Source: an uncultured bacterium (GTDB taxonomy: Bacteria; Planctomycetota; UBA1135; GCA-002686595). Taken from it: a stretch of DNA of 64,000 nucleotides. Of the stretch, positions 1 through 64,000 are shown piece after piece; position 1 is the stretch's first letter, and every line of letters starts with the position of its first letter. A program made the position numbers and the translations under genes. Where the stretch lies: assembly GCA_943787795.1 (NCBI GenBank), contig CALSNU010000002.1, forward strand, positions 736,001 through 800,000, in the 5' to 3' direction. The notes below the pieces were generated by a model. The model saw only the letters and a program-made list of their open reading frames with translations, was not told the DNA's origin and ran no database searches.

Positions 1-254
1 CCTTCCACGGTGGCGCTCCCCTCGTGCTGCGCCACGATCGACACCGAGAGGCCGTCGATCAGGAGGTTCTCGGCGTAGGCACCGGGGCGCACCAGGATGA
101 GGTCCCCGTCCTGGGCGAGCGCGAGCGCACTTGAGATGTCCACCGTGTCTCCGGCGCCGCTGCGGTCCACGATGATCTCCCCGGCGTGCACAGCGCTGGT
201 GAGGGCGATCGCGAAGGGCACGGTCAGGAACCGTCTTCTCAAGAGCTCATTCAT
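1..254 (-). CDS. Secreted protein, N-terminal part (pectin-lyase/beta-helix-like start); runs off the window edge
   Basis: Manual translation from ATG 254: MNELLRRRFLTVPFAIALTSAVHA-GEIIVDRSGAGDTVDISSALALAQDGDLILVRPGAYAENL; signal peptide plus the 'I..A...A..GD.I.V.PG.Y' motif. Not in the ORF track. Confidence 0.7.
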   Translation of the reverse strand, partial: MNELLRRRFLTVPFAIALTSAVHAGEIIVDRSGAGDTVDISSALALAQDGDLILVRPGAYAENLLIDGLSVSIVAQHEGSATVE

Positions 255-543
255 GGTGCTAATCCTCTGCTTGCCTAGACGTCTCTAGCGAGGCGAGCCG
301 GCCGTGTTTCGGGGAACTGTTGGAAAGGCGGGTGTTGGCCTCGCAGGACGCGCAGGAGCAGCAACGGCAACCAATCAGTCTGGCAGACCAGAGCGTCCAT
401 GGTCGCGGCATGCGCCGCGCGTTCTGGATGGGGGCGCGAAGAGAGACATTGGACGGCCTGGGGGGGGCCAGGTAGAGGTTGTGGAGCGTCGCGGGACGCG
501 GGCCTGGCCACCTCGCCTGACGATCGAGCGCCCCGGACAAGAC

Positions 544-578
544 GGTGGCCCGCCCCGACAACATCGGGGCGGGCCACC
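544..578 (-). terminator. Strong hairpin downstream of the 617-2494 gene
   Basis: 15-bp perfect inverted repeat GGTGGCCCGCCCCGA-caaca-TCGGGGCGGGCCACC about 40 nt after the stop; U-tract weak. Confidence 0.6.
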
Positions 579-616
579 AGAACTCGTGCGTGCTGCGGCG
601 TGGGCCGCAGCCGCGA

Positions 617-2494
617 TCAGAAGGTGATCTCGAGGCCGTCGGTGAAGTTCGACGTGGCCGAGCCGCTCACCGCGTCGCGATACCAGGCCTGGAAGTTCCA
701 GGAGTCACCCGAGCTGATGGCCACGAAGCCCGTGGGCTGGGGGACCTGGGTGTTGTCGATGGCGATCGCGATCATGCCGGTGGTGCCAGCGTTCTGGATC
801 TGGCCGGGGCCCACGTAGCGCCCGATGGCGCCGCCGAGGCAGAGGTTGCCCTGGCTGCCGCCGGGGTTGGCCACGAAGCCCTGGGTCTGGGAGGCGAGGA
901 AGAAGCCGAACGAGTTGTTGGGCAGACCGCCAGCCTCGAGGACCAGGTCGTTGGAGGCCAGGACGGTGGAGCCTGACGCGGCCATCGACGCCTCAGCGCC
1001 AGTGGAGTTGACGTTGGCGGTGCAGTAGTTCGTGCCGATCTGGCCCGGGGAGGCGAGCACGGTGAGGACCGTGCCGTTCATGACGGCGCCGGGGAGGTCG
1101 AAGCTCCACTCGTTGTCGTCGTATCCGCCGACATCACCGCTCTGGAAGCCGATCGTGGCGCTCGCGCCACCGTCGGCGCGGAAGGAGTCGACGCTCTCGT
1201 AGAGGTACTGGGCGACGATGGGACCCGTGCCCGAGGGCACCTGGATCTGGAAGGTGGCCGTGTCGATGCCGCCGGTGCCGCCCGGGAAGAACTCGACCGC
1301 CTCCCACTGGATCACGAGCACGCCGCCCGTCTCCTGGTAGTAGATCTCACCCTCGAGGCCACCGTCGGTGTCGACGTCGTCCCAGAAGGGCATCAGCGTC
1401 CGCTCGCTGTTGAAGGCGGCGACCGACGGGATCGGCTGGTTGCCGAACCCAAGGTCGAGGGCGGAGCCGTCGAAGCGCACGGCGCCGTTGCTGCCCACGC
1501 GGGCGATGCCGGCGGCGAGCACGGTGTTGCCGATCGTGGTCGGGATGTCAGCCTCGCCGTCATCGGAGAGGCTCAAGGGCGTCCCGGTGGTGGAGATGTC
1601 GATCCAGGTGCCCGGGAGGTTGTCCACGATGGTCACGGGGCTCGGGGGAGCGGGGGGCTGCCCCTCGGTGACCAGCACCGTGCCGAAGCCGGTGGAGCCA
1701 TTCCAACCGCCGACGCGCATGTAGTAGGTCGAGCCGGAGACGGGGGTCGCGACGGTGATCGAGCTCTGGAGCCCGCAGCTGTCGTCGTTGCACTCGAGCA
1801 GGTTGAGGGCGTTGCAGCTCCCGTCATAGACCTCGATGGCGGTGTCGTAGCTGGAGCCGCAGGTCTCGAAGGTCAGGCTGTTGCCGTTCGCGGCCGTGTA
1901 GCTGTACCAGATGTCAGGGGCGGTGGCCCCGGCGCAGGAGAAGGGGATCAGCCCCTCGTCGATGGCGAGGGTGGTGTCATACGCCACCGCAGTGCCGGCC
2001 GTCAGCGTGACTGCCGTAGCGCAGGTGTCGTTGCTGGTTCCCGGGGGCGGGGTGACCTCGGCGATGTTGAGCGTCCCGAAGCCGGTGCCGCCGTTATAGC
2101 CCGCGACCCGGATCAGGAACTGGTCGCCGACGCTGACGCCGCCGATGGTGGCGCCGCTCTGGAGCCCGCAGAAGTCGTCGTTGCAGACGATCTCGATCGG
2201 GGCCGCGCAGGTGCCGCTGTAGAGGGTCAGGGCCGTGTCGTAGCTCGAGCCGCAGAGGTCGATGGCGATGTCATTGGTCGACGCCGCCGTGTAGGAGTAC
2301 CAGATGTCCGGTCCGCCGTTCGCCGCGCAGTTGAAGGGGATGATCCCCTCGTCGATGGCGAGGGTGGTGTCGAACGCGGTGGCGCCGAGGGACGCGGCGA
2401 TGGCGGTCGTGCAGTCGTCGTTGGCCGCCTGGGCAGAGGCGACCGAGCCGAGGGCGATGCCCGTGGCGGCGGTGAAGAGGATGGAACGATTCAT
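617..2494 (-). CDS. Secreted/surface protein with two Cys-rich repeat modules and a lineage-type C-terminal domain
   Basis: Signal peptide; two ~130-aa modules (ND.C.TA...DTTLAIDEG.IPF.CA...PDIWYSYTA...CGSSYDTA...CNDD.CGLQS); C-terminal GTNYC...NPGGSQGNLC...WNFQAWYRD...SNFTDG domain. Confidence 0.85.
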   Translation of the reverse strand: MNRSILFTAATGIALGSVASAQAANDDCTTAIAASLGATAFDTTLAIDEGIIPFNCAANGGPDIWYSYTAASTNDIAIDLCGSSYDTALTLYSGTCAAPIEIVCNDDFCGLQSGATIGGVSVGDQFLIRVAGYNGGTGFGTLNIAEVTPPPGTSNDTCATAVTLTAGTAVAYDTTLAIDEGLIPFSCAGATAPDIWYSYTAANGNSLTFETCGSSYDTAIEVYDGSCNALNLLECNDDSCGLQSSITVATPVSGSTYYMRVGGWNGSTGFGTVLVTEGQPPAPPSPVTIVDNLPGTWIDISTTGTPLSLSDDGEADIPTTIGNTVLAAGIARVGSNGAVRFDGSALDLGFGNQPIPSVAAFNSERTLMPFWDDVDTDGGLEGEIYYQETGGVLVIQWEAVEFFPGGTGGIDTATFQIQVPSGTGPIVAQYLYESVDSFRADGGASATIGFQSGDVGGYDDNEWSFDLPGAVMNGTVLTVLASPGQIGTNYCTANVNSTGAEASMAASGSTVLASNDLVLEAGGLPNNSFGFFLASQTQGFVANPGGSQGNLCLGGAIGRYVGPGQIQNAGTTGMIAIAIDNTQVPQPTGFVAISSGDSWNFQAWYRDAVSGSATSNFTDGLEITF

Positions 2495-2839
2495 GGGTTC
2501 GGGAAGGCGCAGGGGAAGAGAGGGCCGAAGGAACTGCAGGCACGGCCGACCAGGTATGTGACGGAGTGCCGCGGAAGGCCTCCGGGTTCCATGTTAGGCA
2601 TGGAATTGCATTCTTGCGGGCGCGGAAGGGCTGCGGCCGTCCTTGGGACATGGGATGGCCACTCACGGGTGGCTCAGATGGAGTCAGCATGGCGCACTTG
2701 GCGCGACGGGCCGTCCCGCCCAGGTCACGGGGAGACGAACCCTCCGGGGTCCGTGCTACCTTCTCCCAAGCCCTGCCCGACGGTCCCCGGACGCCGCTGT
2801 CCCGGCGTCGGGACGGCCCCCGCCACGGAAGACCACTCG

Positions 2840-5539
2840 TTGGATACGCGACCGACTCTCTTGCCCTCCCCGGCGGTTCTCTGGACCCTCGCGCTCGGCG
2901 CCCTGACCCTGGGCGGCGGCGTGGGGATGCCCCTGGACGCTGGATCGGACCGCCCTGACTTCGGGGCCCTGCGCCTCGAGGGGGCCCGCCGGTCCCAGTA
3001 CCAGGGCGGCGCGGCTGGGCCCGAGGGTCCGGCGGAGCGCACCACGGACCTCGAGTCGTTCCGGCGCGAGATCGAGCCGCTGCTCGAGTCGGCTTGCCTC
3101 GGGTGCCACGGGCCCGACAAGGAGAAGGGGGGCTTCCGACTGGACGAGCTCGACCCCGACCTCGTCGGGGGTGAGGACGTGGACTGGTGGCTCGATGTGC
3201 TCTCGGTGCTGAGCAACGGGGAGATGCCCCCCGCGGACGGGCCGGAGCTGGCGGCCGCCGACCGCGGCCAGGTCGTGGAGTGGCTCTCCATGGAGGTCCA
3301 GAATGCCTCGCTCGCCCTCCGCGCCCAGGGCGAGCATTCCACCTTCCGGCGCCTCGCCCGCTACGAGTACCGCCACGCCCTGCAGGACCTTCTCGGCCTC
3401 CCGCTCCGCTTCGGCGAGGACCTCCCGCCGGACCCGATCTCGGAGGACGGGTTTCAGAACAGCTCGGAGGTCCTGCACCTCTCGTCCTCCCAGCTCCCCA
3501 TCTACCTGGAGGCCGGCCGCGAGGCGCTCCGCGCCGCCGCCCCCCTCGGGGATCAACCTGCGACCGTGGCCTGGAGCATCTCCATGGACGCGGCGGCGGA
3601 CCGTGAGTGGGAGCACCAAGACAGCCAGCTCGAGGGGGTGCGGAAGAAGCACGAGGCGGCCCCGGCGAAGCTTGAGGAGGAGCTGGGCAAGCTGCGCGAG
3701 CGCTTCGCGCGCCGGCCCGGCGGCGCGCACTTCCAGGACCCCGCGGGCACCCGGTTCGCGGGGATGCGCTGGAACTACAACGGGGCGCGCTTCGCGTGGG
3801 CGCCCTCGGCGGAGGCCCCGTCGCCCCCCGCGAACTCCAAGAGCGTCGCCGTCCTCCCGGCGTGGCACGGGATGACGGTGGAGCTGGGAGACCGCGTGCC
3901 GGACGAGGGGATCCTCCGCGTGCGCGTGCGGGCCTCCCGGGCCTCGGACGAGGATCCGCGCCCTGTGAGCCTGGGACTCATGTTTGGGTGGCAGGCAAGC
4001 AACGACTCCAACGCGGTGTTCCCCGTCACCCACCAGGAGGCCCTGGTGGACGCGCCGCCCGACGCCCCACAGACGTACTCCTGGGACGTGCCCATGGGCG
4101 ACGTCTACCCGCGCAACCTCGCGCGGGGGGTGAACACCATGGGCCAGCTCCCGAGCCCCTCGGAGTTCATCAAGCTGGTGAACCGCTCCCTCTCCGGGCG
4201 GACGCTCCACATCCACCACGTGGAGGTCGAGGGGCCCGTCTTCGACCAGTGGCCGCCGGCGTCCCACCGGTGCATCTTCCACGAGCGGCCGAAGGGGCAG
4301 GCGGAGCGCGCCTACGCAGCGGAGGTCATCGAGCGCTTCATGGCGCGGGCCTGGCGCAGGACGCCGACGAGGCGCGAGGTCTCCCGCAAGGTGGCGCTCT
4401 TCCGCGAGCTCCGCCGGGACACGGGCTCCGTGGAGGAGGCCGTGCTGGAGGTCCTCGCCGTGGTGCTCACCTCCCCGAACTTCCTGTACGTGGTTGTGGA
4501 GGAGCCGGAGGCCGACCCTTCCGCCCCCATCTCCGACCTGGAGCTCGCCACGCGGCTGTCGCTCTTCCTGTGGTGCAGCGCCCCGGACGAGGCGCTCCTC
4601 GAGCGGGCCCGCGCGGGGGAGCTCCGGGAGCCCGGCGTACTGGAGGCGGAGGTGGACCGCATGCTCGCGGACCCGCGGGCCGAGCGATTCGCGGACCGGT
4701 TCGTGGGGCAGTGGCTCAACCTCGCGCTGATGGACAACCTGGAGGTGAACCGCAAGGCCTACCCCGCCTTCGACGACAGGCTCCAGGACGCGATGGTCCG
4801 TGAGCCCGTGGAGTTCTTCCGCGAGCTGCTGCGCACCGATGGGAGCGCCCTGGACTTCATCCACTCCGACTTCGCCATGGTCAACGAGCGCCTCGCGGCG
4901 CACTACGGCATCGGCGACGTGACGGGGAACCACTTCCGGCGCGTGGAGCTGGACCCCGCGGGTCGCCGCGGCGGCCTCCTCGCCCAGGCGGGGCCGCTCG
5001 CCATGAACTCCGACGGCAAGGACTCCCACCCCCTCAAGCGCGGGATCTGGATGCTCGAGAACCTCCTCGACGATCCGCCGCCGCCGCCGCCGCCCGCGGT
5101 GCCGGAGATCGACCTCGCGGACCCCGAGATCGCGAAGATGACGCTCAAGGAGCGCATCGAGGACCACCGCAACGACCCGGCCTGCATGTCGTGTCACGCC
5201 AAGATCGACCCCTGGGGGATCGCCTTCGAGCACTTCGACGCCATCGGCCAGTGGCGCACCGAGGCCGGCGGCCGGCCCGTGGACGCCCGCAGCCTCCTCT
5301 TCAATCAGCAGGAACTGGACGGGCTCGACGGCTTGAAGGGCTTCCTCCTCCTGAACCGCCAGGACCAGTTCGTGCGGGCCCTCGTCCAGAAACTGGTCAC
5401 CTTCGGCCTCGGCAGGCCCCTGAGCTTCAGTGACCGCGCGGCCGTGGACCGGATCACCGCCGAAACCCGGGAGGCCGGGGACGGGCTGGCTACCATGATC
5501 AAGCAGATCGTCACCAGCGACCTGTTCCAGAGCCGCTAG
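2840..5539 (+). CDS. Planctomycete cytochrome c / DUF1587-1595-1592-1588-1585 domain protein
   Basis: CLGCHG and CMSCH heme motifs, RRLARYEY, ELATRLSLFLW, FVGQWL, RGGLL, HPLKRGIW, PPPPPPAVP. Start uncertain: TTG 2840 gives a signal-like N-terminus, while the ORF track opens at 2558. Confidence 0.9.
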   Translation: MDTRPTLLPSPAVLWTLALGALTLGGGVGMPLDAGSDRPDFGALRLEGARRSQYQGGAAGPEGPAERTTDLESFRREIEPLLESACLGCHGPDKEKGGFRLDELDPDLVGGEDVDWWLDVLSVLSNGEMPPADGPELAAADRGQVVEWLSMEVQNASLALRAQGEHSTFRRLARYEYRHALQDLLGLPLRFGEDLPPDPISEDGFQNSSEVLHLSSSQLPIYLEAGREALRAAAPLGDQPATVAWSISMDAAADREWEHQDSQLEGVRKKHEAAPAKLEEELGKLRERFARRPGGAHFQDPAGTRFAGMRWNYNGARFAWAPSAEAPSPPANSKSVAVLPAWHGMTVELGDRVPDEGILRVRVRASRASDEDPRPVSLGLMFGWQASNDSNAVFPVTHQEALVDAPPDAPQTYSWDVPMGDVYPRNLARGVNTMGQLPSPSEFIKLVNRSLSGRTLHIHHVEVEGPVFDQWPPASHRCIFHERPKGQAERAYAAEVIERFMARAWRRTPTRREVSRKVALFRELRRDTGSVEEAVLEVLAVVLTSPNFLYVVVEEPEADPSAPISDLELATRLSLFLWCSAPDEALLERARAGELREPGVLEAEVDRMLADPRAERFADRFVGQWLNLALMDNLEVNRKAYPAFDDRLQDAMVREPVEFFRELLRTDGSALDFIHSDFAMVNERLAAHYGIGDVTGNHFRRVELDPAGRRGGLLAQAGPLAMNSDGKDSHPLKRGIWMLENLLDDPPPPPPPAVPEIDLADPEIAKMTLKERIEDHRNDPACMSCHAKIDPWGIAFEHFDAIGQWRTEAGGRPVDARSLLFNQQELDGLDGLKGFLLLNRQDQFVRALVQKLVTFGLGRPLSFSDRAAVDRITAETREAGDGLATMIKQIVTSDLFQSR

Positions 5540-5555
5540 GCGGCGGCACCCCCCG

Positions 5556-6965
5556 ATGACCCGATCCGAGCACACCGACCTCGCCCGCGTGGACCGCCGC
5601 CGGTTCCTGCGCGGCTCCGCCGTCGCGCTGGCGCTGCCCTGGCTCGAGTCCATGGCGGCCGCGTGGCCGGCGAGCGGCGCGCGGGACAAGCGGCGGCGGC
5701 TTGCCTGCGTGTACTTCCCTGACGGGGTCCCCATGCCCCTGGCAGAGGACCCGGCCTACGAAGACTGGTCGTGGTTCCCCCATGGGAGCGGGAAGGAGTA
5801 TCGCTTCACGAAGTGCTTCGAGCCCCTCGCCTCCCTGCGCGAGGAGTTCACGGTCTTCTCCGGCCTCTCGCACCCCGCGGTCCGCGACGTGCACGGCCAC
5901 TCCAACGCCGACCAGTTCCTCACCGGTGCCGACACCGGGGCCAAGGGCGACTACCGCAACGGCATCTCCCTCGACCAGGTCTTCGCGGCGCACGCGGGCG
6001 ACGAGACCCGCCACGCCTCGATGGTCCTCTCCACCGACGGCGGCACGGGCACGCCGCGCGGCGCCCACACCCTCTCTTTCACGCGGACCGGCCGCGCGAT
6101 CCCCGCGGAGCATCGGCCGAAGCGCGTCTTCGACACGCTCTTCCTGAAGAAGGACGACGACGCGGCGCGGCGCCTGGCCATGAGTGAGAGCGCGCTCGAC
6201 GATCTCCTGGAGGACGCCCGCGCCCTGCGGGGCTCCCTCTCTGCGGCGGATCGCGAGTCCCTGGACGAGTACCTCGAGTCGGTCCGCGAGACGGAGCTCA
6301 AGGTCGAGAAGGCCAAGCGCTGGGCGCGCGTCCCCCTGCCCAAGGTCAAGGCCGACCACCTCAACCTCGACGTGACCCTGGAGGAGCCCAGGCTCTACCT
6401 CCAGACCATGTACGAGCTCATGTATCTCGCGTTCCGGTCGGACTCCACGCGGACCGCCTCGTATCAGATCGGCCGCGAGAACGGCGTGGGCCGCAGCGAC
6501 ATCCTCTCGCGCGCGGTGGACCTGCCCCTGAGCCACCAGCTCTCCCACGACACGAAGAACCCCGGCGGCTGGGAGAACTTCAGCGTCTACTGCCGCTTCC
6601 TCAACGAGGAGTTCGGCCGCTTCGTGAAGCGCCTCAAGGACACGCCGGAGCCGGGCGGCGACGGGTCGATGCTCGACCACTCGCTCCTCCTCTTCGGCTC
6701 CGCCTCCAGCGCCTTCCACCTGTCGCGGAACTACCCCCTGATCCTCGCCGGCGGCAAGGACATGGGCTTCCGGCACGGCCAGTACGTGAACCTCATTGGC
6801 GATAACGCCTACGGCGGCTCATGGAGCGGCGGCCAGGAGCCCTGGCAGCGCGAGTTCTCCCACGAGGACCGCCCCCTCGCGGACCTCTACCTCACCATGC
6901 TCCAGCGCCTGGGCGTGGAGACCGACACCTTCGCCGGCAGCACCACGCCCCTCGAGGGCGTCTGA
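5556..6965 (+). CDS. DUF1552 domain protein, usual partner of DUF1592 proteins
   Basis: Tat-like DRRRFLRG..VALALPWLESM; ISLDQV; LDEYLESVRETE; NYPLILAGG; directly downstream of the DUF1592 gene. Confidence 0.9.
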   Translation: MTRSEHTDLARVDRRRFLRGSAVALALPWLESMAAAWPASGARDKRRRLACVYFPDGVPMPLAEDPAYEDWSWFPHGSGKEYRFTKCFEPLASLREEFTVFSGLSHPAVRDVHGHSNADQFLTGADTGAKGDYRNGISLDQVFAAHAGDETRHASMVLSTDGGTGTPRGAHTLSFTRTGRAIPAEHRPKRVFDTLFLKKDDDAARRLAMSESALDDLLEDARALRGSLSAADRESLDEYLESVRETELKVEKAKRWARVPLPKVKADHLNLDVTLEEPRLYLQTMYELMYLAFRSDSTRTASYQIGRENGVGRSDILSRAVDLPLSHQLSHDTKNPGGWENFSVYCRFLNEEFGRFVKRLKDTPEPGGDGSMLDHSLLLFGSASSAFHLSRNYPLILAGGKDMGFRHGQYVNLIGDNAYGGSWSGGQEPWQREFSHEDRPLADLYLTMLQRLGVETDTFAGSTTPLEGV

Positions 6966-6972
6966 GCCCGGG

Positions 6973-7956
6973 TCAGCGGGAGATCACCCGCGCGTAGCGC
7001 CACTGGACCGCCAGGGTCATGGCGCCCAGGGCCGTGCTGCGGATCCGGTTGCCGTCGCTCTCCGGGGCCGGGAAGGAGCCGTCCTCCAGCTGGGCGGCCG
7101 CGAGCGCCGCGCCAAGGGCGGGCTGCCAGGCGCGCCAGAGCTCACCGCCGCGTTGGAACGCCGCGAGGCTGCCGAGGTACCAGTATTCCGCGGGGTCGTC
7201 TCCGTCGTCGGTGCCGGGCAGCCGGTCGAGGAGGGGCGCGCCCTCGTCCTCCAGGATGCCGGCGCCGGTGAGGGCCCCGGCGAAGAGGCTGGCGGCAGAG
7301 CGCAAGGCGGTGGCCTCGGTCTGGAAGCGAATCCGGTCGAGGGTGGCGTCTGCGAGGCGCTGGTCGATGGAGGCGCCGGCGTCCCGGGCCGATGCCAGGG
7401 CGGCGAGGCCCCAGGCCGCCTCCAAGGCGCCGCGCTCGTCGGGGAGCTCGCCCGGCGCGTTCCACCCTGCCAGGGCCCTGGCCAGCGCCTCGGCGCCGCG
7501 CCCGACGGTGTCCTCGAGGCCGTGGTCGCCGCGGCTGAGGACCTGCGCCTCGCTCACGGCGAGGAGCGCCGCCGCCTGCCCCCCGAGGTCGGGGACAGCA
7601 TCCCCGTCACGGAAGACGCCCTCCCCGTCCTGGTGCCGCGCGAGCCAGCGGACCGCGCGTCCCAGGGGCTCCCGGTGGGGACCGACGTCGAGGGTGTTGC
7701 CCTCCGCCAGCAGCGAGAGCGCGGCGAGCCCGGTGTCCTCCACCCGCCGCTCGCCCGAGCCCCACGAGCCGTCGCTTGCCTCGTGGTCCACGAGCCACCG
7801 CAGCGCGGCCCCGAGGGCGCCGGGGTCCGGGCGCGCAGGGGGGTGCTTGGTCGTGACCGCCGGGGTGGGAGCTTCCAGACGGTGGTCCTCGGGCGCGTGG
7901 CACCCAGGGGCGAGGCCGGCGAGGAGGCCGGCGAGGAGGGCGGGCGATCGACTCAT
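6973..7956 (-). CDS. Prenyltransferase/squalene-oxidase repeat lipoprotein
   Basis: Lipobox-like LAPGC; ALRWLVDHEASDGSW, TGLAALSLLAEG, AVRWLARHQDGEG, YWYLGSLAAFQRGG, QLEDGSF motifs. Confidence 0.75.
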   Translation of the reverse strand: MSRSPALLAGLLAGLAPGCHAPEDHRLEAPTPAVTTKHPPARPDPGALGAALRWLVDHEASDGSWGSGERRVEDTGLAALSLLAEGNTLDVGPHREPLGRAVRWLARHQDGEGVFRDGDAVPDLGGQAAALLAVSEAQVLSRGDHGLEDTVGRGAEALARALAGWNAPGELPDERGALEAAWGLAALASARDAGASIDQRLADATLDRIRFQTEATALRSAASLFAGALTGAGILEDEGAPLLDRLPGTDDGDDPAEYWYLGSLAAFQRGGELWRAWQPALGAALAAAQLEDGSFPAPESDGNRIRSTALGAMTLAVQWRYARVISR

Positions 7957-8056
7957 GCACGCAAGCCTATCGCCGCTCCCCGGAAGGTCCTCCGCATCGC
8001 CTCCGCGAGGCCCCTGGAGGGGGTCCGAGCGCCGCCCCCCCCCGAGGGGCCTGGAC

Positions 8057-8740
8057 CTACGCTTCCTCCTCTGGACTCCGCCCTTGGGAGCGCAGGGGCG
8101 CGGAGGTCATGCGACGCCACCGGTCGACGAGCCGATCCAACACGTCGTGGATGGGCATGTGCTCGGCCCCTGGGGCGCCCAGCCAGAGCTCGTCGGCCAT
8201 GATGCGGACCTGCCAACCGTCCTCGAACTCGAGGAAGAGGCCGGCCTCCAACCGCTCGTCCACCGGGCCCTCTCCGCCGGAGGGCGCCGGCCCCTCGAGG
8301 TGGAAGAGCAGCTCGCGGCACCGCTCCAGGCCCTGGACCTCGAAGCGCGCGGTGACGTCCTCGCCGAACTGGTGCCAGATCATCCGGCCGGACCAGCGGT
8401 TGGGCCCGCGGTTGGGCCTCTCGGAGTAGGGAGGGATGAGCGGGACGCCCTTGCCGATGACGGTGGCCTGGTCCGGCCCCCCTCGGGTCCACCAGCCCAC
8501 CCGCTCCCGTTGGCGGATGACCTCGGCCGCGTGGATCCACCCGAACTCTCGCTCTGCGAGGATGGCCGAGGGCCACGGCTCGGATGCGCCGCCGTCGGGG
8601 CGATGGCGGAGCTCCAGCGAGGGCACCTGGTCGTCGGTGACGAAGGTCCGGAGCTCATGGGAGCTCCCGAGCCGTTCCATGCGGGGGCCTCCCCTGTCGG
8701 GGATCGGTTGCCCCGGGGCGTGGGCGGTCGGGCGGCTCAT
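8057..8740 (-). CDS. Hypothetical protein (~227 aa), second gene downstream of the SAM riboswitch
   Basis: ATG at 8740 overlaps the upstream TGA (ATGA coupling); globular-looking, Trp-rich sequence; no family recognised. Confidence 0.65.
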   Translation of the reverse strand: MSRPTAHAPGQPIPDRGGPRMERLGSSHELRTFVTDDQVPSLELRHRPDGGASEPWPSAILAEREFGWIHAAEVIRQRERVGWWTRGGPDQATVIGKGVPLIPPYSERPNRGPNRWSGRMIWHQFGEDVTARFEVQGLERCRELLFHLEGPAPSGGEGPVDERLEAGLFLEFEDGWQVRIMADELWLGAPGAEHMPIHDVLDRLVDRWRRMTSAPLRSQGRSPEEEA

Positions 8741-8946
8741 GCGGACGCCTCCCCGCGGGGGCGGAGCAAGAGGTCGCGGAGTTCGCGGGCCTCCTTCACG
8801 TCCTTCGTCCCGAGGGAGACCCTCATGCGGCGCCGCGTGTGGGGCGTGGGCCGGACGGTGTAGTGGCACCACCAGGTCCCGTGGTTGTTCCACAGGTGGT
8901 GGTTCGGGTTGTCCGCGTGGACGCGGATGGCGAGTGTCGGTCGCAT
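8737..8946 (-). CDS. Small basic 69-aa protein resembling an integrase arm-type DNA-binding domain
   Basis: NPNHHLWNNHGTWWCHYTV...RRRMRVSLGTKDVKEARELRD; AGGGAG RBS-like sequence before the ATG; first gene after the riboswitch. Confidence 0.8.
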   Translation of the reverse strand: MRPTLAIRVHADNPNHHLWNNHGTWWCHYTVRPTPHTRRRMRVSLGTKDVKEARELRDLLLRPRGEASA

Positions 8947-9020
8947 GATGCGCTCCCTGGTCAGAGACCCCCTGGGCGCATCAGGAAGCGAGGGGGTCCA
9001 CGGGGTGCGGACGGCTCTCG

Positions 9021-9135
9021 CCGGAGAACTTGTTCACGGGACCTCCCGTGCTCATCGACCCGCTCGAGGGTCTAACCACCTTGGCTCTCCGCGCCAGGTT
9101 GGCAGGTCCGCGAGGGGCGAACCGTTCCTGATGAT
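9021..9135 (-). ncRNA. SAM riboswitch, SAM-I/IV variant architecture
   Basis: Minus strand: P1 UCAUC/GAUGA; AUCAGGAA junction; P2 GGUUCGC/GCGGACC; P3 GCCAACC-UGGC(gcggaga)GCCA-AGGUGGU; P4 GACCC/GGGUC; P5 CACGGG/CCCGUG; PK-2 between L3 CGGAGA (9086-9091) and 3' UCUCCG (9022-9027). Confidence 0.85.
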
Positions 9136-9239
9136 GACCCCTTCATGGCTCCGGAGAACGGATCCCTCAAGGGGCGTCCGTGTCATAAGCGCGCAGACCC
9201 ACGCGCCGGTCTCGATCTCGTCCCGGTGAGGGGCGGCGC

Positions 9240-9563
9240 TCAGTCCTTCCGGCCGCGGAGGCGCAGGAAGAGGATGAGGGGGAGGGGAGAGAGCGCGGCG
9301 ATGTAGTTCAGGGGCGCGACGCCCTCGCCCTTGATCTGGGCCAGGACCACGATGAAGGTGACCACCGGCATCATCGTCGCGTAGATCACCAGGGGGACGG
9401 GCCAGAGCGCGCTCTGGCGAGCCTTCTGGATCACGTCCAGCCAACCGGCCACCACCGTGATCACGATCATGCCCGCGAAGAGGCCCTCGGCGCTGTCGAT
9501 GAGCCCGCCCTCGTTCTGGGGGACGGCGGGGCTGGCGAGGATCGTGGCGAGCAGGGCGTACAT
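9240..9563 (-). CDS. Small membrane protein (signal plus ~3 TM)
   Basis: MYALLATILAS..., three hydrophobic segments, basic C-terminus; GC3-rich codons. Confidence 0.7.
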   Translation of the reverse strand: MYALLATILASPAVPQNEGGLIDSAEGLFAGMIVITVVAGWLDVIQKARQSALWPVPLVIYATMMPVVTFIVVLAQIKGEGVAPLNYIAALSPLPLILFLRLRGRKD

Positions 9564-9907
9564 GGGCGGCAGCGTAGCTGGGTCGGGCGGCTGGGATCGA
9601 GGGACTGGAGGGTTCCCCCCCTGAAGTCGCCTTCGCCTGGGAGGCTGCAGGGGACGCGAGCTGGGCAGGGTGGCAGAAGGCGAGACGATCTGACGCTCTC
9701 CGATCACGGGCCGCTCTGCTTGGCATGCCTTCCCTGCGACCGATGGGGGGCCCTGCGACCGATGGAGGGGCATCCGGCGACACAGGTTGAGACGGAGGCC
9801 AAGGGGACGCTGCAAGCCAAGGGGGATTCCCCTCGTGGTGGGTTCGGCCCCACCCCGAATCTGGCCGCCAAGGGCACACTGGAGCCGTGCTCCACGTCTC
9901 CACCACC

Positions 9908-11573
9908 ATGAAGTCCTCCCTTGTCGCCCTCGCCTCGGCCCTTCTCCTCCACGGGACCAGCGGCGCGCAGGTCCAGTTCGAGGACATCACCGACGCGGCC
10001 GGCCTCGCGGTGCCCCAAGGGGCAGGTCTCCAAATCGGCTTCGGTGCCGGGCTGGAGCAGCTGCAGATGACGGGTGGAGCCGCCGCAGGTGACTTCAACG
10101 GGGATGGCTGGGTGGACCTCTTCGTCACGATGCTCGATCGGCACGACGTGCTGTTCGCGAACCTCGGCGTGGACGCCAACGGCGAGCATCGCGGGTTCCG
10201 AGACGTGACGGCCCGGTGCTTCCCGGCCCCCGGGCCCGGCCCGCGCAGCAACGGCGCGGTCTTCGGGGACATCGACAATGACGGGGACGAGGATCTCTAC
10301 CTCACCTCCGTCGGCACCACGCGCTACCAGCTGTGGATCAACGATGGTGAGGGACACTTCCGCGAGCGGGCGCGCCAGCGCGGCGCCGCCGTGGAGACCA
10401 CGCGCTTTCACTCGGGCCAGAGCCCGGTGTTCGCCGACTTCGACCGGGACGGGTGGCTCGACCTGTACGTGACCGAGTGGGTCCTCATGCACCCCGCCTT
10501 CCCCGTCGCGCCGCACACGCGCCTCCTGCGCAACCTTGGCGCCGCGGCCCCGGGCCACTTCGAGGACGTCACCGCCGCGGCCGGGCTCGACCTCGGGATG
10601 GAGACGGGCTCTAGCGCCCTCGGGAACCCCACCGGCGCGTTCCAGTTCACGCCCCGCTTCTCTGACCTGGACGGGGACGGCTGGCCAGACCTGGCCATCG
10701 CAGGCGACTTTCTGACGAGCCACCTCTTCTGGAACAACGGCGACGGGACCTTCACGGAGGGGACCGCAGCGGCCGGGGTCGGGTGGCGACCAGAACGGCA
10801 TGGGCGCGACCATCGCGGACTACAACGGCGACGGGCTCCTGGACTGGTTCGTGACCTCGATCTACGACCGGGTGAACGATTGCACCCAGGGCGGCTGCGG
10901 GTGGGGTTCAACGGGGAACCGGCTCTACCTGAACACGGGCGCGCGCACGTTCGTGGACTGGACCGATCAGGCGGGGGTCCGAGATGGCGGATGGGGCTGG
11001 GGCGCCACGAGCCTGGACTACGACAACGACGGGGACGTGGACCTGACGATGACCAACGGCATCGACTGGGAGGCCCTCTCCAACGACGACCACTTCATCG
11101 ACGACCCCATGCGCCTGTGGCGGAACGAGCACGGGATCTTCACCGACGTCGCCCAGTCCGTGGGCCTGACCGCGACGGCCAAGGGCAAGGGCTACCTGAC
11201 CCTGGACTTCGACCGCGACGGCGACCAGGACCTCTACGTGGTCCACCACGGCGAGCTCCCCGTCCTCTACGAGAACGTGGGGGGCAACCAGAACGACTGG
11301 CTCCAGCTCGACCTGGTGGGCAGCGCCTCCAACCGTGACGCCGTGGGCGCCTTCGTGATCCTTCGTGCCGCGCCGGGTGCGCCCCAGCAGGTCCGCGAGA
11401 CCAGCCGCGGCAGCAACTTCCTCTCCTCGGATGAGGACCTCGTGCACTTCGGCCTCGGCCCGCCCACCTCCATGGGCACCGTCGTCCGCATCGAGATCCG
11501 CTGGCCCAGCGGTCAGACCACCGTGCTCACGGACGTGCCGCGGAATCAGCGGCTGACCGTCGTGGAGCCCTGA
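9908..11573 (+). pseudogene. CRTAC1-family FG-GAP repeat / ASPIC-UnbV protein, split by a +1 frameshift near 10781-10783
   Basis: Signal peptide; DFNGDGWVDLFV, DIDNDGDEDLY, DFDRDGWLDLYV repeats; C-terminal SNRDAVGA...VHFGLG...IEIRWPSG. Removing one G restores AAAGVGGDQNGMGATIADY. Could be a sequencing error. Confidence 0.8.
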
Positions 11574-11823
11574 GGGGGCGGGCCCGGGAAGGGGCAGCGC
11601 GGGGTGATGTGGATCGAGCCGGCGCCCTTCACCTGGGGCTCGGTGCCCGGGTGGAGCGGCCGGGGCGGGGTCGAAGGCGGAGCGTTCAGGTCGGGGAGGG
11701 CCTGCCCCTCGGCCGGGCGGGGTGGGCCCCCTGCGGGCGGGGCTCACGGCGCGAGCGGTGCCCAGGGGCCCCAGAGGGCGCTGACCTGGCGTGATCCGGG
11801 GGGAGGGGGCTAGGGTGGAGGGG

Positions 11824-13077
11824 ATGTTGGCACTCTCGGTCCTCGCGGCGCTCCTCCAAGCGCCATTGTCCGCGCCTCCCAACGTGGTGATCGTCCTGAT
11901 GGACGACATCGGTCGGGACAAGGTGGGCGCGTATGGGGATCACGCGGACGCGCCGCCGACGCCGCACCTCGACGCCCTCGCCGCACGAGGCGTGCTCTTT
12001 CGGAACGCCTGGGCCTATCCCGTATGCAGCCCGACGCGGGCCGCGCTGCTCACCGGGCGTCACTCGGACCGCACCGGGATCGGCACCATCATCGGGATCG
12101 CCGATGGCGTGCTGACGCCGCTCCCCTTCTCGGAGACGATCCTGCCCGAGGCCCTCCCCGACCACACGTCGGTCACCCTCGGCAAGTGGCACCTGCGCGA
12201 TGTCGGGGACAGCCTCACCCACCCGATCCAGTCTGGCTTCGACGCCGCGGCGGGCTACGTGGGATCGCCGACCTACTTCCACTGGACGACCCACGTCAAC
12301 GGCGTGCGCCGCAACGAGTCGGGCTACTTCCCCTCTGCCCTCGCGCGACGCGGCACGGAGGTGCTGGAGAGGCTCGATGAGCCGTTCTTTCTGTACCACT
12401 GCCCGATCCTCGCCCACTCGCCCTGGCACCTCCCGCCGAGCTACCTGCACACCCAGGAGCCCTCGACCTTCCCGCCCATCCTGCACAAGGCCATGGTGGA
12501 GGCCTTCGATCACCACCTCGGCCTCCTCCTCGCGTCGATCGACCTCGAGACCACCTACGTCTTCGTGGTCGGTGACAACGGATCCCCGAACGTCACGGTG
12601 AGTCCTCCGTGGCCTCCGAGCCACGGCAAGCGAACCCCCTATGAGGGCGGCGTCCGCGTGCCCTTCATCGTCGCCGGTCCCCGAGTGGCCCGCGGCGCCG
12701 AGTGCGATGAACTGATCCATGTCACCGACGTCTTCGCCACCGTCATGGACCTCGTGGGCCGCCCCGCTCCGCCGACCGGCGCGGAGGACTCCACCAGCTT
12801 CGCCCCGCTCCTGATCGACCCTGCCGCTGACGGAGCCCGGGACCACCTCTACTTCCATCAGTTCCCCTTCCCGGGCGCCACGTCCCAGGTCCCCGAGCTG
12901 CGCGCCGTCCGCACCAAGCGCTGGAAGCTGATCGAGCGCCCCGATGTCCCCGCCGAGGAGCTCTACGACCTCCAGGCCGATCCCCACGAGCTGGACAACC
13001 TGCTCCTCTCCAACCCGGGCCCGACGACCGACGCGCTCCGGGACCGCCTCCTCGCGCTCATGCCGCAGTTCCCCTGA
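11824..13077 (+). CDS. Sulfatase (Cys-type S1 family)
   Basis: PNVVIVLMDD, CSPTRAALLTG, GKWHL, GDNG, YEGGVRVPFIV, ELYDLQADPHE; signal peptide. Confidence 0.92.
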   Translation: MLALSVLAALLQAPLSAPPNVVIVLMDDIGRDKVGAYGDHADAPPTPHLDALAARGVLFRNAWAYPVCSPTRAALLTGRHSDRTGIGTIIGIADGVLTPLPFSETILPEALPDHTSVTLGKWHLRDVGDSLTHPIQSGFDAAAGYVGSPTYFHWTTHVNGVRRNESGYFPSALARRGTEVLERLDEPFFLYHCPILAHSPWHLPPSYLHTQEPSTFPPILHKAMVEAFDHHLGLLLASIDLETTYVFVVGDNGSPNVTVSPPWPPSHGKRTPYEGGVRVPFIVAGPRVARGAECDELIHVTDVFATVMDLVGRPAPPTGAEDSTSFAPLLIDPAADGARDHLYFHQFPFPGATSQVPELRAVRTKRWKLIERPDVPAEELYDLQADPHELDNLLLSNPGPTTDALRDRLLALMPQFP

Positions 13078-13697
13078 CGCGCCGGCAGGTCGGCGCGATG
13101 AACCCGCGCTGAACCCACGCGCGGCATGCGGACTCCGACACCCGGACACGACCATCGCTGGCCCCCCCCGCCCAGAGTCTTGTTTGCCATCGGTGACGGT
13201 GGGCTGACATTGTCCGCGTCTCGGGCCCCGCGAGAATGAGGGTCCCCCACAGCGGTCGCCCCTCACGGGGCGAGAGGCTTGCCCCTCGGGCGGCTCGGGC
13301 GCACCGCAGGGGGGCCGAGAGTAGACCCGGCGGCCTCACTGCCACCTCGGAGGTGGCGCCGGCGCGGTTCTGGTGTCGTGCGCTGGTGATCGGTGGCCGG
13401 GACGGGGGCAGCGGCGTCCCATGGCCCTGGCCCGGCGTCACCCGGGGGATGCAAGCGCTGTTCGGGGGCGCAACTGCCCTCTTTCGTCTGGCCCTTCACC
13501 TGCCGTGGGGTGGGGTGGAAGGCCCCGTCGCGGGCAATCTCAGGATGAGACGGCGGGTCTATGGGACATTCAGGTGAACTTAAGTCCTTTTGTACCGGAG
13601 GTTAACGGGCATATATAAGCATATGTACTTATCCCTGGAAGATAAACCCGCATGGGGATGTGGCGAACTCGCGTCCGTTCGGCAGACTCGGTAACGT

Positions 13698-13731
13698 CCT
13701 CGACCGCGAGGCCCACACTTCGACCGCGAAG
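13698..13731 (+). promoter_or_regulatory. Two tandem palindromes with identical core, 20-nt period
   Basis: CCTCG-ACCG-CGAGG (13698-13711) and CTTCG-ACCG-CGAAG (13718-13731), upstream of the 13806 gene. Confidence 0.4.
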
Positions 13732-13805
13732 ACCTCGATCGAAGTCGCATCGCCCTCGCGCTCTCCCCACCCTCCCAACCCTGCCTCACACAAGCCCCCA
13801 ACGAT

Positions 13806-14174
13806 ATGAAACTCTTCTCTCTCCCCACTGCCCTAGTCACTGCCGGACTCGCCTCGATCGCCCTCGCCGCCGCGCCGGTCGGTACCCCGGTCGAAGCGAC
13901 CACGCTCGACGTCACCGGCGCCTCGATGTTCCACGGTCAGCAGGTCCTGTTTGACGCGAACAACGCGAGCTTTGGCAGCCAGATGTACTACGGCGGCAAC
14001 GTCGTCCAGTACGGCGGCAGCCACATGATGTTCTTCAAGGACCCTGTGACCAACGTTGACACGCGCATTTGGCTTAGGGCTGAGGATTGCGCCCTTAGAG
14101 TCCACATGACCAACTTCAGTACCTGCGGCGATATCCAGTACCTGCGACCTGGTACCAACGGGTTCCAGCAGTGA
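13806..14174 (+). CDS. Small secreted hypothetical protein (122 aa)
   Basis: Clear signal peptide MKLFSLPTALVTAGLASIALAA; beta-rich mature region with two Cys; AT-rich upstream region and hairpins downstream. Confidence 0.75.
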   Translation: MKLFSLPTALVTAGLASIALAAAPVGTPVEATTLDVTGASMFHGQQVLFDANNASFGSQMYYGGNVVQYGGSHMMFFKDPVTNVDTRIWLRAEDCALRVHMTNFSTCGDIQYLRPGTNGFQQ

Positions 14175-14233
14175 GCCGATCTGCTCAGGGGGATCCCGTT
14201 CAGTAATCTGAACGGCAGGTCTCTGTGCAGCCC

Positions 14234-14270
14234 CGCGGGGCCCACTCCTCGAAAGGGAGTGGGCCCCGCG
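14234..14270 (+). terminator. Strong hairpin after the 13806 gene
   Basis: 15-bp stem CGCGGGGCCCACTCC/GGAGTGGGCCCCGCG around TCGAAAG; a second hairpin CCGTTCAG-taat-CTGAACGG lies just upstream. Confidence 0.6.
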
Positions 14271-14350
14271 ATCATTGGTTGAGGTCGCGGTCGGTGCCCT
14301 CGGCGGCGCCCGCCGAGGCCAGGGTGGAAGGGTTGGATGGCTCAGGTCAT

Positions 14351-14402
14351 CTGAGCCGGCGTTCGGATTGCTCCGAGCCGGTCTCTGGTTGGTCCAAGAG
14401 CG
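14351..14402 (+). repeat. Left copy of a degenerate direct repeat flanking the D-Ala island
   Basis: CTGAGCCGGcGtTCGG...GAgCCGGTCTCTGGTtGGTC...GAGCG, matching 21047-21104; core 16/17 identical. Confidence 0.55.
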
Positions 14403-14974
14403 CTGTTGGGTCTCGACGGACCACGCCTTGGGATCGTGGGGGGGGAGGACCATGCCACGGGCCCTGCAGAACATGGCCAACTGGATGCCGGCGCGCTAGC
14501 AGAGCCCTGGTGGCCTCTCACTCGCCGTCCGAAATGGCTGGGGGAAGCGGCTCGTGGTCCGTTGCCCTGAAGGCTGACCGGCGTCTTGGCCGGCATTGGA
14601 ACCACCCCCCAGCCGCGACCGATGGCCCGCCTCCACTCAGGCTGCGCATCGCTCGTTGTCAGGCGAGAGATCTAGATTCTCCCAAAGACCTCGCCCGTGA
14701 GGTGCCGATGGCCCTTACGGACAAAGCCGAGCAAGCGGCTCTTGTCTTCGGTTCCTAGCGCTCAGCGATGCCGCTGCCCGTAGAGCGTCTGAAGCTCGAG
14801 GCCCGGCAACGGCCTCCGGAGAAGTCGAGACGTCGGTCCATTTCTCAGCCCGATCCGTCCCATCAATCAACTCTCGAGGATGCCTCTGGATTCAGCGCGC
14901 GCTAGGCTGAAATCACGGTTGTCCTTGCCTCCATCTCGCTCCTGCGCAGCTAGGAGCCTCCTCCGCTTTCGAGA

Positions 14975-16825
14975 TTGATGTACCGTTCTCTTCGCGATCT
15001 GCTCTCTATGGTCCCACCGAGGACTCGCTGGATGACCCTGTGGGTCGCCCTTCTGGGCATCCTCGCGGCCGGGTCTGAGCTCTTGCTCCTGCTCGGGCTC
15101 GAGGGCTTTATCGGCGCTCTCAACGGGAGCGCTTCCAGGACGGAGGGGATAGCTGGCCGCTTGGTTGGCACTCTGGAAGACACCTTCGGTTCGGGGATTC
15201 CCGCCATGGGGGCTCTTCTCGTCTTCGCAGCCATCGTCACGAACGCTCTGCGGATCGGGGCGCTCTGGGTCTCGATGAGTGTCTCCAACAGGATTGGCGC
15301 CGAGTTGTCCGCGGGGCTCTTTGGGCGGATCATCCGAAAACCGTACCTCTACTTCGCCGGGGTGCCCTCGGCGGAGATTCTCGCTGCTTCCAATAAGGTC
15401 GCCGGGCTTTCGAACGGCGTCCTGCTCCCGATCTGCAACCTCGCCACGGCGTTCTTCAGTATCGCCCTACTCGGGGCAGCGATCTTCAGCGCGTCCTGGG
15501 AGTTCGCGCTGGTGGCGCTGCTCACCGTGGGGGTCGCGTACGTCCTCGTTGGACTACGGGCTCGTAGGAGTGTCGAACGTAATTCGAGGCTCATCGCGAG
15601 GATTCTGACCGAGAAGAACAGCCTTGTGATCGAGTCTATTGGTGGCATTCGCGACGTGATCCTTGGCAACCGACAGGAACTGATGGTCTCCGGGTTCCTC
15701 TCGCTAGACCTTCGCCAGCGGATACGCATCGTGCGGAATCAACTTTGGGTCAACCTACCGCGGTTCGTCCTTGAGGCCCTTGCGATCATCTCCATCGTCG
15801 CCGCTGCATTCTTGTCCCTTCGAGAAGGGTCCTCGGGTGCCTTGACTCTGGAGGCGCTGGCGTTCCTTGGCGTCGCAGCGTTGAGGCTCTTACCGAACGT
15901 GCAGCGCTTCTACCAGTCTTGGGGACAGATCGTGTCCCAGACGGGCAACGTCGAGGACTCGATCGCGGTCCTCCGCTCGAATTCAGGGCTGGATGGAGTC
16001 GAGCAGCCGGACAACCTGAATCCAGAGAGGGCGCTGGAGGTGTTTGACTGCATGCGTTTGGCCGATGTCGCCTTCCGCTATCCGAGTGCTAGCGCGGAGG
16101 TCTTCAGCGGAGTCAATCTGGCCATCGAGCGCGGGGCGTGCGTGGGCATCTTAGGCCCGACGGGAGGAGGGAAGAGTACGCTCGTTGACCTTCTCCTCGG
16201 CCTCATTCAACCGACGAGCGGAGAGGTTCTGCTCGGCGATGAACCGTTGGGGGGTGACCTCCGGTTTGACTGGCGAGCCTGCCTGGCTCATGTTCCCCAG
16301 AGTATCTTCCTCGTGGATGGGTCCTTCACGGAGAACATCGCGCTGGGCCAGCCGGCCCGCGAGGTCGACCTCGAGCGGGTGAAGGAGGCGGCGAGGATGG
16401 CCTGCGCGATCGACTTCATCAATGCGACCCCCGACGGCTTTGACTCTCCCGTTGGAGAGCGTGGGAGCCAACTCTCGGGCGGAGAGAGGCAGCGGGTCGG
16501 CATCGCCCGCGCTCTCTACTCAGGTGCTCCGGTCCTGGTCCTCGACGAGGCAACCAGCGCGCTGGATGACGATACGGAGCGACGCTTGATGGCGAATATT
16601 CGGGAGAAGACGACCGACCTGACGCTCATCATGATCGCCCATCGCCTGAACACCCTGCAGAACTGCGACCAGCTGATTCGGGTGCACTCCGGCTCGGTCG
16701 AGGTACTCTCTAGCCTCGAAGATCTCGAACGCCAAGAGCTGGGAGAGGGCCAGGATATTGAAGTGAGCCTCACGCCCTCGGCAGTCCCGAGGCCGGACGG
16801 GCACCCGGGTGGAGGGGCAGAATGA
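14975..16825 (+). CDS. ABC exporter, fused TMD plus ATPase (MsbA/PglK-like, glycan-cluster type)
   Basis: About 6 TM segments; Walker A GPTGGGKST, LSGGERQRVGIARA, LVLDEATSALD, IAHRL. Confidence 0.9.
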   Translation: MMYRSLRDLLSMVPPRTRWMTLWVALLGILAAGSELLLLLGLEGFIGALNGSASRTEGIAGRLVGTLEDTFGSGIPAMGALLVFAAIVTNALRIGALWVSMSVSNRIGAELSAGLFGRIIRKPYLYFAGVPSAEILAASNKVAGLSNGVLLPICNLATAFFSIALLGAAIFSASWEFALVALLTVGVAYVLVGLRARRSVERNSRLIARILTEKNSLVIESIGGIRDVILGNRQELMVSGFLSLDLRQRIRIVRNQLWVNLPRFVLEALAIISIVAAAFLSLREGSSGALTLEALAFLGVAALRLLPNVQRFYQSWGQIVSQTGNVEDSIAVLRSNSGLDGVEQPDNLNPERALEVFDCMRLADVAFRYPSASAEVFSGVNLAIERGACVGILGPTGGGKSTLVDLLLGLIQPTSGEVLLGDEPLGGDLRFDWRACLAHVPQSIFLVDGSFTENIALGQPAREVDLERVKEAARMACAIDFINATPDGFDSPVGERGSQLSGGERQRVGIARALYSGAPVLVLDEATSALDDDTERRLMANIREKTTDLTLIMIAHRLNTLQNCDQLIRVHSGSVEVLSSLEDLERQELGEGQDIEVSLTPSAVPRPDGHPGGGAE

Positions 16826-17002
16826 TGTCGGCCAAGATTGATCACCTCAGCTCGCTGACCGAAGTCGGGACCCTGACGAGTCTGGGGCGCGAAATCACGA
16901 GCCCCCCGGCCATGACCCTACCATGCGGGCGATCGGGAGCGCCCCGCCGCGGTGGAGGACTCGCCCTGCGGGTTCTTCGGAGAGGGGGCTCCTTGAAGAG
17001 CC

Positions 17003-18481
17003 ATGCTTGATCCCCTCCACGCATTTCTTGAGGTCGCCTCCCGGCACGGAGAGATCCCAGCGATCGTCGAGCAGGGCCTGGTGACCACCTATGCGGATCT
17101 TGAGTTCCTCGCCCGCCGCTTCGCTGGGGAGTTCATACGCGAAGCCAGCGCTCATCCGAAGGTGGCCATCTGTCTGCCGCAGACCGCTGCTGCGTACGCC
17201 TCGATGTTCGGCGCCATGCTCGCCGGCGGGTTCTATGCGCCCGTCAACATCGGCGCGCCGCTCGATCGCCAAAGACAGATCCTCAGTCAATTCGATCCAG
17301 AGGTGATCGTCGCCGAAGAAGGAAGTGTCGGCGCCTACTCCAGCATCGCGGGCCGCGCGCGGGTCGTCACCTCGGACATCAGCGCTGAGCCGCTCTGTGA
17401 TCCAAGACCAGGACACGACCTCGTCTACGTCATCTTCACATCAGGGACGACCGGCAAGCCCAAGGGCGTCCGAATCCGTCGGGCCTCTCTTGGGCATTAT
17501 GCCTCTTGGGCGCGTCGAGCTATGCGGGTCCAGCCCGGTGAGCGGTGGTCTCAACATCCGAACATCGGCTTCGATCTCAGTGTCCTCGACATCTTTGGCG
17601 CATTGACCGCCGGCGCTTCCCTGTACCCGCTTCAGACGAAGATGGACCGTTTGCTCCCCGGTGCGTTCGCCGGGAAGAACCGGCTCGAGATATGGAACTC
17701 TGTCCCCAGCCTCATCGACCTCATGATTCGAGGACGATGCCTCACCACAGCCAACTTCAAGAGCGTTCGCCTGATGACATTCTGCGGTGAGCCGCTCCTG
17801 AAGAGGCACCTCGACGCAATCTTCGAGGCGGCGCCCCACGTGGTGGTGCACAACACCTACGGCCCCACCGAGGCCACGGTCTCCTGCACCCTCGAGGTCC
17901 TGGACCGTGAGTCCTACCGAGGGAAGTCGAAATCGAGCGTCGTGCTTGGACAGCCGATCGACGGAATGCACCTTCGAATCGGTGAAGAAGAGAGCGTGGG
18001 TGAGATCCTGATTGCCGGCCCGCAAGTAGCAGACGGGTACTGGGACAACCCAGAGGAGACGTCCGCGAGGTTCTTCGAGATGGAGTGCGGTGGAGAGATG
18101 CTCCCGGCCTATCGCTCGGGAGACTGGGCCGAGTTGATTGGCGAGGACATGTACTTCTCAAACAGGATCGACGATCAGGTCAAGATCCGCGGCAACCGTG
18201 TCGAGTTAGGGGAGATCGAGGCGACCATCAGCCACCTGTTCATGTGTGAGGCGTACGTCGTTGTCGTCGACGAAGAGCTTCATTGCGCTGTTACGCAGGA
18301 TTCCAAGCTCGACCTCATTGAGCTCCGCGCGAGACTCTCGGATGTCCTTCCTGAGTACGAGCTCCCTAGTTCCTTGAAGTCGCTCGATAGGATTCCGGTC
18401 AACGTCAACGGCAAGGTGGACCGTCGGCAACTGCGGGAGACGATCAGTGCGAAGCTGAAGGAGGACGCACGAGATGAGTGA
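17003..18481 (+). CDS. dltA: DltA-like D-alanine-activating adenylation enzyme (stand-alone A domain)
   Basis: YVIFTSGTTGKPKGV, FDLSV, FCGE (the Cys typical of DltA), NTYGPTEATV, YRSGD, QVKIRGNRVELGEIE, NGKVDR. Confidence 0.8.
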   Translation: MLDPLHAFLEVASRHGEIPAIVEQGLVTTYADLEFLARRFAGEFIREASAHPKVAICLPQTAAAYASMFGAMLAGGFYAPVNIGAPLDRQRQILSQFDPEVIVAEEGSVGAYSSIAGRARVVTSDISAEPLCDPRPGHDLVYVIFTSGTTGKPKGVRIRRASLGHYASWARRAMRVQPGERWSQHPNIGFDLSVLDIFGALTAGASLYPLQTKMDRLLPGAFAGKNRLEIWNSVPSLIDLMIRGRCLTTANFKSVRLMTFCGEPLLKRHLDAIFEAAPHVVVHNTYGPTEATVSCTLEVLDRESYRGKSKSSVVLGQPIDGMHLRIGEEESVGEILIAGPQVADGYWDNPEETSARFFEMECGGEMLPAYRSGDWAELIGEDMYFSNRIDDQVKIRGNRVELGEIEATISHLFMCEAYVVVVDEELHCAVTQDSKLDLIELRARLSDVLPEYELPSSLKSLDRIPVNVNGKVDRRQLRETISAKLKEDARDE

Positions 18482-18725
18482 TTCAGAGCGAGACCTTCTT
18501 GGTGTGGTCGTTGAGGTCATCGCGGAGCTTGTGCTTGATCGTGGAGCGTCGATCGACTCGTCCACCGTGCTGACCTCTGTGATGGACTCCTTCGGTCTGC
18601 TTGATGCAATTCTCATGATCGAGGAGCGTTCGGGAATGTCGGTGGATCTTGCGGAAATCCAGGTAGAGGGTGACCTCACGATCGGATTGCTGGTGCGAGA
18701 GGTCTTGCGGTTGAATGGTCGTTGA
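18474..18725 (+). CDS. Acyl/aminoacyl carrier protein (DltC-like)
   Basis: 83 aa, acidic, MDSFGLL phosphopantetheine site; overlaps the dltA-like stop. Confidence 0.8.
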   Translation: MSDSERDLLGVVVEVIAELVLDRGASIDSSTVLTSVMDSFGLLDAILMIEERSGMSVDLAEIQVEGDLTIGLLVREVLRLNGR

Positions 18726-18728
18726 AGA

Positions 18729-19334
18729 ATGGGCGATTCCGAGAGCAGCGCCCTGATTGACATCGCCTCGATCCCTGCGGCGGATCGTGAAGGCGCGGCC
18801 GAGCTGATCATCGAGGCGTTACCCGGCTTCTACGGGCAGGAACGACTGAGGCCGGTGATGGTCTCGGCCGTGGCCAGGACCCTCGGCCTAGTTGGCACCG
18901 ACACGGCGACGGGTTTCGCCGCCGGGAGCGAGCAAGGTGTCAGGGGGGTGCTGACCTATACCAGTGCGGACAAGCTGGATCTGGCGAGGCTGGGGGGCGT
19001 CCAGCAGCTGTTGAGGGCCCTCGACCCGGACTCCCGGCGCCTCTTCAGAGAACACCTTCGGGACTATGACGCGGACTTCGCCGTGGCGCCCTCTGGTACC
19101 TGTTACCTGAGCCGTGTTGCGGTGCGGACCGAGGCCCGAGGCGGCGGCCTCGCCGAGCGCATGATGCGCCACTGGATGCAGGAGGTTGAGTCGGACCACG
19201 CTAACGGCTTCTCGCTTCACGTAGATCGGTCGAACGCCCGTGCCATTCGGTTCTACGAGCGCCTTGGGTTTGTGGATACCCTCGCGGAAGGCAAGTTCCT
19301 GCTTCTCACGCGGGAGAGGGGGGACTCTCGATGA
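18729..19334 (+). CDS. GNAT-family N-acyltransferase
   Basis: YLSRVAVRTEARGGGLAERMM (motif A) and LHVDRSNARAIRFYERLGF (motif B). Confidence 0.88.
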   Translation: MGDSESSALIDIASIPAADREGAAELIIEALPGFYGQERLRPVMVSAVARTLGLVGTDTATGFAAGSEQGVRGVLTYTSADKLDLARLGGVQQLLRALDPDSRRLFREHLRDYDADFAVAPSGTCYLSRVAVRTEARGGGLAERMMRHWMQEVESDHANGFSLHVDRSNARAIRFYERLGFVDTLAEGKFLLLTRERGDSR

Positions 19335-19906
19335 CCACCGCAGCTGATCGAGCGCGAAGCGGCTATCGGCGGATCGAGTCGAGGGCCGACTTCCTCGAAT
19401 TCCTCCGGCTCGACCTGGGCGCCCGCGGCTTGACGGCGGTTCCCTGGCTCTGCTCCTTCAGGCGTCCTCTGGTGGCCTACACCGTGATGATGCGGAGGGT
19501 CGAGTACTTGCAGTCCAAGCGCCTCGGCTTCTTCGGGCGGTCTTGGCTAAAGTGGCGCCTCTGGAGGTTGAAGATGTACGGAGCGCGGCTCGGGCTCTCG
19601 ATGGTCCCGGGGACTTTTGGTCCCGGGCTCTTCATCGTCCACCATGGGAGCATCGTGATCAGTAGCGAGGCTCGGTTCGGTTCGCGGACGAGGATCCACT
19701 CGTGCGTGAATGTCTCCGGGGCGCCAGTATTCGGGGATGACGTCTACCTGGGCCCTGGTGCCGTCGTCGTGGGTGACGTTGACGTTGGCGACCGAGTTCG
19801 TGTCGGCGCGAACAGTGTCGTATCTCGACCGGTCAAGACTGGATCCACCGTGTTGGGTGTGCCTGCTCGGGTGATCAAGGTCGACTCGAACGCCGAGGAC
19901 GGCTAA
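19331..19906 (+). CDS. Hexapeptide-repeat (LbH) O-acyltransferase, CysE/WcaB-like
   Basis: FGPGLFIVHHGSIVIS, PVFGDDVYLGPGAVVVGDVDVGDRVRVGANSVV, GVPARVIK; ATGA overlap with the GNAT gene. Confidence 0.85.
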   Translation: MTTAADRARSGYRRIESRADFLEFLRLDLGARGLTAVPWLCSFRRPLVAYTVMMRRVEYLQSKRLGFFGRSWLKWRLWRLKMYGARLGLSMVPGTFGPGLFIVHHGSIVISSEARFGSRTRIHSCVNVSGAPVFGDDVYLGPGAVVVGDVDVGDRVRVGANSVVSRPVKTGSTVLGVPARVIKVDSNAEDG

Positions 19907-19919
19907 GGGAGCAGTACCC

Positions 19920-20990
19920 TTGGAATCTGCCGTCCTAGAGGTGAGCAGGGCTGCCATTGCCCATAACTACGACGCCATCTCCCGCGCTGTACCTGGGTCG
20001 GAGGTCATGGGGGTCGTGAAGGCCGATGGCTACGGGCACGGTGCCGTTGAGGTTGCGCGGGTGCTAAGCGAAGCGGGCGCGAGGACAGTCGGTGTGGCGT
20101 CGTGCGACGAGGCAGTCGAGCTGCGTCAGCACTTAGGCTTCCCGCTGGAGCGCCTGCAGGTCGTCGTGTTGGGCGGCGTCGCGGACCCCGAAGAGGCCGC
20201 GGCGTGTGAGATCTGGGGACTGACTCCGGTCATCCATGATCTGGAGCAGTTTTGTTGGCTCGAGACGGCTGGTTTCACCGGGCGATTCTGGGCCAAGATT
20301 GACACGGGCATGAGTCGGCTGGGCCTTCGCGATCTGAATGCCTTTCGGCAGTGCGTTACCGATGCTCGCAGGTTGCCTGAGTATCTGATGAGCCACCTGG
20401 CATGTGCCGATGACCGGGACCACCCGCTGAACACAGAGCAATGGTCGCGATTCGTAGGCGAGTTGGAGCGTTGGCCGGAGGGCGTCAGCGGCTCGCTCTT
20501 GAACAGCGCAGGCGTGGCGAACTTCTCCGACTGGGGACTCGGGGTCGTTCGACCTGGCATCGGCATCTACGGTGGGAGTGGGGAGCTCAACGAGACGCTC
20601 GGCCTTCGGCGAGCTTCCGTGCTACGGGCGAGGGTCAAGCAGGTGAGGTTGGTCCGAGCAGGCCGCACCGTCTCGTATGGCGCTACCCATCAGTTCCTCA
20701 GAGATTCGAGGATTGCAGTCCTTGGCATCGGGTACGCAGACGGAATGCCCTGGCACCTCTCCGGAGTAGGGCGGGTCTCCTTCGGCGGAGAGCTGTGCCC
20801 GATCGTCGGCCGAGTGTGCATGGACTACACGATGGTGGACGTCTCGGGGACCGAGGTGGAGCCGGGCGACATGGTCGAGGTCTGGGGAGGGATCGACGGC
20901 CTCGATGAGGTTGCCGAGATGGCAGGGACCATCGGTTACGAGCTGCTCACGCGGCTCGGCTCCAGGGTGCGGCGCGTGTACGTGGACTGA
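19920..20990 (+). CDS. alr: Alanine racemase
   Basis: VVKADGYGHG (PLP Lys), KIDTGMSRLG, MSHLACAD, VRPGIGIYG, VSYG (catalytic Tyr), GYADG, GRVCMD, GTIGYELL; TTG start. Confidence 0.95.
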   Translation: MESAVLEVSRAAIAHNYDAISRAVPGSEVMGVVKADGYGHGAVEVARVLSEAGARTVGVASCDEAVELRQHLGFPLERLQVVVLGGVADPEEAAACEIWGLTPVIHDLEQFCWLETAGFTGRFWAKIDTGMSRLGLRDLNAFRQCVTDARRLPEYLMSHLACADDRDHPLNTEQWSRFVGELERWPEGVSGSLLNSAGVANFSDWGLGVVRPGIGIYGGSGELNETLGLRRASVLRARVKQVRLVRAGRTVSYGATHQFLRDSRIAVLGIGYADGMPWHLSGVGRVSFGGELCPIVGRVCMDYTMVDVSGTEVEPGDMVEVWGGIDGLDEVAEMAGTIGYELLTRLGSRVRRVYVD

Positions 20991-21046
20991 GCGGAGAATG
21001 CCGTCTAGGTGGCCCCCACCCGATGACGGGCTCTGGCCTCGATGCC

Positions 21047-21104
21047 CTGAGCCGGGGCTCGGGCGCTGGTCGTGGAGTGAACCGGTCTCTGGTGGGTCGG
21101 AGCG
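21047..21104 (+). repeat. Right copy of a degenerate direct repeat flanking the D-Ala island
   Basis: CTGAGCCGGgGcTCGG...GAaCCGGTCTCTGGTgGGTC.GAGCG, matching 14351-14402. Confidence 0.55.
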
Positions 21105-21106
21105 TC

Positions 21107-21387
21107 TCAGTGAAAGTCCCTCGACCCCGCGCTGATGCCGGCGGCGAGGTCGTCGAGGCTCTCGGAGCGGTCGACGATCAGGTGGACCACCCCGCCTGAG
21201 CGGTCGATGCGGCCGTGGACGAGGAGGAGGACGCCGTCGCGGGCGGTGGCGCTCTTAGGTGTTGGGGTGGACGACGAGGTTGGAGGTGCCGGTCTCGTCC
21301 TCGAGGGTGATGAAGATGATCCCCTGGGCGGTGGCGGGGCGCTGGCGGACGAGGACCATGCCGGCGACGGCGACGCGGGCGTCCTGG
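21107..21387 (-). pseudogene. Diverged 3' fragment of dnaE2 (OB-fold end), frameshifted
   Basis: Aligns to 26175-26463 ([29 protein letters not shown]...GSRDFH*) with substitutions and loss of one GGTGGCGC 8-mer. Confidence 0.9.
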
Positions 21388-21788
21388 ACGGCGGATGGGG
21401 CTGGGGCGCGACGAGACTCGACGACGACAACGACGGGGACCAGGACCTCTACGTGGTCCACCAAGGCGAGCTCCCCGTCCTCTACGAGAACGTGGGCGGG
21501 AACCAGAACGACTGGGTCCAGCTGGACCTGGTGGGCAGCGCCTCCAACCGCGACGCCGTGGGCGCCTTCGTGCGCCTCACCGCCGCGCCGGGGGCGCCCG
21601 AGCAGGTGCGCGAGACCAGCCGCGGCAGCAACTACCTCTCCTCGGACGAGGACCTGGTGCACTTCGGTCTCGGCCCGCCCACCTCCATGGGCACCGTCGT
21701 CCGCATCGAGATCCGCTGGCCCAGCGGCCAGACCACCGTGCTCACGGATGTGCCGCGCAACCAGCGCCACACCATCATCGAGCCCTGA
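21387..21788 (+). pseudogene. Diverged 3' fragment of the CRTAC1/ASPIC-UnbV gene with an internal deletion
   Basis: Matches ~10983-11035, then jumps to ~11225-11573 between two D.DGD repeats; no start codon or signal peptide. Confidence 0.9.
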
Positions 21789-21904
21789 AGTCGGCGGGAC
21801 CGGGGTAAGGCGCCCTGGAACTTCCATTTGCCGCGTAACTTCCGCGGCGCCGCGCGGTTCGACGCCGAGGACCCGCTCGCACCGGCTGCACCCTTCCCAC
21901 GCCC

Positions 21905-24900
21905 ATGCTCCAACTCTCCGTCGCCTGCCTGCTCGCCCCGTTCGCCGCCGCGCCCCAGTCGGACTTTGTGCAATGGGAGACCCCGCACGTCTCGCCCATC
22001 GCCCTCGATGCTGCCGGGCAGCGGCTCCTGGTCTGCAACACCCCGGACGCCCGCCTCGAGGTCCTCGACCTCTCCAGCGGGCTGCCCGTCCCGTCGCTCG
22101 CGATCCCCGTGGGCCTGGACCCGGTGACCGTGCGGCTGCGCGGCGGGGACGAGGCCTGGGTGGTGAACTCGATCTCCGACTCCATCAGCGTGGTGGACCT
22201 CGCGTCGGGGTCCGTGGTCCGCACGATCCGGACCGCGGACGAGCCGGCGGACGTGGTGTTCGCGGGCAGCCCCGTGCGGGCCTTCGTCTCCTGCTCCCAG
22301 CCGAACCTGGTGCAGGTCTTCGACCCGGACGCGCCCGGCGCGCCCCCTCGCGGAAATCCCGCTGCGCGCGGAGGAGCCCCGCGCCATGGCCGTGAGCCCC
22401 GACGGCTCCACGGTCCACGTGGCCATCTTCGAGTCGGGCAACGGCTCCACGACCCTCGCCGGCGGCGCGGACCCGAACAACGGGACGCCCGAGATCCCCA
22501 ACGTGGTCTCCGATCCTGCGGGGCCCTACGGGGGGCAGAACCCGCCGCCCAACGACGGCACGTCCTTCTCTCCGGCCTTGCGCCCGGGCAACCCGGCGCC
22601 GCCGGCGGTCGGGCTGATTGTCAAGCAGGACGCCCAGGGGCGCTGGATGGACGACAACGGCGGGAACTGGACCGACCTCGTCAGCGGCCCTGACGCGGCG
22701 CGCTCCGGCCGTCCCGTGGGCTGGCGTCTCGCCGACCGTGACGTGGCGAACATCGACGCCCAGTCCCTGGCGGTCACCTACAGCGGCGGGCTCATGAACA
22801 TCAACATGGCCCTCGCGGTGCACCCGGTGAGCGAGTCGGTGACCGTCGTCGGGACAGACGGGACGAACGAGGTCCGCTTCGAGCCGAACCTCGACGGGGT
22901 CTTCCTGCGGGTGCGCCTCGCGGCGGTTCCCACTTCGGGCTCGACGACGCTGGTGGACCTCAACCCGCACCTGGACTACTCCACCAGCAGCGTCCCCCAG
23001 GCGGAGCGGGACCTCGCCGTCGGGGACCCCCGCGGCATCGCCTGGCGCGCCGACGGCGGGCGGGCGTACATCACCGGGATGGGCTCGAACAACGTCGTGG
23101 CGGTCGACGCCACGGGAGCGCGCGTGGGCGCGCCCATGGAGGTGGGGGAGGGGCCGACGGGCATCGTCCTCGACGCCGCCGGTCAGCGGGCGTTCGTGGT
23201 CAACAAGTTCGACGCGAGCGTCTCGGTGCTCGACCTAGTCCAGGGCCAAGAGACCGCGCGGGTCCCGTTCCACGATCCCTCGCCCGAGGCGATCAAGGTC
23301 GGCCGGCGCCACCTCTACGACACCCACGCCACCTCCGGGCTCGGCCACGTCTCGTGCGCGTCGTGCCACGTGGACTCGCGCACCGACCGCCTCGCCTGGG
23401 ACCTGGGCGACCCCACCCTGCCCATGGACCCCGACAACGGGCTGAACCTCGGCATGGGGATCCCCGGGCTCAACGTCGGCTTCGAGGACTTCCACCCCAT
23501 GAAGGGGCCGATGACCACGCAGACCCTGCAGGACATCATCGGCAAGGAGCCCCTGCACTGGCGCGGGGACAAGGACAGCCTGCACGACTTCGCCCTGGCC
23601 TTCGTGCTCCTCCAGGGGGACGACGCGCCGCCGACCCCGACGGACATCGACGAGTTCGAGGCCTTCCTCGCCACGGTGGCGTTCCCCCCGAACCCATTCC
23701 GCGGCCCCGACAACAGCCTGCCCACGGACCTCCCGCTCCCCGAGCACTTCAGCCCCGGCCGCTTCTCTCCGGCCGGGACGCCCCTGCCGAACGGGGACGC
23801 CCAGGCCGCCCTCGGGCTCTACCTGCCGCCGACGCTCCTGGATGCGGGGGCCTTGGCCTGCGTCACCTGCCACACGCTGCCCACGGGCCTCGGCCCCGAC
23901 ATGCGGCTGCAGGGCTTCACCTACGTCCCGTTCCCGGAGGGCCCCGAGGGGGAGGCGCACCACGGCCTCGTCTCCGCGGACGGCTCCACGAACGTGAACA
24001 TGAAGATCTCGCAGCTGCGGAACATGCACGAGAAGGTGGGGCTCGACTTCACGCAGCCGGAGGCCCTCTCGGGCTTCGGGTTCCTGCACGACGGCAGCAT
24101 CCCCTCCATCGCCGCCTTCCTCGCCTCCGACACCTTCGACTTCCAGAACGACCAGCAGCTGGCGGACATGGTCGCGCTGATGATGGCCTTCGCCGGGTCG
24201 GACCTGCCGAACGGGTCGGTGAACACCGTCCTGTTCCCTCCGGGCACCGAGAGCCTCGACACCCACGCCGGGGTCGGGATCCAGCTGACCCTCGAGGACG
24301 TCACCAGCGCCTCCCAGGAAGACCTCGACCTCCTGTCGTTGCTGGCCGATGAAGCCGAGCTGGGTCGGATCGGCCTCGTGGCCCACGGTCTCCTGGGCGG
24401 CGTCCGAAGGGGGGCGGCCTACCTGCCGGGCGGCACTGTCCAGACCGACCGCGCCTCCGAGACGATGACGACCGCGGACCTCCTCGCGCTCGCCACCCCC
24501 GCCGCGCCGCTCACCTTCACCGCGGTGCCCGCCGGCACCCAGCGGCGCATCGGCGTGGACCGGGACGCTGACGGCTTCCTGGACCAGGACGAGCGCGACG
24601 CGGGCAGCGATCCCGCGAACCCGAACAGCGTCCCGTCCATCGGCTCGGGCTACTGCGGCCCCGCTGCGCCGAACGCCTCGGGCGCCCCGGGCCGCATCGC
24701 CGCCGTCGGCAGCCCCGTGGCCGCCGACAACGACCTGCGCCTCTCGGCCACGTCGCTGCCGGCCCAGAGCGCGGGCTATTTCGTCGGCTCCATGACCCAG
24801 GCCTTCGTCCCGAACCCCGGCGGCAGCGTGGGCAACCTGTGCATCGCCGGCGACGTCGCTCGGTTCGCGGCCCAGCTCCGCACCACGGGGACCACGGGCT

Positions 24901-25058
24901 CGTTCTCCATCGAGGTCGACCTCACCGCCATTCCCACCAATCCCAACCAGCCCGTCCTCGCCGGTCAGACCTGGAACTTCCAGGCCTGGTTCCGCGACTC
25001 CGCCGGCGGCCAGGCCACCTCGAACTTCACCGACGGGATCTCGATCCCGTTCCAGTGA
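21905..25058 (+). pseudogene. YncE/YVTN beta-propeller plus diheme cytochrome c (peroxidase-like) surface protein, split by a +1 frameshift at the C5 run 22343-22347
   Basis: Signal peptide; [33 protein letters not shown] and ACVTCH; HPMKGPMTTQTL; GFGFLHDG; shared C-terminal domain. Removing one C gives APLAEIPLRAEEPRAMAVS. Could be a sequencing error. Confidence 0.8.
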
Positions 25059-25265
25059 GCCCCCGTGGGAGGCGCTCGGCCGCGGCGGGTGGCCGGACGC
25101 CCTTGGCCCCTGTGGTGACGATCCCGACCACCGGAAGGGTCCCTGGGACGCCCAAGGGGGCGCCTGCGTCATCGAGCCCGGCCGTGTTCGGCGGGCGTCG
25201 AATCCAGCGGCGCCGCGCCGCGATTCGCTGAACGAGGAGCGCGGGCAGGCCCCGCGACCCGTTCC

Positions 25266-26147
25266 ATGCCGAGGTTGCACGAGAGGATCTTCGAGGCGCT
25301 GCGCGCCCGATGGGAGTCGCCGAGGACCCGCCGCGCCATCAGCTGGGCCCTGACGGGGTCGTTCTTCGTGTCGATCGTCTGCATCGAGCTCGCCCGGCAG
25401 GGGTGGATGCCAACCGCCCTCGGCCAGCCTCTCCCGACCAACCACCTGGCGGCGATCTCCTGGGTCTTCACCCTGCTGCTGATCGTGGAGGTGCTGGACC
25501 TGATCTTCTCCCTGGCGGAGTCCATCGCGAACGCCCTGGGCAAGCAGCTGGAGATCTTCTCCCTGATCCTGGTCCGCAAGACCTTCGACGAGCTCGCGCG
25601 CCTGCCCGAGCCCATCGATATCGGCGGCGCCACCGAGGTCCTGCTCGAGATGGGCGCCCTCGCGGTCAGCGCCTTGATCGTCTTCGTCGCGCTGACCCTC
25701 TACTACCGTCTCCAGCGCCACCGCCCCATCTCCACGGACGCGGCCGACGTGGCCCACTTCGTCTCCCTGAAGAAGGCCGTCTGCCTCGGACTCCTCCTGG
25801 CCTTCGTGGTCACCGGCGCCCTCTTCGGCCTCAGCTCCCTCACCGTCGACGCCCCCGACCAGGCCCTGTCCCTGGACTTCTTCGTCGTCTTCTTCACCGT
25901 CCTGGTCTTCTCGGACGTCCTCCTGGTCCTCGCCTCCCTCACCGTCACCCGCGCGTACCGCGTCGTCTTCCGCAACTTCACCTTCGCGGTCGTCACGGTC
26001 TTCCTCCGTATCGCCCTCGTCGCTGACCCCTACCCCAAGTCGATTCTCGGCGCCGCCACCGCCCTCTTCGCCCTCGCCGCCGCCTGGGCCTTCGACTTCA
26101 GCCGGCCGGATCCAGCCCAGTCCGAAGACGAGCGGCGGTCGGGGTAG
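25266..26147 (+). CDS. Multi-pass membrane protein of unknown function
   Basis: 293 aa, about 7-8 hydrophobic helices, GKQLEIFSLILVRKTF motif, GC3-rich codons. Confidence 0.8.
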   Translation: MPRLHERIFEALRARWESPRTRRAISWALTGSFFVSIVCIELARQGWMPTALGQPLPTNHLAAISWVFTLLLIVEVLDLIFSLAESIANALGKQLEIFSLILVRKTFDELARLPEPIDIGGATEVLLEMGALAVSALIVFVALTLYYRLQRHRPISTDAADVAHFVSLKKAVCLGLLLAFVVTGALFGLSSLTVDAPDQALSLDFFVVFFTVLVFSDVLLVLASLTVTRAYRVVFRNFTFAVVTVFLRIALVADPYPKSILGAATALFALAAAWAFDFSRPDPAQSEDERRSG

Positions 26148-26174
26148 CTGCAGCTGGACGGAGCCCCTGCGCGC

Positions 26175-29100
26175 TCAGTGGAAGTCCCTCGACCCGCCCT
26201 GCATTCCGGCGGCGAGGTCGTCGAGGCTCTCGAAGCGGTCGACGATGAGGTGGACGACCTCGCCCGCGCGGTCGATGCGGCCCTCGACGAGGAGGAGGAC
26301 GCCGTGGCGGGCGGTGGCGCGGTGGCGCTCGTAGGTCCTGGGGTGGACGACGAGGTTGGAGGTGCCGGTCTCGTCCTCGAGGGTGATGAAGATGATCCCC
26401 TGGGCGGTGGCGGGGCGCTGGCGGACGAGGACCATGCCGGCGACGGCGACGCAGGCGTCCTGGGGGCAGCGGGTGGGGTCGAGGAGGGCGGCGGCGGTGA
26501 GGGCGCCGCGGCGGTCGAGGGCGGGGCGCAGGAAGGAGACGGGGTGGGCCTTGAGGGACAGGCCCTGGGTGGCGTAGTCGCGGACCACCTCGGTGAGGGG
26601 GGCGATGGGGGGCAGGGCCTCGGCGCCGGCGCCGCCGTCGGTGTCCACGTGGGCGAAGAGGCCGGGCTCGGAGAGGTCCTCGTCCCGTAGGGCGCGCACG
26701 GCCCAGAGGGCGGCCTTGCGATCGAGCTCGAGGGAGCCGAAGGCGTCGGCGGAGGCCAGGGGACGCAGGCGGGAGGCGCGCAGGCCGGAGCGGCGCTGGA
26801 GCTCGTCCACCGAGCGGAAGGGGCGGCCCAGGCGCTCGCGGGCTGTGGCGATGGCGTCGGCGGCGGGCCGGCGCAGGCCCTTCACGAGGCGCATGCCCAG
26901 GCGCAGGGCCGCGCCCTCCATGGAGCAGTCCCACTGGCTGTGGTTCACGTCGACCGGGCGCACCTCGACCCCGTGGCGCTCGGCGTCCTGGACGAGCTGG
27001 GCGGGGGCGTAGAAGCCCATGGGCTGGCTGTTGATCAGCGCGCCGCAGAAGGCGCCGGGGTGGTAGAGCTTGAGCCACGAGGACACGTAGACCAGCAGCG
27101 CGAAGCTCGCGGCGTGGGACTCGGGGAAGCCGTACTCGCTGAAGCCCTCCAGCTGGCGGAAGATGCGCTGGGCGAAGGCCTCGTCGTAGCCGTTGTCGAG
27201 CATGCCCTCCACCAGCTGCTCGCCGTAGCGCTGCATCAGGTCGCTCTTGCGCTTCCACGCGGCCATGGCCCGCCGCAGCTTGTCTGCCTCGCCGGGCGTG
27301 AAGCCGGCGGCCACCACCGCCAGCGCCATGGCTTGCTCCTGGAAGAGCGGCACGCCGAGGGTCTTCTCGAGCACCCGCCGCACCTCCGGGCTCGGGTAGG
27401 TGACCGCCTCGGTCCCGTCCCGCCGCCGCAAGTAGGGGTGCACCATGTCCCCCTGGATCGGCCCCGGCCGCACGATCGCCACCTCGACCACCAGGTCGTA
27501 GAACTCCACCGGCTTCAGCCGCGGCAGCATCGACATCTGCGCCCGCGACTCGATCTGGAAGACGCCCATGGTGTCGGCGCGGCAGATCATCTCGTACACC
27601 GCCGGGTCCTCGGGCGGGATGGTGTGCATGGTGAAGCCGCCGGCCTCGGGCACCTCGAAGCCGCGCTCCTCCCCGCTCTCGTCCACCAGCTCGAAGGTCT
27701 TGCGGATGGCAGTGAGCATCCCGAGGCCCAGGAGGTCCACCTTGAGGATCCCCAGCGCGTCGATGTCGTCCTTGTCCCACTCGATCACCGTGCGGTCCGC
27801 CATGGACGCGTTCTCGATGGGGACCATCTCGGTCAGGAGGTCCTCGGTGATCACGAAGCCGCCCACGTGCTGGGAGAGGTGGCGGGGGAAGCCGAGGATC
27901 TCCTTGGTCAGCGCCACGAAGCGGCGGGTGGCGGGCGCCTGGGGGTCGAGGCCGTGGGCGGCGAGGCCCACGCTGCCGTTCTCCTCGGCGGCGGCGCCGA
28001 CGCCGTCGGTCCACCAGTCGATGTCCTTGGCGAGGGCGTCCACCAGCTCCGGCGAGAAGCCGAGCGCCTTGCCAACGTCCCGCACGGCGCTGCGGCCGCG
28101 GTAGCTGATGACCTCGGCGGTCAGCGCGGCGCGGTCCCGGCCGTAGCGCCGGTACACGTACTGCAGCACCTCCTCGCGCCGCTCGTGCTCGAAGTCGATG
28201 TCGATGTCGGGCGGTTCGCCGCGCTCCTTGGAGAGGAAGCGCTCGAACAGCAGGTCGATACGGTCGGGGTCCACCGCCGTCACCCCGAGGCAGTAGCACA
28301 CCGCCGAGTTCGCCGCCGCGCCGCGCCCCTGGCACATGATCTCCCGCGACCGGGCGAAGCGCACGATGTCGTGCACCGTGAGGAAGTACGGCGCGTAGTC
28401 GAGCTCCTCGATCAGCTGGAACTCGTGCTCGATGCGCGCCCGGGTCTCGGGCGGCACGCCGTGCGGGTAGCGCTCCGCCGCCCCGAGCCAGGTCTCGTCC
28501 ACCAGGGTCTCCAGGGCCGTCCGCCCGTCCGTGCGCACCTCCGAGGGGTAGTGGTAGCGCAGCTCCGAGAGGGAGAAGCGCGCCGCCTCCTGGGCCAGCT
28601 CCGCCGCGCGCGCCGTGAGGTCGTCGTGGCCGCGGAACAGGGCCGTCATCTCGGCCGGCGTCTTCAGGCGCCGCTCGGCGTTGGGGAACAGGTCGGCGCC
28701 CACGGTGTCCACGGGCCGGCCCACGCGGATGGCGGTGAGCACGTCCTGCAGCGCCCGCCGCCGCCGCTCGTGGTAGTGCACGTCGTTGAGGGCGACCAGC
28801 GGCGCGTCCACCCGCGCCCCGAGGCGCGCGGTGCGCTCACGCTCGGCCCGGTCGTCGGGCCCGTACAGGGCGCAGGCCCCGAGGAACAGGCGGTCCGGGT
28901 TCATGGCGCCGCGCAGCCGGGACACGGCGCGCTCGTGCTGCGTCCAGGTCGGCTGCGCCACCGCGAGCTCCGGCGGGAGCACCACGGCGAGCAGGCCCTC
29001 CTGGTGCTCGAGCAGGTCGTCGAGCTCCAGGTGGCACGACCCCTTCTCCGCCCGCCGCTTGCCGCGGGTGAGCAGCCGCGAGAGCCGCCCGTAGCCCGCG

Positions 29101-29471
29101 CGGTCCCGGGGGAACGCGAGCACCTCGGGGGCGCCCCCCTCCTCGAGGTCGAAGCTGAGCCGCGCGCCCACCGCGAGCCCGATGCCGCACTCCTCCGCCG
29201 CCACGTGGGCGCGCACCACGCCGGCGAGGGAGTTGCGGTCCGCGATGGCGGCGGCCCGGTGGCCGAGGGCGGCGGCGGTGTGCACCAGCTCCTCGGGGTG
29301 GCTCGCGCCCCGCAGGAAGCTGAAGTTCGACGCCACCGCGAGCTCGGCGTACGGCGTCCCGTCCGCGGTGTCCGCCGCGTCCCCCGGGCACGCCTCCCCG
29401 CCGGGCCCGGCGAGGGCGCCGGGCGCCTTGGCCGGGTGGGGGACGAGCTTGGTGGAGGGGATCTCGGGCAC
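26175..29471 (-). CDS. dnaE2: Error-prone DNA polymerase (DnaE2/ImuC)
   Basis: YAELAVASNFSFLRGASHPEELV, QGRGAAANSAVCY, PPDIDIDFEHERREE, PRHLSQHVGG, YGFPESHAASFA, NSQPMGFYAP, C-terminal SRDFH. Confidence 0.97.
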   Translation of the reverse strand: MPEIPSTKLVPHPAKAPGALAGPGGEACPGDAADTADGTPYAELAVASNFSFLRGASHPEELVHTAAALGHRAAAIADRNSLAGVVRAHVAAEECGIGLAVGARLSFDLEEGGAPEVLAFPRDRAGYGRLSRLLTRGKRRAEKGSCHLELDDLLEHQEGLLAVVLPPELAVAQPTWTQHERAVSRLRGAMNPDRLFLGACALYGPDDRAERERTARLGARVDAPLVALNDVHYHERRRRALQDVLTAIRVGRPVDTVGADLFPNAERRLKTPAEMTALFRGHDDLTARAAELAQEAARFSLSELRYHYPSEVRTDGRTALETLVDETWLGAAERYPHGVPPETRARIEHEFQLIEELDYAPYFLTVHDIVRFARSREIMCQGRGAAANSAVCYCLGVTAVDPDRIDLLFERFLSKERGEPPDIDIDFEHERREEVLQYVYRRYGRDRAALTAEVISYRGRSAVRDVGKALGFSPELVDALAKDIDWWTDGVGAAAEENGSVGLAAHGLDPQAPATRRFVALTKEILGFPRHLSQHVGGFVITEDLLTEMVPIENASMADRTVIEWDKDDIDALGILKVDLLGLGMLTAIRKTFELVDESGEERGFEVPEAGGFTMHTIPPEDPAVYEMICRADTMGVFQIESRAQMSMLPRLKPVEFYDLVVEVAIVRPGPIQGDMVHPYLRRRDGTEAVTYPSPEVRRVLEKTLGVPLFQEQAMALAVVAAGFTPGEADKLRRAMAAWKRKSDLMQRYGEQLVEGMLDNGYDEAFAQRIFRQLEGFSEYGFPESHAASFALLVYVSSWLKLYHPGAFCGALINSQPMGFYAPAQLVQDAERHGVEVRPVDVNHSQWDCSMEGAALRLGMRLVKGLRRPAADAIATARERLGRPFRSVDELQRRSGLRASRLRPLASADAFGSLELDRKAALWAVRALRDEDLSEPGLFAHVDTDGGAGAEALPPIAPLTEVVRDYATQGLSLKAHPVSFLRPALDRRGALTAAALLDPTRCPQDACVAVAGMVLVRQRPATAQGIIFITLEDETGTSNLVVHPRTYERHRATARHGVLLLVEGRIDRAGEVVHLIVDRFESLDDLAAGMQGGSRDFH

Positions 29472-29608
29472 GCTTAGATGGTAGGTTTTTGTTAGGATTC
29501 ATGGTGAGGGCGAGCGGCCTTGTCGCGGTTACCGGGGGTCGAAGGGCCTGTAGTCTTGGCACCGAGACCGTAGATCCACCCCCGCCCGACGCGGCGGCCT
29601 GCCGAACC

Positions 29609-30811
29609 ATGCGCCTGCCCCAAGCTCTCGCCACCCTCCTCGTCCTCGCCCTCCCGGCTGCAGCCCAGGTCACCTGGACCGTCGGCGGCCCGAACGGTCA
29701 GTTCGCCACGATCCAGGAGGCGCTCGCGGTGGCGGGTCCGGACGACCTGGTGGACGTGCAGCCCGGCACCTACCCGGGGTTCACCATGTCGAGCCCGGCC
29801 CGGGTGATGGGTCGGAACGGAGTCCAGGTGAACGGCCTGAGCCGGATCGTCGGCCTCCCGCCCGGGAGCACCGCGCTGATCGCGGACCTCACCGTGGACG
29901 CGTTTCAGGCGATCGACTGTGAGGGTTCAACGTTGGTCGACGGGATCGTCACCCGATCCTTCGAGGCCCGCGGTTGCAGCGACCTTCGAGTTCGGAAGCT
30001 TGAGGCCACGGCGAACTGGATCACCTCCACCCCGGCGGCCGTGGTGATCGACGACTCGCGGGTCCAGCTCGAGGCCTCGACGATCCTGGGTGAGTCGAGC
30101 TCCTCCGCCGACGGTGGCCCCGGGCTCATCGCCACCGGCGGGTCGTTCCTGCACCTCATGGGCAGCCGAGTGGAAGGGGGCATGGGCGGGGCCGAGTTCG
30201 ACCTCTTCACCATGTACGCCCCTGACGGCGGGGACGGCATGACGCTGGAGGGAGCCTCTGCGGTCCGCATCGTCCGCTCCGAGGTGATCGGAGGCGGCGG
30301 TGGATGGCACAACTACGCCGGCGGAGGTTTCAACTGCTACGACGGCTTCCACGGTCCCGGGCTCCGCCAGTGCGGCGGGCACTCGCAGACGTGGGAAAGC
30401 GAGATCCGCGACGGCTACTGGAATGGGAGCTTCACGTCCCCGGGGCCGCCCTTCGTCATGAGCTGCGGTGCCACCCTCACGAGCGCGACGGACCTCCCGG
30501 GGCTGACGCTCACCGGCCCGCTCACCGCGGGCTCCAACTTCGACCTCGCCGCGTCCGCCGGGGTCGGCACCAGCCTGCGCCTGGTCTTCGGACGCAGGAC
30601 CGACCTCGACGTGACCCTCGGCACCCAGATCCCTCGCCTCGTGGAGCCCCTGAGGATCGCGTCCCTGGGGTCGGTCCCGGCCACCGGCGAGGCCCACGTC
30701 CAGGGCACAGTCCCGACCTGGCCCCGAGGCACCCAGTTCTTCCTGCAGGTCTCGCGCACCGGCGCCACGGGGACCGACTTCTCGAACTCCACGCTCTTCC
30801 TGGTGAGGTAG
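29609..30811 (+). CDS. Secreted beta-helix-like protein
   Basis: Signal peptide; FATIQEALAVAGPDDLVDVQPGTY (same start motif as the 1-254 gene); Gly-rich repeats; C-terminal FFLQV...FSN segment. Confidence 0.8.
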   Translation: MRLPQALATLLVLALPAAAQVTWTVGGPNGQFATIQEALAVAGPDDLVDVQPGTYPGFTMSSPARVMGRNGVQVNGLSRIVGLPPGSTALIADLTVDAFQAIDCEGSTLVDGIVTRSFEARGCSDLRVRKLEATANWITSTPAAVVIDDSRVQLEASTILGESSSSADGGPGLIATGGSFLHLMGSRVEGGMGGAEFDLFTMYAPDGGDGMTLEGASAVRIVRSEVIGGGGGWHNYAGGGFNCYDGFHGPGLRQCGGHSQTWESEIRDGYWNGSFTSPGPPFVMSCGATLTSATDLPGLTLTGPLTAGSNFDLAASAGVGTSLRLVFGRRTDLDVTLGTQIPRLVEPLRIASLGSVPATGEAHVQGTVPTWPRGTQFFLQVSRTGATGTDFSNSTLFLVR

Positions 30812-31048
30812 AGGAGCACGGGGCCGCCGGTTGGGCTCGGCCACCGCAGCCGCGGTGTGTGGGCCCGGGAACCGTTTGGAGGGGGAGAGAGTGCGTTCGA
30901 GGGCGCGCCGCGAGGATTCCTCGGGCGAATTGGTGGATTCGTGTCCGCTGGGAGGGACGGGGGTCAGTTCGGGGGTGGAGAGGCCACGAGGCCCCAACCA
31001 CCAACCCAACCCACAACAACGAACCCCCCTCAATCAGACCCCAGTCCC

Positions 31049-31774
31049 ATGCAACTCCACACCTTCTCCGCCCTCGCCCTGTCCGCCATCGCCGCCGTCT
31101 CCGCCACCACCGAGCCCAGCTCGGCCCCGGTCGTGGACGACCTCTTCCCCGCCGCCTCCGGCGCCATGGAGATCGCCCTCGACTCCGAGGGGAACGGCCC
31201 CTCCTACCTCGAGCTGATCTCCGACTACGCCGCGCTCACGGGCCAGTACGTCACCTTCTCGAAGGCGACCCGCGAGCTCCTCGCCGGCACCGACGTGCAG
31301 CTCGACCGCTCCATGACGATCGCCGCCGAGGGTGTCCAGCACACCACCGAGGTGTTCCTCGCCCAGGCTGGCCTCAACCTCGCCATCGAGAGCGTGGACG
31401 GCCCCCAGATCCTCCGGGTCCGCAACGTCGAGACCGAGGGCCGCGAGCTCCGGTCCGCGACCAGGAACCTGAACGTCGACGGGGCCGAGATGGCCCGGAA
31501 GCACCCGGCGATGCTCTTCAGCATGGTCATCCCGATGCCCACCACCGACGCTCGCCTGCTGTCCAACAGCGTCCGCTCCATGATCACGGACCCGAACACG
31601 ACGCAGCTCCTCCCCGCGGGGAACAGCTCGGGGATGATCATCGTCGGCCACGGCGACTGGGTCTACGAGACCTCCCAGTGGCTCCTCAACGTCGAGGAGC
31701 AGAGCAAGCTCAAGGCCGCCCGGGAGCAGGAAGCCGCCAAGCAGCAGGAGGCCGGTGAAGCCGCCGCCAAGTGA
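31049..31774 (+). CDS. Secreted protein resembling secretin N0/N1 periplasmic domains
   Basis: Signal peptide; LELISDYAALTG; DARLLSNSVRSMI...PAGNSSGMIIVG...SQWLLNVE resembles a secretin N (KH-like) repeat; no barrel domain. Confidence 0.6.
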   Translation: MQLHTFSALALSAIAAVSATTEPSSAPVVDDLFPAASGAMEIALDSEGNGPSYLELISDYAALTGQYVTFSKATRELLAGTDVQLDRSMTIAAEGVQHTTEVFLAQAGLNLAIESVDGPQILRVRNVETEGRELRSATRNLNVDGAEMARKHPAMLFSMVIPMPTTDARLLSNSVRSMITDPNTTQLLPAGNSSGMIIVGHGDWVYETSQWLLNVEEQSKLKAAREQEAAKQQEAGEAAAK

Positions 31775-31957
31775 TCGGCGCCACCTTCACGAACCTCCGA
31801 CCCACCCCGCCAGGCGCGCCGTCCTCCGTGATGGCGCGCCTGGACCTGTTGGGGGGGGGTGGGCCACGGCGGACCAGCCTCCGTGATTCCAGGGCGAGGC
31901 GCGGCGTGTTGTGCGATAGTCCGACGGGGAGCCGCCTCCTCCACTGAGGCGCTGTTC

Positions 31958-33154
31958 ATGACCAGAAGCCGTCCCACAATCACGACCGAGGCCGCCGCCG
32001 GTGTGGCCGCCGCGCTCCTGGCGTGCGGCGTTGCGTGGGCAGGGTCCGTGGATGAAGGTGAGGGCCTCTTGGGGCGCGTGCTCCGCAGCGGAAGCCGGAA
32101 CCTCCTGGGCACGGGCGTCGAGCGCAGCGCCAGCGTGCGGCTGGGGGATGTGGATGGGGACGGGGACCTGGACGCGGTGGTGGCCAACGGGCGGCACTGG
32201 CCGGCGCAGAACCTGGTGCATCTGAACCAGGGAGGGGGGCGCTTCAACGTGATCCGGCCCCTGGGGGTGGACCGGGCGACCTCCTACGCCACCGAGCTAG
32301 TGGACCTGGACGGGGACGGGGACCTGGACATCGCGGTGGGGAATGACGTGGCGCCGAACCTGGTCTTCCTCAACGACGGGGAGGGTCGCTTTGAGCGGTC
32401 CGGGGGCTTCGGGGCGCCCACGAGCCTGCGGAGCGTGACGGCGGCGGACGTGGACGGGGACGGCGATGCGGACCTGATCCTGTGCGTGCGGAAGCGGCCC
32501 AATGAGATTCACCTCAACGACGGGTCCGGGCGCTTCACCGAGCAGCGCACCTTCGGGGCGCCGGGGGACTCGACCATCGACGTGGCGGCAGCGGACCTCG
32601 ACGGAGACGGGGACCTGGATCTGGTGCTCGCGAACCGCGACGGGCAGGCGAACGCCGTGCTGCTCGGGGACGGCAAGGGCGGCTTCGAGGAGCGGCGCGA
32701 GTTCGGCTCGGGGAGCGACGAGACCCGCGCGGTGGCGGCGGCGGACCTGGACGGCGACGGGCACGTGGACTGGGTCGCGGGCAACATCGGCCAGCGGGAC
32801 GTCCTGTACTTCGGCGACGGCCAGGGGGGCGTGCGCGAGGCGGTGCCCTTCGGGCCCGAGGACGGCCGGACCTATGCCCTGGCCCTCGCGGACCTCGACC
32901 GCGACGGCGTGCTCGACGTGGTCGCGGGCCGCGCGGGACAGCCGGACGCGGCCTACTTCCGGGGTGCGCCGTCCGAGCCACTGCGGGAGCTGGTCTTCGG
33001 CGAGCCGGAGGACGTCACCTACGGCCTCGACGTCGGCGACGTCAACGGCGACGGCTACCCCGACGTGGCGGTCGCCGTGTCGGACGGGCCCAACCGGATC
33101 TACCTCAACCTGCCCGAGAAGCCCGAGCGCCGCCGCGAGCGCAGTCCCCGATGA
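31958..33154 (+). CDS. FG-GAP/VCBS repeat protein
   Basis: Seven D(V/L)DGDGD.D-type repeats; signal-like N-terminus. Confidence 0.88.
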   Translation: MTRSRPTITTEAAAGVAAALLACGVAWAGSVDEGEGLLGRVLRSGSRNLLGTGVERSASVRLGDVDGDGDLDAVVANGRHWPAQNLVHLNQGGGRFNVIRPLGVDRATSYATELVDLDGDGDLDIAVGNDVAPNLVFLNDGEGRFERSGGFGAPTSLRSVTAADVDGDGDADLILCVRKRPNEIHLNDGSGRFTEQRTFGAPGDSTIDVAAADLDGDGDLDLVLANRDGQANAVLLGDGKGGFEERREFGSGSDETRAVAAADLDGDGHVDWVAGNIGQRDVLYFGDGQGGVREAVPFGPEDGRTYALALADLDRDGVLDVVAGRAGQPDAAYFRGAPSEPLRELVFGEPEDVTYGLDVGDVNGDGYPDVAVAVSDGPNRIYLNLPEKPERRRERSPR

Positions 33155-34524
33155 GCGTGACCTCCCATCTCCTGAGCCTCCTCGCGCTGGCCGCGCCCCT
33201 CGCCACGCCTTCGCCTGCCCAGGACGCCCACTGGCCCGCCTTTCGGGGGCCGGGGGGGAGCGGCGTCTGTGACGATGCTCCGCTCCCCGTGAGCTGGGAT
33301 GCGGACCCCGAGTCCGAGACCGCGAGCGGCGTCCTGTGGCGCGCCGAGGTGCCCGGGCTCGGCCACTCGAGCCCCATCGTCTGGGGCGACCGGGTGTACG
33401 TCTGCACGGCGGTGCCCGAGGGCGGCGTGGCGGAGCTGATGCTGGGCAAGGGCGGCCAGCCCACGGCGGCCAACGACGAGCGGCCCCACCAGTGGCTGAT
33501 CCTCTGCTTCCACAAGGGGACGGGCGAGGAGCTCTGGCGGCGGGTCGTGCACGAGGGGATCCCGCGGGCCACGCGCCACGAGAAGGCGACCCAGGCGAAC
33601 TCGACCCTGGCCTGCGACGGCGAGCGGCTGGTGGCCTGCCTGGGCTCCGAGGGGCTGCACTGCTTCGACCTCGAGGGCGAGCGGCTGTGGCGCAAGGACC
33701 TCGGCGTGGTGGACATCTCCAAGTACGGCATCGGCTGGGGCTACGCGAGCTCGCCGGCGCTGCACGGGGACCGCGTGGTCGTGGCCTGCGACGACCCCAA
33801 GCGGCCGTTCGTGGCGGCCTTCAACCTCTCCGACGGCGAGGAGGTCTGGCGCGTGGACCGCGCGGGGATCTGCGAGCGCAGCTGGGGCACGCCCTTCGTC
33901 CACGCCTCCGAGGGCCGGATCCAGGTGGTGGTGAACGGCTGGCCGGTGGTGGCCTCCTACGACCTCGAGGACGGCGCGGAGCTCTGGCGCATCGAGGGCG
34001 GGGGCGACAACCCGATCCCGACCCCCTTCGCCGCCGACGGCCACATCGTCGTCGCCAGCGCCCACGGCCCCATGTCGCCCATCTACATGGTGCGCCCCGG
34101 CGCCGAGGGCAACATCACGCCGAGCAAGCGCGAGCCCTCCAACGAAGGCCTGCTTTGGAGCACCACCCGCGGGGGCTCTTACATGTCCACGCCCGTGGTC
34201 TACCGGGGCGTCGTCTTCCTGGGCAGCTCCAGCATGGCCAGCGCCTTCGACGCCCGCACGGGCGAGCGCCTCTTCAAGGAGCGCCTGGGCCCGAACACCG
34301 CGATCATCGCCTCCCCCGTCGCCGGCGACGGCAAGGTCTACCTCACCTCCGAGGAGGGCAACGTCCACGTCCTCGAGGCCGGCGCTGAGTTCAAGGTCCT
34401 TGCGACCTGTCCCCTGGGCGAGCCCTGCTTCGCGACCCCGGCGATCTCGGAGGGGACCCTGTTCTTCCGGACCACCGGGAGCCTGATCGCCATCGGTGCG
34501 CAGCCGACGGCGAAGGGTGACTGA
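33151..34524 (+). CDS. PQQ-like beta-propeller protein (planctomycete BamB-like family)
   Basis: HWPAFRGPGGSG, GHSSPIVWGDRVY, GEELW repeats, ATPAISEGTLFFRT; ATGA overlap. Confidence 0.9.
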   Translation: MSVTSHLLSLLALAAPLATPSPAQDAHWPAFRGPGGSGVCDDAPLPVSWDADPESETASGVLWRAEVPGLGHSSPIVWGDRVYVCTAVPEGGVAELMLGKGGQPTAANDERPHQWLILCFHKGTGEELWRRVVHEGIPRATRHEKATQANSTLACDGERLVACLGSEGLHCFDLEGERLWRKDLGVVDISKYGIGWGYASSPALHGDRVVVACDDPKRPFVAAFNLSDGEEVWRVDRAGICERSWGTPFVHASEGRIQVVVNGWPVVASYDLEDGAELWRIEGGGDNPIPTPFAADGHIVVASAHGPMSPIYMVRPGAEGNITPSKREPSNEGLLWSTTRGGSYMSTPVVYRGVVFLGSSSMASAFDARTGERLFKERLGPNTAIIASPVAGDGKVYLTSEEGNVHVLEAGAEFKVLATCPLGEPCFATPAISEGTLFFRTTGSLIAIGAQPTAKGD

Positions 34525-34696
34525 GGAGCGCCGATTCCGTCCTCAGCCCTCCGGCGCGAGCCGGTGTAGGCGGGGGCAGCCCCTCGGATCGGCCTTCGGT
34601 CGTCGTGCCGCATGGCGGCGATCGATAAGCCACGCTTTGCGCGTGGCCATGGAGCATTGCCTCGCCCTCTGATCCGCCAGCCCTAGGGTCAAGGGG

Positions 34697-35227
34697 ATGG
34701 AGGACACGCTCACCACCAAGGCCTCGAGGCCACGCCTCGCCCTGATCGCGGTCGCGCTCATGTCGACCTTGTTCGCGGGTTGCGCTTCGATGTCGTTCCC
34801 GCGGGATTACTTCGACGGGAAGTCGTTCCGCGAGACGGTTCGAGAGGGCAACCCCGAGATCGCCACGCTCCCTGATGGCCACCACGTGCTCTACCGGATG
34901 TGGGAGGGGGATCAGCACCCGACCGATCATCCCGTCAAGTTTGGTGAGGGCCGGATCGAGGACGGCGAGTGCGAGGGGCCTTGGGTCTTCTACCACCCCT
35001 TCATACCCCGGGGGACCCGCTCGGCGGCAAAGGGCACCATGGTGAAGGGCCAGTTTCACGGGGACACGACCTTCCACTGGCCCAACGGCCGCCTCAGGTT
35101 CCGATGCCACCTCGTTCACGGGAAGGCCGACGGGCGCGTCGAGTTCTACTGGGCCAACGGCACGACCCTGGCCGCCGTCTCCGAGTGGAAGATGGGTCGG
35201 TTGGTGAGCGCGCGCAAATTGCAGTAG
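34697..35227 (+). CDS. Lipoprotein with MORN-variant (YwqK-like) repeats
   Basis: Lipobox LFAGC; EGPWVFYH, HGDTTFHWPNG, DGRVEFYWANG repeats. Confidence 0.7.
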   Translation: MEDTLTTKASRPRLALIAVALMSTLFAGCASMSFPRDYFDGKSFRETVREGNPEIATLPDGHHVLYRMWEGDQHPTDHPVKFGEGRIEDGECEGPWVFYHPFIPRGTRSAAKGTMVKGQFHGDTTFHWPNGRLRFRCHLVHGKADGRVEFYWANGTTLAAVSEWKMGRLVSARKLQ

Positions 35228-35369
35228 CCGCCGGAGAGCGGCGCCGATCACCGGACCAAGTGGGCGACCGCTACGTCTATCCGGTCCACCACCGCGGTGG
35301 CGATATCGTGGGTGTCAAAGCGGTCGAGCGCTGACCGGAATCAGCTCGACCTGGAGGCGACCTCTCCGA

Positions 35370-36794
35370 TCAGTCCCCCGGCGCGAGCTCGACGCACACG
35401 AGCTCGTCCTGGCTGCGCATGAGGATGCGGGTGCCGGAGACGGCGGGGGGGGCCCAGAGCTGGCCGTCGCGGGCGCGGATCTCGAAGGGGTCGAAGCGGC
35501 CGAGCTCCTCGTAGGCCTTGGGGGTCGCGCGGGCGGCGACGAGGGTGCCCTTGTAGCCGTCCTGGATGAGGAAGGCGTCGGCAACCTGGACCATGCCGCC
35601 GCGGCCGAAGTTGGGGTCGTCGCCGGTGCGCCAGAGCTCCTCGCCCTCCAGGCTGAAGCAGACCAGGCCGCCCTCGGAGCGTCGGCGTCGGCTGCCGTTC
35701 CAGTTCTCGTTCGCGAGGACGAAGATGTGCCCGTCGTGGAGGATGGGCTGGTGGGTCTGGGACCCGCGCGTGGACCGGAAGGCCTCGTCGACGCGCTCGA
35801 CGTCCCACGGCTCGCCCTCGTCCTCCTGGACCCAGAGCGGATTCAGCAGCACGGAGCCAGCGCGGTAGCCGCCGGTCATGAAGACCTGGTTGCGGTCCTC
35901 ACCCACGAGGACCGGCTGGGGGACCGGGAGCCCGCACAGGGTCAGGTCGTGGCGCCAGAGCGTCTTCCCGGTGGCGGGGTCCAGGGACCAGAGGATGGAC
36001 GGCGCGGGCTGGTCGCGGCCCGAGGCGGTTTCCTTGCAGGCGTTGAGCAGGAGCTGCCACCGACCCATGAGGCGCACGAGCGTGGGGGAGGAGTGGGTGT
36101 AGCCCAGGTGCTCCGAGCGCCAGCGCACCTCGCCGGTCGCGCGGTCGAGGGCCACGAGCCCGACGTCCTTGCTCAGGGGCGCCGCGAACACGAGGTCCTC
36201 GAAGACCACGGGGTGCACGCACCAGCCGAACATGGGCTTGCGCCCGCCGAGGGTCTCCGCCACGTCGACCTTCCAGATGAGCTCGCGCTTGGTCCGGTCG
36301 AAGCAGGCCACCGGCCCGAAGCCGCTGGTCGTGTAGACGCGATCCCCGACCACCGTCGGCACCGTGCGCGAGCCGTCGTAGTTGAGCCGGCCCTCCTGGG
36401 GGTAGCCGGCCGACCACAGCTCCTCGCCGGAGTCGAGGTCGAAGACCCGCAGCACGTCGCGCTCGCCGCGCTCGTGGTCGAACAGGAACACCTCGCCGCC
36501 CGCGATCGCTGCGCCCCCGTACCCGCCGCCGGCGGGCTGTCGCCAGAGGACCTTCGGGCCGGCCTCGGGCCAGGAGAAGGTCTCCTCGGGCCAGGGCGCC
36601 ACGGCCGTGCCCTCGGGGCCCAGGTAGCGCGGCCAGTCGCTGGCCGCGGGAGCCTCGGTCGCGGGAGCCTCGGTCGCCGCGTCGGTGGACGGCGCGGTGG
36701 ACGGCGCGGTGGACGGCACGGTGGACGGCACGGCGGGGTCGGGGACGGACTGGGCGGCCGCGAGGAGCGCGGCGCAGAGGAGGATGCTGTTCAT
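35370..36794 (-). CDS. PQQ-like beta-propeller protein
   Basis: Start MNSILLCAALLAAAQ; DWPRYLGPEG, GEELW repeats, WAPPAVSGTRILMRSQDELVCVEL. The ORF track's extension to 38567 is an off-frame reading of the upstream gene. Confidence 0.88.
   Translation of the reverse strand: MNSILLCAALLAAAQSVPDPAVPSTVPSTAPSTAPSTDAATEAPATEAPAASDWPRYLGPEGTAVAPWPEETFSWPEAGPKVLWRQPAGGGYGGAAIAGGEVFLFDHERGERDVLRVFDLDSGEELWSAGYPQEGRLNYDGSRTVPTVVGDRVYTTSGFGPVACFDRTKRELIWKVDVAETLGGRKPMFGWCVHPVVFEDLVFAAPLSKDVGLVALDRATGEVRWRSEHLGYTHSSPTLVRLMGRWQLLLNACKETASGRDQPAPSILWSLDPATGKTLWRHDLTLCGLPVPQPVLVGEDRNQVFMTGGYRAGSVLLNPLWVQEDEGEPWDVERVDEAFRSTRGSQTHQPILHDGHIFVLANENWNGSRRRRSEGGLVCFSLEGEELWRTGDDPNFGRGGMVQVADAFLIQDGYKGTLVAARATPKAYEELGRFDPFEIRARDGQLWAPPAVSGTRILMRSQDELVCVELAPGD
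36646..36733. repeat. Coding tandem repeats in a linker (2x15 bp and 4x12 bp)
   Basis: GCGGGAGCCTCGGTC x2 and GGTGGACGGC(G/A)C x4, encoding VPST/APST and TEAPA units. Confidence 0.8.
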
Positions 36795-36836
36795 GGGGGC
36801 GTGGGGCTGCGGCGCCCGAGGATACGCCGCCCCCTC

Positions 36837-36873
36837 CCCTGGAGGTGTCAGGCCCGTCCCTGGCGGTGTCAGG
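36837..36873 (-). promoter_or_regulatory. 16-bp direct repeat with 21-bp period upstream of the propeller gene
   Basis: CCCTGGaGGTGTCAGG (36837-36852) and CCCTGGcGGTGTCAGG (36858-36873). Confidence 0.45.
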
Positions 36874-36945
36874 GATACGTCACGGGCCCGTGGTTGTCCC
36901 CGGGCGGGTATCGCCCTCGGCCCCGTGCCCTCGCGGGGCGGCCCC

Positions 36946-39193
36946 TCAGCGCTCGAACCGGAGCACGACGCCCTCCGCGTCGCTCGCCACGAATTCGAGG
37001 ACGGCGGGCTCGAGGACGGCGGGGTCCGGCGCGGCCTCGCTCCCGCTCCCCGGCTCCGCGGCCGGCGCGCTGGGCGGGTTGGGGAACTTGGCCACCAGGT
37101 CGACCTCGCCCTGCTCGGACGAGGTCGAGGCGGAAGGCCCCGGCCTCGTCCGTCCGCGCGGCCATCAGGGCGTTGTCCTTCCGCTGCGGGGCGCCGCTGC
37201 GGTAGGCGAGGACCTGGGCGCCGGCGACGGGGGCGCCGCCCGAGTCCTCGACCCGGCCGGTGAGCGACACCAGCTCTTGCAGGACGAGCTCCACGTCGGA
37301 GTCGCCGGCGCGGGCCCGGGCGGTGGGGCTGGCGCCGAGGCGCGCGTCGGGGTGGTACCAGTTGTAGGAGGCGACGATGGTGAAGAGCTCCACCTCGCCC
37401 ATGGCCTCGGTGACGCCGACGAGCTCGAAGCGGCCGCCCGCGCCGGAGCGGGCCCGGATCCTCGGCGTGTCGGGGCCGCCCGCGACCTGGACGAAGACCC
37501 CCGTGGCGGGTGAGCGGTCCGGGGTGAGGACGACGCCGGTGATGGGGGTCCCGAGCTCCAGGCGGAGCGTCACGCCGTCCACCTGCTGGCCCTCCGAGAG
37601 CTCCACGGTCTGCTCGTCGTTCGCGCTGGGCTGGCCCTGGACGGCGGCCGTCACCTTCATGGTGCCCCCGGGCACGTCGTCGAAGTGGAAGCGGCCGTCG
37701 GCGTCGGTGCGGGACTCGCGCACCGTGGTGACCCAGGTGTTCTTGATGCCCTCGCCGTCTGGCCGGAAGCGCCCGAGGTCGTCGTTGGCGCCGCGGAGCT
37801 TCACGGAGTGCTCGGGGATGGGCACGCCCGACGCGGTGGTCAGGGTCCCCTCGATGCGGCCGCCGGGGTGGAGCACGAGGTCCCCGACGTCGACCCGCTC
37901 GCGGTCCGCCTCGTCCGCGGGGAAGTCGTAGACGCGCGTGCCGTGGCCGCCCTTCTTCAGGAAGAGCTGGTGGTCCACCAGGGGGTGCAGGGACGTGAGC
38001 GCGAAGCGCCCGTCGGCGCCCGTGAGGACCGAGACCCAGTCCGTCCTGGAGACGCTCTCGGCCTTCTTCGTGCCGGAGCCGGCCACGTAGACGCCCTCGA
38101 GCGGGTTGCCCTCGGGGTCGACCACCCGGCCCGTCGCGACGCGGCCCGCGCGCAGCACGAAGTCGACGCGGGTGTCGGCGGAGAGCTCGGCGAACGGGAG
38201 CTTCGCTCGCTCGCCGCCGTACCCCTCCGCGCGCGCTCGCAGGTCCGAGAGGTCCCGGCGCCGGACGCCGCCCACGCCCACGAGCTCGTACTCGCCCTCG
38301 AGGTTCGTGGTCCCGGAGCGCTTGAAGGACCCGCCGAGCCCGACCTCGGCGCCCGGGATCGGGGTCCCGCTGGGGTCCTTCACGACGCCGTGGATGCGCA
38401 CCCCGGGGTCCAGGGCCAGGTCCACCCGGGTCCGCACGCCGGCCCGTAGCTCGACCCGCTGGTCCGGAGGCACCGCGGCGTCCACGGGCGTGACCTGCAG
38501 GGTGACCAGGCCGGGGGGGAGGTCCTCGAAGAGGAACTCCCCGGCGAGGCCGGTGCGCGCGCGGCACAGCTCGAGCCGGCGGTCACCCCGGCCGAGGATC
38601 AGGGCGCCCTCCACCGGGGCGCCGTCCGTCGCGCGGGTCAGCGTGCCCTCGAGGATCGCCGCCTCCGCGAGCTGCAGTACCAGGTCCTCCCCCGCGAAGA
38701 CGTGAGACCGGCGCGCCAGGGCGTGCCCCGCCGCGCGGGCCTCGAGGTCCAGGGGGACGGCGGTCGGGGCGGCCAGCTCGAAGCGCCCCGCCGCGTCGGT
38801 CGCGCCCTCCGCCACCTCCTCGCGCGCCTCCCGCTCGTTCATGTCGGGGATGCGGAACTCGGAGTGGACCCGGCGCGTGACGAACACCTTTGCGCCGGGG
38901 AGCGGCGCGCCGGAGGTCGCGCTCAGCACGATCCCCGACAGAAGGCCGTCGTGCGAGGGCGGCGCGGCCGACGCCTCGGTCGCCTCCGTTTCGTTGGCAA
39001 CGCCTGCCGCGACCCGAGCCTCGTCCACCCCGAGCTCTGGCAGGTCCGTCTCACCGAGGTCCGCCGCCTCGGTCACGGCCGAGGCGCCGGACAGCAGCGG
39101 ACCGTCAGGGGCCTCCGACCCTTGGAGGGCGAACCAGCCGAGCGCGGCGACGAGCGCCGCCGCGAGGGCGAGGGGGGCCTTGCGAGCGAACAT
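36946..39193 (-). CDS. Carboxypeptidase-regulatory-like (Cna-B/transthyretin-like) repeat protein; probable +1 frameshift near 37120
   Basis: N-terminal anchor; repeated G.V....G.P..GA.V...TD..GRF modules. After FRLDL the shifted frame reads SEQGEVDLVAKFPN...GVVLRFER* with normal codon bias. Confidence 0.8.
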
Positions 39194-39282
39194 GGGCTCA
39201 GTGTTCCACGGGCGAGGCCCGGAGTCGGGCGTCGTGTCGTGGGCCTACCGTGATTTGTCGTAAGCGGACCTCTTGGGGCCAC

Positions 39283-41265
39283 TCAGCGGTCGCTGACGGT
39301 GACGCCGATCTCGGCTGCGGAGGCCCAGGGGCCGCCCTTGTTCTCGGAGAGGACGCGGACGCGCACGTAGCGGGCGGGGACGGGGGCGGGGAGGTCGAGG
39401 CGCTGGCCCTTGCGCAGGCGCTTGAAGGTGGTGGCGGCCGCGGGCGTCTCGGGGAAGCGCTCGGGGTCGGTGGAGAGGTAGAGCTCGGTCTCGGCGAAGG
39501 CGCCGTTCCAGCCTCCGTCCTGTCGGGCGAGGTAGCGCAGGCCGGTGACGGCGCGCACGGCGCCCAGGTCGATCACGAGCTCGTGGGGGTGCCTCTCAAG
39601 CACGTCGGAGAAGCGCGTGTGCCAGATGGTGCTGGGGTCCCCGTCGATAGCGCGGGCGGCGAGCTTGCCGTTGGCCTCGTTCTGGCTGCTGAAGGAGACG
39701 ACGGTCATGTCGGCGGCGGGCAGCAGGTCCTTGCCCTTGAGCTGGTTGGGCTTGCCCTTGGGCCTCCTCGGCGCGGGGCGGTCGGGGGACGTGCCCCACT
39801 TGGCGTCGCGGTCCTTCTCGTGGCGGGCGCGGGCGGGGTCGTGGTAGGTGCCGGGCCGGGCGGGGGTGAACTCACGGGCGGCGATGGCGGCCATGGCGGC
39901 GATCCGCTCGGGATGCTCGGCGGCGAGGTCGCGCTCCTCGCTCACGTCGCTGGCGAGGTCGTAGAGGGTCCAGGTCCCGGTGCCGCCCGCGAGCACCTGG
40001 TCCCAGCCGCCCCCGCCCTTGCGGGAGAGCAGGCCCTTCCAGTCGCCCATGCGCACCGCCAGCTGGCTGCCGAACTCCCAGTAGAGGAAGTCGTGCTCCG
40101 GCTGGTCGCCGGAGGCCAGCAGCGTCGGCGCGATGGACATGCCGTCGATGCCCTCGGGGGAGGTCGCGCCGGTGAGCGCGGCGATGGTGGGGAGCACGTC
40201 GGGCTGGTAGAAGACCAGGTCGCTCACCGTCCCGGCGGGGATGTGGCCCGGCCAGCGGGCCATGGAGGGGATGCGCAGGCCGCCCTCGAAGAGGTTGCCC
40301 TTGCCGCCCCGGAACTCCACGCCCGTGCGCGGGTCCACGTTGGGGCCGAAGAAGCCCCGCGGGTGGTCGGGGGAGCGGAAGCGGTCCTGGCCGCCGTTGT
40401 CCCCGGTGAAGAAGACCACGGTGTTGTCGTCGAGGCCGAGCTCGTCGAGGAGCTCGAGCACCTGGCCGAGGTTGCGGTCCACGAGGCTCACCATGGCCGC
40501 GTAGTTCTTCACGTCCTGCTTCACGTCGTCCCGCTGCATCCACTCGTCGTCCTCGTAGAGCGCCCACACCGGGTCGTCCTCGGGGATGTCGTACATGCCG
40601 TGGGGCGGCGTGATGGGCAGGTAGCAGAAGAAGGGCTCGTCCTCGTGCTCGCGGATGAAGTCGAGGCTGGCGTCCATGATCTCGTAGTGCGAGTAGGTCT
40701 CGCCGCTGCGGCCGCCGACGTTGCCTGCCAGCGGCACCTCCTCGCTGTTCCGCACCAGGTACGGCGGATAGAAGGAGTGGGCGTGGACCTGGTCGTAGTA
40801 CCCGAAGAACGTGTCGAAGCCGTGCTCCTCCGGGACGCCCGTGGAGTCGCGCCCGCCGCAGCCCCACTTGCCGAAGCCGCCGGTGGCGTAGCCCTGCTCC
40901 TTGAGCATGGAGGCGATGGTCGGCTCGCCTTCTCGGAGCGGTGTGCCGCCGTCATTGGCGCGCACCGAGGCGTGGCCCGCATGCAGCCCCGTCATCAGGT
41001 TGCAGCGCAGGGGGGCGCAGACGGGTGAGCCCGCATAGGCGCGGGTGAAGCGCATGCCTTCGGTGGCGAACCGGTCGATGTTGGGCGTCCGGATGTAGGG
41101 ATTGCCCATGTGCCCCAGCTCGAAGTAAGCGAGCTCGTCGCTCAACACATAGACGATGTTCGGGCGCGTCTCGCCCTCCCCGGCAGTCTCTGCTCGGTGG
41201 GCCTCGGAGGAGGCGGAGCAGGCGAGGATGAGCAGGGAGGCGAGGAGCAGGGGGCGTTGGTGCAT
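39283..41265 (-). CDS. Arylsulfatase with C-terminal F5/8 type C (discoidin/CBM32-like) domain, lipoprotein
   Basis: Lipobox ILAC; RPNIVYVLSDE, CAPLR, GKWG, GDNG, LFEGGLRIP; C-terminal AIDGDPSTIWHT...ARYVRV...SAAEI. Confidence 0.92.
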   Translation of the reverse strand: MHQRPLLLASLLILACSASSEAHRAETAGEGETRPNIVYVLSDELAYFELGHMGNPYIRTPNIDRFATEGMRFTRAYAGSPVCAPLRCNLMTGLHAGHASVRANDGGTPLREGEPTIASMLKEQGYATGGFGKWGCGGRDSTGVPEEHGFDTFFGYYDQVHAHSFYPPYLVRNSEEVPLAGNVGGRSGETYSHYEIMDASLDFIREHEDEPFFCYLPITPPHGMYDIPEDDPVWALYEDDEWMQRDDVKQDVKNYAAMVSLVDRNLGQVLELLDELGLDDNTVVFFTGDNGGQDRFRSPDHPRGFFGPNVDPRTGVEFRGGKGNLFEGGLRIPSMARWPGHIPAGTVSDLVFYQPDVLPTIAALTGATSPEGIDGMSIAPTLLASGDQPEHDFLYWEFGSQLAVRMGDWKGLLSRKGGGGWDQVLAGGTGTWTLYDLASDVSEERDLAAEHPERIAAMAAIAAREFTPARPGTYHDPARARHEKDRDAKWGTSPDRPAPRRPKGKPNQLKGKDLLPAADMTVVSFSSQNEANGKLAARAIDGDPSTIWHTRFSDVLERHPHELVIDLGAVRAVTGLRYLARQDGGWNGAFAETELYLSTDPERFPETPAAATTFKRLRKGQRLDLPAPVPARYVRVRVLSENKGGPWASAAEIGVTVSDR

Positions 41266-41491
41266 GCTTCTGGTCTAGCACAGTGAAGCGCGGCCTGCTC
41301 GTCAGTCGATAGACTGCGCCCTAGCATTCGCCGCAATCGCGCCCGATCGGGTGAGGCCGCTGTATCCGGGGACTCCCATCGACGGATTGAAGCGCCCGGC
41401 GACCCACCTCACGTGAAGCCCGTAGCCGCCTCGGCCCCGGCTGCGAATTATCAACCTCGGCTCCTCGGTCTCGGTTCCCCTACCCCTGCCC

Positions 41492-43111
41492 ATGCTCTCC
41501 CTCCTCCTGCTCGCCGCTGCTACTGCCCCGCTCCAGGGCCATGATCCCTTCCGCGACGTGGTCCGCGCGCAGCACGCGCTCTTCACGGTGGGCGTCTCGA
41601 GCCAGAGTGAGGTGAGGCCTGCCGGAGACCTTGACGGGGACGGACTCCAGGAGCTGGTGGTGGAGCTGGAGCAGGTCCTGCTCGTCCGGCACGGCGGGGA
41701 CGGGGCGCCCGTGCGAGCCCTCGTGGAGCTGGGGCACCCGGGCGCCTGGGACGTGGGGCCGGACGTGGACGGCGACGGCGCGGCGGAGGTCGTGATCGTC
41801 TCACCCTCGGGGGAAGGCGTGGCGGTGGCCGTGCTCGGCGCGGAGGACGGCGCGCGGCGCTGGGCGACGGCGACCCTCAAGATCGCGCCCACGCTGGTGG
41901 TCTGGACGGGGGACCTGGATGGTGACGGCGTCGCGGACGTCGCCATGGGAGACCCCGCAGGAAACTTCGTGAAGACGCTCTCCGGCGCGACGGGCAAGCG
42001 CCTGTGGCGCTCGAAGGTCTCAGGCGGCATGGCCCGCCTTCAGGCCGCCAGGGATCGCGACGGGGACGGCGTGGACGACCTGCTCGTGGACCGCGGGCGC
42101 CGCAACCTCGGCGCCACTTGGCTCTCCGGGAAGACAGGCCAGCCCATGGCCGAGGCCGGTTCCCCGCGCGGCACCTGGACCTTCGCCGGGGACCTGGACG
42201 GCGACGGGGAGCGAGACGGCGTGCTGCAGCTCGGCGGGAGCATCGGCGTTCAGACCGAGGTTCACCTCAGCGGTCGCGAGGAGCCGGTCGTGTGCACGGG
42301 TCCCGACTACCTGCCGGATGACGTCGCCGCGCGGATGGTGGGGGACGTGGACGGCGACGGCGTGGCCGATCTCGCCCAAGGCGACTGCAACTTCAACTTC
42401 CTGGGGAACGCGCAGCTCAAGAACAACGGTGGGGGCGAGGTGATCGAGCTCGAGGCCCTGACCCTCGCGGCTGCGCTCGCCCTCGAGTCCAGGCCCTGTT
42501 CCGTCTCCATGGTCGAATCGGGCTGCGTGTGGGTCTTCTCCGGCGCGACGGGCGGGGTGATCATGGGCATCTACGGGGAGCCGGGGACGTCCACGGGGCT
42601 CGGTCGAGACGTCTTCAGGGTCGGGGACCAGGACGGGGACGGCCGGGCGGACGTGGGGCTCTTGATCGGCGAGCAGCTGCACGTCTTCGGCACCCGCCGC
42701 AGGTTCTCTGCGGACGTCTTCGAGTGGTTGCCGGGCCACTGGCTGGGGGAGATGACGTGGGAGGGGACCGCGATGACCATCGAGGAGGTCTGGCTCCCGG
42801 AGGCCGCGGGCGCGCTCCACGCGGTGGCGCGCACCTACATCCCCGGCGAGCGCGAGGTCGGCAGCTTTGAGTTCCTTCGGATCGAGCGCGACGGGGACGC
42901 CGTCGTCCTCCAGGCCCAGCCGTCCGGCGAGCCCCCGACCCCCTTCCAGGCCGTGGAGCAGTCCGCTGGTTCGGTGCTCTTCCGACGGGAGGGGACGGGC
43001 CTGCCCTCTTGGATCCGCTACACGCGCGTCGGCGACGAGCTCCGCGCGGAGCTGGGCGAGACGGATCAGCCGCCGATGCTCTCCTTGCGCTGGAGGCTCA
43101 AGGGCCAGTAG
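41492..43111 (+). CDS. FG-GAP repeat protein fused to a C-terminal DUF6265-like domain
   Basis: GDLDGDG repeats; C-terminal EWLPGHW...IEEVWLP...FEFLRIE...AQPSG...PSWIRY. Confidence 0.75.
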   Translation: MLSLLLLAAATAPLQGHDPFRDVVRAQHALFTVGVSSQSEVRPAGDLDGDGLQELVVELEQVLLVRHGGDGAPVRALVELGHPGAWDVGPDVDGDGAAEVVIVSPSGEGVAVAVLGAEDGARRWATATLKIAPTLVVWTGDLDGDGVADVAMGDPAGNFVKTLSGATGKRLWRSKVSGGMARLQAARDRDGDGVDDLLVDRGRRNLGATWLSGKTGQPMAEAGSPRGTWTFAGDLDGDGERDGVLQLGGSIGVQTEVHLSGREEPVVCTGPDYLPDDVAARMVGDVDGDGVADLAQGDCNFNFLGNAQLKNNGGGEVIELEALTLAAALALESRPCSVSMVESGCVWVFSGATGGVIMGIYGEPGTSTGLGRDVFRVGDQDGDGRADVGLLIGEQLHVFGTRRRFSADVFEWLPGHWLGEMTWEGTAMTIEEVWLPEAAGALHAVARTYIPGEREVGSFEFLRIERDGDAVVLQAQPSGEPPTPFQAVEQSAGSVLFRREGTGLPSWIRYTRVGDELRAELGETDQPPMLSLRWRLKGQ

Positions 43112-43182
43112 TTCAAGCGTGAGCCGTGGAGCTCGACATCGGGTGATCCGGATGGCGACGCCGCGGCCTTAGACTGCCTGGG

Positions 43183-43749
43183 ATGGTCGACCCCACGCCC
43201 CACGACGCGTTCCTTCGCACGCTGCTGCGGCTTATCCTCGCCGCGGCGATCCTCACGGCGCCCCTGTTTCTCTTTGGCGAGGGCTTCGAGGCCGAGTACG
43301 TCGGGCGGGTGGCCCTCTCCAACGGCGCCTGCGCGCTCCTCTGTCTCGGGCTGCTGGCGCTCGTTCGGCGCGGCAAGGGGGCGCTCGCCGGGTCGCTCCT
43401 CGTCTGGGGCCTCGCGCTCCTGGTGGGATCGCTGGCCTGGGGCAACGGCGAGCCCGCCCACGTGAACGTGATCAACTTCGTGCTGGTGACGCTGCTCGCC
43501 AGCGTGGTGGGAAGCCGGCGGGAGGTCCTCCTGCTCGGCGCGCTGTCCGCGATCGAGATGGCGGTCATCGCGTGGCAGCGGCCCCTCATGCCGCCGGGCA
43601 AGGACCTGGCCGAGGCGCGCTTTGAGTCCCTGGTTCAGATCCTCCCGACCTTCCTCGTGGTGGCGGTGATCCTCTGGCTGAGGGCGGGGCAGGAGAGGGG
43701 GGGAGCCGGCGGCGAGCGCCCTGGCAGGGCCAGCCCGCGGAGTCTCTGA
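43183..43749 (+). CDS. Membrane protein (~6 TM)
   Basis: 188 aa, mostly hydrophobic helices. Confidence 0.75.
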   Translation: MVDPTPHDAFLRTLLRLILAAAILTAPLFLFGEGFEAEYVGRVALSNGACALLCLGLLALVRRGKGALAGSLLVWGLALLVGSLAWGNGEPAHVNVINFVLVTLLASVVGSRREVLLLGALSAIEMAVIAWQRPLMPPGKDLAEARFESLVQILPTFLVVAVILWLRAGQERGGAGGERPGRASPRSL

Positions 43750-43920
43750 ATTACGGGTCTCTGAGTTCCGGGTTCCTGACGCTCGGGTTCCGCGGGTTCG
43801 GCAGAGGGTTCCGGCCCCGGGAAATGCACCGGATCGTGCCCCGCGCCGCGGCGCGTAGAGGCCGCTGGATTATTCTTGGCCGCGCCCTGCTCACTCGCTC
43901 TTCGCTCGATGGCCATGCCG

Positions 43921-44913
43921 ATGATCTGCTCCACTGCCCCAGGCAAGCCCCGCTCCCTGCGGGGACTCCTGTCCCGTAACTCATTCAGCGGGGGTCTCTT
44001 GCTCCTCGCCAGCTGTGCCGCGCCGCCCCAGGCGAGCGTCACCCGCCCGGTCTCGGACCTGCCGGACCTGAGCGGGCTCGAGGTCGCGGGCACGGACCTG
44101 TTCATCGCGGTCCACGACGCCAAGGATGAGCCCGACGAGGTCGACCGACCCCGGGTCAGCCTGCTGATGTCGCCGCAGGACCCGAGGGGGATCCTCTGGA
44201 GGCCCATGCGGATGGACTGGCCGACCCGGCCGAGCCACGACCTGGAGAGCGTCGCGCGCATCGGGGCCGGGGACCGCTATCTCCTCTGCGAGAGCGGCAA
44301 CGACGATCCGCTCCGGGCCCCGCGCATCTTCCGTGTGCTCCTCTCGGGGAACGAGATCGAGATCGAGACCGAGGTGGACTGGCCAGCTCCGATCTCCAAT
44401 GTGGAGGCCACCGCGGTGACGAGCGTGCAGGACCAGCTGTACTTCATCTACGCCGAGCGGGCGGACAATCAGGCCTCGACTCAGCTCAACTGGGCGCCCT
44501 TCAACCCGGGCACCATGCACTTCGGCGCGTTCCAATCGGTGACCCTGGACAGTCTTGATCCCGAGAAGATGGCCCGGGGTGTCGTCGGGCTCGACGTGGA
44601 TCCTGGCGGCCGAATCTACACGGTCGCCTCGTTCGATCCCGAGGCCGTCGGCCTGCCCGGCGATCCGGACTTCGGGCCCTTCAGGAGCTCGGTCTGGCGC
44701 GTGGGGCAGATCCGTCCGGCCCAGGGGGCGGCCACGATCGAGCTTGATCCACAGCCCACCCGGATCGCCACCATCGACGGCTTCAAGTGCGAGTCGGTGA
44801 CCCTCGGCTCCGAGAGCCCGCAGCCCACCGTCTACATCGGCTTCGACGACGAGAACTACGCGGGCACGCTGCGCCCCCTGCTCCCAGCCGATGGAGGCCA
44901 AGGGGCGAACTGA
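43921..44913 (+). CDS. Hypothetical lipoprotein (propeller-like)
   Basis: Lipobox LLASC; DLSGL, VHDAK, DLESV, NVEA, KCESV, DDEN motifs; start uncertain (43876-43921). Confidence 0.7.
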   Translation: MICSTAPGKPRSLRGLLSRNSFSGGLLLLASCAAPPQASVTRPVSDLPDLSGLEVAGTDLFIAVHDAKDEPDEVDRPRVSLLMSPQDPRGILWRPMRMDWPTRPSHDLESVARIGAGDRYLLCESGNDDPLRAPRIFRVLLSGNEIEIETEVDWPAPISNVEATAVTSVQDQLYFIYAERADNQASTQLNWAPFNPGTMHFGAFQSVTLDSLDPEKMARGVVGLDVDPGGRIYTVASFDPEAVGLPGDPDFGPFRSSVWRVGQIRPAQGAATIELDPQPTRIATIDGFKCESVTLGSESPQPTVYIGFDDENYAGTLRPLLPADGGQGAN

Positions 44914-44979
44914 GCCCGAAGGCCCGCCACGTCAGGGGCCGCGGCCGCGGCTGAGTTCGCGGCAGCGGCCCGTGGTCGT

Positions 44980-45597
44980 TCAGTGCTCCTCGCCGTCCTT
45001 CGCCGCCGGCGTGGGGACTCCGTAGCGGAGCTCGAGCGCCTGGGCGCCATCGGGGCCGGGTGTGAGCACGTGGACCCGGTCGTAGGCGTCGTGGGGGAGG
45101 TGCCCCTCGGGGACCCGCGTGTTCATGGACGTCTCGGTGAGGTCCCGGAGCGTGACCCCCAGCCGCGCGGCGATGGCCGGGATCGTGTTCGAGTGACCCG
45201 CGACGACGATCACGTCCGTCCCCTTGGCTCCCACGAGCCGGGCGATCAGGCCGTCCATGTCCCGGGCGGGGAGGGTCTCGCTGGTGAGGTCGAGCTGCTT
45301 CGCCAGCGGTGCCAGCGTGTCCCGCGTCCGCTTGTATTCGCTGTGGATGAGCACCGTGACGCCCGCAGCCGCGAACATCCGCGCGAAGGCCTCGGCTCGC
45401 TCACGGCCGGCCTCCGAGAGGTCCGGGTCGCGCGGGTCGTTCTTGGCCTTCTCCGTGTGTCGGACGAGGATCACCCTGGCCTTCAGCCGCGGCGCCGCGG
45501 ACGCGGGGTCTGGCTCTTGGCCCCCGGCGAAGGCAGGGAGCGAGGTCAGCGGGAGGGCGGCGGTGGCGGCGAGGAACTGGCGTCGAGAGGTGCTCAT
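44980..45597 (-). CDS. Histidine phosphatase family protein (SixA-like), Tat-exported
   Basis: SRRQFL Tat motif; LVRHTEK, LSEAGRERA, RTRDT, GHSNTIP. Confidence 0.88.
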   Translation of the reverse strand: MSTSRRQFLAATAALPLTSLPAFAGGQEPDPASAAPRLKARVILVRHTEKAKNDPRDPDLSEAGRERAEAFARMFAAAGVTVLIHSEYKRTRDTLAPLAKQLDLTSETLPARDMDGLIARLVGAKGTDVIVVAGHSNTIPAIAARLGVTLRDLTETSMNTRVPEGHLPHDAYDRVHVLTPGPDGAQALELRYGVPTPAAKDGEEH

Positions 45598-45638
45598 GGC
45601 CCCCACGCTAGGGGGGACCAGCTCGCTGCGCACCCCCT

Positions 45639-45702
45639 CAGCCCCCGTTCGCCGCAGCCCCCGTTCGCCGCAGCTCCCTTCGGCCTCAGCCGCCGTTCGC
45701 GT
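45639..45702. repeat. Four 16-bp tandem units overlapping the stop codon of the ytxJ-like gene
   Basis: CAGCCCCCGTTCGCCG x2, CAGCTCCCTTCGGCCT, CAGCCGCCGTTCGCGT. Confidence 0.75.
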
Positions 45703-46045
45703 CGGTGAAGCGGGCGCAGGTCAGGGCGCCGTGGCTGTCGTGCCAGGCGAGGTCGCCTCCGGTGAACCACAGGGCCTGGGGAGACTGGTGCTCGACGTCG
45801 AGGGCGGAGGTGAGGCCGCGGGCGAGGGGGCGCTCGGCGATCACGTCGATCCAGGCGATGCGGACGGGGTCGGCGTCGTCCACGTCCTTCAGCCACTGCT
45901 TGAACTCGAACTCCGCGCGGGTGCTCGTGGGGCAGATGGGGGACTTCTTGAACACGACCACGTGGGCCTCGGCGGAGGCCTCACGCAGAGCGGAGAGGGC
46001 CGCCTCGGGGTCGGCGGGCAGGGAGAGTTCGCGAGGCTGGGTCAT
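45686..46045 (-). CDS. YtxJ/BrxC-like monothiol thioredoxin-fold protein (DUF2847)
   Basis: VFKKSPICPTS, DVIAERPLA, VEHQSPQAL, WHDSH match the YtxJ pattern. Confidence 0.8.
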   Translation of the reverse strand: MTQPRELSLPADPEAALSALREASAEAHVVVFKKSPICPTSTRAEFEFKQWLKDVDDADPVRIAWIDVIAERPLARGLTSALDVEHQSPQALWFTGGDLAWHDSHGALTCARFTDANGG

Positions 46046-46057
46046 GGGAGGAGGGGG

Positions 46058-46738
46058 CTAGCTCCGCTTCTTGCGGGCCGTGGTCTTGCGGGCGGGCTTC
46101 TTCTTGGCCGATGACGCGGTGGCTTTCGAGGTGCGGGTCGCGGCTTTCTTGGTCGCCGACTTCTTGCTGACGGCAGCCTTCCTCGGGGCGGCCTTCTTCC
46201 GCGTCACCTTCTTGGCGGCCGCCTTGCGAGCGGGCGTCTTCTTCGCCGCGGGCTTCTTGCTCGAGGGCTTCTTCTTGCGGGCCGTCGCGCTGACCACGTT
46301 GGCCTCGTAGTGCTTGATGAACTTCGCGGCGGTCATGCGCTTGACGGCGGCGCCGAGGGACGTGAGGCACACGTCCTCGAGCTTCTTGAACCGCACGCAG
46401 GACTTGCCCATGTCGAGCTTCTTGCCGGACTTCGCCCACTGCTTCTCGAAGCGCGCGGCCTCCGCCTCGTCGCCGTAGATGCAGAAGAGGTAGACCGCCA
46501 TGTGGTTCTTCTGGCTGGCGATGCTCATGAAGGGCAGCGGCTGGTCCGGGCTGCAGTGGTAGCCGTCGGGATAGACCGAGTGCGGGATGAAGTAGCCGAT
46601 CATCCCGTACTGGATGCCCTCCTTGACCTTGGGGTCGAGGTTGGCCTTGATGACCTTGCGGAGGGCCTGCAGGGCCTTCTTGCGTTCGGGCTCCAGGGCG
46701 GCGAGGTACTGGGTCACGGTGGCAGGCTTTTGGCTCAT
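46058..46738 (-). CDS. DUF1801 domain protein with a Lys/Ala-rich histone-H1-like tail
   Basis: TVTQYLAAL, YGMIGYFIPHSVYPDGYHC, ASQKNHMAVY, KLDMGKSCVRFKKL; ~65-aa KKPAAKK-type tail. Confidence 0.88.
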   Translation of the reverse strand: MSQKPATVTQYLAALEPERKKALQALRKVIKANLDPKVKEGIQYGMIGYFIPHSVYPDGYHCSPDQPLPFMSIASQKNHMAVYLFCIYGDEAEAARFEKQWAKSGKKLDMGKSCVRFKKLEDVCLTSLGAAVKRMTAAKFIKHYEANVVSATARKKKPSSKKPAAKKTPARKAAAKKVTRKKAAPRKAAVSKKSATKKAATRTSKATASSAKKKPARKTTARKKRS

Positions 46739-46855
46739 GGGACCAGGGTACGTGCTCGCTGAATGAAGGGAAGGGCTCCGGTCGGGCGCTCGCGGCGCGC
46801 ATGATGCTGGGCATGCAGAGCACGCCCTCTGAACGAGCATTCCAGGAGAGTTCCC

Positions 46856-48304
46856 GTGCAGCGTGAAGAGATCGAGCCGGCCCTGAGGGCGGCGCTCGAG
46901 GCCTCCCTCGCGTTCCAGGAGGGCCTCGACACGGCGCGGGTGGGCGCTTGCGCGGGGCCCCCGCCGCTGGTGCCCCTGCCGGACTCGGGGGTGGGCGCTG
47001 CCAGCGCCCTCGCCGAGCTCGTGCGTCGAGCTGAGGGCCGCGCGGCCGCCAGCGCGGGGCCGCGCTACTTTCACTACGTCGTCGGTGGGGTCACCGGGGC
47101 CAGCCTGGCCGCGGACTGGTTTGCGTCGGCCCTTGATCAGGTGGCCTCCTCGTCCACAGGTTCGCCCCTGGCGGTGGACGTGGAGGAGGCGGCCACTCGC
47201 TGGCTGGCGGAGCTCTTCGACCTGGATCCCGAGGCCTGGACCGGGGTCTGCACCACGGGGGCCACGACGGCGAGCCTGGTGGGGCTCGGCGCCGCGCGGC
47301 AGTGGTGGGGGGAGCGGCTCGGCGTCGACGTGGCCGAGGAGGGGATCGCGGGGCTCCCCCGGCCCGTGGTGCTCACCAGCGGCTTCGTGCACGCCAGCGT
47401 GATCAAGTGCCTCGCCATGCTCGGGATCGGGCGGGCGTGCTGCGAGCGGCTCTCCGTGGACAACCGCGGGACCCTCGACGTCGAGGCGCTCGAGCGCCGG
47501 CTCGCGTCCATGGGGGACGAGCCGGCCATCGTCGTCGCTACCGCAGGAGAGGTGAACTCGGGGCGCTTCGACCCCCTGGGCGCCGTGGCAGACCGATGCG
47601 AGCAATACGGCGCGTGGCTCCACGTGGACGCCGCCTTCGGGCTCTTCGCCCGCGTCGCGCCCGGCGTGGCGGACCTCGCGGACGGGATCGAGCGGGCCGA
47701 CTCCATCGCGGCGGACGCCCACAAGTGGCTCAATGTGCCCTACGACAGCGGCTTCGCCCTGGTGCGCCAGCGGTCGCTCCTGGCCAAGACGTTCCGCATG
47801 GTGGCCGCCTACCTGCCACCGAGCGCCGGTGATGGAGCGCCGCCGAGGGTGCCGGCCAACCTGGGGCCGGAGTGCAGTCGCCGCGCGCGGGCCCTGCCCA
47901 TCTTCGCGGCGCTGCTGAGCGAGGGGCGGGCGGGGATCCGGGCCATGGTGGAGGGGCACGTTCTTCTCGCGGACCAGCTGCGGGGTCTTGTGGCGGCCGC
48001 TCCGGACCTCGAGCTGGTCGACGAGACCCGGCTCAACGTCGTCCCCTTTCGCTTCGCCCCGCGGGGCGTTCGGCGGCGCGATCTGGACCCGCTCAACCGC
48101 GCCCTCGGGCAGCGAGTCCTTGAGGACGGCCGGGTCTTTGTGGGGACGACGCGCTACCGCAGCGTGGTCTGCATGAGGCCCGCGATCGCCAACTGGCGAA
48201 CGCGTCCTGAGGACGTGGAGCGGCTCGTCAGCGTGGTGCGGGAGCTGGGCGCCGAGCTGCTCGAGGGGGACGAGGTCGTGCCTAGGAGTTCTCGGCGAGG
48301 GTGA
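46856..48304 (+). CDS. Group II PLP-dependent decarboxylase
   Basis: PRYFHYVVGG, GATTASLVGL, TAGEVNSGRFD, WLHVDAAFG, DAHKWLNVPYDSG; GTG start. Confidence 0.9.
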   Translation: MQREEIEPALRAALEASLAFQEGLDTARVGACAGPPPLVPLPDSGVGAASALAELVRRAEGRAAASAGPRYFHYVVGGVTGASLAADWFASALDQVASSSTGSPLAVDVEEAATRWLAELFDLDPEAWTGVCTTGATTASLVGLGAARQWWGERLGVDVAEEGIAGLPRPVVLTSGFVHASVIKCLAMLGIGRACCERLSVDNRGTLDVEALERRLASMGDEPAIVVATAGEVNSGRFDPLGAVADRCEQYGAWLHVDAAFGLFARVAPGVADLADGIERADSIAADAHKWLNVPYDSGFALVRQRSLLAKTFRMVAAYLPPSAGDGAPPRVPANLGPECSRRARALPIFAALLSEGRAGIRAMVEGHVLLADQLRGLVAAAPDLELVDETRLNVVPFRFAPRGVRRRDLDPLNRALGQRVLEDGRVFVGTTRYRSVVCMRPAIANWRTRPEDVERLVSVVRELGAELLEGDEVVPRSSRRG

Positions 48305-49031
48305 ACCCCTCGGGGACCACCAGGCGGAAGTGGGCGTCGATGCTCCTGTGGAAGGGGTCACGGGCCGCCCGCAGGATCTCGAACTCGAGCACGTCCTCGC
48401 CCTCACCGGTCACGCGCACGCGAACCGGGACGTCCCTGCCGTCTGCGAACGTCAGCTCCAGTCGCTGGAGCCCAACGATCTTGACCCCGGGCGCGGGCGC
48501 CATGGAAATATTCGTCTGCCGCGGGTCCTCGGGGGAGGTCTCCACGGCGGTGATCTCCATGGCCCTCGCCAGGCTGTCCAAGTCGAGCATCAGGGAGGCG
48601 ACACCGACGATCGCTCGCCCATTGCGGTCGTAGCGCCAGCGGCTCGCGTGCTTGCGGTTGACGGTCAGCACGAGGCGTTCGGTCGGAGTCTCCAGGACCT
48701 GCCGGGCCCTGGAGCCCCCGGGGCGGTAGAGCAGAGTTGCGGGGCTGCGACGCACGGAGAGGGGCCCCTCGGAGACGTGCTTGGCCCCCGAGGAGGAGAT
48801 GATCTCCTGGCGGACGCAGAGGGTCTCCAGCACCTCGACTTCGGCCAACGCCTCGGACCTGGGGCCCATGACCGCGAGCGCGGCGGCGACGATGGCGGGG
48901 TCGCCACCAAAGGTCACGGGTTCGGTGACCCGGTCGGCGCTGGCGCACCCTCCCGTGACGAGGGTGGTGACGAGGATCGCGGCGGGCAGCAGCGATTGGA
49001 ACAGGGCCTTGGTGGGGCTGAGGTGGAGCAT
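48282..49031 (-). CDS. Lipoprotein, LolA-like fold candidate
   Basis: Lipobox-like TGGC; beta-rich; ends HFRLVVPEGFTL, similar to the LolA F.F..P.G motif. Confidence 0.55.
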   Translation of the reverse strand: MLHLSPTKALFQSLLPAAILVTTLVTGGCASADRVTEPVTFGGDPAIVAAALAVMGPRSEALAEVEVLETLCVRQEIISSSGAKHVSEGPLSVRRSPATLLYRPGGSRARQVLETPTERLVLTVNRKHASRWRYDRNGRAIVGVASLMLDLDSLARAMEITAVETSPEDPRQTNISMAPAPGVKIVGLQRLELTFADGRDVPVRVRVTGEGEDVLEFEILRAARDPFHRSIDAHFRLVVPEGFTLAENS

Positions 49032-49152
49032 GGGGGTCCAGGCGGGGGAGGGCGGGGTGCAGATCCTACGGAGCCAGGCGGCGTGTGGGGTCGGCCCCAC
49101 GGGGGATGGCGGTCTCGGATGGCTCGCCGAGGAGCGGATAAGCTGGTCAGCG

Positions 49153-49878
49153 ATGCACCCAGCCGCTCCACGCTCCTCGCCGCGCCTCCCGGCTGGCCTC
49201 TTCGCGTTCGTCGCGATGGTCACGGCCTCCTGCGCAGGCCCCGACGCCCATTCGCCGGCAGCCTGGGAGCCCTACCTTCCCAGGCGTGCTTCGGCCGCCC
49301 GGGACCATGTCCAGGGCACCGTGGGGATCACCCAGTTCTCGCCGGGGACGACGATCTCGGCCCCGGGGACGAACGTGGTCAACGACGGCAGCCAGACGTT
49401 CCCGATGCTGGGCGGGAGCTTCCAGCACTCGATGACGGACGGAGACGTCCGCCTGGGGCTGGAGGGCGGGATCTCGGGTAGCTGGCAGTCCACCCGCACC
49501 GTCCTGGCCCTTGGGAACGGGGCGATCGTGACCCAGCGCGACAACGAGGTGCTGCTGCTCGATGGGTTCGTCGGTGCCTACGCCACGATCCCGCTCGAGG
49601 GCGGGTGGCGTGTCTACGGCGGGGCGGGCCCCTTGCTCCAGTACGCCAGCGTCAAGACGCTCAGCGTGGATCAACCTGCGGGTTCGGAGCGCGACTCGGT
49701 GGATGGCGTCGGCGGCGGCTGGTACGCCCGAGCAGGCGTCGAGCTCGAGCTGGGTGGGCCGGTGCTGCTGGGTCTTGGTGTGCGCTGGGTCGACTCCTAC
49801 GCCTACCTCGGCCCTGACTTCAACGACCTCATCGTCGAGGGCATACAGTTCGGACTCACGCTCTCGCAGTCGTACTGA
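49153..49878 (+). CDS. Outer-membrane beta-barrel protein with a lipobox-like signal
   Basis: VTASC; amphipathic strands (RVYGGAGPLLQY, GWYARAGVEL, LGLGVRW); ends GLTLSQSY. Confidence 0.7.
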   Translation: MHPAAPRSSPRLPAGLFAFVAMVTASCAGPDAHSPAAWEPYLPRRASAARDHVQGTVGITQFSPGTTISAPGTNVVNDGSQTFPMLGGSFQHSMTDGDVRLGLEGGISGSWQSTRTVLALGNGAIVTQRDNEVLLLDGFVGAYATIPLEGGWRVYGGAGPLLQYASVKTLSVDQPAGSERDSVDGVGGGWYARAGVELELGGPVLLGLGVRWVDSYAYLGPDFNDLIVEGIQFGLTLSQSY

Positions 49879-49930
49879 AGAGCCCGCTAGACTTCCCGCT
49901 CACCTCGTCCCCTCACGCGCCCCTGCCTCC

Positions 49931-50278
49931 ATGAAGCTCCAGCTGCTCGCCGTCGCGTTCCTCGCGGTTCTCTCCATTGGACCGGGTTGCGTCACCGTGG
50001 ATGCCGACACCAACGAGGTCATCCCCAGGGGTGATCAGCGCTACAAGTTCGCGACGGTGAAGGAGTACGCCAAGGACCTGAAGCTGGGCATGACCAAGCT
50101 CCAGGTGCTGTCCACGGTGGGCTCCCCCGCGGAGAAGGGCGAGCGGGGCGATGTCTGGGTGTATCTCCCGGAGCGCTCGGCGATCCTGATCCCCTCCAAG
50201 GCTCTCAAGCTCCACTTCGAGGACAACGCGCTGACCGAATTCGGCTTCCACGCCATCGTCCTCGGCGCTCAGCTCTAG
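49931..50278 (+). CDS. BamE/SmpA-like lipoprotein
   Basis: Lipoprotein signal ...GPGC; LKLGMTKLQVLSTVGSP...WVY motif. Confidence 0.7.
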   Translation: MKLQLLAVAFLAVLSIGPGCVTVDADTNEVIPRGDQRYKFATVKEYAKDLKLGMTKLQVLSTVGSPAEKGERGDVWVYLPERSAILIPSKALKLHFEDNALTEFGFHAIVLGAQL

Positions 50279-50326
50279 GCCGGTGAGAGCGTCCCCTGGG
50301 CGGTGATTCGGCCTACACTGGGCGAG

Positions 50327-51457
50327 ATGATCTCCCTCGCCCTCGCTCTGCTTGCGCCTGCTCTGACCCAGGTGGACTCGCCCGCCCCCGTGGCTCCGAA
50401 GCAGGCCCCGAATCAGGCACTGAAGGCGCCCCCCGGCACGGTGTGGGTCGAGCCCGGTGTCTTCACGATGGGGTGGGACGGCGAGGACGGCCGGCTGGAT
50501 GAGCGCCCGGCGCACAAGGTTCGGGTCGACGGCTTCTGGATGGACTTGACCGAGGTCACCAACGCGCAGTTCGCGCGCTTCGTGGAGGCCACGGGCTACA
50601 AGACCACCGCGGAGGTCGTGCCGAGCTGGGAGGACCTCGCCGCCCAGCTGCCGCCGGGCACTCCCGAGCCGCCGCCGGGCACGCTCGTGGCGGGCTCGCT
50701 GATCTTCACCAAGACCCGCGGGCGGGTCGACCTGCGAGACTACTCACAGTGGTGGGCGTGGACCCCGGGCGCGGACTGGCGTCACCCCAAGGGGCCGGGG
50801 AGCTCCATCGATGGATTGGGGGCCTATCCGGTGGTCCACGTGTCGTGGTACGACGCAACGGCCTACGCCGCGTGGGCCGGCAAGCGGCTGCCCACGGAGG
50901 CCGAGTGGGAGCGTGCGGCGCGCGCTGGCGCTGACGGAGCGCGCTACATGTGGGGCGCAGAGCTGGTCCCTGAGGGGGTCCACCAGGCCAACATCTGGCA
51001 GGGTCAGTTTCCCTTCGAGAACAAGCTCGCCGATGGCTTCGAGGTGGCCGCCCCGGTCGGGAGCTACCCGCCGAACCCACTGGGGCTCTTCGACATGAGC
51101 GGCAACGTCTGGGAGTGGACCTCGGATCAGTTTCAGCCAGACCTCTACGAGCAGCGAGTGGGCGCCGGCGAGCCGGGCGCCGTGATCGAGAACCCCACCG
51201 GGCCCAAGCGCGCAGCTGACCCTCGGAACCCTTACTCCCGGGATTCCTACGTCCAGAAGGGGGGGTCCTTCCTCTGCCACGCGGACTACTGCTCGAGCTA
51301 CCGCCCGAGCGCCCGCATGGCCACGCCGCCCGACAGCGGGATGAACCACCTGGGCTTCCGGTGCGTCACGACTCCCCTCCTCTGGGCGGAACACCTTGAG
51401 CGTGCCCGTGCCCATGGCAGCGCATCGTCAGAGCCGCCGAAGAAGGGCGCGGACTGA
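50327..51457 (+). CDS. Formylglycine-generating enzyme family protein
   Basis: FTMG, EVTNAQF, PVVHVSWYDA, RLPTEAEWE, DMSGNVWEW, KGGSFLCHADYCSSYRPSAR, HLGFRC. Confidence 0.92.
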   Translation: MISLALALLAPALTQVDSPAPVAPKQAPNQALKAPPGTVWVEPGVFTMGWDGEDGRLDERPAHKVRVDGFWMDLTEVTNAQFARFVEATGYKTTAEVVPSWEDLAAQLPPGTPEPPPGTLVAGSLIFTKTRGRVDLRDYSQWWAWTPGADWRHPKGPGSSIDGLGAYPVVHVSWYDATAYAAWAGKRLPTEAEWERAARAGADGARYMWGAELVPEGVHQANIWQGQFPFENKLADGFEVAAPVGSYPPNPLGLFDMSGNVWEWTSDQFQPDLYEQRVGAGEPGAVIENPTGPKRAADPRNPYSRDSYVQKGGSFLCHADYCSSYRPSARMATPPDSGMNHLGFRCVTTPLLWAEHLERARAHGSASSEPPKKGAD

Positions 51458-51497
51458 CCGTGCGAGCGTCCCCGGACGACCGAGGGGCTCGTCGGGG

Positions 51498-52211
51498 TCA
51501 GGCTGCCGGTTCTTCGACCGTGCGGTTGCTGATCCAGAGGGCCACGAGCCCGCCGATGAGGATGGCCACGTAGAGCTGCCCGACGACGGCCTCGGCGGCG
51601 CACAGGAACTGGGCCCCGGGGGTGACCGGGATCACGTCGCCGTAGCCCAGCGTCGTGATGGTCACAAAGCTGAAGTAGACAAAGGGCGTATGCAAGCAGC
51701 TCGCGGCGGCGCTGGACCTGTCGATGAGGGCCACGCCACCCTCCTGGTAGGAGCCAGGTGAGACGCACTCGGTGACGATGTGAAGCTCCGCGAACATGAG
51801 CGCCATGAGGAGGTACACGTTGATCCCGCCCAGGAGCGTATCGCTCGATGGTGAGCGCTCTCGGGTCAGCGTGCGCATCAGGGTGACCGCGAGTACGCCG
51901 AGGTAGATCGCGCTGAGCGCGGACTTCAGCAGGGCCTTGTCGAGCGCCTCGTCCAGGATCCACGTCGCGAACCACTGGGCGCAGAGGTTGAAGAGGACGA
52001 GGACCCCCGCCAGCGCGAGGATCTTGCGCCCCTCGTTCGCGTTATTCGCGACCCAGAGGCCGGCGACGAGGATTCCGGTGAAGCCGACCCGAAGCGTGGG
52101 GATGCCCAGCGACGAGCTGCCCATGATGGGGATCAGGACGATGAACAGCACCAGCGCGATGAGCAGGGTGCCGAACGGCGCCTGCCGGCTGCGGTGGTCG
52201 GCGTTAATCAT
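51498..52211 (-). CDS. Potassium-channel family protein
   Basis: YFSFVTITTLGYGDVIP selectivity filter; EAVVGQLYVAILI; several TM helices. Confidence 0.9.
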   Translation of the reverse strand: MINADHRSRQAPFGTLLIALVLFIVLIPIMGSSSLGIPTLRVGFTGILVAGLWVANNANEGRKILALAGVLVLFNLCAQWFATWILDEALDKALLKSALSAIYLGVLAVTLMRTLTRERSPSSDTLLGGINVYLLMALMFAELHIVTECVSPGSYQEGGVALIDRSSAAASCLHTPFVYFSFVTITTLGYGDVIPVTPGAQFLCAAEAVVGQLYVAILIGGLVALWISNRTVEEPAA

Positions 52212-52915
52212 GCGTCGCGCCCGTCGCCTGCGGCGGCGGACCCTGCAGCGGCGGACCCTGCGGCGGCGGACCCTGCGGCGGCGGACCCTGCGGCGGCGGA
52301 ACCTGCGGCGGCAGACACTGCGGCGGCAGACCCTGCGGCGGCAGACCCTGCGGCGGCAGACCCTGCGGCGGTGACGGGCCTCCTCGGGAAGCGCTCGAGG
52401 ATCGCGCTGACCACGGCACTCGCTGCCTTGGCCGGATCTTCGCGCAGCTTCTTGGTGACGGTCCGGGCGGTCTTGCCGTGCCACACAGGCGCGTCACGCG
52501 CGGGATCGAAGAAGTCGATGCAGAGGGTGCCCTCGGTGTAGCGTCGGACGTCGGTCTGCTGGTAGTACGGCCCGCCCCACTCGTACATTCCTCGGCCGTA
52601 GAAGCTCGGATACTCGGTCTCCACGACGCGGTCGCGCGCGCCAAGGGTGAAGGAGACCACGAGGTCCGGCGCCTGCCCCTCTGGGCTCGCGCGGTAGCCC
52701 CGCGCGATGAGGTCCTCAGCGGCGGCGCGTTCGAGGTGCCCCGCGAGCATGGGGTTCATCCCCTCCGGTCCCGCGGCGACGGAGGAGGGCTTGAGGAAGG
52801 TGAATGTCTCGTAGGCCTCGAAGTCCACCGACGGGTCAAGGTCGGTATAGACGGGGGGGGCGACGCAGCTGGCGGTGAGCGCAAGCGAGAGGAGCAGCAA
52901 GGAGCGGTTGAGCAT
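52208..52915 (-). CDS. DUF4136 lipoprotein with a repetitive C-terminal tail
   Basis: Lipobox TASC; DFEAYETFTF, YTEGTLCIDFFD, VWHG, ILERFP; (AAAGS)n tail. Confidence 0.88.
   Translation of the reverse strand: MLNRSLLLLSLALTASCVAPPVYTDLDPSVDFEAYETFTFLKPSSVAAGPEGMNPMLAGHLERAAAEDLIARGYRASPEGQAPDLVVSFTLGARDRVVETEYPSFYGRGMYEWGGPYYQQTDVRRYTEGTLCIDFFDPARDAPVWHGKTARTVTKKLREDPAKAASAVVSAILERFPRRPVTAAGSAAAGSAAAGSAAAVSAAAGSAAAGSAAAGSAAAGSAAAGSAAAGDGRDA
52227..52371. repeat. 15-bp tandem repeat, ~9.5 copies
   Basis: (CCTGCGGCGGC[G/A]GAC)n encoding AAAGS units on the minus strand. Confidence 0.95.
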
Positions 52916-52998
52916 GGCGGACTGACCTTACCCACCTGGGGCGCGAGCGTGAGCCCATTCACCCCCAGGTTCACCAGAGGCGCAGGTCCAGGGCTACG

Positions 52999-54564
52999 AT
53001 GGAATTGATGAAGAGCTGTCATGCCCTCAACGTCCTGCTGCTTGCGACGCTCCCCTCCTGCGTCTATCCCCGGCTGGACGGCGCCGCGACCCCAAGCTTC
53101 GCCTTCGACGGCCCGGTGGAGTCGAAGATCGGCGCCAAGATCAGCGAGATCCTGGATCGCCACCCTGGGGAGACGGGGCTGTATCTGCTCGGGGACGGGC
53201 TGGACGCCTTCGCTTCCCGCGCCGCGATGATCAAGCGCGCGGAGCACGCCGTCGACGTGCAGTACTACATCTTCCACGACGACATCACGGGATCGATCCT
53301 GCTCAAGCTGCTGCTTGAGGCGGCGGACCGCGGCGTACGGGTGCGGCTCCTGATCGACGACCTGGGGTCAGATGGCATCGATGATCGGCTCGCCGCGGCG
53401 AACGTGCATGAGCACCTCGAGGTGCGGCTCTTCAACCCGCGGGCGCGGGGGCCTTGGAACTGGATGGCGAAGACCCTGGACCTCATGGGCCGGCCCTTCC
53501 GGATCAACCATCGGATGCACAACAAGATGCTCACCGTCGACGGGCTCGCGGGGATCGTCGGCGGGCGGAACGTGGGGGATGAGTACTTCGACGCCGCGGA
53601 GGACGTCAACTTCGGTGACCTCGACGTGCTCGCATTCGGCCCGGTGCTCTCGGAGCTCGGGGAGTCCTTCGACGAATACTGGAACTCCGAGTTCACTGAG
53701 CAGCTCAACGGGTGGAGCTCCTTCAAGAGGGACGCGGCCGACCTCGACGCCCTGCGGTCTGCGCTCCTGGACGTCGCGGCAGAGAACCGAGACTCGTCGT
53801 ACGCGCGGAGGCTGGACGGGGCGGACTTCATCAAGGAGGCGGCCGACGATGAGCTCCCGCTGACCTGGGCGGTGACCCACGCTCACAGCGATCGGCCCAG
53901 GAAGATCGTCGCGAGCGGGGACGATCTCGCCGAGCTGCTGCTGATCGAGCGCCTGCGGAGTGACATCCCCACCGTGCAGGAGGAGCTCCTGATCGTCTCC
54001 CCCTACTTCATCCCTGGAAAGGCGGGGACGCGCGCCCTCGTGGCTGACGCGGCCCGTGGCGTGGAGGTCCGGATCCTCACCAACTCGCTGGCCTCGACGG
54101 ACGTGGGAGCGGTGCACGCCGGCTATCGCAAGTACCGCCGCAAGCTCGTGGAGGGCGGGGTCCAGGTCTACGAGGTCCAGCCCAGCAGCGACTTCACCGA
54201 CGCCCTCTACGACGAGGGCCTGTTCGGCTCGAAGAACGCGAGCCTGCACGCCAAGACCTTCATCTCGGACCGCCGGTACCTGTTCGTGGGCTCCATGAAC
54301 CTCGACCCGCGCTCGGTCCAGCTCAACACGGAGCTGGGCTTCGTGATCGACAGCCCGGAGCTCGCGGAGACGCTGATCAGCGGGATCGAAGAGGTGATGG
54401 CGCCGGAGGGGAGCTGGCGAGTGACGGTGGACGATGAGGGACTTCTGTGGACGGGGATCGAGGGAGATGAGCCCGTGTCCCACCGCAAGGAGCCCCGGAC
54501 CACCTTGTGGCAGCGGTTCAAGTGCGGTCTCGTCGGGTGGCTTCCCATCGAAGGGCAACTCTGA
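52999..54564 (+). CDS. Phospholipase D family protein (ClsC/YmdC-like)
   Basis: Two HKD motifs (HNKMLTVD, HAKTFISD); GGRNVGDEYF; GSMNLDPRS; lipobox-like LPSC. Confidence 0.92.
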   Translation: MELMKSCHALNVLLLATLPSCVYPRLDGAATPSFAFDGPVESKIGAKISEILDRHPGETGLYLLGDGLDAFASRAAMIKRAEHAVDVQYYIFHDDITGSILLKLLLEAADRGVRVRLLIDDLGSDGIDDRLAAANVHEHLEVRLFNPRARGPWNWMAKTLDLMGRPFRINHRMHNKMLTVDGLAGIVGGRNVGDEYFDAAEDVNFGDLDVLAFGPVLSELGESFDEYWNSEFTEQLNGWSSFKRDAADLDALRSALLDVAAENRDSSYARRLDGADFIKEAADDELPLTWAVTHAHSDRPRKIVASGDDLAELLLIERLRSDIPTVQEELLIVSPYFIPGKAGTRALVADAARGVEVRILTNSLASTDVGAVHAGYRKYRRKLVEGGVQVYEVQPSSDFTDALYDEGLFGSKNASLHAKTFISDRRYLFVGSMNLDPRSVQLNTELGFVIDSPELAETLISGIEEVMAPEGSWRVTVDDEGLLWTGIEGDEPVSHRKEPRTTLWQRFKCGLVGWLPIEGQL

Positions 54565-54628
54565 AGGGCAACTCTGATTGGCGGCCCTGAGAGGGAACTC
54601 TGCGGGGCATCTATGGGGGGCAACCCTG
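54550..54628. repeat. Degenerate repeats of the PLD gene's last 13 bp
   Basis: AAGGGCAACTCTG twice in tandem across the stop codon, then AGGGAACTCTGCGGGGCA and GGGCAACCCTGCGGGGCA. Confidence 0.6.
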
Positions 54629-54681
54629 CGGGGCAGGGCGGGACTGCGCGTCGGGGTCGGGCGCACCTACGCCGCTCGCGC

Positions 54682-55158
54682 CTAGAGGCTGAGGCCGATG
54701 CCGACGGTGCCCACGACGCCGTCTACCTGAGCGGCATCAACGAACAGCCCGCTCGTGGAGCGCTCCTCGTACATCACGCGGAAGTTCATGAAGAGGTGGT
54801 CGTTGAGGTGCAGGAGCGCGCCGCCGCCCGCGCTCCACCCGCTGACGTCATCGAAGAGGTCCAAGCCGATCAGCTGGTTCGCCTCGACGAACGGTCGGAG
54901 CTTCCAGATCTCGAGGAACCGCCGCCGGAGGCCGAGGGTGGCCTCGGTGGAGTCCAAGGTGCCGATCTCCCGCTCGTCCATGCCGACCAGGATGTCCACG
55001 ATCGGAGTGTTGAGGGCGAGGTGGCCGCCGTAGCCACCGAGGTCCTCATCAGCGTCCTCCAGCGCGAGCGCGCGCGCCTCGAAAGAGAGCACGCCCTCGG
55101 ACATGGATTGGCAGGAGGCGAAGAGGGCGGCGGTGAGGGCGAGGAGGAGGGGCTTCAT
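54682..55158 (-). CDS. Small outer-membrane beta-barrel with lipobox (paralog 2)
   Basis: LFASC; LGLRRRFLEIWKLRPFVE; ends GTVGIGLSL. Confidence 0.75.
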   Translation of the reverse strand: MKPLLLALTAALFASCQSMSEGVLSFEARALALEDADEDLGGYGGHLALNTPIVDILVGMDEREIGTLDSTEATLGLRRRFLEIWKLRPFVEANQLIGLDLFDDVSGWSAGGGALLHLNDHLFMNFRVMYEERSTSGLFVDAAQVDGVVGTVGIGLSL

Positions 55159-55418
55159 GACGGGGATGGCTGAGGGATGAGACCCGCAGGGCGGTCGGTG
55201 GAGGGAGAGCCTCCAGTGGCATCGTGGGGGAGCGTATCGGTCGCCCCCCCTCCGAGTCGGCGGGCTGATCTGTCGGATGGACCCTTGGAGACTTCGATCC
55301 TGGGTCGGCGGTCAGGGACCCCGCATCGAAAGGGTGCGCCCTGGTCTCCCCTCGGGGGCGACCAGGGCGCACGCGGACTCAGCGGAGGTCGGGGCGGGTG
55401 TCCCTTCCGCAGCAAGTC

Positions 55419-55949
55419 TCAGAGGCTGAAGCCGATGCCGACCGTGCCGGTGACGCCGTCCACGGTGGCGGACGTCGTCGGGAGATCGATCGACGTCGAC
55501 TCGTACATGAGGCGGAAGTTCAGGAACAAAGAGTCGGTGAGGTTGAGGAGTGCGCCTCCGCCGGCCGCCCAGCCGTCGTAGGTCTCCTCCTCGACGCCGT
55601 TGTCGAGGTTGAAGCCGTGGCGGTAGTCCGCCTCCACGTAGGGGTGCAGCTTCCAGATCTCGAGGAAGCGACGGCGGACGCCAAGGACCAGCTCCGCAGA
55701 GTCTTCTCTGCCGAACTCGCGGTCATCAACGCCGACGAGGAAGTCCACCACGGGCGTCTTCAGCGCGGCGTGGATGCCGTAGCCGGAGAGTTCAATGTTC
55801 TCTTCATCGAATGCAGAGCCGCTCTCGACCTCGTCGATGTCGGCGTCGTCGATGACGACAGCGCGAGCCTCGAAGGCGAGGGTGCCCTCGGACATGGACT
55901 GGCAAGAGGCGAGGAGGAGTGCGGGAAGGGCGAAGATAGCGAGCTTCAT
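55419..55949 (-). CDS. Small outer-membrane beta-barrel with lipobox (paralog 1)
   Basis: MKLAIFALPALLLASC; LGVRRRFLEIWKLHPYVE; ends GTVGIGFSL. Confidence 0.75.
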   Translation of the reverse strand: MKLAIFALPALLLASCQSMSEGTLAFEARAVVIDDADIDEVESGSAFDEENIELSGYGIHAALKTPVVDFLVGVDDREFGREDSAELVLGVRRRFLEIWKLHPYVEADYRHGFNLDNGVEEETYDGWAAGGGALLNLTDSLFLNFRLMYESTSIDLPTTSATVDGVTGTVGIGFSL

Positions 55950-56010
55950 GTTGTGGGGGGGGATAGAGATAGAGAGTGGAACAGGGGAGGGTGTGGAGCT
56001 CAAGAAACCA

Positions 56011-57861
56011 CTAGGTGGTCTCGGCGCTCCCCAGCGGCGGGGCGATGGCCCCCTCGCTGAAGAGGTGGACGTCGCGCTGCGGGAACGGGATCTGGATCCC
56101 CTCCTCGTCAAAGCGGCGCTTGACGGTCTCGGTGACATCCCAGAAGACGTCCCAATAGTCGGTGGTCTTGACCCAGGGCCTCGTGATGAGGTTGACCGAG
56201 GAGTCGCCGAGCTCATGCACGCGGACGTTGGGCTCGGGGTCGTCGAGGACCTTGTCGTGGGCATTCAGTATCTCGATCAGGACCTCCCGGGCGCGGGCGA
56301 AGTCGCAGCCGTAGCCGATGCCGAAGACCATGTCGACGCGGCGGGTCTGGTTGGCGGTGACGTTGGTGATCACGTCCCCCCAGACCATGCCGTTCGGCAC
56401 GTGGATGGTCCGGTTGTCCATGGTGCGGATGGTGGTCGTCATGAGTGTCATGCCCATCACACGGCCGAAGGCCCCGGCGGTGTCGACGATGTCCTCCACG
56501 TCAAACGGGCGGAAGACCATGATCATCAGGCCGCTGGCGAGGTTGCCGAGGGTGCCTTGAAGCGCGAGGCCAAGCACGAGGCCAGCGGCGCCGATGGCGG
56601 CGACCATCGGCGCCATGTTGACGCCCAGGACCGAGAGCGCCACGAGGAGGCCGATCAGGACCAGGCCCTTCTCCACCGTCGAGATGACGAACTGTCGGAG
56701 CAGCGCGGAGGACCCTCCGACGCGGTTCATGGCCCGCTTTGTGATCTTGCCGGCGATCCTGGAGAGCACGAACGCGACCAGGATCGTCGCTAGCGCTCGG
56801 AGCAGCCGGAGGCCGATGGCGACGCCGCCGTCCGGGCTGCTGAGCCAGGCGGTGAAGCTGGTGATCGCCGCGTTCACGCCGGTGATGGGCGGGGTGGCGA
56901 CCACAGAGCTCACGTAGGCCTTCGAGGAGGCCCCGTCCCCGCCCTTCTTCTCCAGCGCGGAGATCACGATGTTCACTCGCTCGATGAGCCGGCCGCGTTG
57001 GCCGCGGAGCAGGACCGCCTGCTCGTTGAAGCGGGCCTGGCCGTCGTCGGAGCTCTGGAGACCTGCGATCTCCTTGGCCGAGATCTCGGCGCAGGTGGCC
57101 TCCAGGAGTGCCAACCAGACGTCCAGCTCCTCCTGAACGAGCTCGAGGTTCATCGGCCGCAGGCGGGCCTTGAGGACCTCCTTCTCCAGTGCGATGGCGC
57201 TCGAGCGAGTCAGGGTGCCCGCCTCGGTCGTGGATATCTTCGCCGTGGCCTCGCGGGCTGCATTGAGGCGGATCCGAGTCGCCTCCACGTCTGCACCTGC
57301 CTTGGAGAGCGAATTGACGAGGTCGTCAGCCGCTGAGATCAGCGTCTGGACGTCCGCGCGGACCTCGGACTCGCGCTCGCGCTCCGGGCTGCTTGCCGGC
57401 GTGGCCTCGATGCTCTCGAGCTCGGTCAACTCGGTCTCGATCATCGAGACATAGCTGTCGAGGAACCCCTGCACCACGGCGATCGGCTGCGCCTCGAGCT
57501 CCCCGGAGAGCTTGCCCGCGCGCTCCACCGCTTCGGCCAAGGTGGCGGGCGGTGACGGCGCGACCTCCTTCTCGGGCTCCTCGGGGGCAGCCAGCTCCTG
57601 TTCGTCCGCAATCTCGGGCTCGGCCCGGTCTCCCTGAGCCGGGTCTCCCTGAGCCGGGTCTCCCTGAGCCGGGTCTCCCTGAGCCGGGTCTCCCTGGGTC
57701 GAGTCTTCCTGGGTCAGGGTCTCCGTGTTGGGACCCTCCGCGCTCGCAGCGACCGCTCCACTCGCAGTCTCCTGCGCCGCAGACGGGATGGCGAGGCTCA
57801 GGAAGACGAAGGGGAGCAGCAGGCGCATGGAGATCGCAGCGCGGAAGAAGGGGATCTTCAT
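56011..57861 (-). CDS. mscS: Small-conductance mechanosensitive channel with a large periplasmic helical N-domain
   Basis: GAAGLVLGLALQGTLGNLASGLMI, RPFDVED, IHVPNG, RRVDMVFGIGY, GIQIPFPQRDVH; start uncertain. Confidence 0.9.
   Translation of the reverse strand: MKIPFFRAAISMRLLLPFVFLSLAIPSAAQETASGAVAASAEGPNTETLTQEDSTQGDPAQGDPAQGDPAQGDPAQGDRAEPEIADEQELAAPEEPEKEVAPSPPATLAEAVERAGKLSGELEAQPIAVVQGFLDSYVSMIETELTELESIEATPASSPERERESEVRADVQTLISAADDLVNSLSKAGADVEATRIRLNAAREATAKISTTEAGTLTRSSAIALEKEVLKARLRPMNLELVQEELDVWLALLEATCAEISAKEIAGLQSSDDGQARFNEQAVLLRGQRGRLIERVNIVISALEKKGGDGASSKAYVSSVVATPPITGVNAAITSFTAWLSSPDGGVAIGLRLLRALATILVAFVLSRIAGKITKRAMNRVGGSSALLRQFVISTVEKGLVLIGLLVALSVLGVNMAPMVAAIGAAGLVLGLALQGTLGNLASGLMIMVFRPFDVEDIVDTAGAFGRVMGMTLMTTTIRTMDNRTIHVPNGMVWGDVITNVTANQTRRVDMVFGIGYGCDFARAREVLIEILNAHDKVLDDPEPNVRVHELGDSSVNLITRPWVKTTDYWDVFWDVTETVKRRFDEEGIQIPFPQRDVHLFSEGAIAPPLGSAETT
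57627..57715. repeat. 15-bp tandem repeat (4 perfect plus 2 degenerate copies)
   Basis: GGTCTCCCTGAGCCG units encoding QGDPA in the MscS N-terminal linker. Confidence 0.92.
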
Positions 57862-58086
57862 GGGGCGCGAGACTAGTCCAGCCGCTCTGAAGCGTGAACC
57901 CTCTGAGTGCAGATCCTGCATCGTCGGGTGAGTCCCGCAGGGGACGCCGCGCGGCGGTGTCGATCCCCCGAGAAGCCCTCGGGTAGACCACAGGTCGGCA
58001 GCCCTACGGGCCTTCCCGTATGCTCGCCCCCCGACCGAGCGCAGCTGCCCGCTCCGCACCATCTTTCCCGCGCCGGTTTGACCGCC

Positions 58087-59109
58087 ATGCATCACTCAGC
58101 CCGCCCGCTCCTCGCCGTCCTCTCACTGGGCGTTGCACTCTCCGCTGCGGCCTGCAAGCCCAGCCAGTCAGGGGAAGTCCGTATCGCCTACGTCTCCAAC
58201 GGTGTGGATCCCTTCTGGGATGTGGCTGCTGCGGGAGCTCGAGCCGCGGAGGCCGAATTCGGGGTGGACGTCGAGGTGGTCTTTCCGTCCCCGGCGACGG
58301 CAGAGGTCCAGCAACAGAAGGTCCAGGATCTGTTGGTGCGAGGCATCGACGCCGTGGCCATCAGCCCGGTGGATGCGGAGAACATGACGCCGTTCCTGGA
58401 CACGCTGACCGAACGCGTTCACCTCATCACTCAGGACTCCGACGCTCCCAAGTCCAAGCGCCGGTGCTTCATCGGCGTGGACAACTACGAGGCCGGTCGG
58501 GCCTGCGGCGAGCTGCTCGTGGAGGCGCTCCCGGACGGCGGCGAGGTGGCGATCTTCGTCGGTCGTCTGGAGCAAGACAACGCCCGCCTTCGGCGCCAGG
58601 GCGTGATCGACGCGTTGCTGGGGCGCACACCGGACGCCACCCGTAGCGACGCGGTGGACGCGGCGCTCGCGGGCAACGGCTTCACGATCGTCGCCACGCG
58701 GACCGACGACTTTGACGCCGCGCGGGCCAAGTCCAACGTCGAGGACACCCTCGTCAAGTACCCCGAGCTCGCCGGCGTGGCGGGCCTCTTCGCTTACAAC
58801 GCGCCGGCGTGCGTCGAGGCGCTCAAGGGCGCCGGGCGGCTCGGCGAGGTGGCGATCGCCTCCTTCGACGAGCAGGACGCGACGCTGGACGGGATCGAGG
58901 CCGGGCACGTGCTCGGCACGGTGAGCCAGAACCCGTTCCAGTACGGCTACGAGTCGGTTCGGATCCTGAAGGCCCTGTGCGAGGGTGACGAGTCCGTTCT
59001 GCCCGAGGGCGGGACCCTCTCGACGCCCCCCACCGTCGTCAAGAAGGACAACCTTGAGGTCTTCCGCGCCAAGCTGAAGGCGGACATCGCCGCAGGCTCA
59101 GGCAAGTGA
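58087..59109 (+). CDS. Sugar ABC transporter substrate-binding lipoprotein (RbsB-like)
   Basis: Lipobox AAAC; DPFW, GIDAVAISPVD, DSDAP, IGVDNYEAG, QNPFQYGY. Confidence 0.92.
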   Translation: MHHSARPLLAVLSLGVALSAAACKPSQSGEVRIAYVSNGVDPFWDVAAAGARAAEAEFGVDVEVVFPSPATAEVQQQKVQDLLVRGIDAVAISPVDAENMTPFLDTLTERVHLITQDSDAPKSKRRCFIGVDNYEAGRACGELLVEALPDGGEVAIFVGRLEQDNARLRRQGVIDALLGRTPDATRSDAVDAALAGNGFTIVATRTDDFDAARAKSNVEDTLVKYPELAGVAGLFAYNAPACVEALKGAGRLGEVAIASFDEQDATLDGIEAGHVLGTVSQNPFQYGYESVRILKALCEGDESVLPEGGTLSTPPTVVKKDNLEVFRAKLKADIAAGSGK

Positions 59110-60629
59110 CGACGCGCCTCTCTGCCAGGGGCGTGGTCCGCCGCTTCCCCGGGGTGCTCGCCCTCGGTGGCGTCGACCTCGACGCCGGGCCGGGCGAGGT
59201 GGTGGCGCTCGTGGGAGAGAACGGGGCGGGGAAGAGCACCCTGCTCAAGTGCCTGGCCGGGCTGGAGCGGCCGGACGGAGGGTCGATGACGTACGAGGGC
59301 GGCGTCTGGGCGCCGCGCTCCACGGCCGAGGCCGCCAGCGGCGGCGTGGCCCTGGTACATCAGGAGCTCTGCCTCGCGGAGAACCTCTCCGCAGCGGAGA
59401 ACATCGGTCTCGGCCGTGAGCCGCGCCGCGGGTGGATGCCGCTCGTGGATCGCCAGGCGCTGCGGGAGCGCGCGGCCCACGCCCTCGAGCGAGTCGGCGC
59501 GACCTTCGGCCCGGACGTGAAGGTGGAGCGCCTCGCGGCGGGCCAGCGGCAGCTGGTGGAGATCGCCAAGGGGATCGACCAGGACGCGCGCGTGTTGATC
59601 CTCGACGAGCCGACCTCCAGCCTGACCTCGAAGGAGACTGCGCGACTGTTCGAGCTGGTCCACCAGCTCAGGGCGGACGACATCACGGTGCTCTACGTCT
59701 CCCATCGGCTGACCGAGATCCTGGAGCTGGCGGATCGTGCCTTCGTGCTGCGGGACGGCCAGAACGCGGGGCACCTCACCCGGGACGAGCTGACCCGCGA
59801 GGCCATGGTCCGGATGATGGTCGGGCGAGACCTCGCGCCGCCCGCGGCGCGCCCCGAGGCCGGCCGGGCCTCCAGCGCGCCCGTCCTCGAGCTCCGCGAG
59901 CTGGTGACCGACGCCTTCCCTGCCGCCGCGGTCGACCTCACCGTCCGCCCCGGCGAGCTGGTGGGGCTCGCGGGGCTGGTGGGCGCCGGCCGCACCGAGC
60001 TGCTGGAGACCGTGTTTGGCCTGCGGGCGTCCGTCTCCGGGGAGGTCCGGGTCAGCGGCCAGCCCGAGCGCTTCAGGGGGCCCCGCGACGCCGCGGCGGC
60101 GGGCCTCGCGCTCGTCCCCGAGGATCGCAAGCTTCAGGGCCTGCTGCTCGAGGAGGGGGTGCGGGTGAATACCGCCCTCGCGACCCTCGATCGCCGCCGC
60201 CGCCGGGGGCTGGTGGACGGGGCTGCCGAGCGCGCGGTGGCCGCGGCGCAGGTGGAGCGGCTGGGTGTTCGGACGGCCGGGATCGAGCAGGTGGTGCAGA
60301 CCCTCTCGGGGGGCAACCAGCAGAAGGTGGTCGTGGGCCGCTGGCTCGCAGCCGAGCCCTCGATCCTGCTCATGGATGAGCCGACCCGCGGCGTGGATGT
60401 GGGCGCCCGCGAGGAGCTCTATCTGCTCCTCGAGCGCCTCGCGGCCGACGGCTTGGCGGTGCTCTTCGCGTCGAGTGATATGGAGGAGCTCCTGCGCCTC
60501 GCCGATCGCGTGGTCGTGCTGCACGACGGGCAGGTCACTGGAACACTGGATCGAAGCGTGGCCACCGAGGAGGCGGTCATGGAGCTCGCCACCGGCGGCT
60601 CACGGGGATACGGAGTGACGACGACATGA
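59106..60629 (+). CDS. Sugar ABC transporter ATP-binding protein (RbsA-like)
   Basis: GENGAGKST, LDEPTSSL, VPEDRK, LSGGNQQKVV, DEPTRGVDVGA. Confidence 0.95.
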   Translation: MTTRLSARGVVRRFPGVLALGGVDLDAGPGEVVALVGENGAGKSTLLKCLAGLERPDGGSMTYEGGVWAPRSTAEAASGGVALVHQELCLAENLSAAENIGLGREPRRGWMPLVDRQALRERAAHALERVGATFGPDVKVERLAAGQRQLVEIAKGIDQDARVLILDEPTSSLTSKETARLFELVHQLRADDITVLYVSHRLTEILELADRAFVLRDGQNAGHLTRDELTREAMVRMMVGRDLAPPAARPEAGRASSAPVLELRELVTDAFPAAAVDLTVRPGELVGLAGLVGAGRTELLETVFGLRASVSGEVRVSGQPERFRGPRDAAAAGLALVPEDRKLQGLLLEEGVRVNTALATLDRRRRRGLVDGAAERAVAAAQVERLGVRTAGIEQVVQTLSGGNQQKVVVGRWLAAEPSILLMDEPTRGVDVGAREELYLLLERLAADGLAVLFASSDMEELLRLADRVVVLHDGQVTGTLDRSVATEEAVMELATGGSRGYGVTTT

Positions 60630-61678
60630 CGGATTCAACCGGCGCCCGCGAGGTGCAAGTGGACGGGAGCTCGCGGCTGGCGGGTTGGGGCAAGGTGCTC
60701 GGGATCTTCGGGCTCCTGGTGGCGATTGTCGTCACGACCGGCGCCATGAACCCGCGCTTCTTCGGGGCCGAGAACCTCGAGAACGTCCTCCAGCGCACCG
60801 CGCTCTTCGGGATCATCGGCATCGGCGCGGCGTTCCCGATTGTCACGGCGGGGATCGACCTCTCCATCGGCTCGGTCATTGCACTGGTGGCGACGTCGCT
60901 GCCGCTGCTGCTGGACGCGGGCGTCCCGGCGGGGGCGGCGGTGGTGGCCGTGCTCCTCCTCGCGGCGGGGCTGGGGGTCATTCACGGCCTCCTCATCACG
61001 CGCATGGGCCTCCAGCCCTTCGTGGTCACCCTCTGCGGCTTGCTGGTCTACCGCGGCGTGGCGCGGTACATCGTCGACGACCAGACCATGGGGTTTGGCT
61101 CCGACCATGACGGGCTCCGCTCGCTGGCGACCGGTCGCCCCTTCTCCATCGGCGCCCTCGACGTCCCGGCGCCGGCGCTGGTGCTGGTGGCCGTGGCGGT
61201 CCTCGCGGCAGTCTTCCTCGGGCGCAGCGTCTGGGGCCGCTGGATGCTGGCGCTGGGCCGGAACGCCACCGCTGCCCGCTACGCCGGCGTCCCCGTGGAG
61301 CGGGTCACCATCCTCGCCTACGTCATCTGCTCGCTGCTGGCCGGAGTGGGGGGCGTGCTGTTCGCCCTCGACGTGAACTCCGTTCAGCCAGCCAGCATGG
61401 GCAACTTCTACGAGCTCTACGCCATCGCAGCGGCCGTGCTGGGGGGGTGCAGCCTCCGAGGTGGAGAAGGGTCCATCCTCGGGGTGGTCCTCGGTGCGGC
61501 CGTGATGCGGTTGCTGTACAACTCGATCGTGCTGCTTGGCATCCCGAGCCAGCTTGAGTTCGCCATCGTCGGCGGGGTGCTCCTCCTGGGGGCGGTCGCG
61601 GATGAGGTGGTCCGGCGGCTCGCAGAGGCGCGCCGGGCGCGCGAGCGCGCCCGCGCGAGGACTGAAAGAACGACCTGA
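60626..61678 (+). CDS. Sugar ABC transporter permease (RbsC-like)
   Basis: GIDLSIGS, PFVVTL, YELYAIAAAVLGGCSLRGGEGS. Confidence 0.95.
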   Translation: MTDSTGAREVQVDGSSRLAGWGKVLGIFGLLVAIVVTTGAMNPRFFGAENLENVLQRTALFGIIGIGAAFPIVTAGIDLSIGSVIALVATSLPLLLDAGVPAGAAVVAVLLLAAGLGVIHGLLITRMGLQPFVVTLCGLLVYRGVARYIVDDQTMGFGSDHDGLRSLATGRPFSIGALDVPAPALVLVAVAVLAAVFLGRSVWGRWMLALGRNATAARYAGVPVERVTILAYVICSLLAGVGGVLFALDVNSVQPASMGNFYELYAIAAAVLGGCSLRGGEGSILGVVLGAAVMRLLYNSIVLLGIPSQLEFAIVGGVLLLGAVADEVVRRLAEARRARERARARTERTT

Positions 61679-62850
61679 TGGAAACCATGACTCGAACCGT
61701 GCTTCAAATCCCTCTCCTGCTGCTCCTCCTCGTGGCTCTGGTCGCATGCCGCGCGACCGGGACCGGGGACCCCGCCGCCTCGCCGGTCGACGTCCGCCCC
61801 TTCGGTGCGACGGCCGACGGCACCGAGGCGAACCTCTTTGTGCTGCGCAATGGCCGCGGGACCGAGGCGCACCTCACGGACTTCGGGGCGACGCTCGTGG
61901 CCATGAACGTCGCCGACCGTGACGGGGAGCGAGCTGATGTGGTGCTCGGGTTCGACGACGTCTCTGGCTACGAGAGTGACGCCAACCAGTACTTCGGGTC
62001 CACCGTGGGGCGCGTGGCGAACCGGGTCGCCGGCGGCCGGTTCACGCTCGAGGGCCGCACGTACCAGCTGGCCACGAACAACGACCCCAACCACCTCCAC
62101 GGCGGAGACCGGGGGTACAGCCACCTCATGTGGCGCGCCGAGCCGCACCCTGGACTCGCCTCGGTGACCTTCAGGCTCACCTCCGAGGACGGCGACGAGG
62201 GCTACCCAGGGCGCGTGGATGCGACGGTGACCTATACCCTGACCGAAGCCGACGAGCTCATCGTCGAGTATCGCGCCACCGCGGACCAGCCGACGCCGCT
62301 CAACCTCACGCACCACAGCTACTTCAACCTCGCGGGGGCGGGCAGCGCGTCGGTCCTGGGTCACGAGCTGCAGGTCAACGCGGACCGCTACACCCCCGCG
62401 GACGACACGCTGATCCCCACGGGCGCGGTCGAGTCGGTGGCGGGCACGCCCCTGGACTTCCGGACCCCCGAGCTCATCGGCGCGCGGATCGAGGAGCTGA
62501 GTGACACCTCGGCCCTGGGCTACGACCACAACTACGCGGTGCGCTCCAGCGCGCTCGAGGGCGGCCCGGAGGAGGTCATGGCTGCCGGGCCGGTGGCGGT
62601 GCTCTCCGACCCCGCTAGCGGGCGGACCCTGGAGCTCTTCACCGACCAGCCAGGCCTGCAGTTTTACTCGGGCAACTTTCTGAATGGCGCCACCGGCAAG
62701 GGCGGCGAGGTCTACGCGCATCGCTCGGGCTGCTGCCTGGAGACCCAGGGGTACCCCAACGCCATCAACGAGCCGGGCTTCCCCTCGGTGCTCCTCATGC
62801 CCGGCGAGGAATACCGCCAGTTCACCGTCCACCGCTTCCTCGCCAACTGA
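61678..62850 (+). CDS. galM: Aldose 1-epimerase (mutarotase) with a lipoprotein signal
   Basis: GRVANR, NHLHGG, NLTHHSYFNL, GYDHNY, QFYSGNFL, CLETQ; N-terminal LVAC. Confidence 0.93.
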   Translation: METMTRTVLQIPLLLLLLVALVACRATGTGDPAASPVDVRPFGATADGTEANLFVLRNGRGTEAHLTDFGATLVAMNVADRDGERADVVLGFDDVSGYESDANQYFGSTVGRVANRVAGGRFTLEGRTYQLATNNDPNHLHGGDRGYSHLMWRAEPHPGLASVTFRLTSEDGDEGYPGRVDATVTYTLTEADELIVEYRATADQPTPLNLTHHSYFNLAGAGSASVLGHELQVNADRYTPADDTLIPTGAVESVAGTPLDFRTPELIGARIEELSDTSALGYDHNYAVRSSALEGGPEEVMAAGPVAVLSDPASGRTLELFTDQPGLQFYSGNFLNGATGKGGEVYAHRSGCCLETQGYPNAINEPGFPSVLLMPGEEYRQFTVHRFLAN

Positions 62851-62870
62851 CCGCACCCAAGGACTCGCTC

Positions 62871-63623
62871 ATGTTTGACCTCAAAGGACGTGTCGCCCTC
62901 GTGACGGGCTCCACAACCGGCCTCGGCAAGGCCATGGCCTTCCACCTCGGACGGGCGGGCGCCAAGGTGGCCATCAACTTCGCGAACAACGAGCTCCGGG
63001 CGGCCAAGACGCTCGAGGAGTTCCGCGAGGAGGGGCTGGAGGGCGCGCTCTTCAAGGCGAGTGTGGTCGACGCCGAGAGCGTCGACGGGATGGTCAAGGA
63101 CATCGAGGCGGAGCTGGGACCCGTGGACATCGTGGTGTTCAACGCCACCCCGGACCAGCCGCAGATGCCCATCGAGGACTACGACTGGGCCTTCCATCAG
63201 TCGATGCTCGACTTCTTCGTCAAGAGCCCCTACCTGGTGACTCGCGCCGTCCTGCCGGGCATGAAGGCGCGCGGGCACGGGCGCATCATCAACATCGGCT
63301 CCGAGGTCTTTGACCGCGGTGTGCCGAACTTCAGCCCGTACGTGGCGGCCAAGGGGGCGCAGCGGGGTTGGACCCGCTCCATGTCCCAGGAGCTCGCGCC
63401 CTTTGGGATCACCGTCAACATGGTCTCACCGGGGTGGGTCCCCGTGGAGCGCCACGAGAACGACCCACAGGAGATGAAGGACGGCTATCGAGCCCTCATC
63501 CCCATGAATCGCTGGGGCAAGCCGGAGGACATCGCCGGCGCGGCCGTCTACTTCGCGAGCGATGAGGCCGGGTTCGTCACCGGTCAGACCCTGGTGGTCA
63601 ACGGTGGGATGACGGTCAGCTGA
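62871..63623 (+). CDS. SDR family oxidoreductase
   Basis: TGSTTGLG, GRIINIGS, YVAAK, ITVNMVSPG, VTGQTLVVNGG. Confidence 0.93.
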   Translation: MFDLKGRVALVTGSTTGLGKAMAFHLGRAGAKVAINFANNELRAAKTLEEFREEGLEGALFKASVVDAESVDGMVKDIEAELGPVDIVVFNATPDQPQMPIEDYDWAFHQSMLDFFVKSPYLVTRAVLPGMKARGHGRIINIGSEVFDRGVPNFSPYVAAKGAQRGWTRSMSQELAPFGITVNMVSPGWVPVERHENDPQEMKDGYRALIPMNRWGKPEDIAGAAVYFASDEAGFVTGQTLVVNGGMTVS

Positions 63624-63653
63624 TCCGCCTTTGGCCTGCGGGTCCCTCTCCTG

Positions 63654-64000
63654 ATGCCTCATACGTTCCTCACGGACATCGTGCTGCTCCTCGCAGCGTC
63701 GATCCCGATCGTCATCCTGCTCCGGCGCGTTCAGCTGCCGACGGTAGCTGGATTTGTCGTGGCGGGCGCCCTGTTTGGGCCGCATGCCCTGAGCTGGATC
63801 CGCTCGGTCGAGGAGGTGGAGGCGTTGGCCGAGATCGGGGTCGCGCTGCTGCTCTTCACCGTCGGGCTGGAGTTCTCGCTCCCCAGGCTCTTGCTCCTCA
63901 AGCGGGCTCTCCTGGTCGGCGGCTTCGGTCAGGTCTTGCTGACCCTCCTGGTCGTCGGGCTGGGCGGGGTCGCCCTCGGTCGCGACGTGTCTGGCTCGGT
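63654..64000 (+). CDS. CPA2-family cation:proton antiporter (KefB/C-like), partial
   Basis: Manual translation MPHTFLTDIVLLLAAS...LPTVAGFVVAGALFGP...LAEIGVALLLFTVGLEFS; open to the window end. Confidence 0.88.
   Translation, partial: MPHTFLTDIVLLLAASIPIVILLRRVQLPTVAGFVVAGALFGPHALSWIRSVEEVEALAEIGVALLLFTVGLEFSLPRLLLLKRALLVGGFGQVLLTLLVVGLGGVALGRDVSGS

Follow-up and report, generated by a model that had tools for sequence, protein, structure and literature searches.

The 64,000-nt stretch of DNA analysed here (the window) carries on its minus strand a compact cassette, in which a presumed promoter and an upstream sequence box are followed by a riboswitch aptamer and two open reading frames. The first of them, ORF1 (8737..8946), encodes a basic protein of 69 aa and the second, ORF2 (8057..8740), a protein of 227 aa, or of 207 aa if translation starts from the ATG at 8680. 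The aptamer ends approximately 75 nt ahead of the AUG of ORF1 at 8946, and both frames overlap in the letters ATGA, from which translational coupling is predicted. This arrangement agrees with an earlier note on this DNA, which had read the locus as a SAM riboswitch controlling two proteins.

A cmscan of positions 8700-9400 returned the Rfam family SAM-I-IV (RF01725) at 9019-9139 on the minus strand with 40.7 bits (E 4.2e-5), as a full-length match over model positions 1-99 and as the top-scoring family of its clan. Hence, the covariance-model search suggested in the earlier note named a best family, but the score stays 0.4 bit below the gathering cut-off of 41.1 bits, which is a curation threshold, and for this reason a scan of the whole window at the Rfam gathering thresholds gave 0 matches. 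The elements of the SAM-clan fold proposed before were all located, namely P1 (9134-9130/9056-9052), P2 (9123-9105), P3 (9103-9075), P4 (9072-9057), P5 (9050-9035) and the 6-bp pseudoknot PK-2 between loop L3 (9092-9086) and the 3' tail (9028-9023). P2 is undivided, P4, P5 and PK-2 are present and PK-1 is absent; an undivided P2, P4 and PK-2 without PK-1 also characterise the SAM-I/IV class in the accessible parts of its descriptions (PMC2864571, PMC6890682). The ligand-core nucleotides in P1, J1/2 and P3 agree with the RF01725 consensus. The GCCAACC/GGUGGU pairing of P3, which had been taken for a deviation from the usual letters, is present and its pairs covary, but GCCAACC/GGUGG is the RF01725 consensus and not peculiar to the RNA of the window.

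The letters AUC, the G of J1/2, CAACC, GGUG and GAU show no or almost no variation in sets of 29 and 61 homologues. In the alignment of the 61 homologues, which had been fitted to the tested structure, 91% of the cells pair and 22 of 30 pairs show changes on both sides, whereas slid registers pair at 32-43% and 0 of 500 shuffles were as good. The longest helix between L3 and the tail averages 5.36 bp among 53 RNAs compared to 4.03 bp (maximum 4.43) with swapped tails, which confirmed the PK-2 of the earlier note; the folding energy of the leader itself is unremarkable (z -1.35). The RNA in the window is a real SAM-I/IV riboswitch and a further member of the known class, with which it shares P1-P5, the undivided P2, the lack of PK-1, PK-2 from L3 to the 3' tail and the letters of the ligand core. 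Judged from this core and from related RNAs located directly before metK (see below), the aptamer very probably binds SAM. It differs from the class, as far as it is covered by the accessible text of Weinberg 2010 (PMC2864571) and PMC6890682, in controlling a putative regulator and not an enzyme or transporter.

The aptamer is the sole RF01725 match in the genome of the window. Its relatives score between 31 and 41 bits, and the gathering cut-off was exceeded in 0 of 57 genomes; therefore, routine annotation misses the whole subfamily, which is exposed here just below the Rfam cut-off. Our own model gave 16 hits in 151 Verrucomicrobiota genomes, 10 of them before the small gene corresponding to ORF1, 3 before another ORF, 1 before a very short ORF and 2 directly before metK. 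The same riboswitch class was also seen before a different uncharacterised protein of 144-190 aa (L238:1694-2125, L240 and L241:1674-2240) in three genomes without the small gene, and two of these proteins were scanned with no family match. Furthermore, extra leader copies lie upstream of the cassette at L129:1624-1749 and L142:962-1101, one lacking any evident gene, the other accompanied by a different short ORF.

ORF1 belongs to a family of proteins of 69-85 aa from Verrucomicrobiota and some Planctomycetota, with near-identical proteins in Planctomycetota records; we counted 398 homologues by word search, and the family amounts to 846 clusters when grouped at 50% identity. The names Opitutaceae and Planctomycetota used here follow record titles or a kinship column. 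The aptamer pattern was found upstream of 141 of the 148 family loci with at least 300 nt of upstream sequence (12 short loci dropped, loci not de-duplicated) versus 0 of 3634 control windows. RF01725 matched 28 of 57 chosen genomes, once each and 28 times beside the small gene, and among relatives of the window's genome it occurred in 8/8 gene-positive and 0/13 gene-negative ones. An even sample of 301 Planctomycetota contained the small gene in 14 genomes, and all 13 other carriers have the aptamer. In the corresponding sample of 151 Verrucomicrobiota the gene was present in 28 genomes, once as a weak match, and 16 of the 27 strong carriers have it without riboswitch. A clade of small genomes (L260-L268, L271-L275) keeps the small gene without riboswitch directly 3' of a short gene, which we take to resemble ribosomal protein bL28. 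We found no description of the small gene, the cassette or the box in the searched literature, outside of which lie most subscription papers, and the accessible part of PMC2474590 adds nothing on the cassette.

The small gene is usually monocistronic and followed by a convergent gene. A co-oriented coupled ORF was seen behind it at 14 of 132 loci, seven of them with ORF2 and the others with unrelated frames. At one locus (L244:1927-2601, genome G130) the coupled ORF has a weak match to S-adenosylmethionine lyase (PF23780, E 3e-4), and the aptamer there is a variant without P4. ORF2 has 9 database homologues, all at least 79% identical, and one diverged copy in a genome of the same genus (L008). 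Its GC3 is normal and its divergence near-neutral, with non-synonymous to synonymous codon changes of 12:11, 28:9, 39:15 and 41:14. No Pfam match was found for ORF2 and no NCBIfam match for ORF1 or ORF2, the structural model of ORF2 reached a pLDDT of 34, and its best Atlas neighbour (0.82) is a homologue. Judged by these comparisons, ORF2 is a weakly constrained, genus-restricted passenger. The expectation that homologues of both proteins follow SAM riboswitches thus held for the ORF1 family but not for ORF2, and the idea of a conserved two-protein module is not supported; the conserved unit consists of the promoter box ATGAC, the riboswitch and ORF1.

Between aptamer and start codon, a strand at 8979..8987 is complementary to the 5' strand of P1 and J1/2, and this anti-P1 helix reaches at least 7 bp in 137 of 138 loci, with changes matched across both strands. 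A hairpin at 8946..8984 (-23 kcal/mol, z -2.3) is predicted to enclose, in the OFF state, the ribosome-binding region together with the nucleotides ahead of the AUG. Calculated without ligand and without pseudoknot, the OFF state with P1 formed (-89.9 kcal/mol) and the ON state with anti-P1 (-90.2 kcal/mol) lie within 0.3 kcal/mol. In the folding model the start region has a mean unpaired value of 0.31 in the OFF versus 0.53 in the ON state; the GGGAG remains largely paired in both, and the opening of the ribosome site is only partial. Leaders from Opitutaceae, read by eye, have two anti-P1 copies, one within a hairpin with a U run behind it and the other paired to bases ahead of the AUG, and the leader in the window has only the latter arrangement. 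Sequence comparison thus indicates an expression platform mutually exclusive with P1. Because of the alternative pairing and the more open start region in the anti-P1 state, SAM most likely turns the gene off, which is the predicted OFF-switch control of an uncharacterised gene that the earlier note had proposed. A promoter and terminator scan of the window gave 0 promoters and 0 terminators. In 4 of 4 runs, contigs from RNA libraries span the leader and the beginning of ORF1 (8836-9140), two of the runs covering little else; these contigs lack strand, one run covers 28 of 30 bins, and they are no proof of transcription.

The closest published layout is DseA of Desulfovibrio vulgaris, where a SAM-I riboswitch precedes DVU1170, a tiny (189-nt) monocistronic hypothetical gene, whose expression falls with methionine, in an organism that bears SahR (accessible parts of bioRxiv 10.1101/803072 and PMC11124144); the likeness is one of layout. 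The same preprint, in its accessible part, reports that the DseA RNA acts in trans on sahR. By analogy, the riboswitch RNA of the window could be the main product and the protein secondary. Such a role would fit the layout shared with that preprint (the genome's only SAM riboswitch, a tiny monocistronic ORF, SahR present), and the terminator of the Opitutaceae leaders would release a short RNA. Nevertheless, we consider it the least probable of the explanations discussed here. The leader of the window has no terminator, the protein is strongly conserved, and when genes were ranked by the duplex energy of the leader with their start regions (metK left out), sahR, metH, the second sahR-like gene and ahcY came at ranks 3471, 2331, 3073 and 3483 of 3536 genes. 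Hence, an action in trans on sahR is unsupported by the duplex ranks of this leader, and DseA further differs in being SAM-I and not SAM-I/IV.

The ORF1 protein has a pI of 11.4 and a Met content of 0.57 per 100 residues compared to 1.77 in the small proteins of the genome, and its synonymous changes outnumber the non-synonymous ones. Its predicted model (pLDDT 75) has strands at residues 18-21, 24-34 and 37-44 and a helix at 50-61, i.e. a three-stranded sheet packed on one helix. The DUF6538 profile scores 21.1 bits on ORF1, under its curated cut-off of 27, a few family members have a precomputed PF20172 hit, and at E<=0.1, 65 of 66 members match DUF6538 and 15 match Arm-DNA-bind_3. In the Atlas, the four named clusters closest to ORF1 consist of arm or N-terminal domains of integrases (0.90-0.91). 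The structure search gave a best Z of 4.2, with arm-type domains tied with PH and PX domains; 3jtz, for example, aligned 49 residues at Z 4.1 and rmsd 2.4, level with the latter. Foldseek gave nothing at E<=0.001, some of its weak rows being dsRNA-binding domains, and the sequence search of solved structures gave no meaningful match. The models thus weakly point to a fold of the integrase arm-binding type. With arm domains and DUF6538 (PF20172, PF13356; 3jtz, 2wcc) and with the AP2/GCC-box fold (2gcc) the protein shares the basic character, the three-stranded sheet plus helix and the pattern W-x-x-x-Y and R-x-R-x-S-L-x-T. In contrast to arm domains and DUF6538, the ORF1 family stands alone with 69-85 aa and an extra invariant NPNHHLWNN segment, scores below the Pfam cut-off, reaches a Z of only about 4 and lacks a catalytic domain. 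Two of nine longer homologues (P0284 and P0285, 38% identical to each other) are sigma-70 factors with the small domain C-terminal to region 4, a position from which it would sit just upstream of the -35 element. ORF1 is a probable DNA-binding activator of transcription.

One small-domain copy was found on a viral contig near a tyrosine integrase (L312:3123-4271 and 4992-5306), without a riboswitch upstream as checked by eye; the N-terminus of this integrase is distantly related and scores 15 bits with the profile of the small family. The whole cassette could also be mobile or selfish, i.e. the remnant of an integrase arm domain with its arm site, which was captured together with a riboswitch and changes its passengers such as ORF2. 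Its patchy spread (9 of 41 relatives, 14 of 301 Planctomycetota), the unrelated coupled orphans downstream, the duplicated leaders in L129 and L142 and the viral copy with its integrase would be in line with such an origin. We regard it as very improbable, since the small gene keeps 60-70% identity across two phyla, almost always in single copy, with stable chromosomal neighbours in Opitutaceae and an excess of synonymous over non-synonymous change. Furthermore, a weak search found no integrase or catalytic domain in the nine longer homologues, nor does the 69-aa ORF1 have one, and box sites occur at methionine genes.

The promoter of the cassette was assigned by eye from relatives; a consensus scan gave 0 sites. 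The presumed sigma-70 promoter (9142..9170, minus strand) consists of the -35 element TTGAGG (9170-9165), 17 nt and the -10 element CATGAA (9147-9142). Ten nt upstream of this -35 lies the ATGAC box (TTATGACAC, 9180..9188, minus strand), a candidate binding site of the small protein. Among 111 diverse cassette promoters, 60 contain ATGACA in one or the other orientation, compared to a shuffle mean of 4.4 (maximum 11), so approximately half of the cassette's own promoters are without box, and 47 of 54 copies are located at -52/-53 or -60/-61. The box position is fixed across distant lineages. It was present in 11/11 Planctomycetota promoters examined (11 of 13 loci) and also in L302, but in 0 of 6 promoters where the same riboswitch precedes other genes, all from genomes in which the protein has no match. 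Genome-wide counts were uninformative (TTATGACA 5 vs 9 and 13 vs 9 in reversed controls), and in the window's own genome the 51 intergenic copies of ATGACA are not above the approximately 59 expected (476 sites, 12% non-coding DNA). A genome-wide excess of the box was rejected as a signal, as it lies largely within genes and probably reflects codon bias.

Outside of the cassette, ATGAC in either orientation was found closely upstream of the -35 in the metX promoters of 18 of 18 gene-positive and 0 of 9 gene-negative genomes, by a rule that was widened after the data had been seen (the first rule gave 3/18). This compares to 48 of 1686 background windows (2.8%) and to 0-1 of 18 for ten control pentamers; the same rule gave 0/11 at metK and 0/10 at sahR. 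In held-out genomes metX had the box in 3 of 8, all Opitutaceae-like, and one more had it outside the fixed window, while the non-Opitutaceae genomes G130, G217, G225 and G060 had none. At metY the box, with the same spacing as in the cassette promoter, was seen in 6 of 22 genomes with the small gene, in 0 of 30 without it and in 0 of 7 riboswitch-less ones, and in two gene-negative genomes a SAM-I-like leader sits directly on metY. Six cysG promoters have the box, likewise ahead of the -35, and single sites exist at metH and cysK; hits of the unselected pattern likewise fell at cysK, cysG, metX and metH. The ATGAC-like letters directly before cysH belong partly to another, palindromic site, hence only the copy facing cysG was counted. 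This palindrome is conserved between cysG and cysH (L523, L524, L528, L530, L531, L533), and we assume that it might be the site of an Rrf2-type regulator. It must be mentioned for all these box statistics that kin are not independent and that most positives belong to one family and the negatives to others; the box could therefore be the site of a different lineage-specific factor.

The latter point leads to the alternative that another conserved activator recognises the box, or that the box is itself an element of promoters in these bacteria, and that the small gene is a doubly controlled member of the sulfur regulon with another nucleic-acid target. In favour of it, the box occurs in both orientations, also at metX, in reverse complement it looks like an extended -10 (TGTCATAA, seen ahead of several unrelated genes), and the comparisons are exact-match only and confounded by lineage. 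We further assume a resemblance of the reverse complement to a PhoB half-site. We rate this alternative as rather unlikely, because the box accompanies the cassette in distant Planctomycetota that lack metX, is absent from all 6 promoters of same-class riboswitches in genomes without the small gene, and the -7 T expected of an extended -10 is not conserved.

The SAM cycle appears to be served otherwise, as SahR-type palindromes or SahR-like neighbours were found at metK, ahcY and metH in the same genomes. SahR-like genes occur in 18 of 27 gene-positive genomes versus 59 of 151 overall, and two exist in the window's genome, whose SahR is a gene separate from ORF1 and ORF2; neither ORF has the SahR/SamR architecture of an ArsR HTH plus methyltransferase-like domain. 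In that genome (G000) a sahR-metH operon with a palindromic site lies at L248:7473-8447 and upstream (C1), and a second sahR-like gene lies ahead of ahcY (L249, C6). SahR-type sites were seen at metK across Verrucomicrobiota, and the literature search found no paper on SahR in Verrucomicrobiota or Planctomycetota. SahR and SamR are described, in the accessible part of PMC4239095, as repressors of the ArsR type, which are themselves the metabolite sensors and recognise palindromes of 20-24 bp at Met/SAM genes; here, in contrast, the RNA would sense SAM and the box is non-palindromic, 5-7 bp long, upstream of the -35 and at other genes. The frequent company of SahR-like genes, together with the dsRNA-binding domains among the weak Foldseek rows, could also mean that the small protein acts by protein or RNA contact, either as anti-repressor of SahR or as an RNA- or ribosome-binding translation factor at low SAM. 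We think this improbable, as 9 of 27 carriers have no SahR match, the SahR-type promoters of metK and sahR have no box, and the box and the sigma fusions would be left unexplained.

Hence, we favour, with somewhat better than even confidence, a SAM-OFF riboswitch that controls a self-activating activator of genes for de novo methionine and sulfur metabolism, which acts beside SahR. This model builds on what was computed, namely the aptamer with its two alternative pairings, its linkage to the small gene, the box at promoters and, weakly, the fold type; from these we infer that the small protein binds DNA, that it is the binder of the box, and that it activates and does not repress. In the presence of SAM, P1 and PK-2 would form and the downstream hairpin would cover the start region in the window, or would act as a terminator in Opitutaceae, and the protein would not be made. 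When SAM is absent, the 5' strand of P1 would pair with the anti-P1 strand and the protein would be produced. It would then occupy the ATGAC box, which lies roughly one turn of the helix ahead of the -35, boost its own weak promoter and switch on metX, often metY and cysG, sometimes metH and cysK, while the SAM cycle would be handled separately by SahR. The earlier statement of no recognisable role in Met/SAM metabolism stands insofar as ORF1 is no Met/SAM enzyme or transporter, but beyond this it probably does not hold for ORF1, whose features suggest a regulator of methionine and sulfur genes. WhiB7 and class II activators are likewise small, self-activating, gated by a 5' leader and bind just upstream of the -35; ORF1 differs from WhiB7 by the lack of an Fe-S cluster or AT-hook, by a different fold and by a metabolite riboswitch as gate.

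A more far-reaching version of the preferred model, which we hold only tentatively and at less than even confidence, would see a new stand-alone activator family, in which the arm domain of a phage integrase was domesticated together with its arm site and became the sole output of a SAM riboswitch in many PVC bacteria. By positive feedback it would strengthen the low-SAM signal and pass it on to a methionine/sulfur regulon; one riboswitch would replace the many found before single genes in other bacteria, and the fusions to sigma region 4 would reflect polymerase recruitment. If the preferred model holds, a widespread unannotated small protein would obtain a function and a new family of transcription factors a predicted site, and a cascade from riboswitch to activator would govern methionine synthesis, with labour divided between it and SahR. 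One switch could thus steer a whole gene set in little-studied bacteria, and the small gene that follows the SAM riboswitch in Desulfovibrio, so far unexplained, would gain a testable model.

For the genome of the window itself the picture is narrower. Searches of its assembly, which is 85% complete, left metX, cysH and cysG without a match and yielded for metY only distant paralogues; of other gene-positive Planctomycetota, 0 of 5 had metX. The metX rule fits 14 of the 2280 upstream regions of the genome, none of which was recognised as that of a Met gene. By these searches the cassette itself appears to be the only clear target, with ORF2 as passenger, and the circuit may be limited to itself and ORF2, or may reach targets with variant sites. 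Apart from the cassette, an FG-GAP repeat gene on the plus strand of the window (9887-11573) seems to be split over two frames near 10800, possibly by a frameshift or an assembly error.

Follow-up and report, generated by a model that had tools for sequence, protein, structure and literature searches.

A six-gene cassette in a marine bacterium very probably belongs to a surface polysaccharide pathway, as judged by its gene families, gene order and homologous loci in other genomes. It would be a variant of carrier-based glycan aminoacylation, a theme related to known systems. The amino acid is probably D-alanine.

The cassette

The window is the whole 64,000-nucleotide stretch that was analysed. 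Inspection of open reading frames and motifs finds six intact open reading frames on the + strand at 14975-20990, followed by a scar:

14975..16825, + strand: MsbA/PglK/HepA-type ABC half-transporter, likely flippase for a lipid-linked repeat unit (PF00664 and PF00005)
17003..18481, + strand: stand-alone amino-acid adenylation enzyme, DltA/AlmE-like, D-alanine predicted (PF00501; pocket code DLLNTCTVSK)
18474..18725, + strand: aminoacyl carrier protein, Ser39 in DSFG being the predicted phosphopantetheine site (profile match, not a single-sequence match)
18729..19334, + strand: single-domain GNAT, predicted N-acetyl cap enzyme for the aminoacyl group (PF00583)
19331..19906, + strand: EpsC/WcaB/CysE-like left-handed beta-helix (LbH) acyltransferase, predicted carrier-to-sugar transferase (PF00132)
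19920..20990, + strand: alanine racemase (Alr), foreign origin (PF01168 and PF00842; TIGR00492)
21106..21804, no strand assigned: recombination scar, not in the pathway (about 90% identical to window 26174-26478 and 11202-11588)

The gaps between successive genes are 177, -8, 3, -4 and 13 nt. This bears out a preliminary description of the same DNA, which saw six co-oriented genes, the last five overlapping or nearly abutting, with Alr at the end. The motifs it listed (FDLSV, FCGE, NTYGPTEATV and DSFG) are all four found in the sequence.

The ABC protein has six hydrophobic segments, with Walker A, signature, Walker B and H-loop intact, and stays below every NCBIfam cut-off shown. The five soluble proteins have no membrane segments, and Pfam gives neither a condensation nor a thioesterase domain for any of the six. 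A promoter and terminator scan of the cassette gave nothing above shuffles (0 against 0.8; 3 against 4.0). The scar fuses two diverged copies, one of the dnaE2 3' end and the other of the 3' end of the upstream ASPIC/FG-GAP gene.

Two DNA runs that belong to other studies yield contigs that confirm the cassette DNA; one of these contigs covers 15542-21011 with 1 difference. A metagenome contig is 99.985% identical to window 14439-21315, and may come from the same sample. The joint 11224-21420 in contig X5 is not counted, one of its sides being 21 letters. Contigs X17 and X18, from RNA runs, span intergenic as well as coding DNA, and so indicate neither expression nor silence of the cassette.

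Homologous polysaccharide loci

One Desulfobacteraceae genome and one Thermodesulfovibrionia genome carry the run of adenylation enzyme, carrier, GNAT and LbH, together with an ABC gene, inside a one-piece polysaccharide locus. These two loci are L244/G591 and L275/G592. Their adenylation enzymes are 47-48% identical to that of the cassette, and the cassette ABC is the best genome match of their ABC genes (32% for Desulfobacteraceae, 31% for Thermodesulfovibrionia). Conservation of the gene set in other genomes, which the preliminary description had named as a check, is found for these five genes in 2 loci.

The other genes of both loci match a block of glycosyltransferase, Wzy-like and sulfotransferase genes that lies 41 kb upstream of the cassette. 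An 18-kb run of L244/G591 holds 12 genes that, aligned over most of their length, find their best host counterpart either in the cassette (5 genes) or in the block at C2:695-707 kb (7 genes). The seven block matches are GT2 (51%), GT4 (45%), GT4 (37%), Wzy_C (26%), sulfotransferase (45%), GT2 (40-43%) and GT4 (47%). L275/G592 shows most of these correspondences again. The deacetylase of L244/G591 also has a host match, at 40%, and a NodB-like deacetylase is kept at all three loci. The Desulfobacteraceae locus is without an amino-sugar transaminase.

The G591 run continues with WecA-like, CpsB-like, Wzc-like and Wza-like genes. A Wzy-dependent set (glycosyltransferases, Wzy-like, Wzc/Wza, initiating transferase) is together in G591, and split in the host between C2:695-710 kb and C1:368-377 kb. 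The host's glycosyltransferases, Wzy-like protein, sulfotransferase and sugar-nucleotide enzymes are found 41-56 kb upstream of the cassette, its Wzc/Wza/WecA-like genes on another contig. The Wzy_C score is 24.1 in G591, under the Pfam cut-off of 31.7, and 40.9 in the host, over it. Among the scanned locus genes no Wzx-type match is found; a PglK/MsbA-like ABC stands there, and flipping by it is a prediction.

Within the host, the codon usage of the cassette is at a distance of 0.038 from the block; the best of 231 control blocks reaches 0.050. The GNAT and the one block GT4 that was tested are missing in all 17 other genomes of the genus. The genes of the partner block are open reading frames.

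The pathway had been described as self-contained, which it is not: besides the sugar block and the Wzc/Wza/WecA-like genes, the phosphopantetheinyl transferase gene is elsewhere, on a third contig. A lipid or small-molecule acceptor, also suggested at the time, is unlikely given the locus context. The broader proposal, carrier-based aminoacylation of an envelope glycan without DltB or DltD, gains support.

Adenylation enzyme and carrier

Against the DltA models the adenylation enzyme scores 250 (cut-off 476) and 243 (cut-off 560), so under both. Its pocket code is common to 26 of 53 aligned adenylation rows, and agrees with DltA at 6 of 10 positions (the last Lys being assumed for DltA) and with AlmE at 4 of 10. 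Asp191, Leu192 and Cys261 correspond to D197/L198/C269 of DltA as given in the accessible part of PMC11253843. Thr285 is also as in DltA, where AlmE has Leu. On the other side, the pocket region finds its closest structural counterpart in glycine-specific AlmE, and Asn232, Thr259 and Ser294 are more polar than their DltA counterparts. The motifs once read as DltA hallmarks are indeed present, but do not establish D-alanine specificity, since the glycine-activating AlmE also has FDLSV and FCG.

That the enzyme activates D-alanine is probable all the same. The substrate is favoured because a foreign Alr sits in the operon while none of the 17 other genomes of the genus has one. D-alanine, as proposed earlier, is the likeliest substrate, favoured by the pocket residues and the linked Alr.

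As a single sequence, the carrier gives no Pfam or NCBIfam match. With a profile of 10 carrier sequences, matches to DltC and further peptidyl carriers appear at E values of about 1e-10 to 1e-9. D38 and S39 are invariant in 10 of 10 aligned carriers.

Alanine racemase

The Alr scores 264.5 bits against TIGR00492 (cut-off 168), and falls under the VanT cut-off (211 against 460). K34 and Y253, which we take to be the catalytic Lys and Tyr, align with those of solved Alrs. It is the single true Alr found in the host genome; a genome search for a second, housekeeping alr found none beyond it. In the rest of the family, 149 of 156 genomes have an Alr. In a FastTree tree whose members were picked for their similarity to the query, and from which no donor is claimed, the cassette Alr groups with Zeta- and Alphaproteobacteria-like sequences, apart from the family's own Alrs.

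The gene starts 13 nt past the LbH stop, and shares the low GC3 of the cassette (0.77, where the genome median is 0.89). Full-length orthologues of GNAT, LbH and Alr, 84-90% identical, apparently occur in one second genome. Beyond the host, the Alr accompanies these genes in apparently only one close Planctomycetota relative, at 89% identity. As none of 47 related loci has an Alr, it is not the conserved pathway member that it was first taken for. The host genome also has a peptidoglycan cluster, MurC/E/F and a Ddl-like gene, so the Alr could serve peptidoglycan.

Related loci, GNAT and LbH

The 47 related loci were counted with profiles seeded from these same loci, which are 2.5-25 kb long and include near-duplicates. 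On that basis, 32 have an AAC(3)-type acyltransferase, 25 DUF4910, 10 a GNAT (6 of these with AAC(3)), 6 a formyltransferase (none with GNAT), 3 an LbH (none with AAC(3)), and 1 an MBOAT. Nonulosonate, Maf or DUF4910 genes are found in 29. The carrier adjoins the GNAT in 9 of the 10 GNAT loci, and in 4 loci the formyltransferase comes directly after the carrier. The host genome, which is 85% complete, gave 0 matches for AAC(3), DUF4910 and TviD_N-like genes.

LbH without AAC(3) is the pattern of three related loci and the host. These cluster in a quick version of the adenylation-domain tree (87/86 support), in which the sister L250 has AAC(3). A 15-sequence adenylation scan gave 80 loci at 25-33% identity and was swamped by generic NRPS domains; of these loci none but L151-L154 and L209 entered the analysis, where they served as outgroups.

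The GNAT is one PF00583 domain of 201 aa, with no FemAB match. G138, G140 and A142, from the CoA-binding motif, are each conserved across 90% or more of 18 sequences, and its profile matches are single-domain N-acetyltransferases. In the family, 233 cluster representatives reach E<=1e-10. When genome and metagenome contigs were scanned, most matches were to the C-terminal motif; only L038 (which is locus L001) and L059 are clear full-length matches, and full-length matches adjoin an adenylation gene. A search of the ESM Atlas with the GNAT returned generic GNAT clusters only. Three of 10 looked-up GNAT relatives possibly share a contig with an LbH relative, a hint that is not counted as loci.

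A Fem-like transfer by the GNAT had been suggested earlier, with N-acylation as the other option. Of a Fem-like role it can be said that the single domain, the CoA motif, the missing FemAB match and the AAC(3) alongside in 6 of 10 loci speak against it. With AAC(3) present in those loci, and the formyltransferase never found next to it, the GNAT is more likely than not the N-cap enzyme. This leaves LbH as the likely transferase; given a GNAT cap, there is a good chance that LbH carries the group from carrier to sugar. Its best NCBIfam matches are of WcaB/EpsC type, all under cut-off (67.6 against 150 for the EpsC model), and it falls in a tight subfamily of 52-59% identity with a shortened loop. 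The GNAT is missing from L004, which has an adenylation enzyme, a carrier and an LbH, and two Alphaproteobacteria loci without AAC(3) have a TviD_N-like protein directly after the GNAT. The LbH family at large also occurs in sugar loci without the module: relatives in L310 and L311 have no adenylation, carrier or GNAT match within 1.5 kb. LbH may therefore be a plain O-acetyltransferase.

Proposed pathway and alternatives

The analysis shows the genes with their families and intact motifs, the order in which they stand and the homology between loci, and each reaction below is deduced from these. Alr would produce D-alanine, with which the adenylation enzyme would charge the arm on carrier Ser39. 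The GNAT would then N-acetylate the carrier-bound D-alanine, and, still in the cytoplasm, LbH would pass the N-acetyl-D-alanyl group to a sugar in the lipid-linked repeat unit. The accepting group might be a hydroxyl of the sugar, or else an amine that the NodB-like deacetylase exposes. The ABC transporter would flip the decorated unit for Wzy-type polymerisation. The full scheme is tentative, and has rather less than even chances of being right throughout.

More speculative is the generalisation that adenylation enzyme, carrier, an interchangeable N-cap and a swappable AAC(3), TviD_N-like or LbH enzyme form a portable kit, a general cytoplasmic route to N-acyl-D-alanyl sugars in diderm surface glycans. 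Here a WcaB-type enzyme would use an aminoacyl-carrier donor, and a genus that had lost Alr would have re-imported it to run the kit. This seems somewhat unlikely as a whole.

The same pathway, also with D-alanine, could run with the GNAT as carrier-to-sugar transferase and LbH as an ordinary sugar O-acetyltransferase. The GNAT does adjoin the carrier in nearly all its loci, four of the ten and the host lack AAC(3), LbH relatives exist without the module, and GNAT-fold enzymes that use acyl-carrier substrates exist. This division of roles is nevertheless unlikely: the formyltransferase takes the same slot as the GNAT and never stands alongside it, six GNAT loci have AAC(3) as well, the CoA-binding motif is conserved, L004 manages without a GNAT, and the TviD_N-like protein stands right behind it in the two Alphaproteobacteria loci without AAC(3). 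About as unlikely is that the polysaccharide is decorated with glycine or D-serine, the Alr being a bystander or a peptidoglycan supply. The AlmE match, the three polar pocket positions, the lack of Alr in related loci and the peptidoglycan cluster all fit that reading; the code being nearer DltA, with a DltA-type Thr285, does not. Nor do the close spacing of Alr to LbH, its shared low GC3, the relative with an 89% identical Alr that apparently has GNAT and LbH too, and the 17 genomes that do without Alr.

It is improbable that the cassette is a stranded, non-working remnant, cut off from its glycosyltransferases. The 41 kb distance and the scar behind it would suit a remnant, but the six open frames and catalytic motifs are intact, the full-length orthologues are apparently kept in a second genome, the DNA is nearly invariant in the runs of other studies, and the partner block has open frames. 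A small aminoacyl metabolite, made by the module and exported by the ABC protein, is very improbable. L010 does lie among NRPS, MbtH, TauD and carbamoyltransferase genes, and the ABC is of exporter type; the loci nearest to the cassette, though, are of the polysaccharide kind and have this ABC too, most related loci have nonulosonate, Maf or DUF4910 genes, and condensation and thioesterase domains are absent. Least probable is a true Dlt-like relay with a distant genomic MBOAT as DltB. The genome is only 85% complete and has three MBOAT genes elsewhere, but these score 128-155 against a DltB cut-off of 375 and have a host-like GC3 of 0.92-0.94. DltD was not found, and a single related locus has an MBOAT.

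Relation to known systems

The absence of MBOAT and DltD that was noted for the window holds up: there is no MBOAT match on its contig, and in the genome as a whole DltD was not found and the MBOATs fall far short of the DltB cut-off. The DltD search (PF04914) gave 0 matches in the 85%-complete genome, and matched in 2 of 14 controls. With DltABCD, which D-alanylates teichoic acids, the cassette shares a stand-alone adenylation enzyme, the Asp/Leu/Cys pocket and a DltC-like carrier. It differs in its sub-cut-off adenylation enzyme and in lacking DltB and DltD, and is predicted to differ in cytoplasmic transfer, a capped amine that adds no positive charge, and a Wzy-type polysaccharide acceptor.

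Vibrio cholerae AlmEFG, which glycylates lipid A, similarly combines adenylation enzyme, carrier and a non-MBOAT transferase in a diderm, and AlmE is the pocket match. The cassette, however, has no lipid A acyltransferase among its six proteins (Pfam, NCBIfam), a code nearer DltA, and a link to glycosyltransferases rather than lipid A. Fem aminoacyl transferases, which are two-domain and tRNA-fed, have the GNAT fold in common with the single-domain, CoA-motif GNAT of the cassette. The WcaB/EpsC-type LbH O-acetyltransferases are the nearest named relatives of the cassette LbH, which stands apart as a short-loop subfamily placed after the carrier/GNAT pair; the accessible text of PMC4443731 calls WcaB acetyltransferase-like and does not give a precise role.

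The same adenylation subfamily occurs in the DUF4910/AAC(3)/carrier loci for nonulosonic acid acyl exchange (Campylobacter Cj1295 and Clostridium CA_C2195 regions). The host instead has LbH and a NodB-like deacetylase in a Wzy-type locus, with no AAC(3) or DUF4910. Cj1295 is required for an acylated pseudaminic acid, according to the available portion of PMC3068675. The neighbourhood of carrier and N-acetyltransferase is not new: it has been published, with adenylation proteins listed in the supplement (PMC4000134, as far as its accessible text goes). An NRPS-like enzyme in the Clostridium difficile type B flagellin locus found no support in the accessible parts of the literature.

N-acetyl-D-alanyl sugars occur in marine Gram-negative polysaccharides (PMC3210612), and Gram-negative polysaccharides are known to contain these as well as further N-acyl-D-alanyl sugars (PMC3210612, PMC7685785). 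In the accessible parts of these papers the attachment enzyme is at most named, as a single 'alanyltransferase'. The available part of PMC9676051 likewise names an alanine transferase 'alt' and gives no mechanism, and the carriers treated in PMC4875605 are fatty-acid carriers only. A literature search, whose coverage mostly excluded subscription papers, found no account of the set of adenylation enzyme, carrier, GNAT and LbH.

Through the cassette it would become testable how the N-acetyl-D-alanyl groups of some bacterial polysaccharides arise, and with four small soluble proteins this could be done in vitro. Capped D-alanine, if true, would introduce an epitope with a D-amino acid and lack the effect on charge that Dlt and Alm have, and would thus play a different role. 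Sister versions are present in cultured strains. Mesorhizobium sp. 131-2-5, in which the version is on a plasmid, has adenylation enzyme, carrier and GNAT in a Vi-like locus, with another pocket code; the other strains are Desulfoluna butyratoxydans and Magnetospirillum sp. SS-4.

The cassette and its DNA

The six open reading frames that a preliminary description had claimed as a D-alanylation cassette are present where it placed them, and the genes are real:

Window 14975-20990, + strand: ABC transporter, adenylation enzyme, carrier, GNAT, LbH (left-handed beta-helix acyltransferase), alanine racemase (Alr)

Pfam and NCBIfam identify an MsbA/PglK-type ABC half-transporter, an AMP-binding enzyme, a GNAT, a hexapeptide-repeat protein and an alanine racemase; the 83-aa carrier matches neither. 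Of the six, only Alr passes an equivalog cut-off. Intergenic gaps are 177, -8, 3, -4 and 13 nt, and GC3 is 0.62-0.79, versus a genome median of 0.89.

A metagenome contig matches window 14439-21315 at 99.985%. DNA contigs from two other studies cover the cassette, and one contig bridges it and the upstream host gene. The stretch is contained, whole or in part, in 20 of 24 listed runs, every one marine, and near-identical proteins in public records carry the Planctomycetota label.

Just 5' of the cassette, at 13806-14174, an ORF of 122 aa begins with a signal-like stretch; its GC3 is low (0.80), and Pfam gives no match for it. The FG-GAP/ASPIC gene at 9887-11573 lies in two frames (9887-11338, 10800-11573), a frameshift or assembly error. 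A scar at 21106-21804 consists of 90%-identical copies of the 3' ends of dnaE2 (26174-26478) and the ASPIC gene (11202-11588); the ASPIC copies form a direct repeat roughly 10.2 kb apart, flanking the cassette together with a sulfatase and a small ORF. Two 15-nt tandem arrays occur at 52197-52401 and 57608-57727.

A probable split polysaccharide locus

The pathway had been described as self-contained. It is not: the cassette very probably makes up one half of a polysaccharide locus, and homologues of most other genes of a related locus sit in a block outside the window. A motif scan yielded 49 stretches. The gene set is conserved in two of them: in L244 (Desulfobacteraceae, genome G591) and L275 (Thermodesulfovibrionia, genome G592) the genes for adenylation enzyme, carrier, GNAT and LbH follow one another as they do here.

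L244 run, first part: ABC, methyltransferase, GT4, four module genes, GT4, Wzy_C, sulfotransferase, GT2, GT2
L244 run, continuation: methyltransferase, GT4, deacetylase, two GT4s, WecA-like, ligase-TPR, CpsB-like, Wzc-like, Wza-like
Block in this genome, C2:695-710 kb: GT2 and GT4 genes, Wzy_C protein, sulfotransferase, epimerase, TviB-type dehydrogenase, NodB-like deacetylase

The L244 genes were searched against this genome's whole predicted proteome; most of the matches recur with L275. Identity of the L244 genes to the window cassette is 32% for the ABC, 48% for the enzyme, 32% for the carrier, 41% for the GNAT and 54% for the LbH. The remaining locus genes match the block at 26-51%, except that the first methyltransferase, galE and one late GT4 of L244 match best elsewhere in this genome. 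A transaminase is missing from the G591 locus, and the deacetylase is kept in all three loci; two DegT-type genes lie elsewhere in this genome.

The block ends 40.7 kb before the cassette ABC, beyond the window. None of 231 control blocks comes as close to the cassette in codon use. One tested block GT4 is absent from all 17 other genus genomes, and the cassette GNAT from all 173 family genomes. Wzc-, WecA- and Wza-like genes are at C1:368-374 kb. That the cassette belongs to a polysaccharide pathway is very probable.

Low-GC3 glycan genes also occur at C2:715555-717977 and C1:87-95 kb (a second sulfotransferase-like gene, GT2s, an FkbM methyltransferase). One of these GT2s is 42% identical to an L275-locus gene, so additional pathway pieces may be scattered.

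Relation to known systems

Dlt, Alm and Fem had all been invoked, and membership fails for each. The cassette is not a Dlt relay, in line with the preliminary description: a DltD match is absent from the genome (85% complete), and its three MBOATs, all on contigs other than the window's, score far below the DltB cut-off (128-155 versus 375). Their codon use is host-like. The cassette is nevertheless predicted to work like DltA/DltC and AlmE/AlmF.

The motifs FDLSV and FCG, earlier taken as DltA hallmarks, do not fix the substrate; AlmE carries both. AlmE, which activates glycine according to passages in a review (PMC11253843), is the best structural match for residues 180-330 of the adenylation enzyme. 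The ten-position pocket code is DLLNTCTVSK, shared by 26 of 53 aligned rows; in alignments to known structures it agrees with Bacillus cereus DltA at 6 of 10 positions and with AlmE at 4 of 10. The three residues that the review assigns to D-alanine binding, Asp, Leu and Cys, are all present in the pocket. It has Thr where AlmE has Leu, which may be the review's 'Leu to Thr' position. The carrier's Asp38-Ser39 is kept in all ten aligned relatives, a profile built from it matches DltC, and the genome has one phosphopantetheinyl transferase.

Within a Labrenzia cluster of NRPS, MbtH, TauD and carbamoyltransferase genes (L010 350-16263) lies a subfamily member with code DLPNTCTVAK, which seems to have been recruited to small-molecule synthesis.

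The AAC(3)/DUF4910/carrier neighbourhood is already in print, in passages of PMC4000134 and PMC3068675, as is the product chemistry of N-acetyl-D-alanyl sugars in those of PMC3210612. Literature searches, covering passages matched by term and one paper's supplements, turned up no account of the adenylation-carrier-GNAT-LbH gene set. The window adds this GNAT-LbH version of the module, the split locus and an apparently re-imported racemase.

Partner genes

The census spans 47 loci: 15 of 16 from a first set (one duplicate dropped), 30 of the 49 motif-scan stretches (after removal of 18 repeats and of a stretch lacking an adenylation match), L231 and L282. The carrier was detected in 39, AAC(3) in 32, DUF4910 in 25, cassette-type GNAT in 10, formyltransferase in 6, cassette-type LbH in 3, MBOAT in 1 and Alr in none; these counts are not independent, as profiles were seeded from the same loci, spans vary and some loci are near-duplicates.

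AAC(3) accompanies the GNAT in 6 of 10 GNAT loci. GNAT and formyltransferase never occur together among the 47, and the latter directly follows the carrier in four. The CoA-binding motif is kept across the GNAT family. Searched alone against 401 genomes, the GNAT profile gave two matches, both adjoining an adenylation enzyme and only one new. From these patterns the GNAT is read as a putative N-acetyl cap, exchangeable for a formyl cap.

GNAT loci lacking AAC(3) carry either the cassette-type LbH, in L244, L275 and the window, or a TviD_N-like protein, in L231 and L242 (an atlas lead at 0.94). In this genome there is neither an AAC(3) nor a DUF4910 or TviD_N-like gene, which leaves LbH as the candidate transferase. 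Against this role, wider LbH relatives are found without the module, and the loci with LbH group together in the tree of adenylation enzymes.

L231 4249-25428, on a plasmid of a cultured Mesorhizobium strain (NZ_AP023250.1), is a Vi-like capsule locus with adenylation enzyme, carrier, GNAT, TviD_N-like protein, ABC-2 permease and export protein; its dehydrogenase and epimerase are 59% identical to this genome's. The adenylation enzyme is on four Mesorhizobium plasmids. In Beijerinckiaceae-like genomes (L011, L012, L015) an isolated adenylation enzyme and carrier pair precedes a secreted-looking protein; AAC(3), GNAT and LbH were not detected at these loci. A conserved protein of ~630 aa without a Pfam family recurs in nonulosonate-type loci (L001 16835-18748, L003 15502-17391, L235, L282).

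Proposed pathway

In the most likely scheme, Alr would convert L-Ala to D-Ala. The adenylation enzyme would form D-alanyl-AMP, then a thioester on the carrier, where the GNAT would N-acetylate the D-alanine. LbH would transfer it to a sugar of an undecaprenyl-linked repeat unit. The ABC would flip this unit, and Wzy, Wzc and Wza would polymerise and export the product. The five enzymes (all but the ABC) have no membrane segments, so transfer would be cytoplasmic, without need of DltB. The whole chain, from Alr to export, is tentative, and less likely than not when taken in full.

Alanine racemase

A second, housekeeping alr was sought in the rest of the genome; the cassette Alr is the only true one. 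The three other PF01168 matches are an Orr-like racemase, YggS and an aldolase/dehydratase-like protein. PF00842 is in 149 of 156 family genomes outside the genus versus 0 of 17 other genomes inside it. In a tree, the window Alr falls outside the clade with most sampled family and order Alrs, among Zeta-/Alphaproteobacteria-like sequences. A relative of Alr (89% identity) is on a 42,725-bp contig, equal in length to those of the GNAT (84%) and LbH (90%) relatives, whose accessions are adjacent. In G591 and G592, Alr is outside the module loci.

The strongest indication that the module needs D-alanine is that a lineage otherwise lacking Alr has one added to its cassette; this falls short of proof. 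As a counterpoint, the genome also has MurC, MurE, MurF, MraY, MurG, a Ddl-like gene and an Orr-like racemase.

The Mur and Mra genes and the divergent Ddl-like gene (219/243) are at C5:131-143 kb and C6:222812-223894. Although alanine racemase is in none of the 17 other genus genomes, a comparable PF07478 match occurs in most members of the genus. These bacteria may obtain D-alanine by another route or use a different stem peptide. The Orr-like PLP racemase (353/480) lies behind a DUF1611 gene (G000:C1:848553-850882) and is in 4 of 18 genus genomes.
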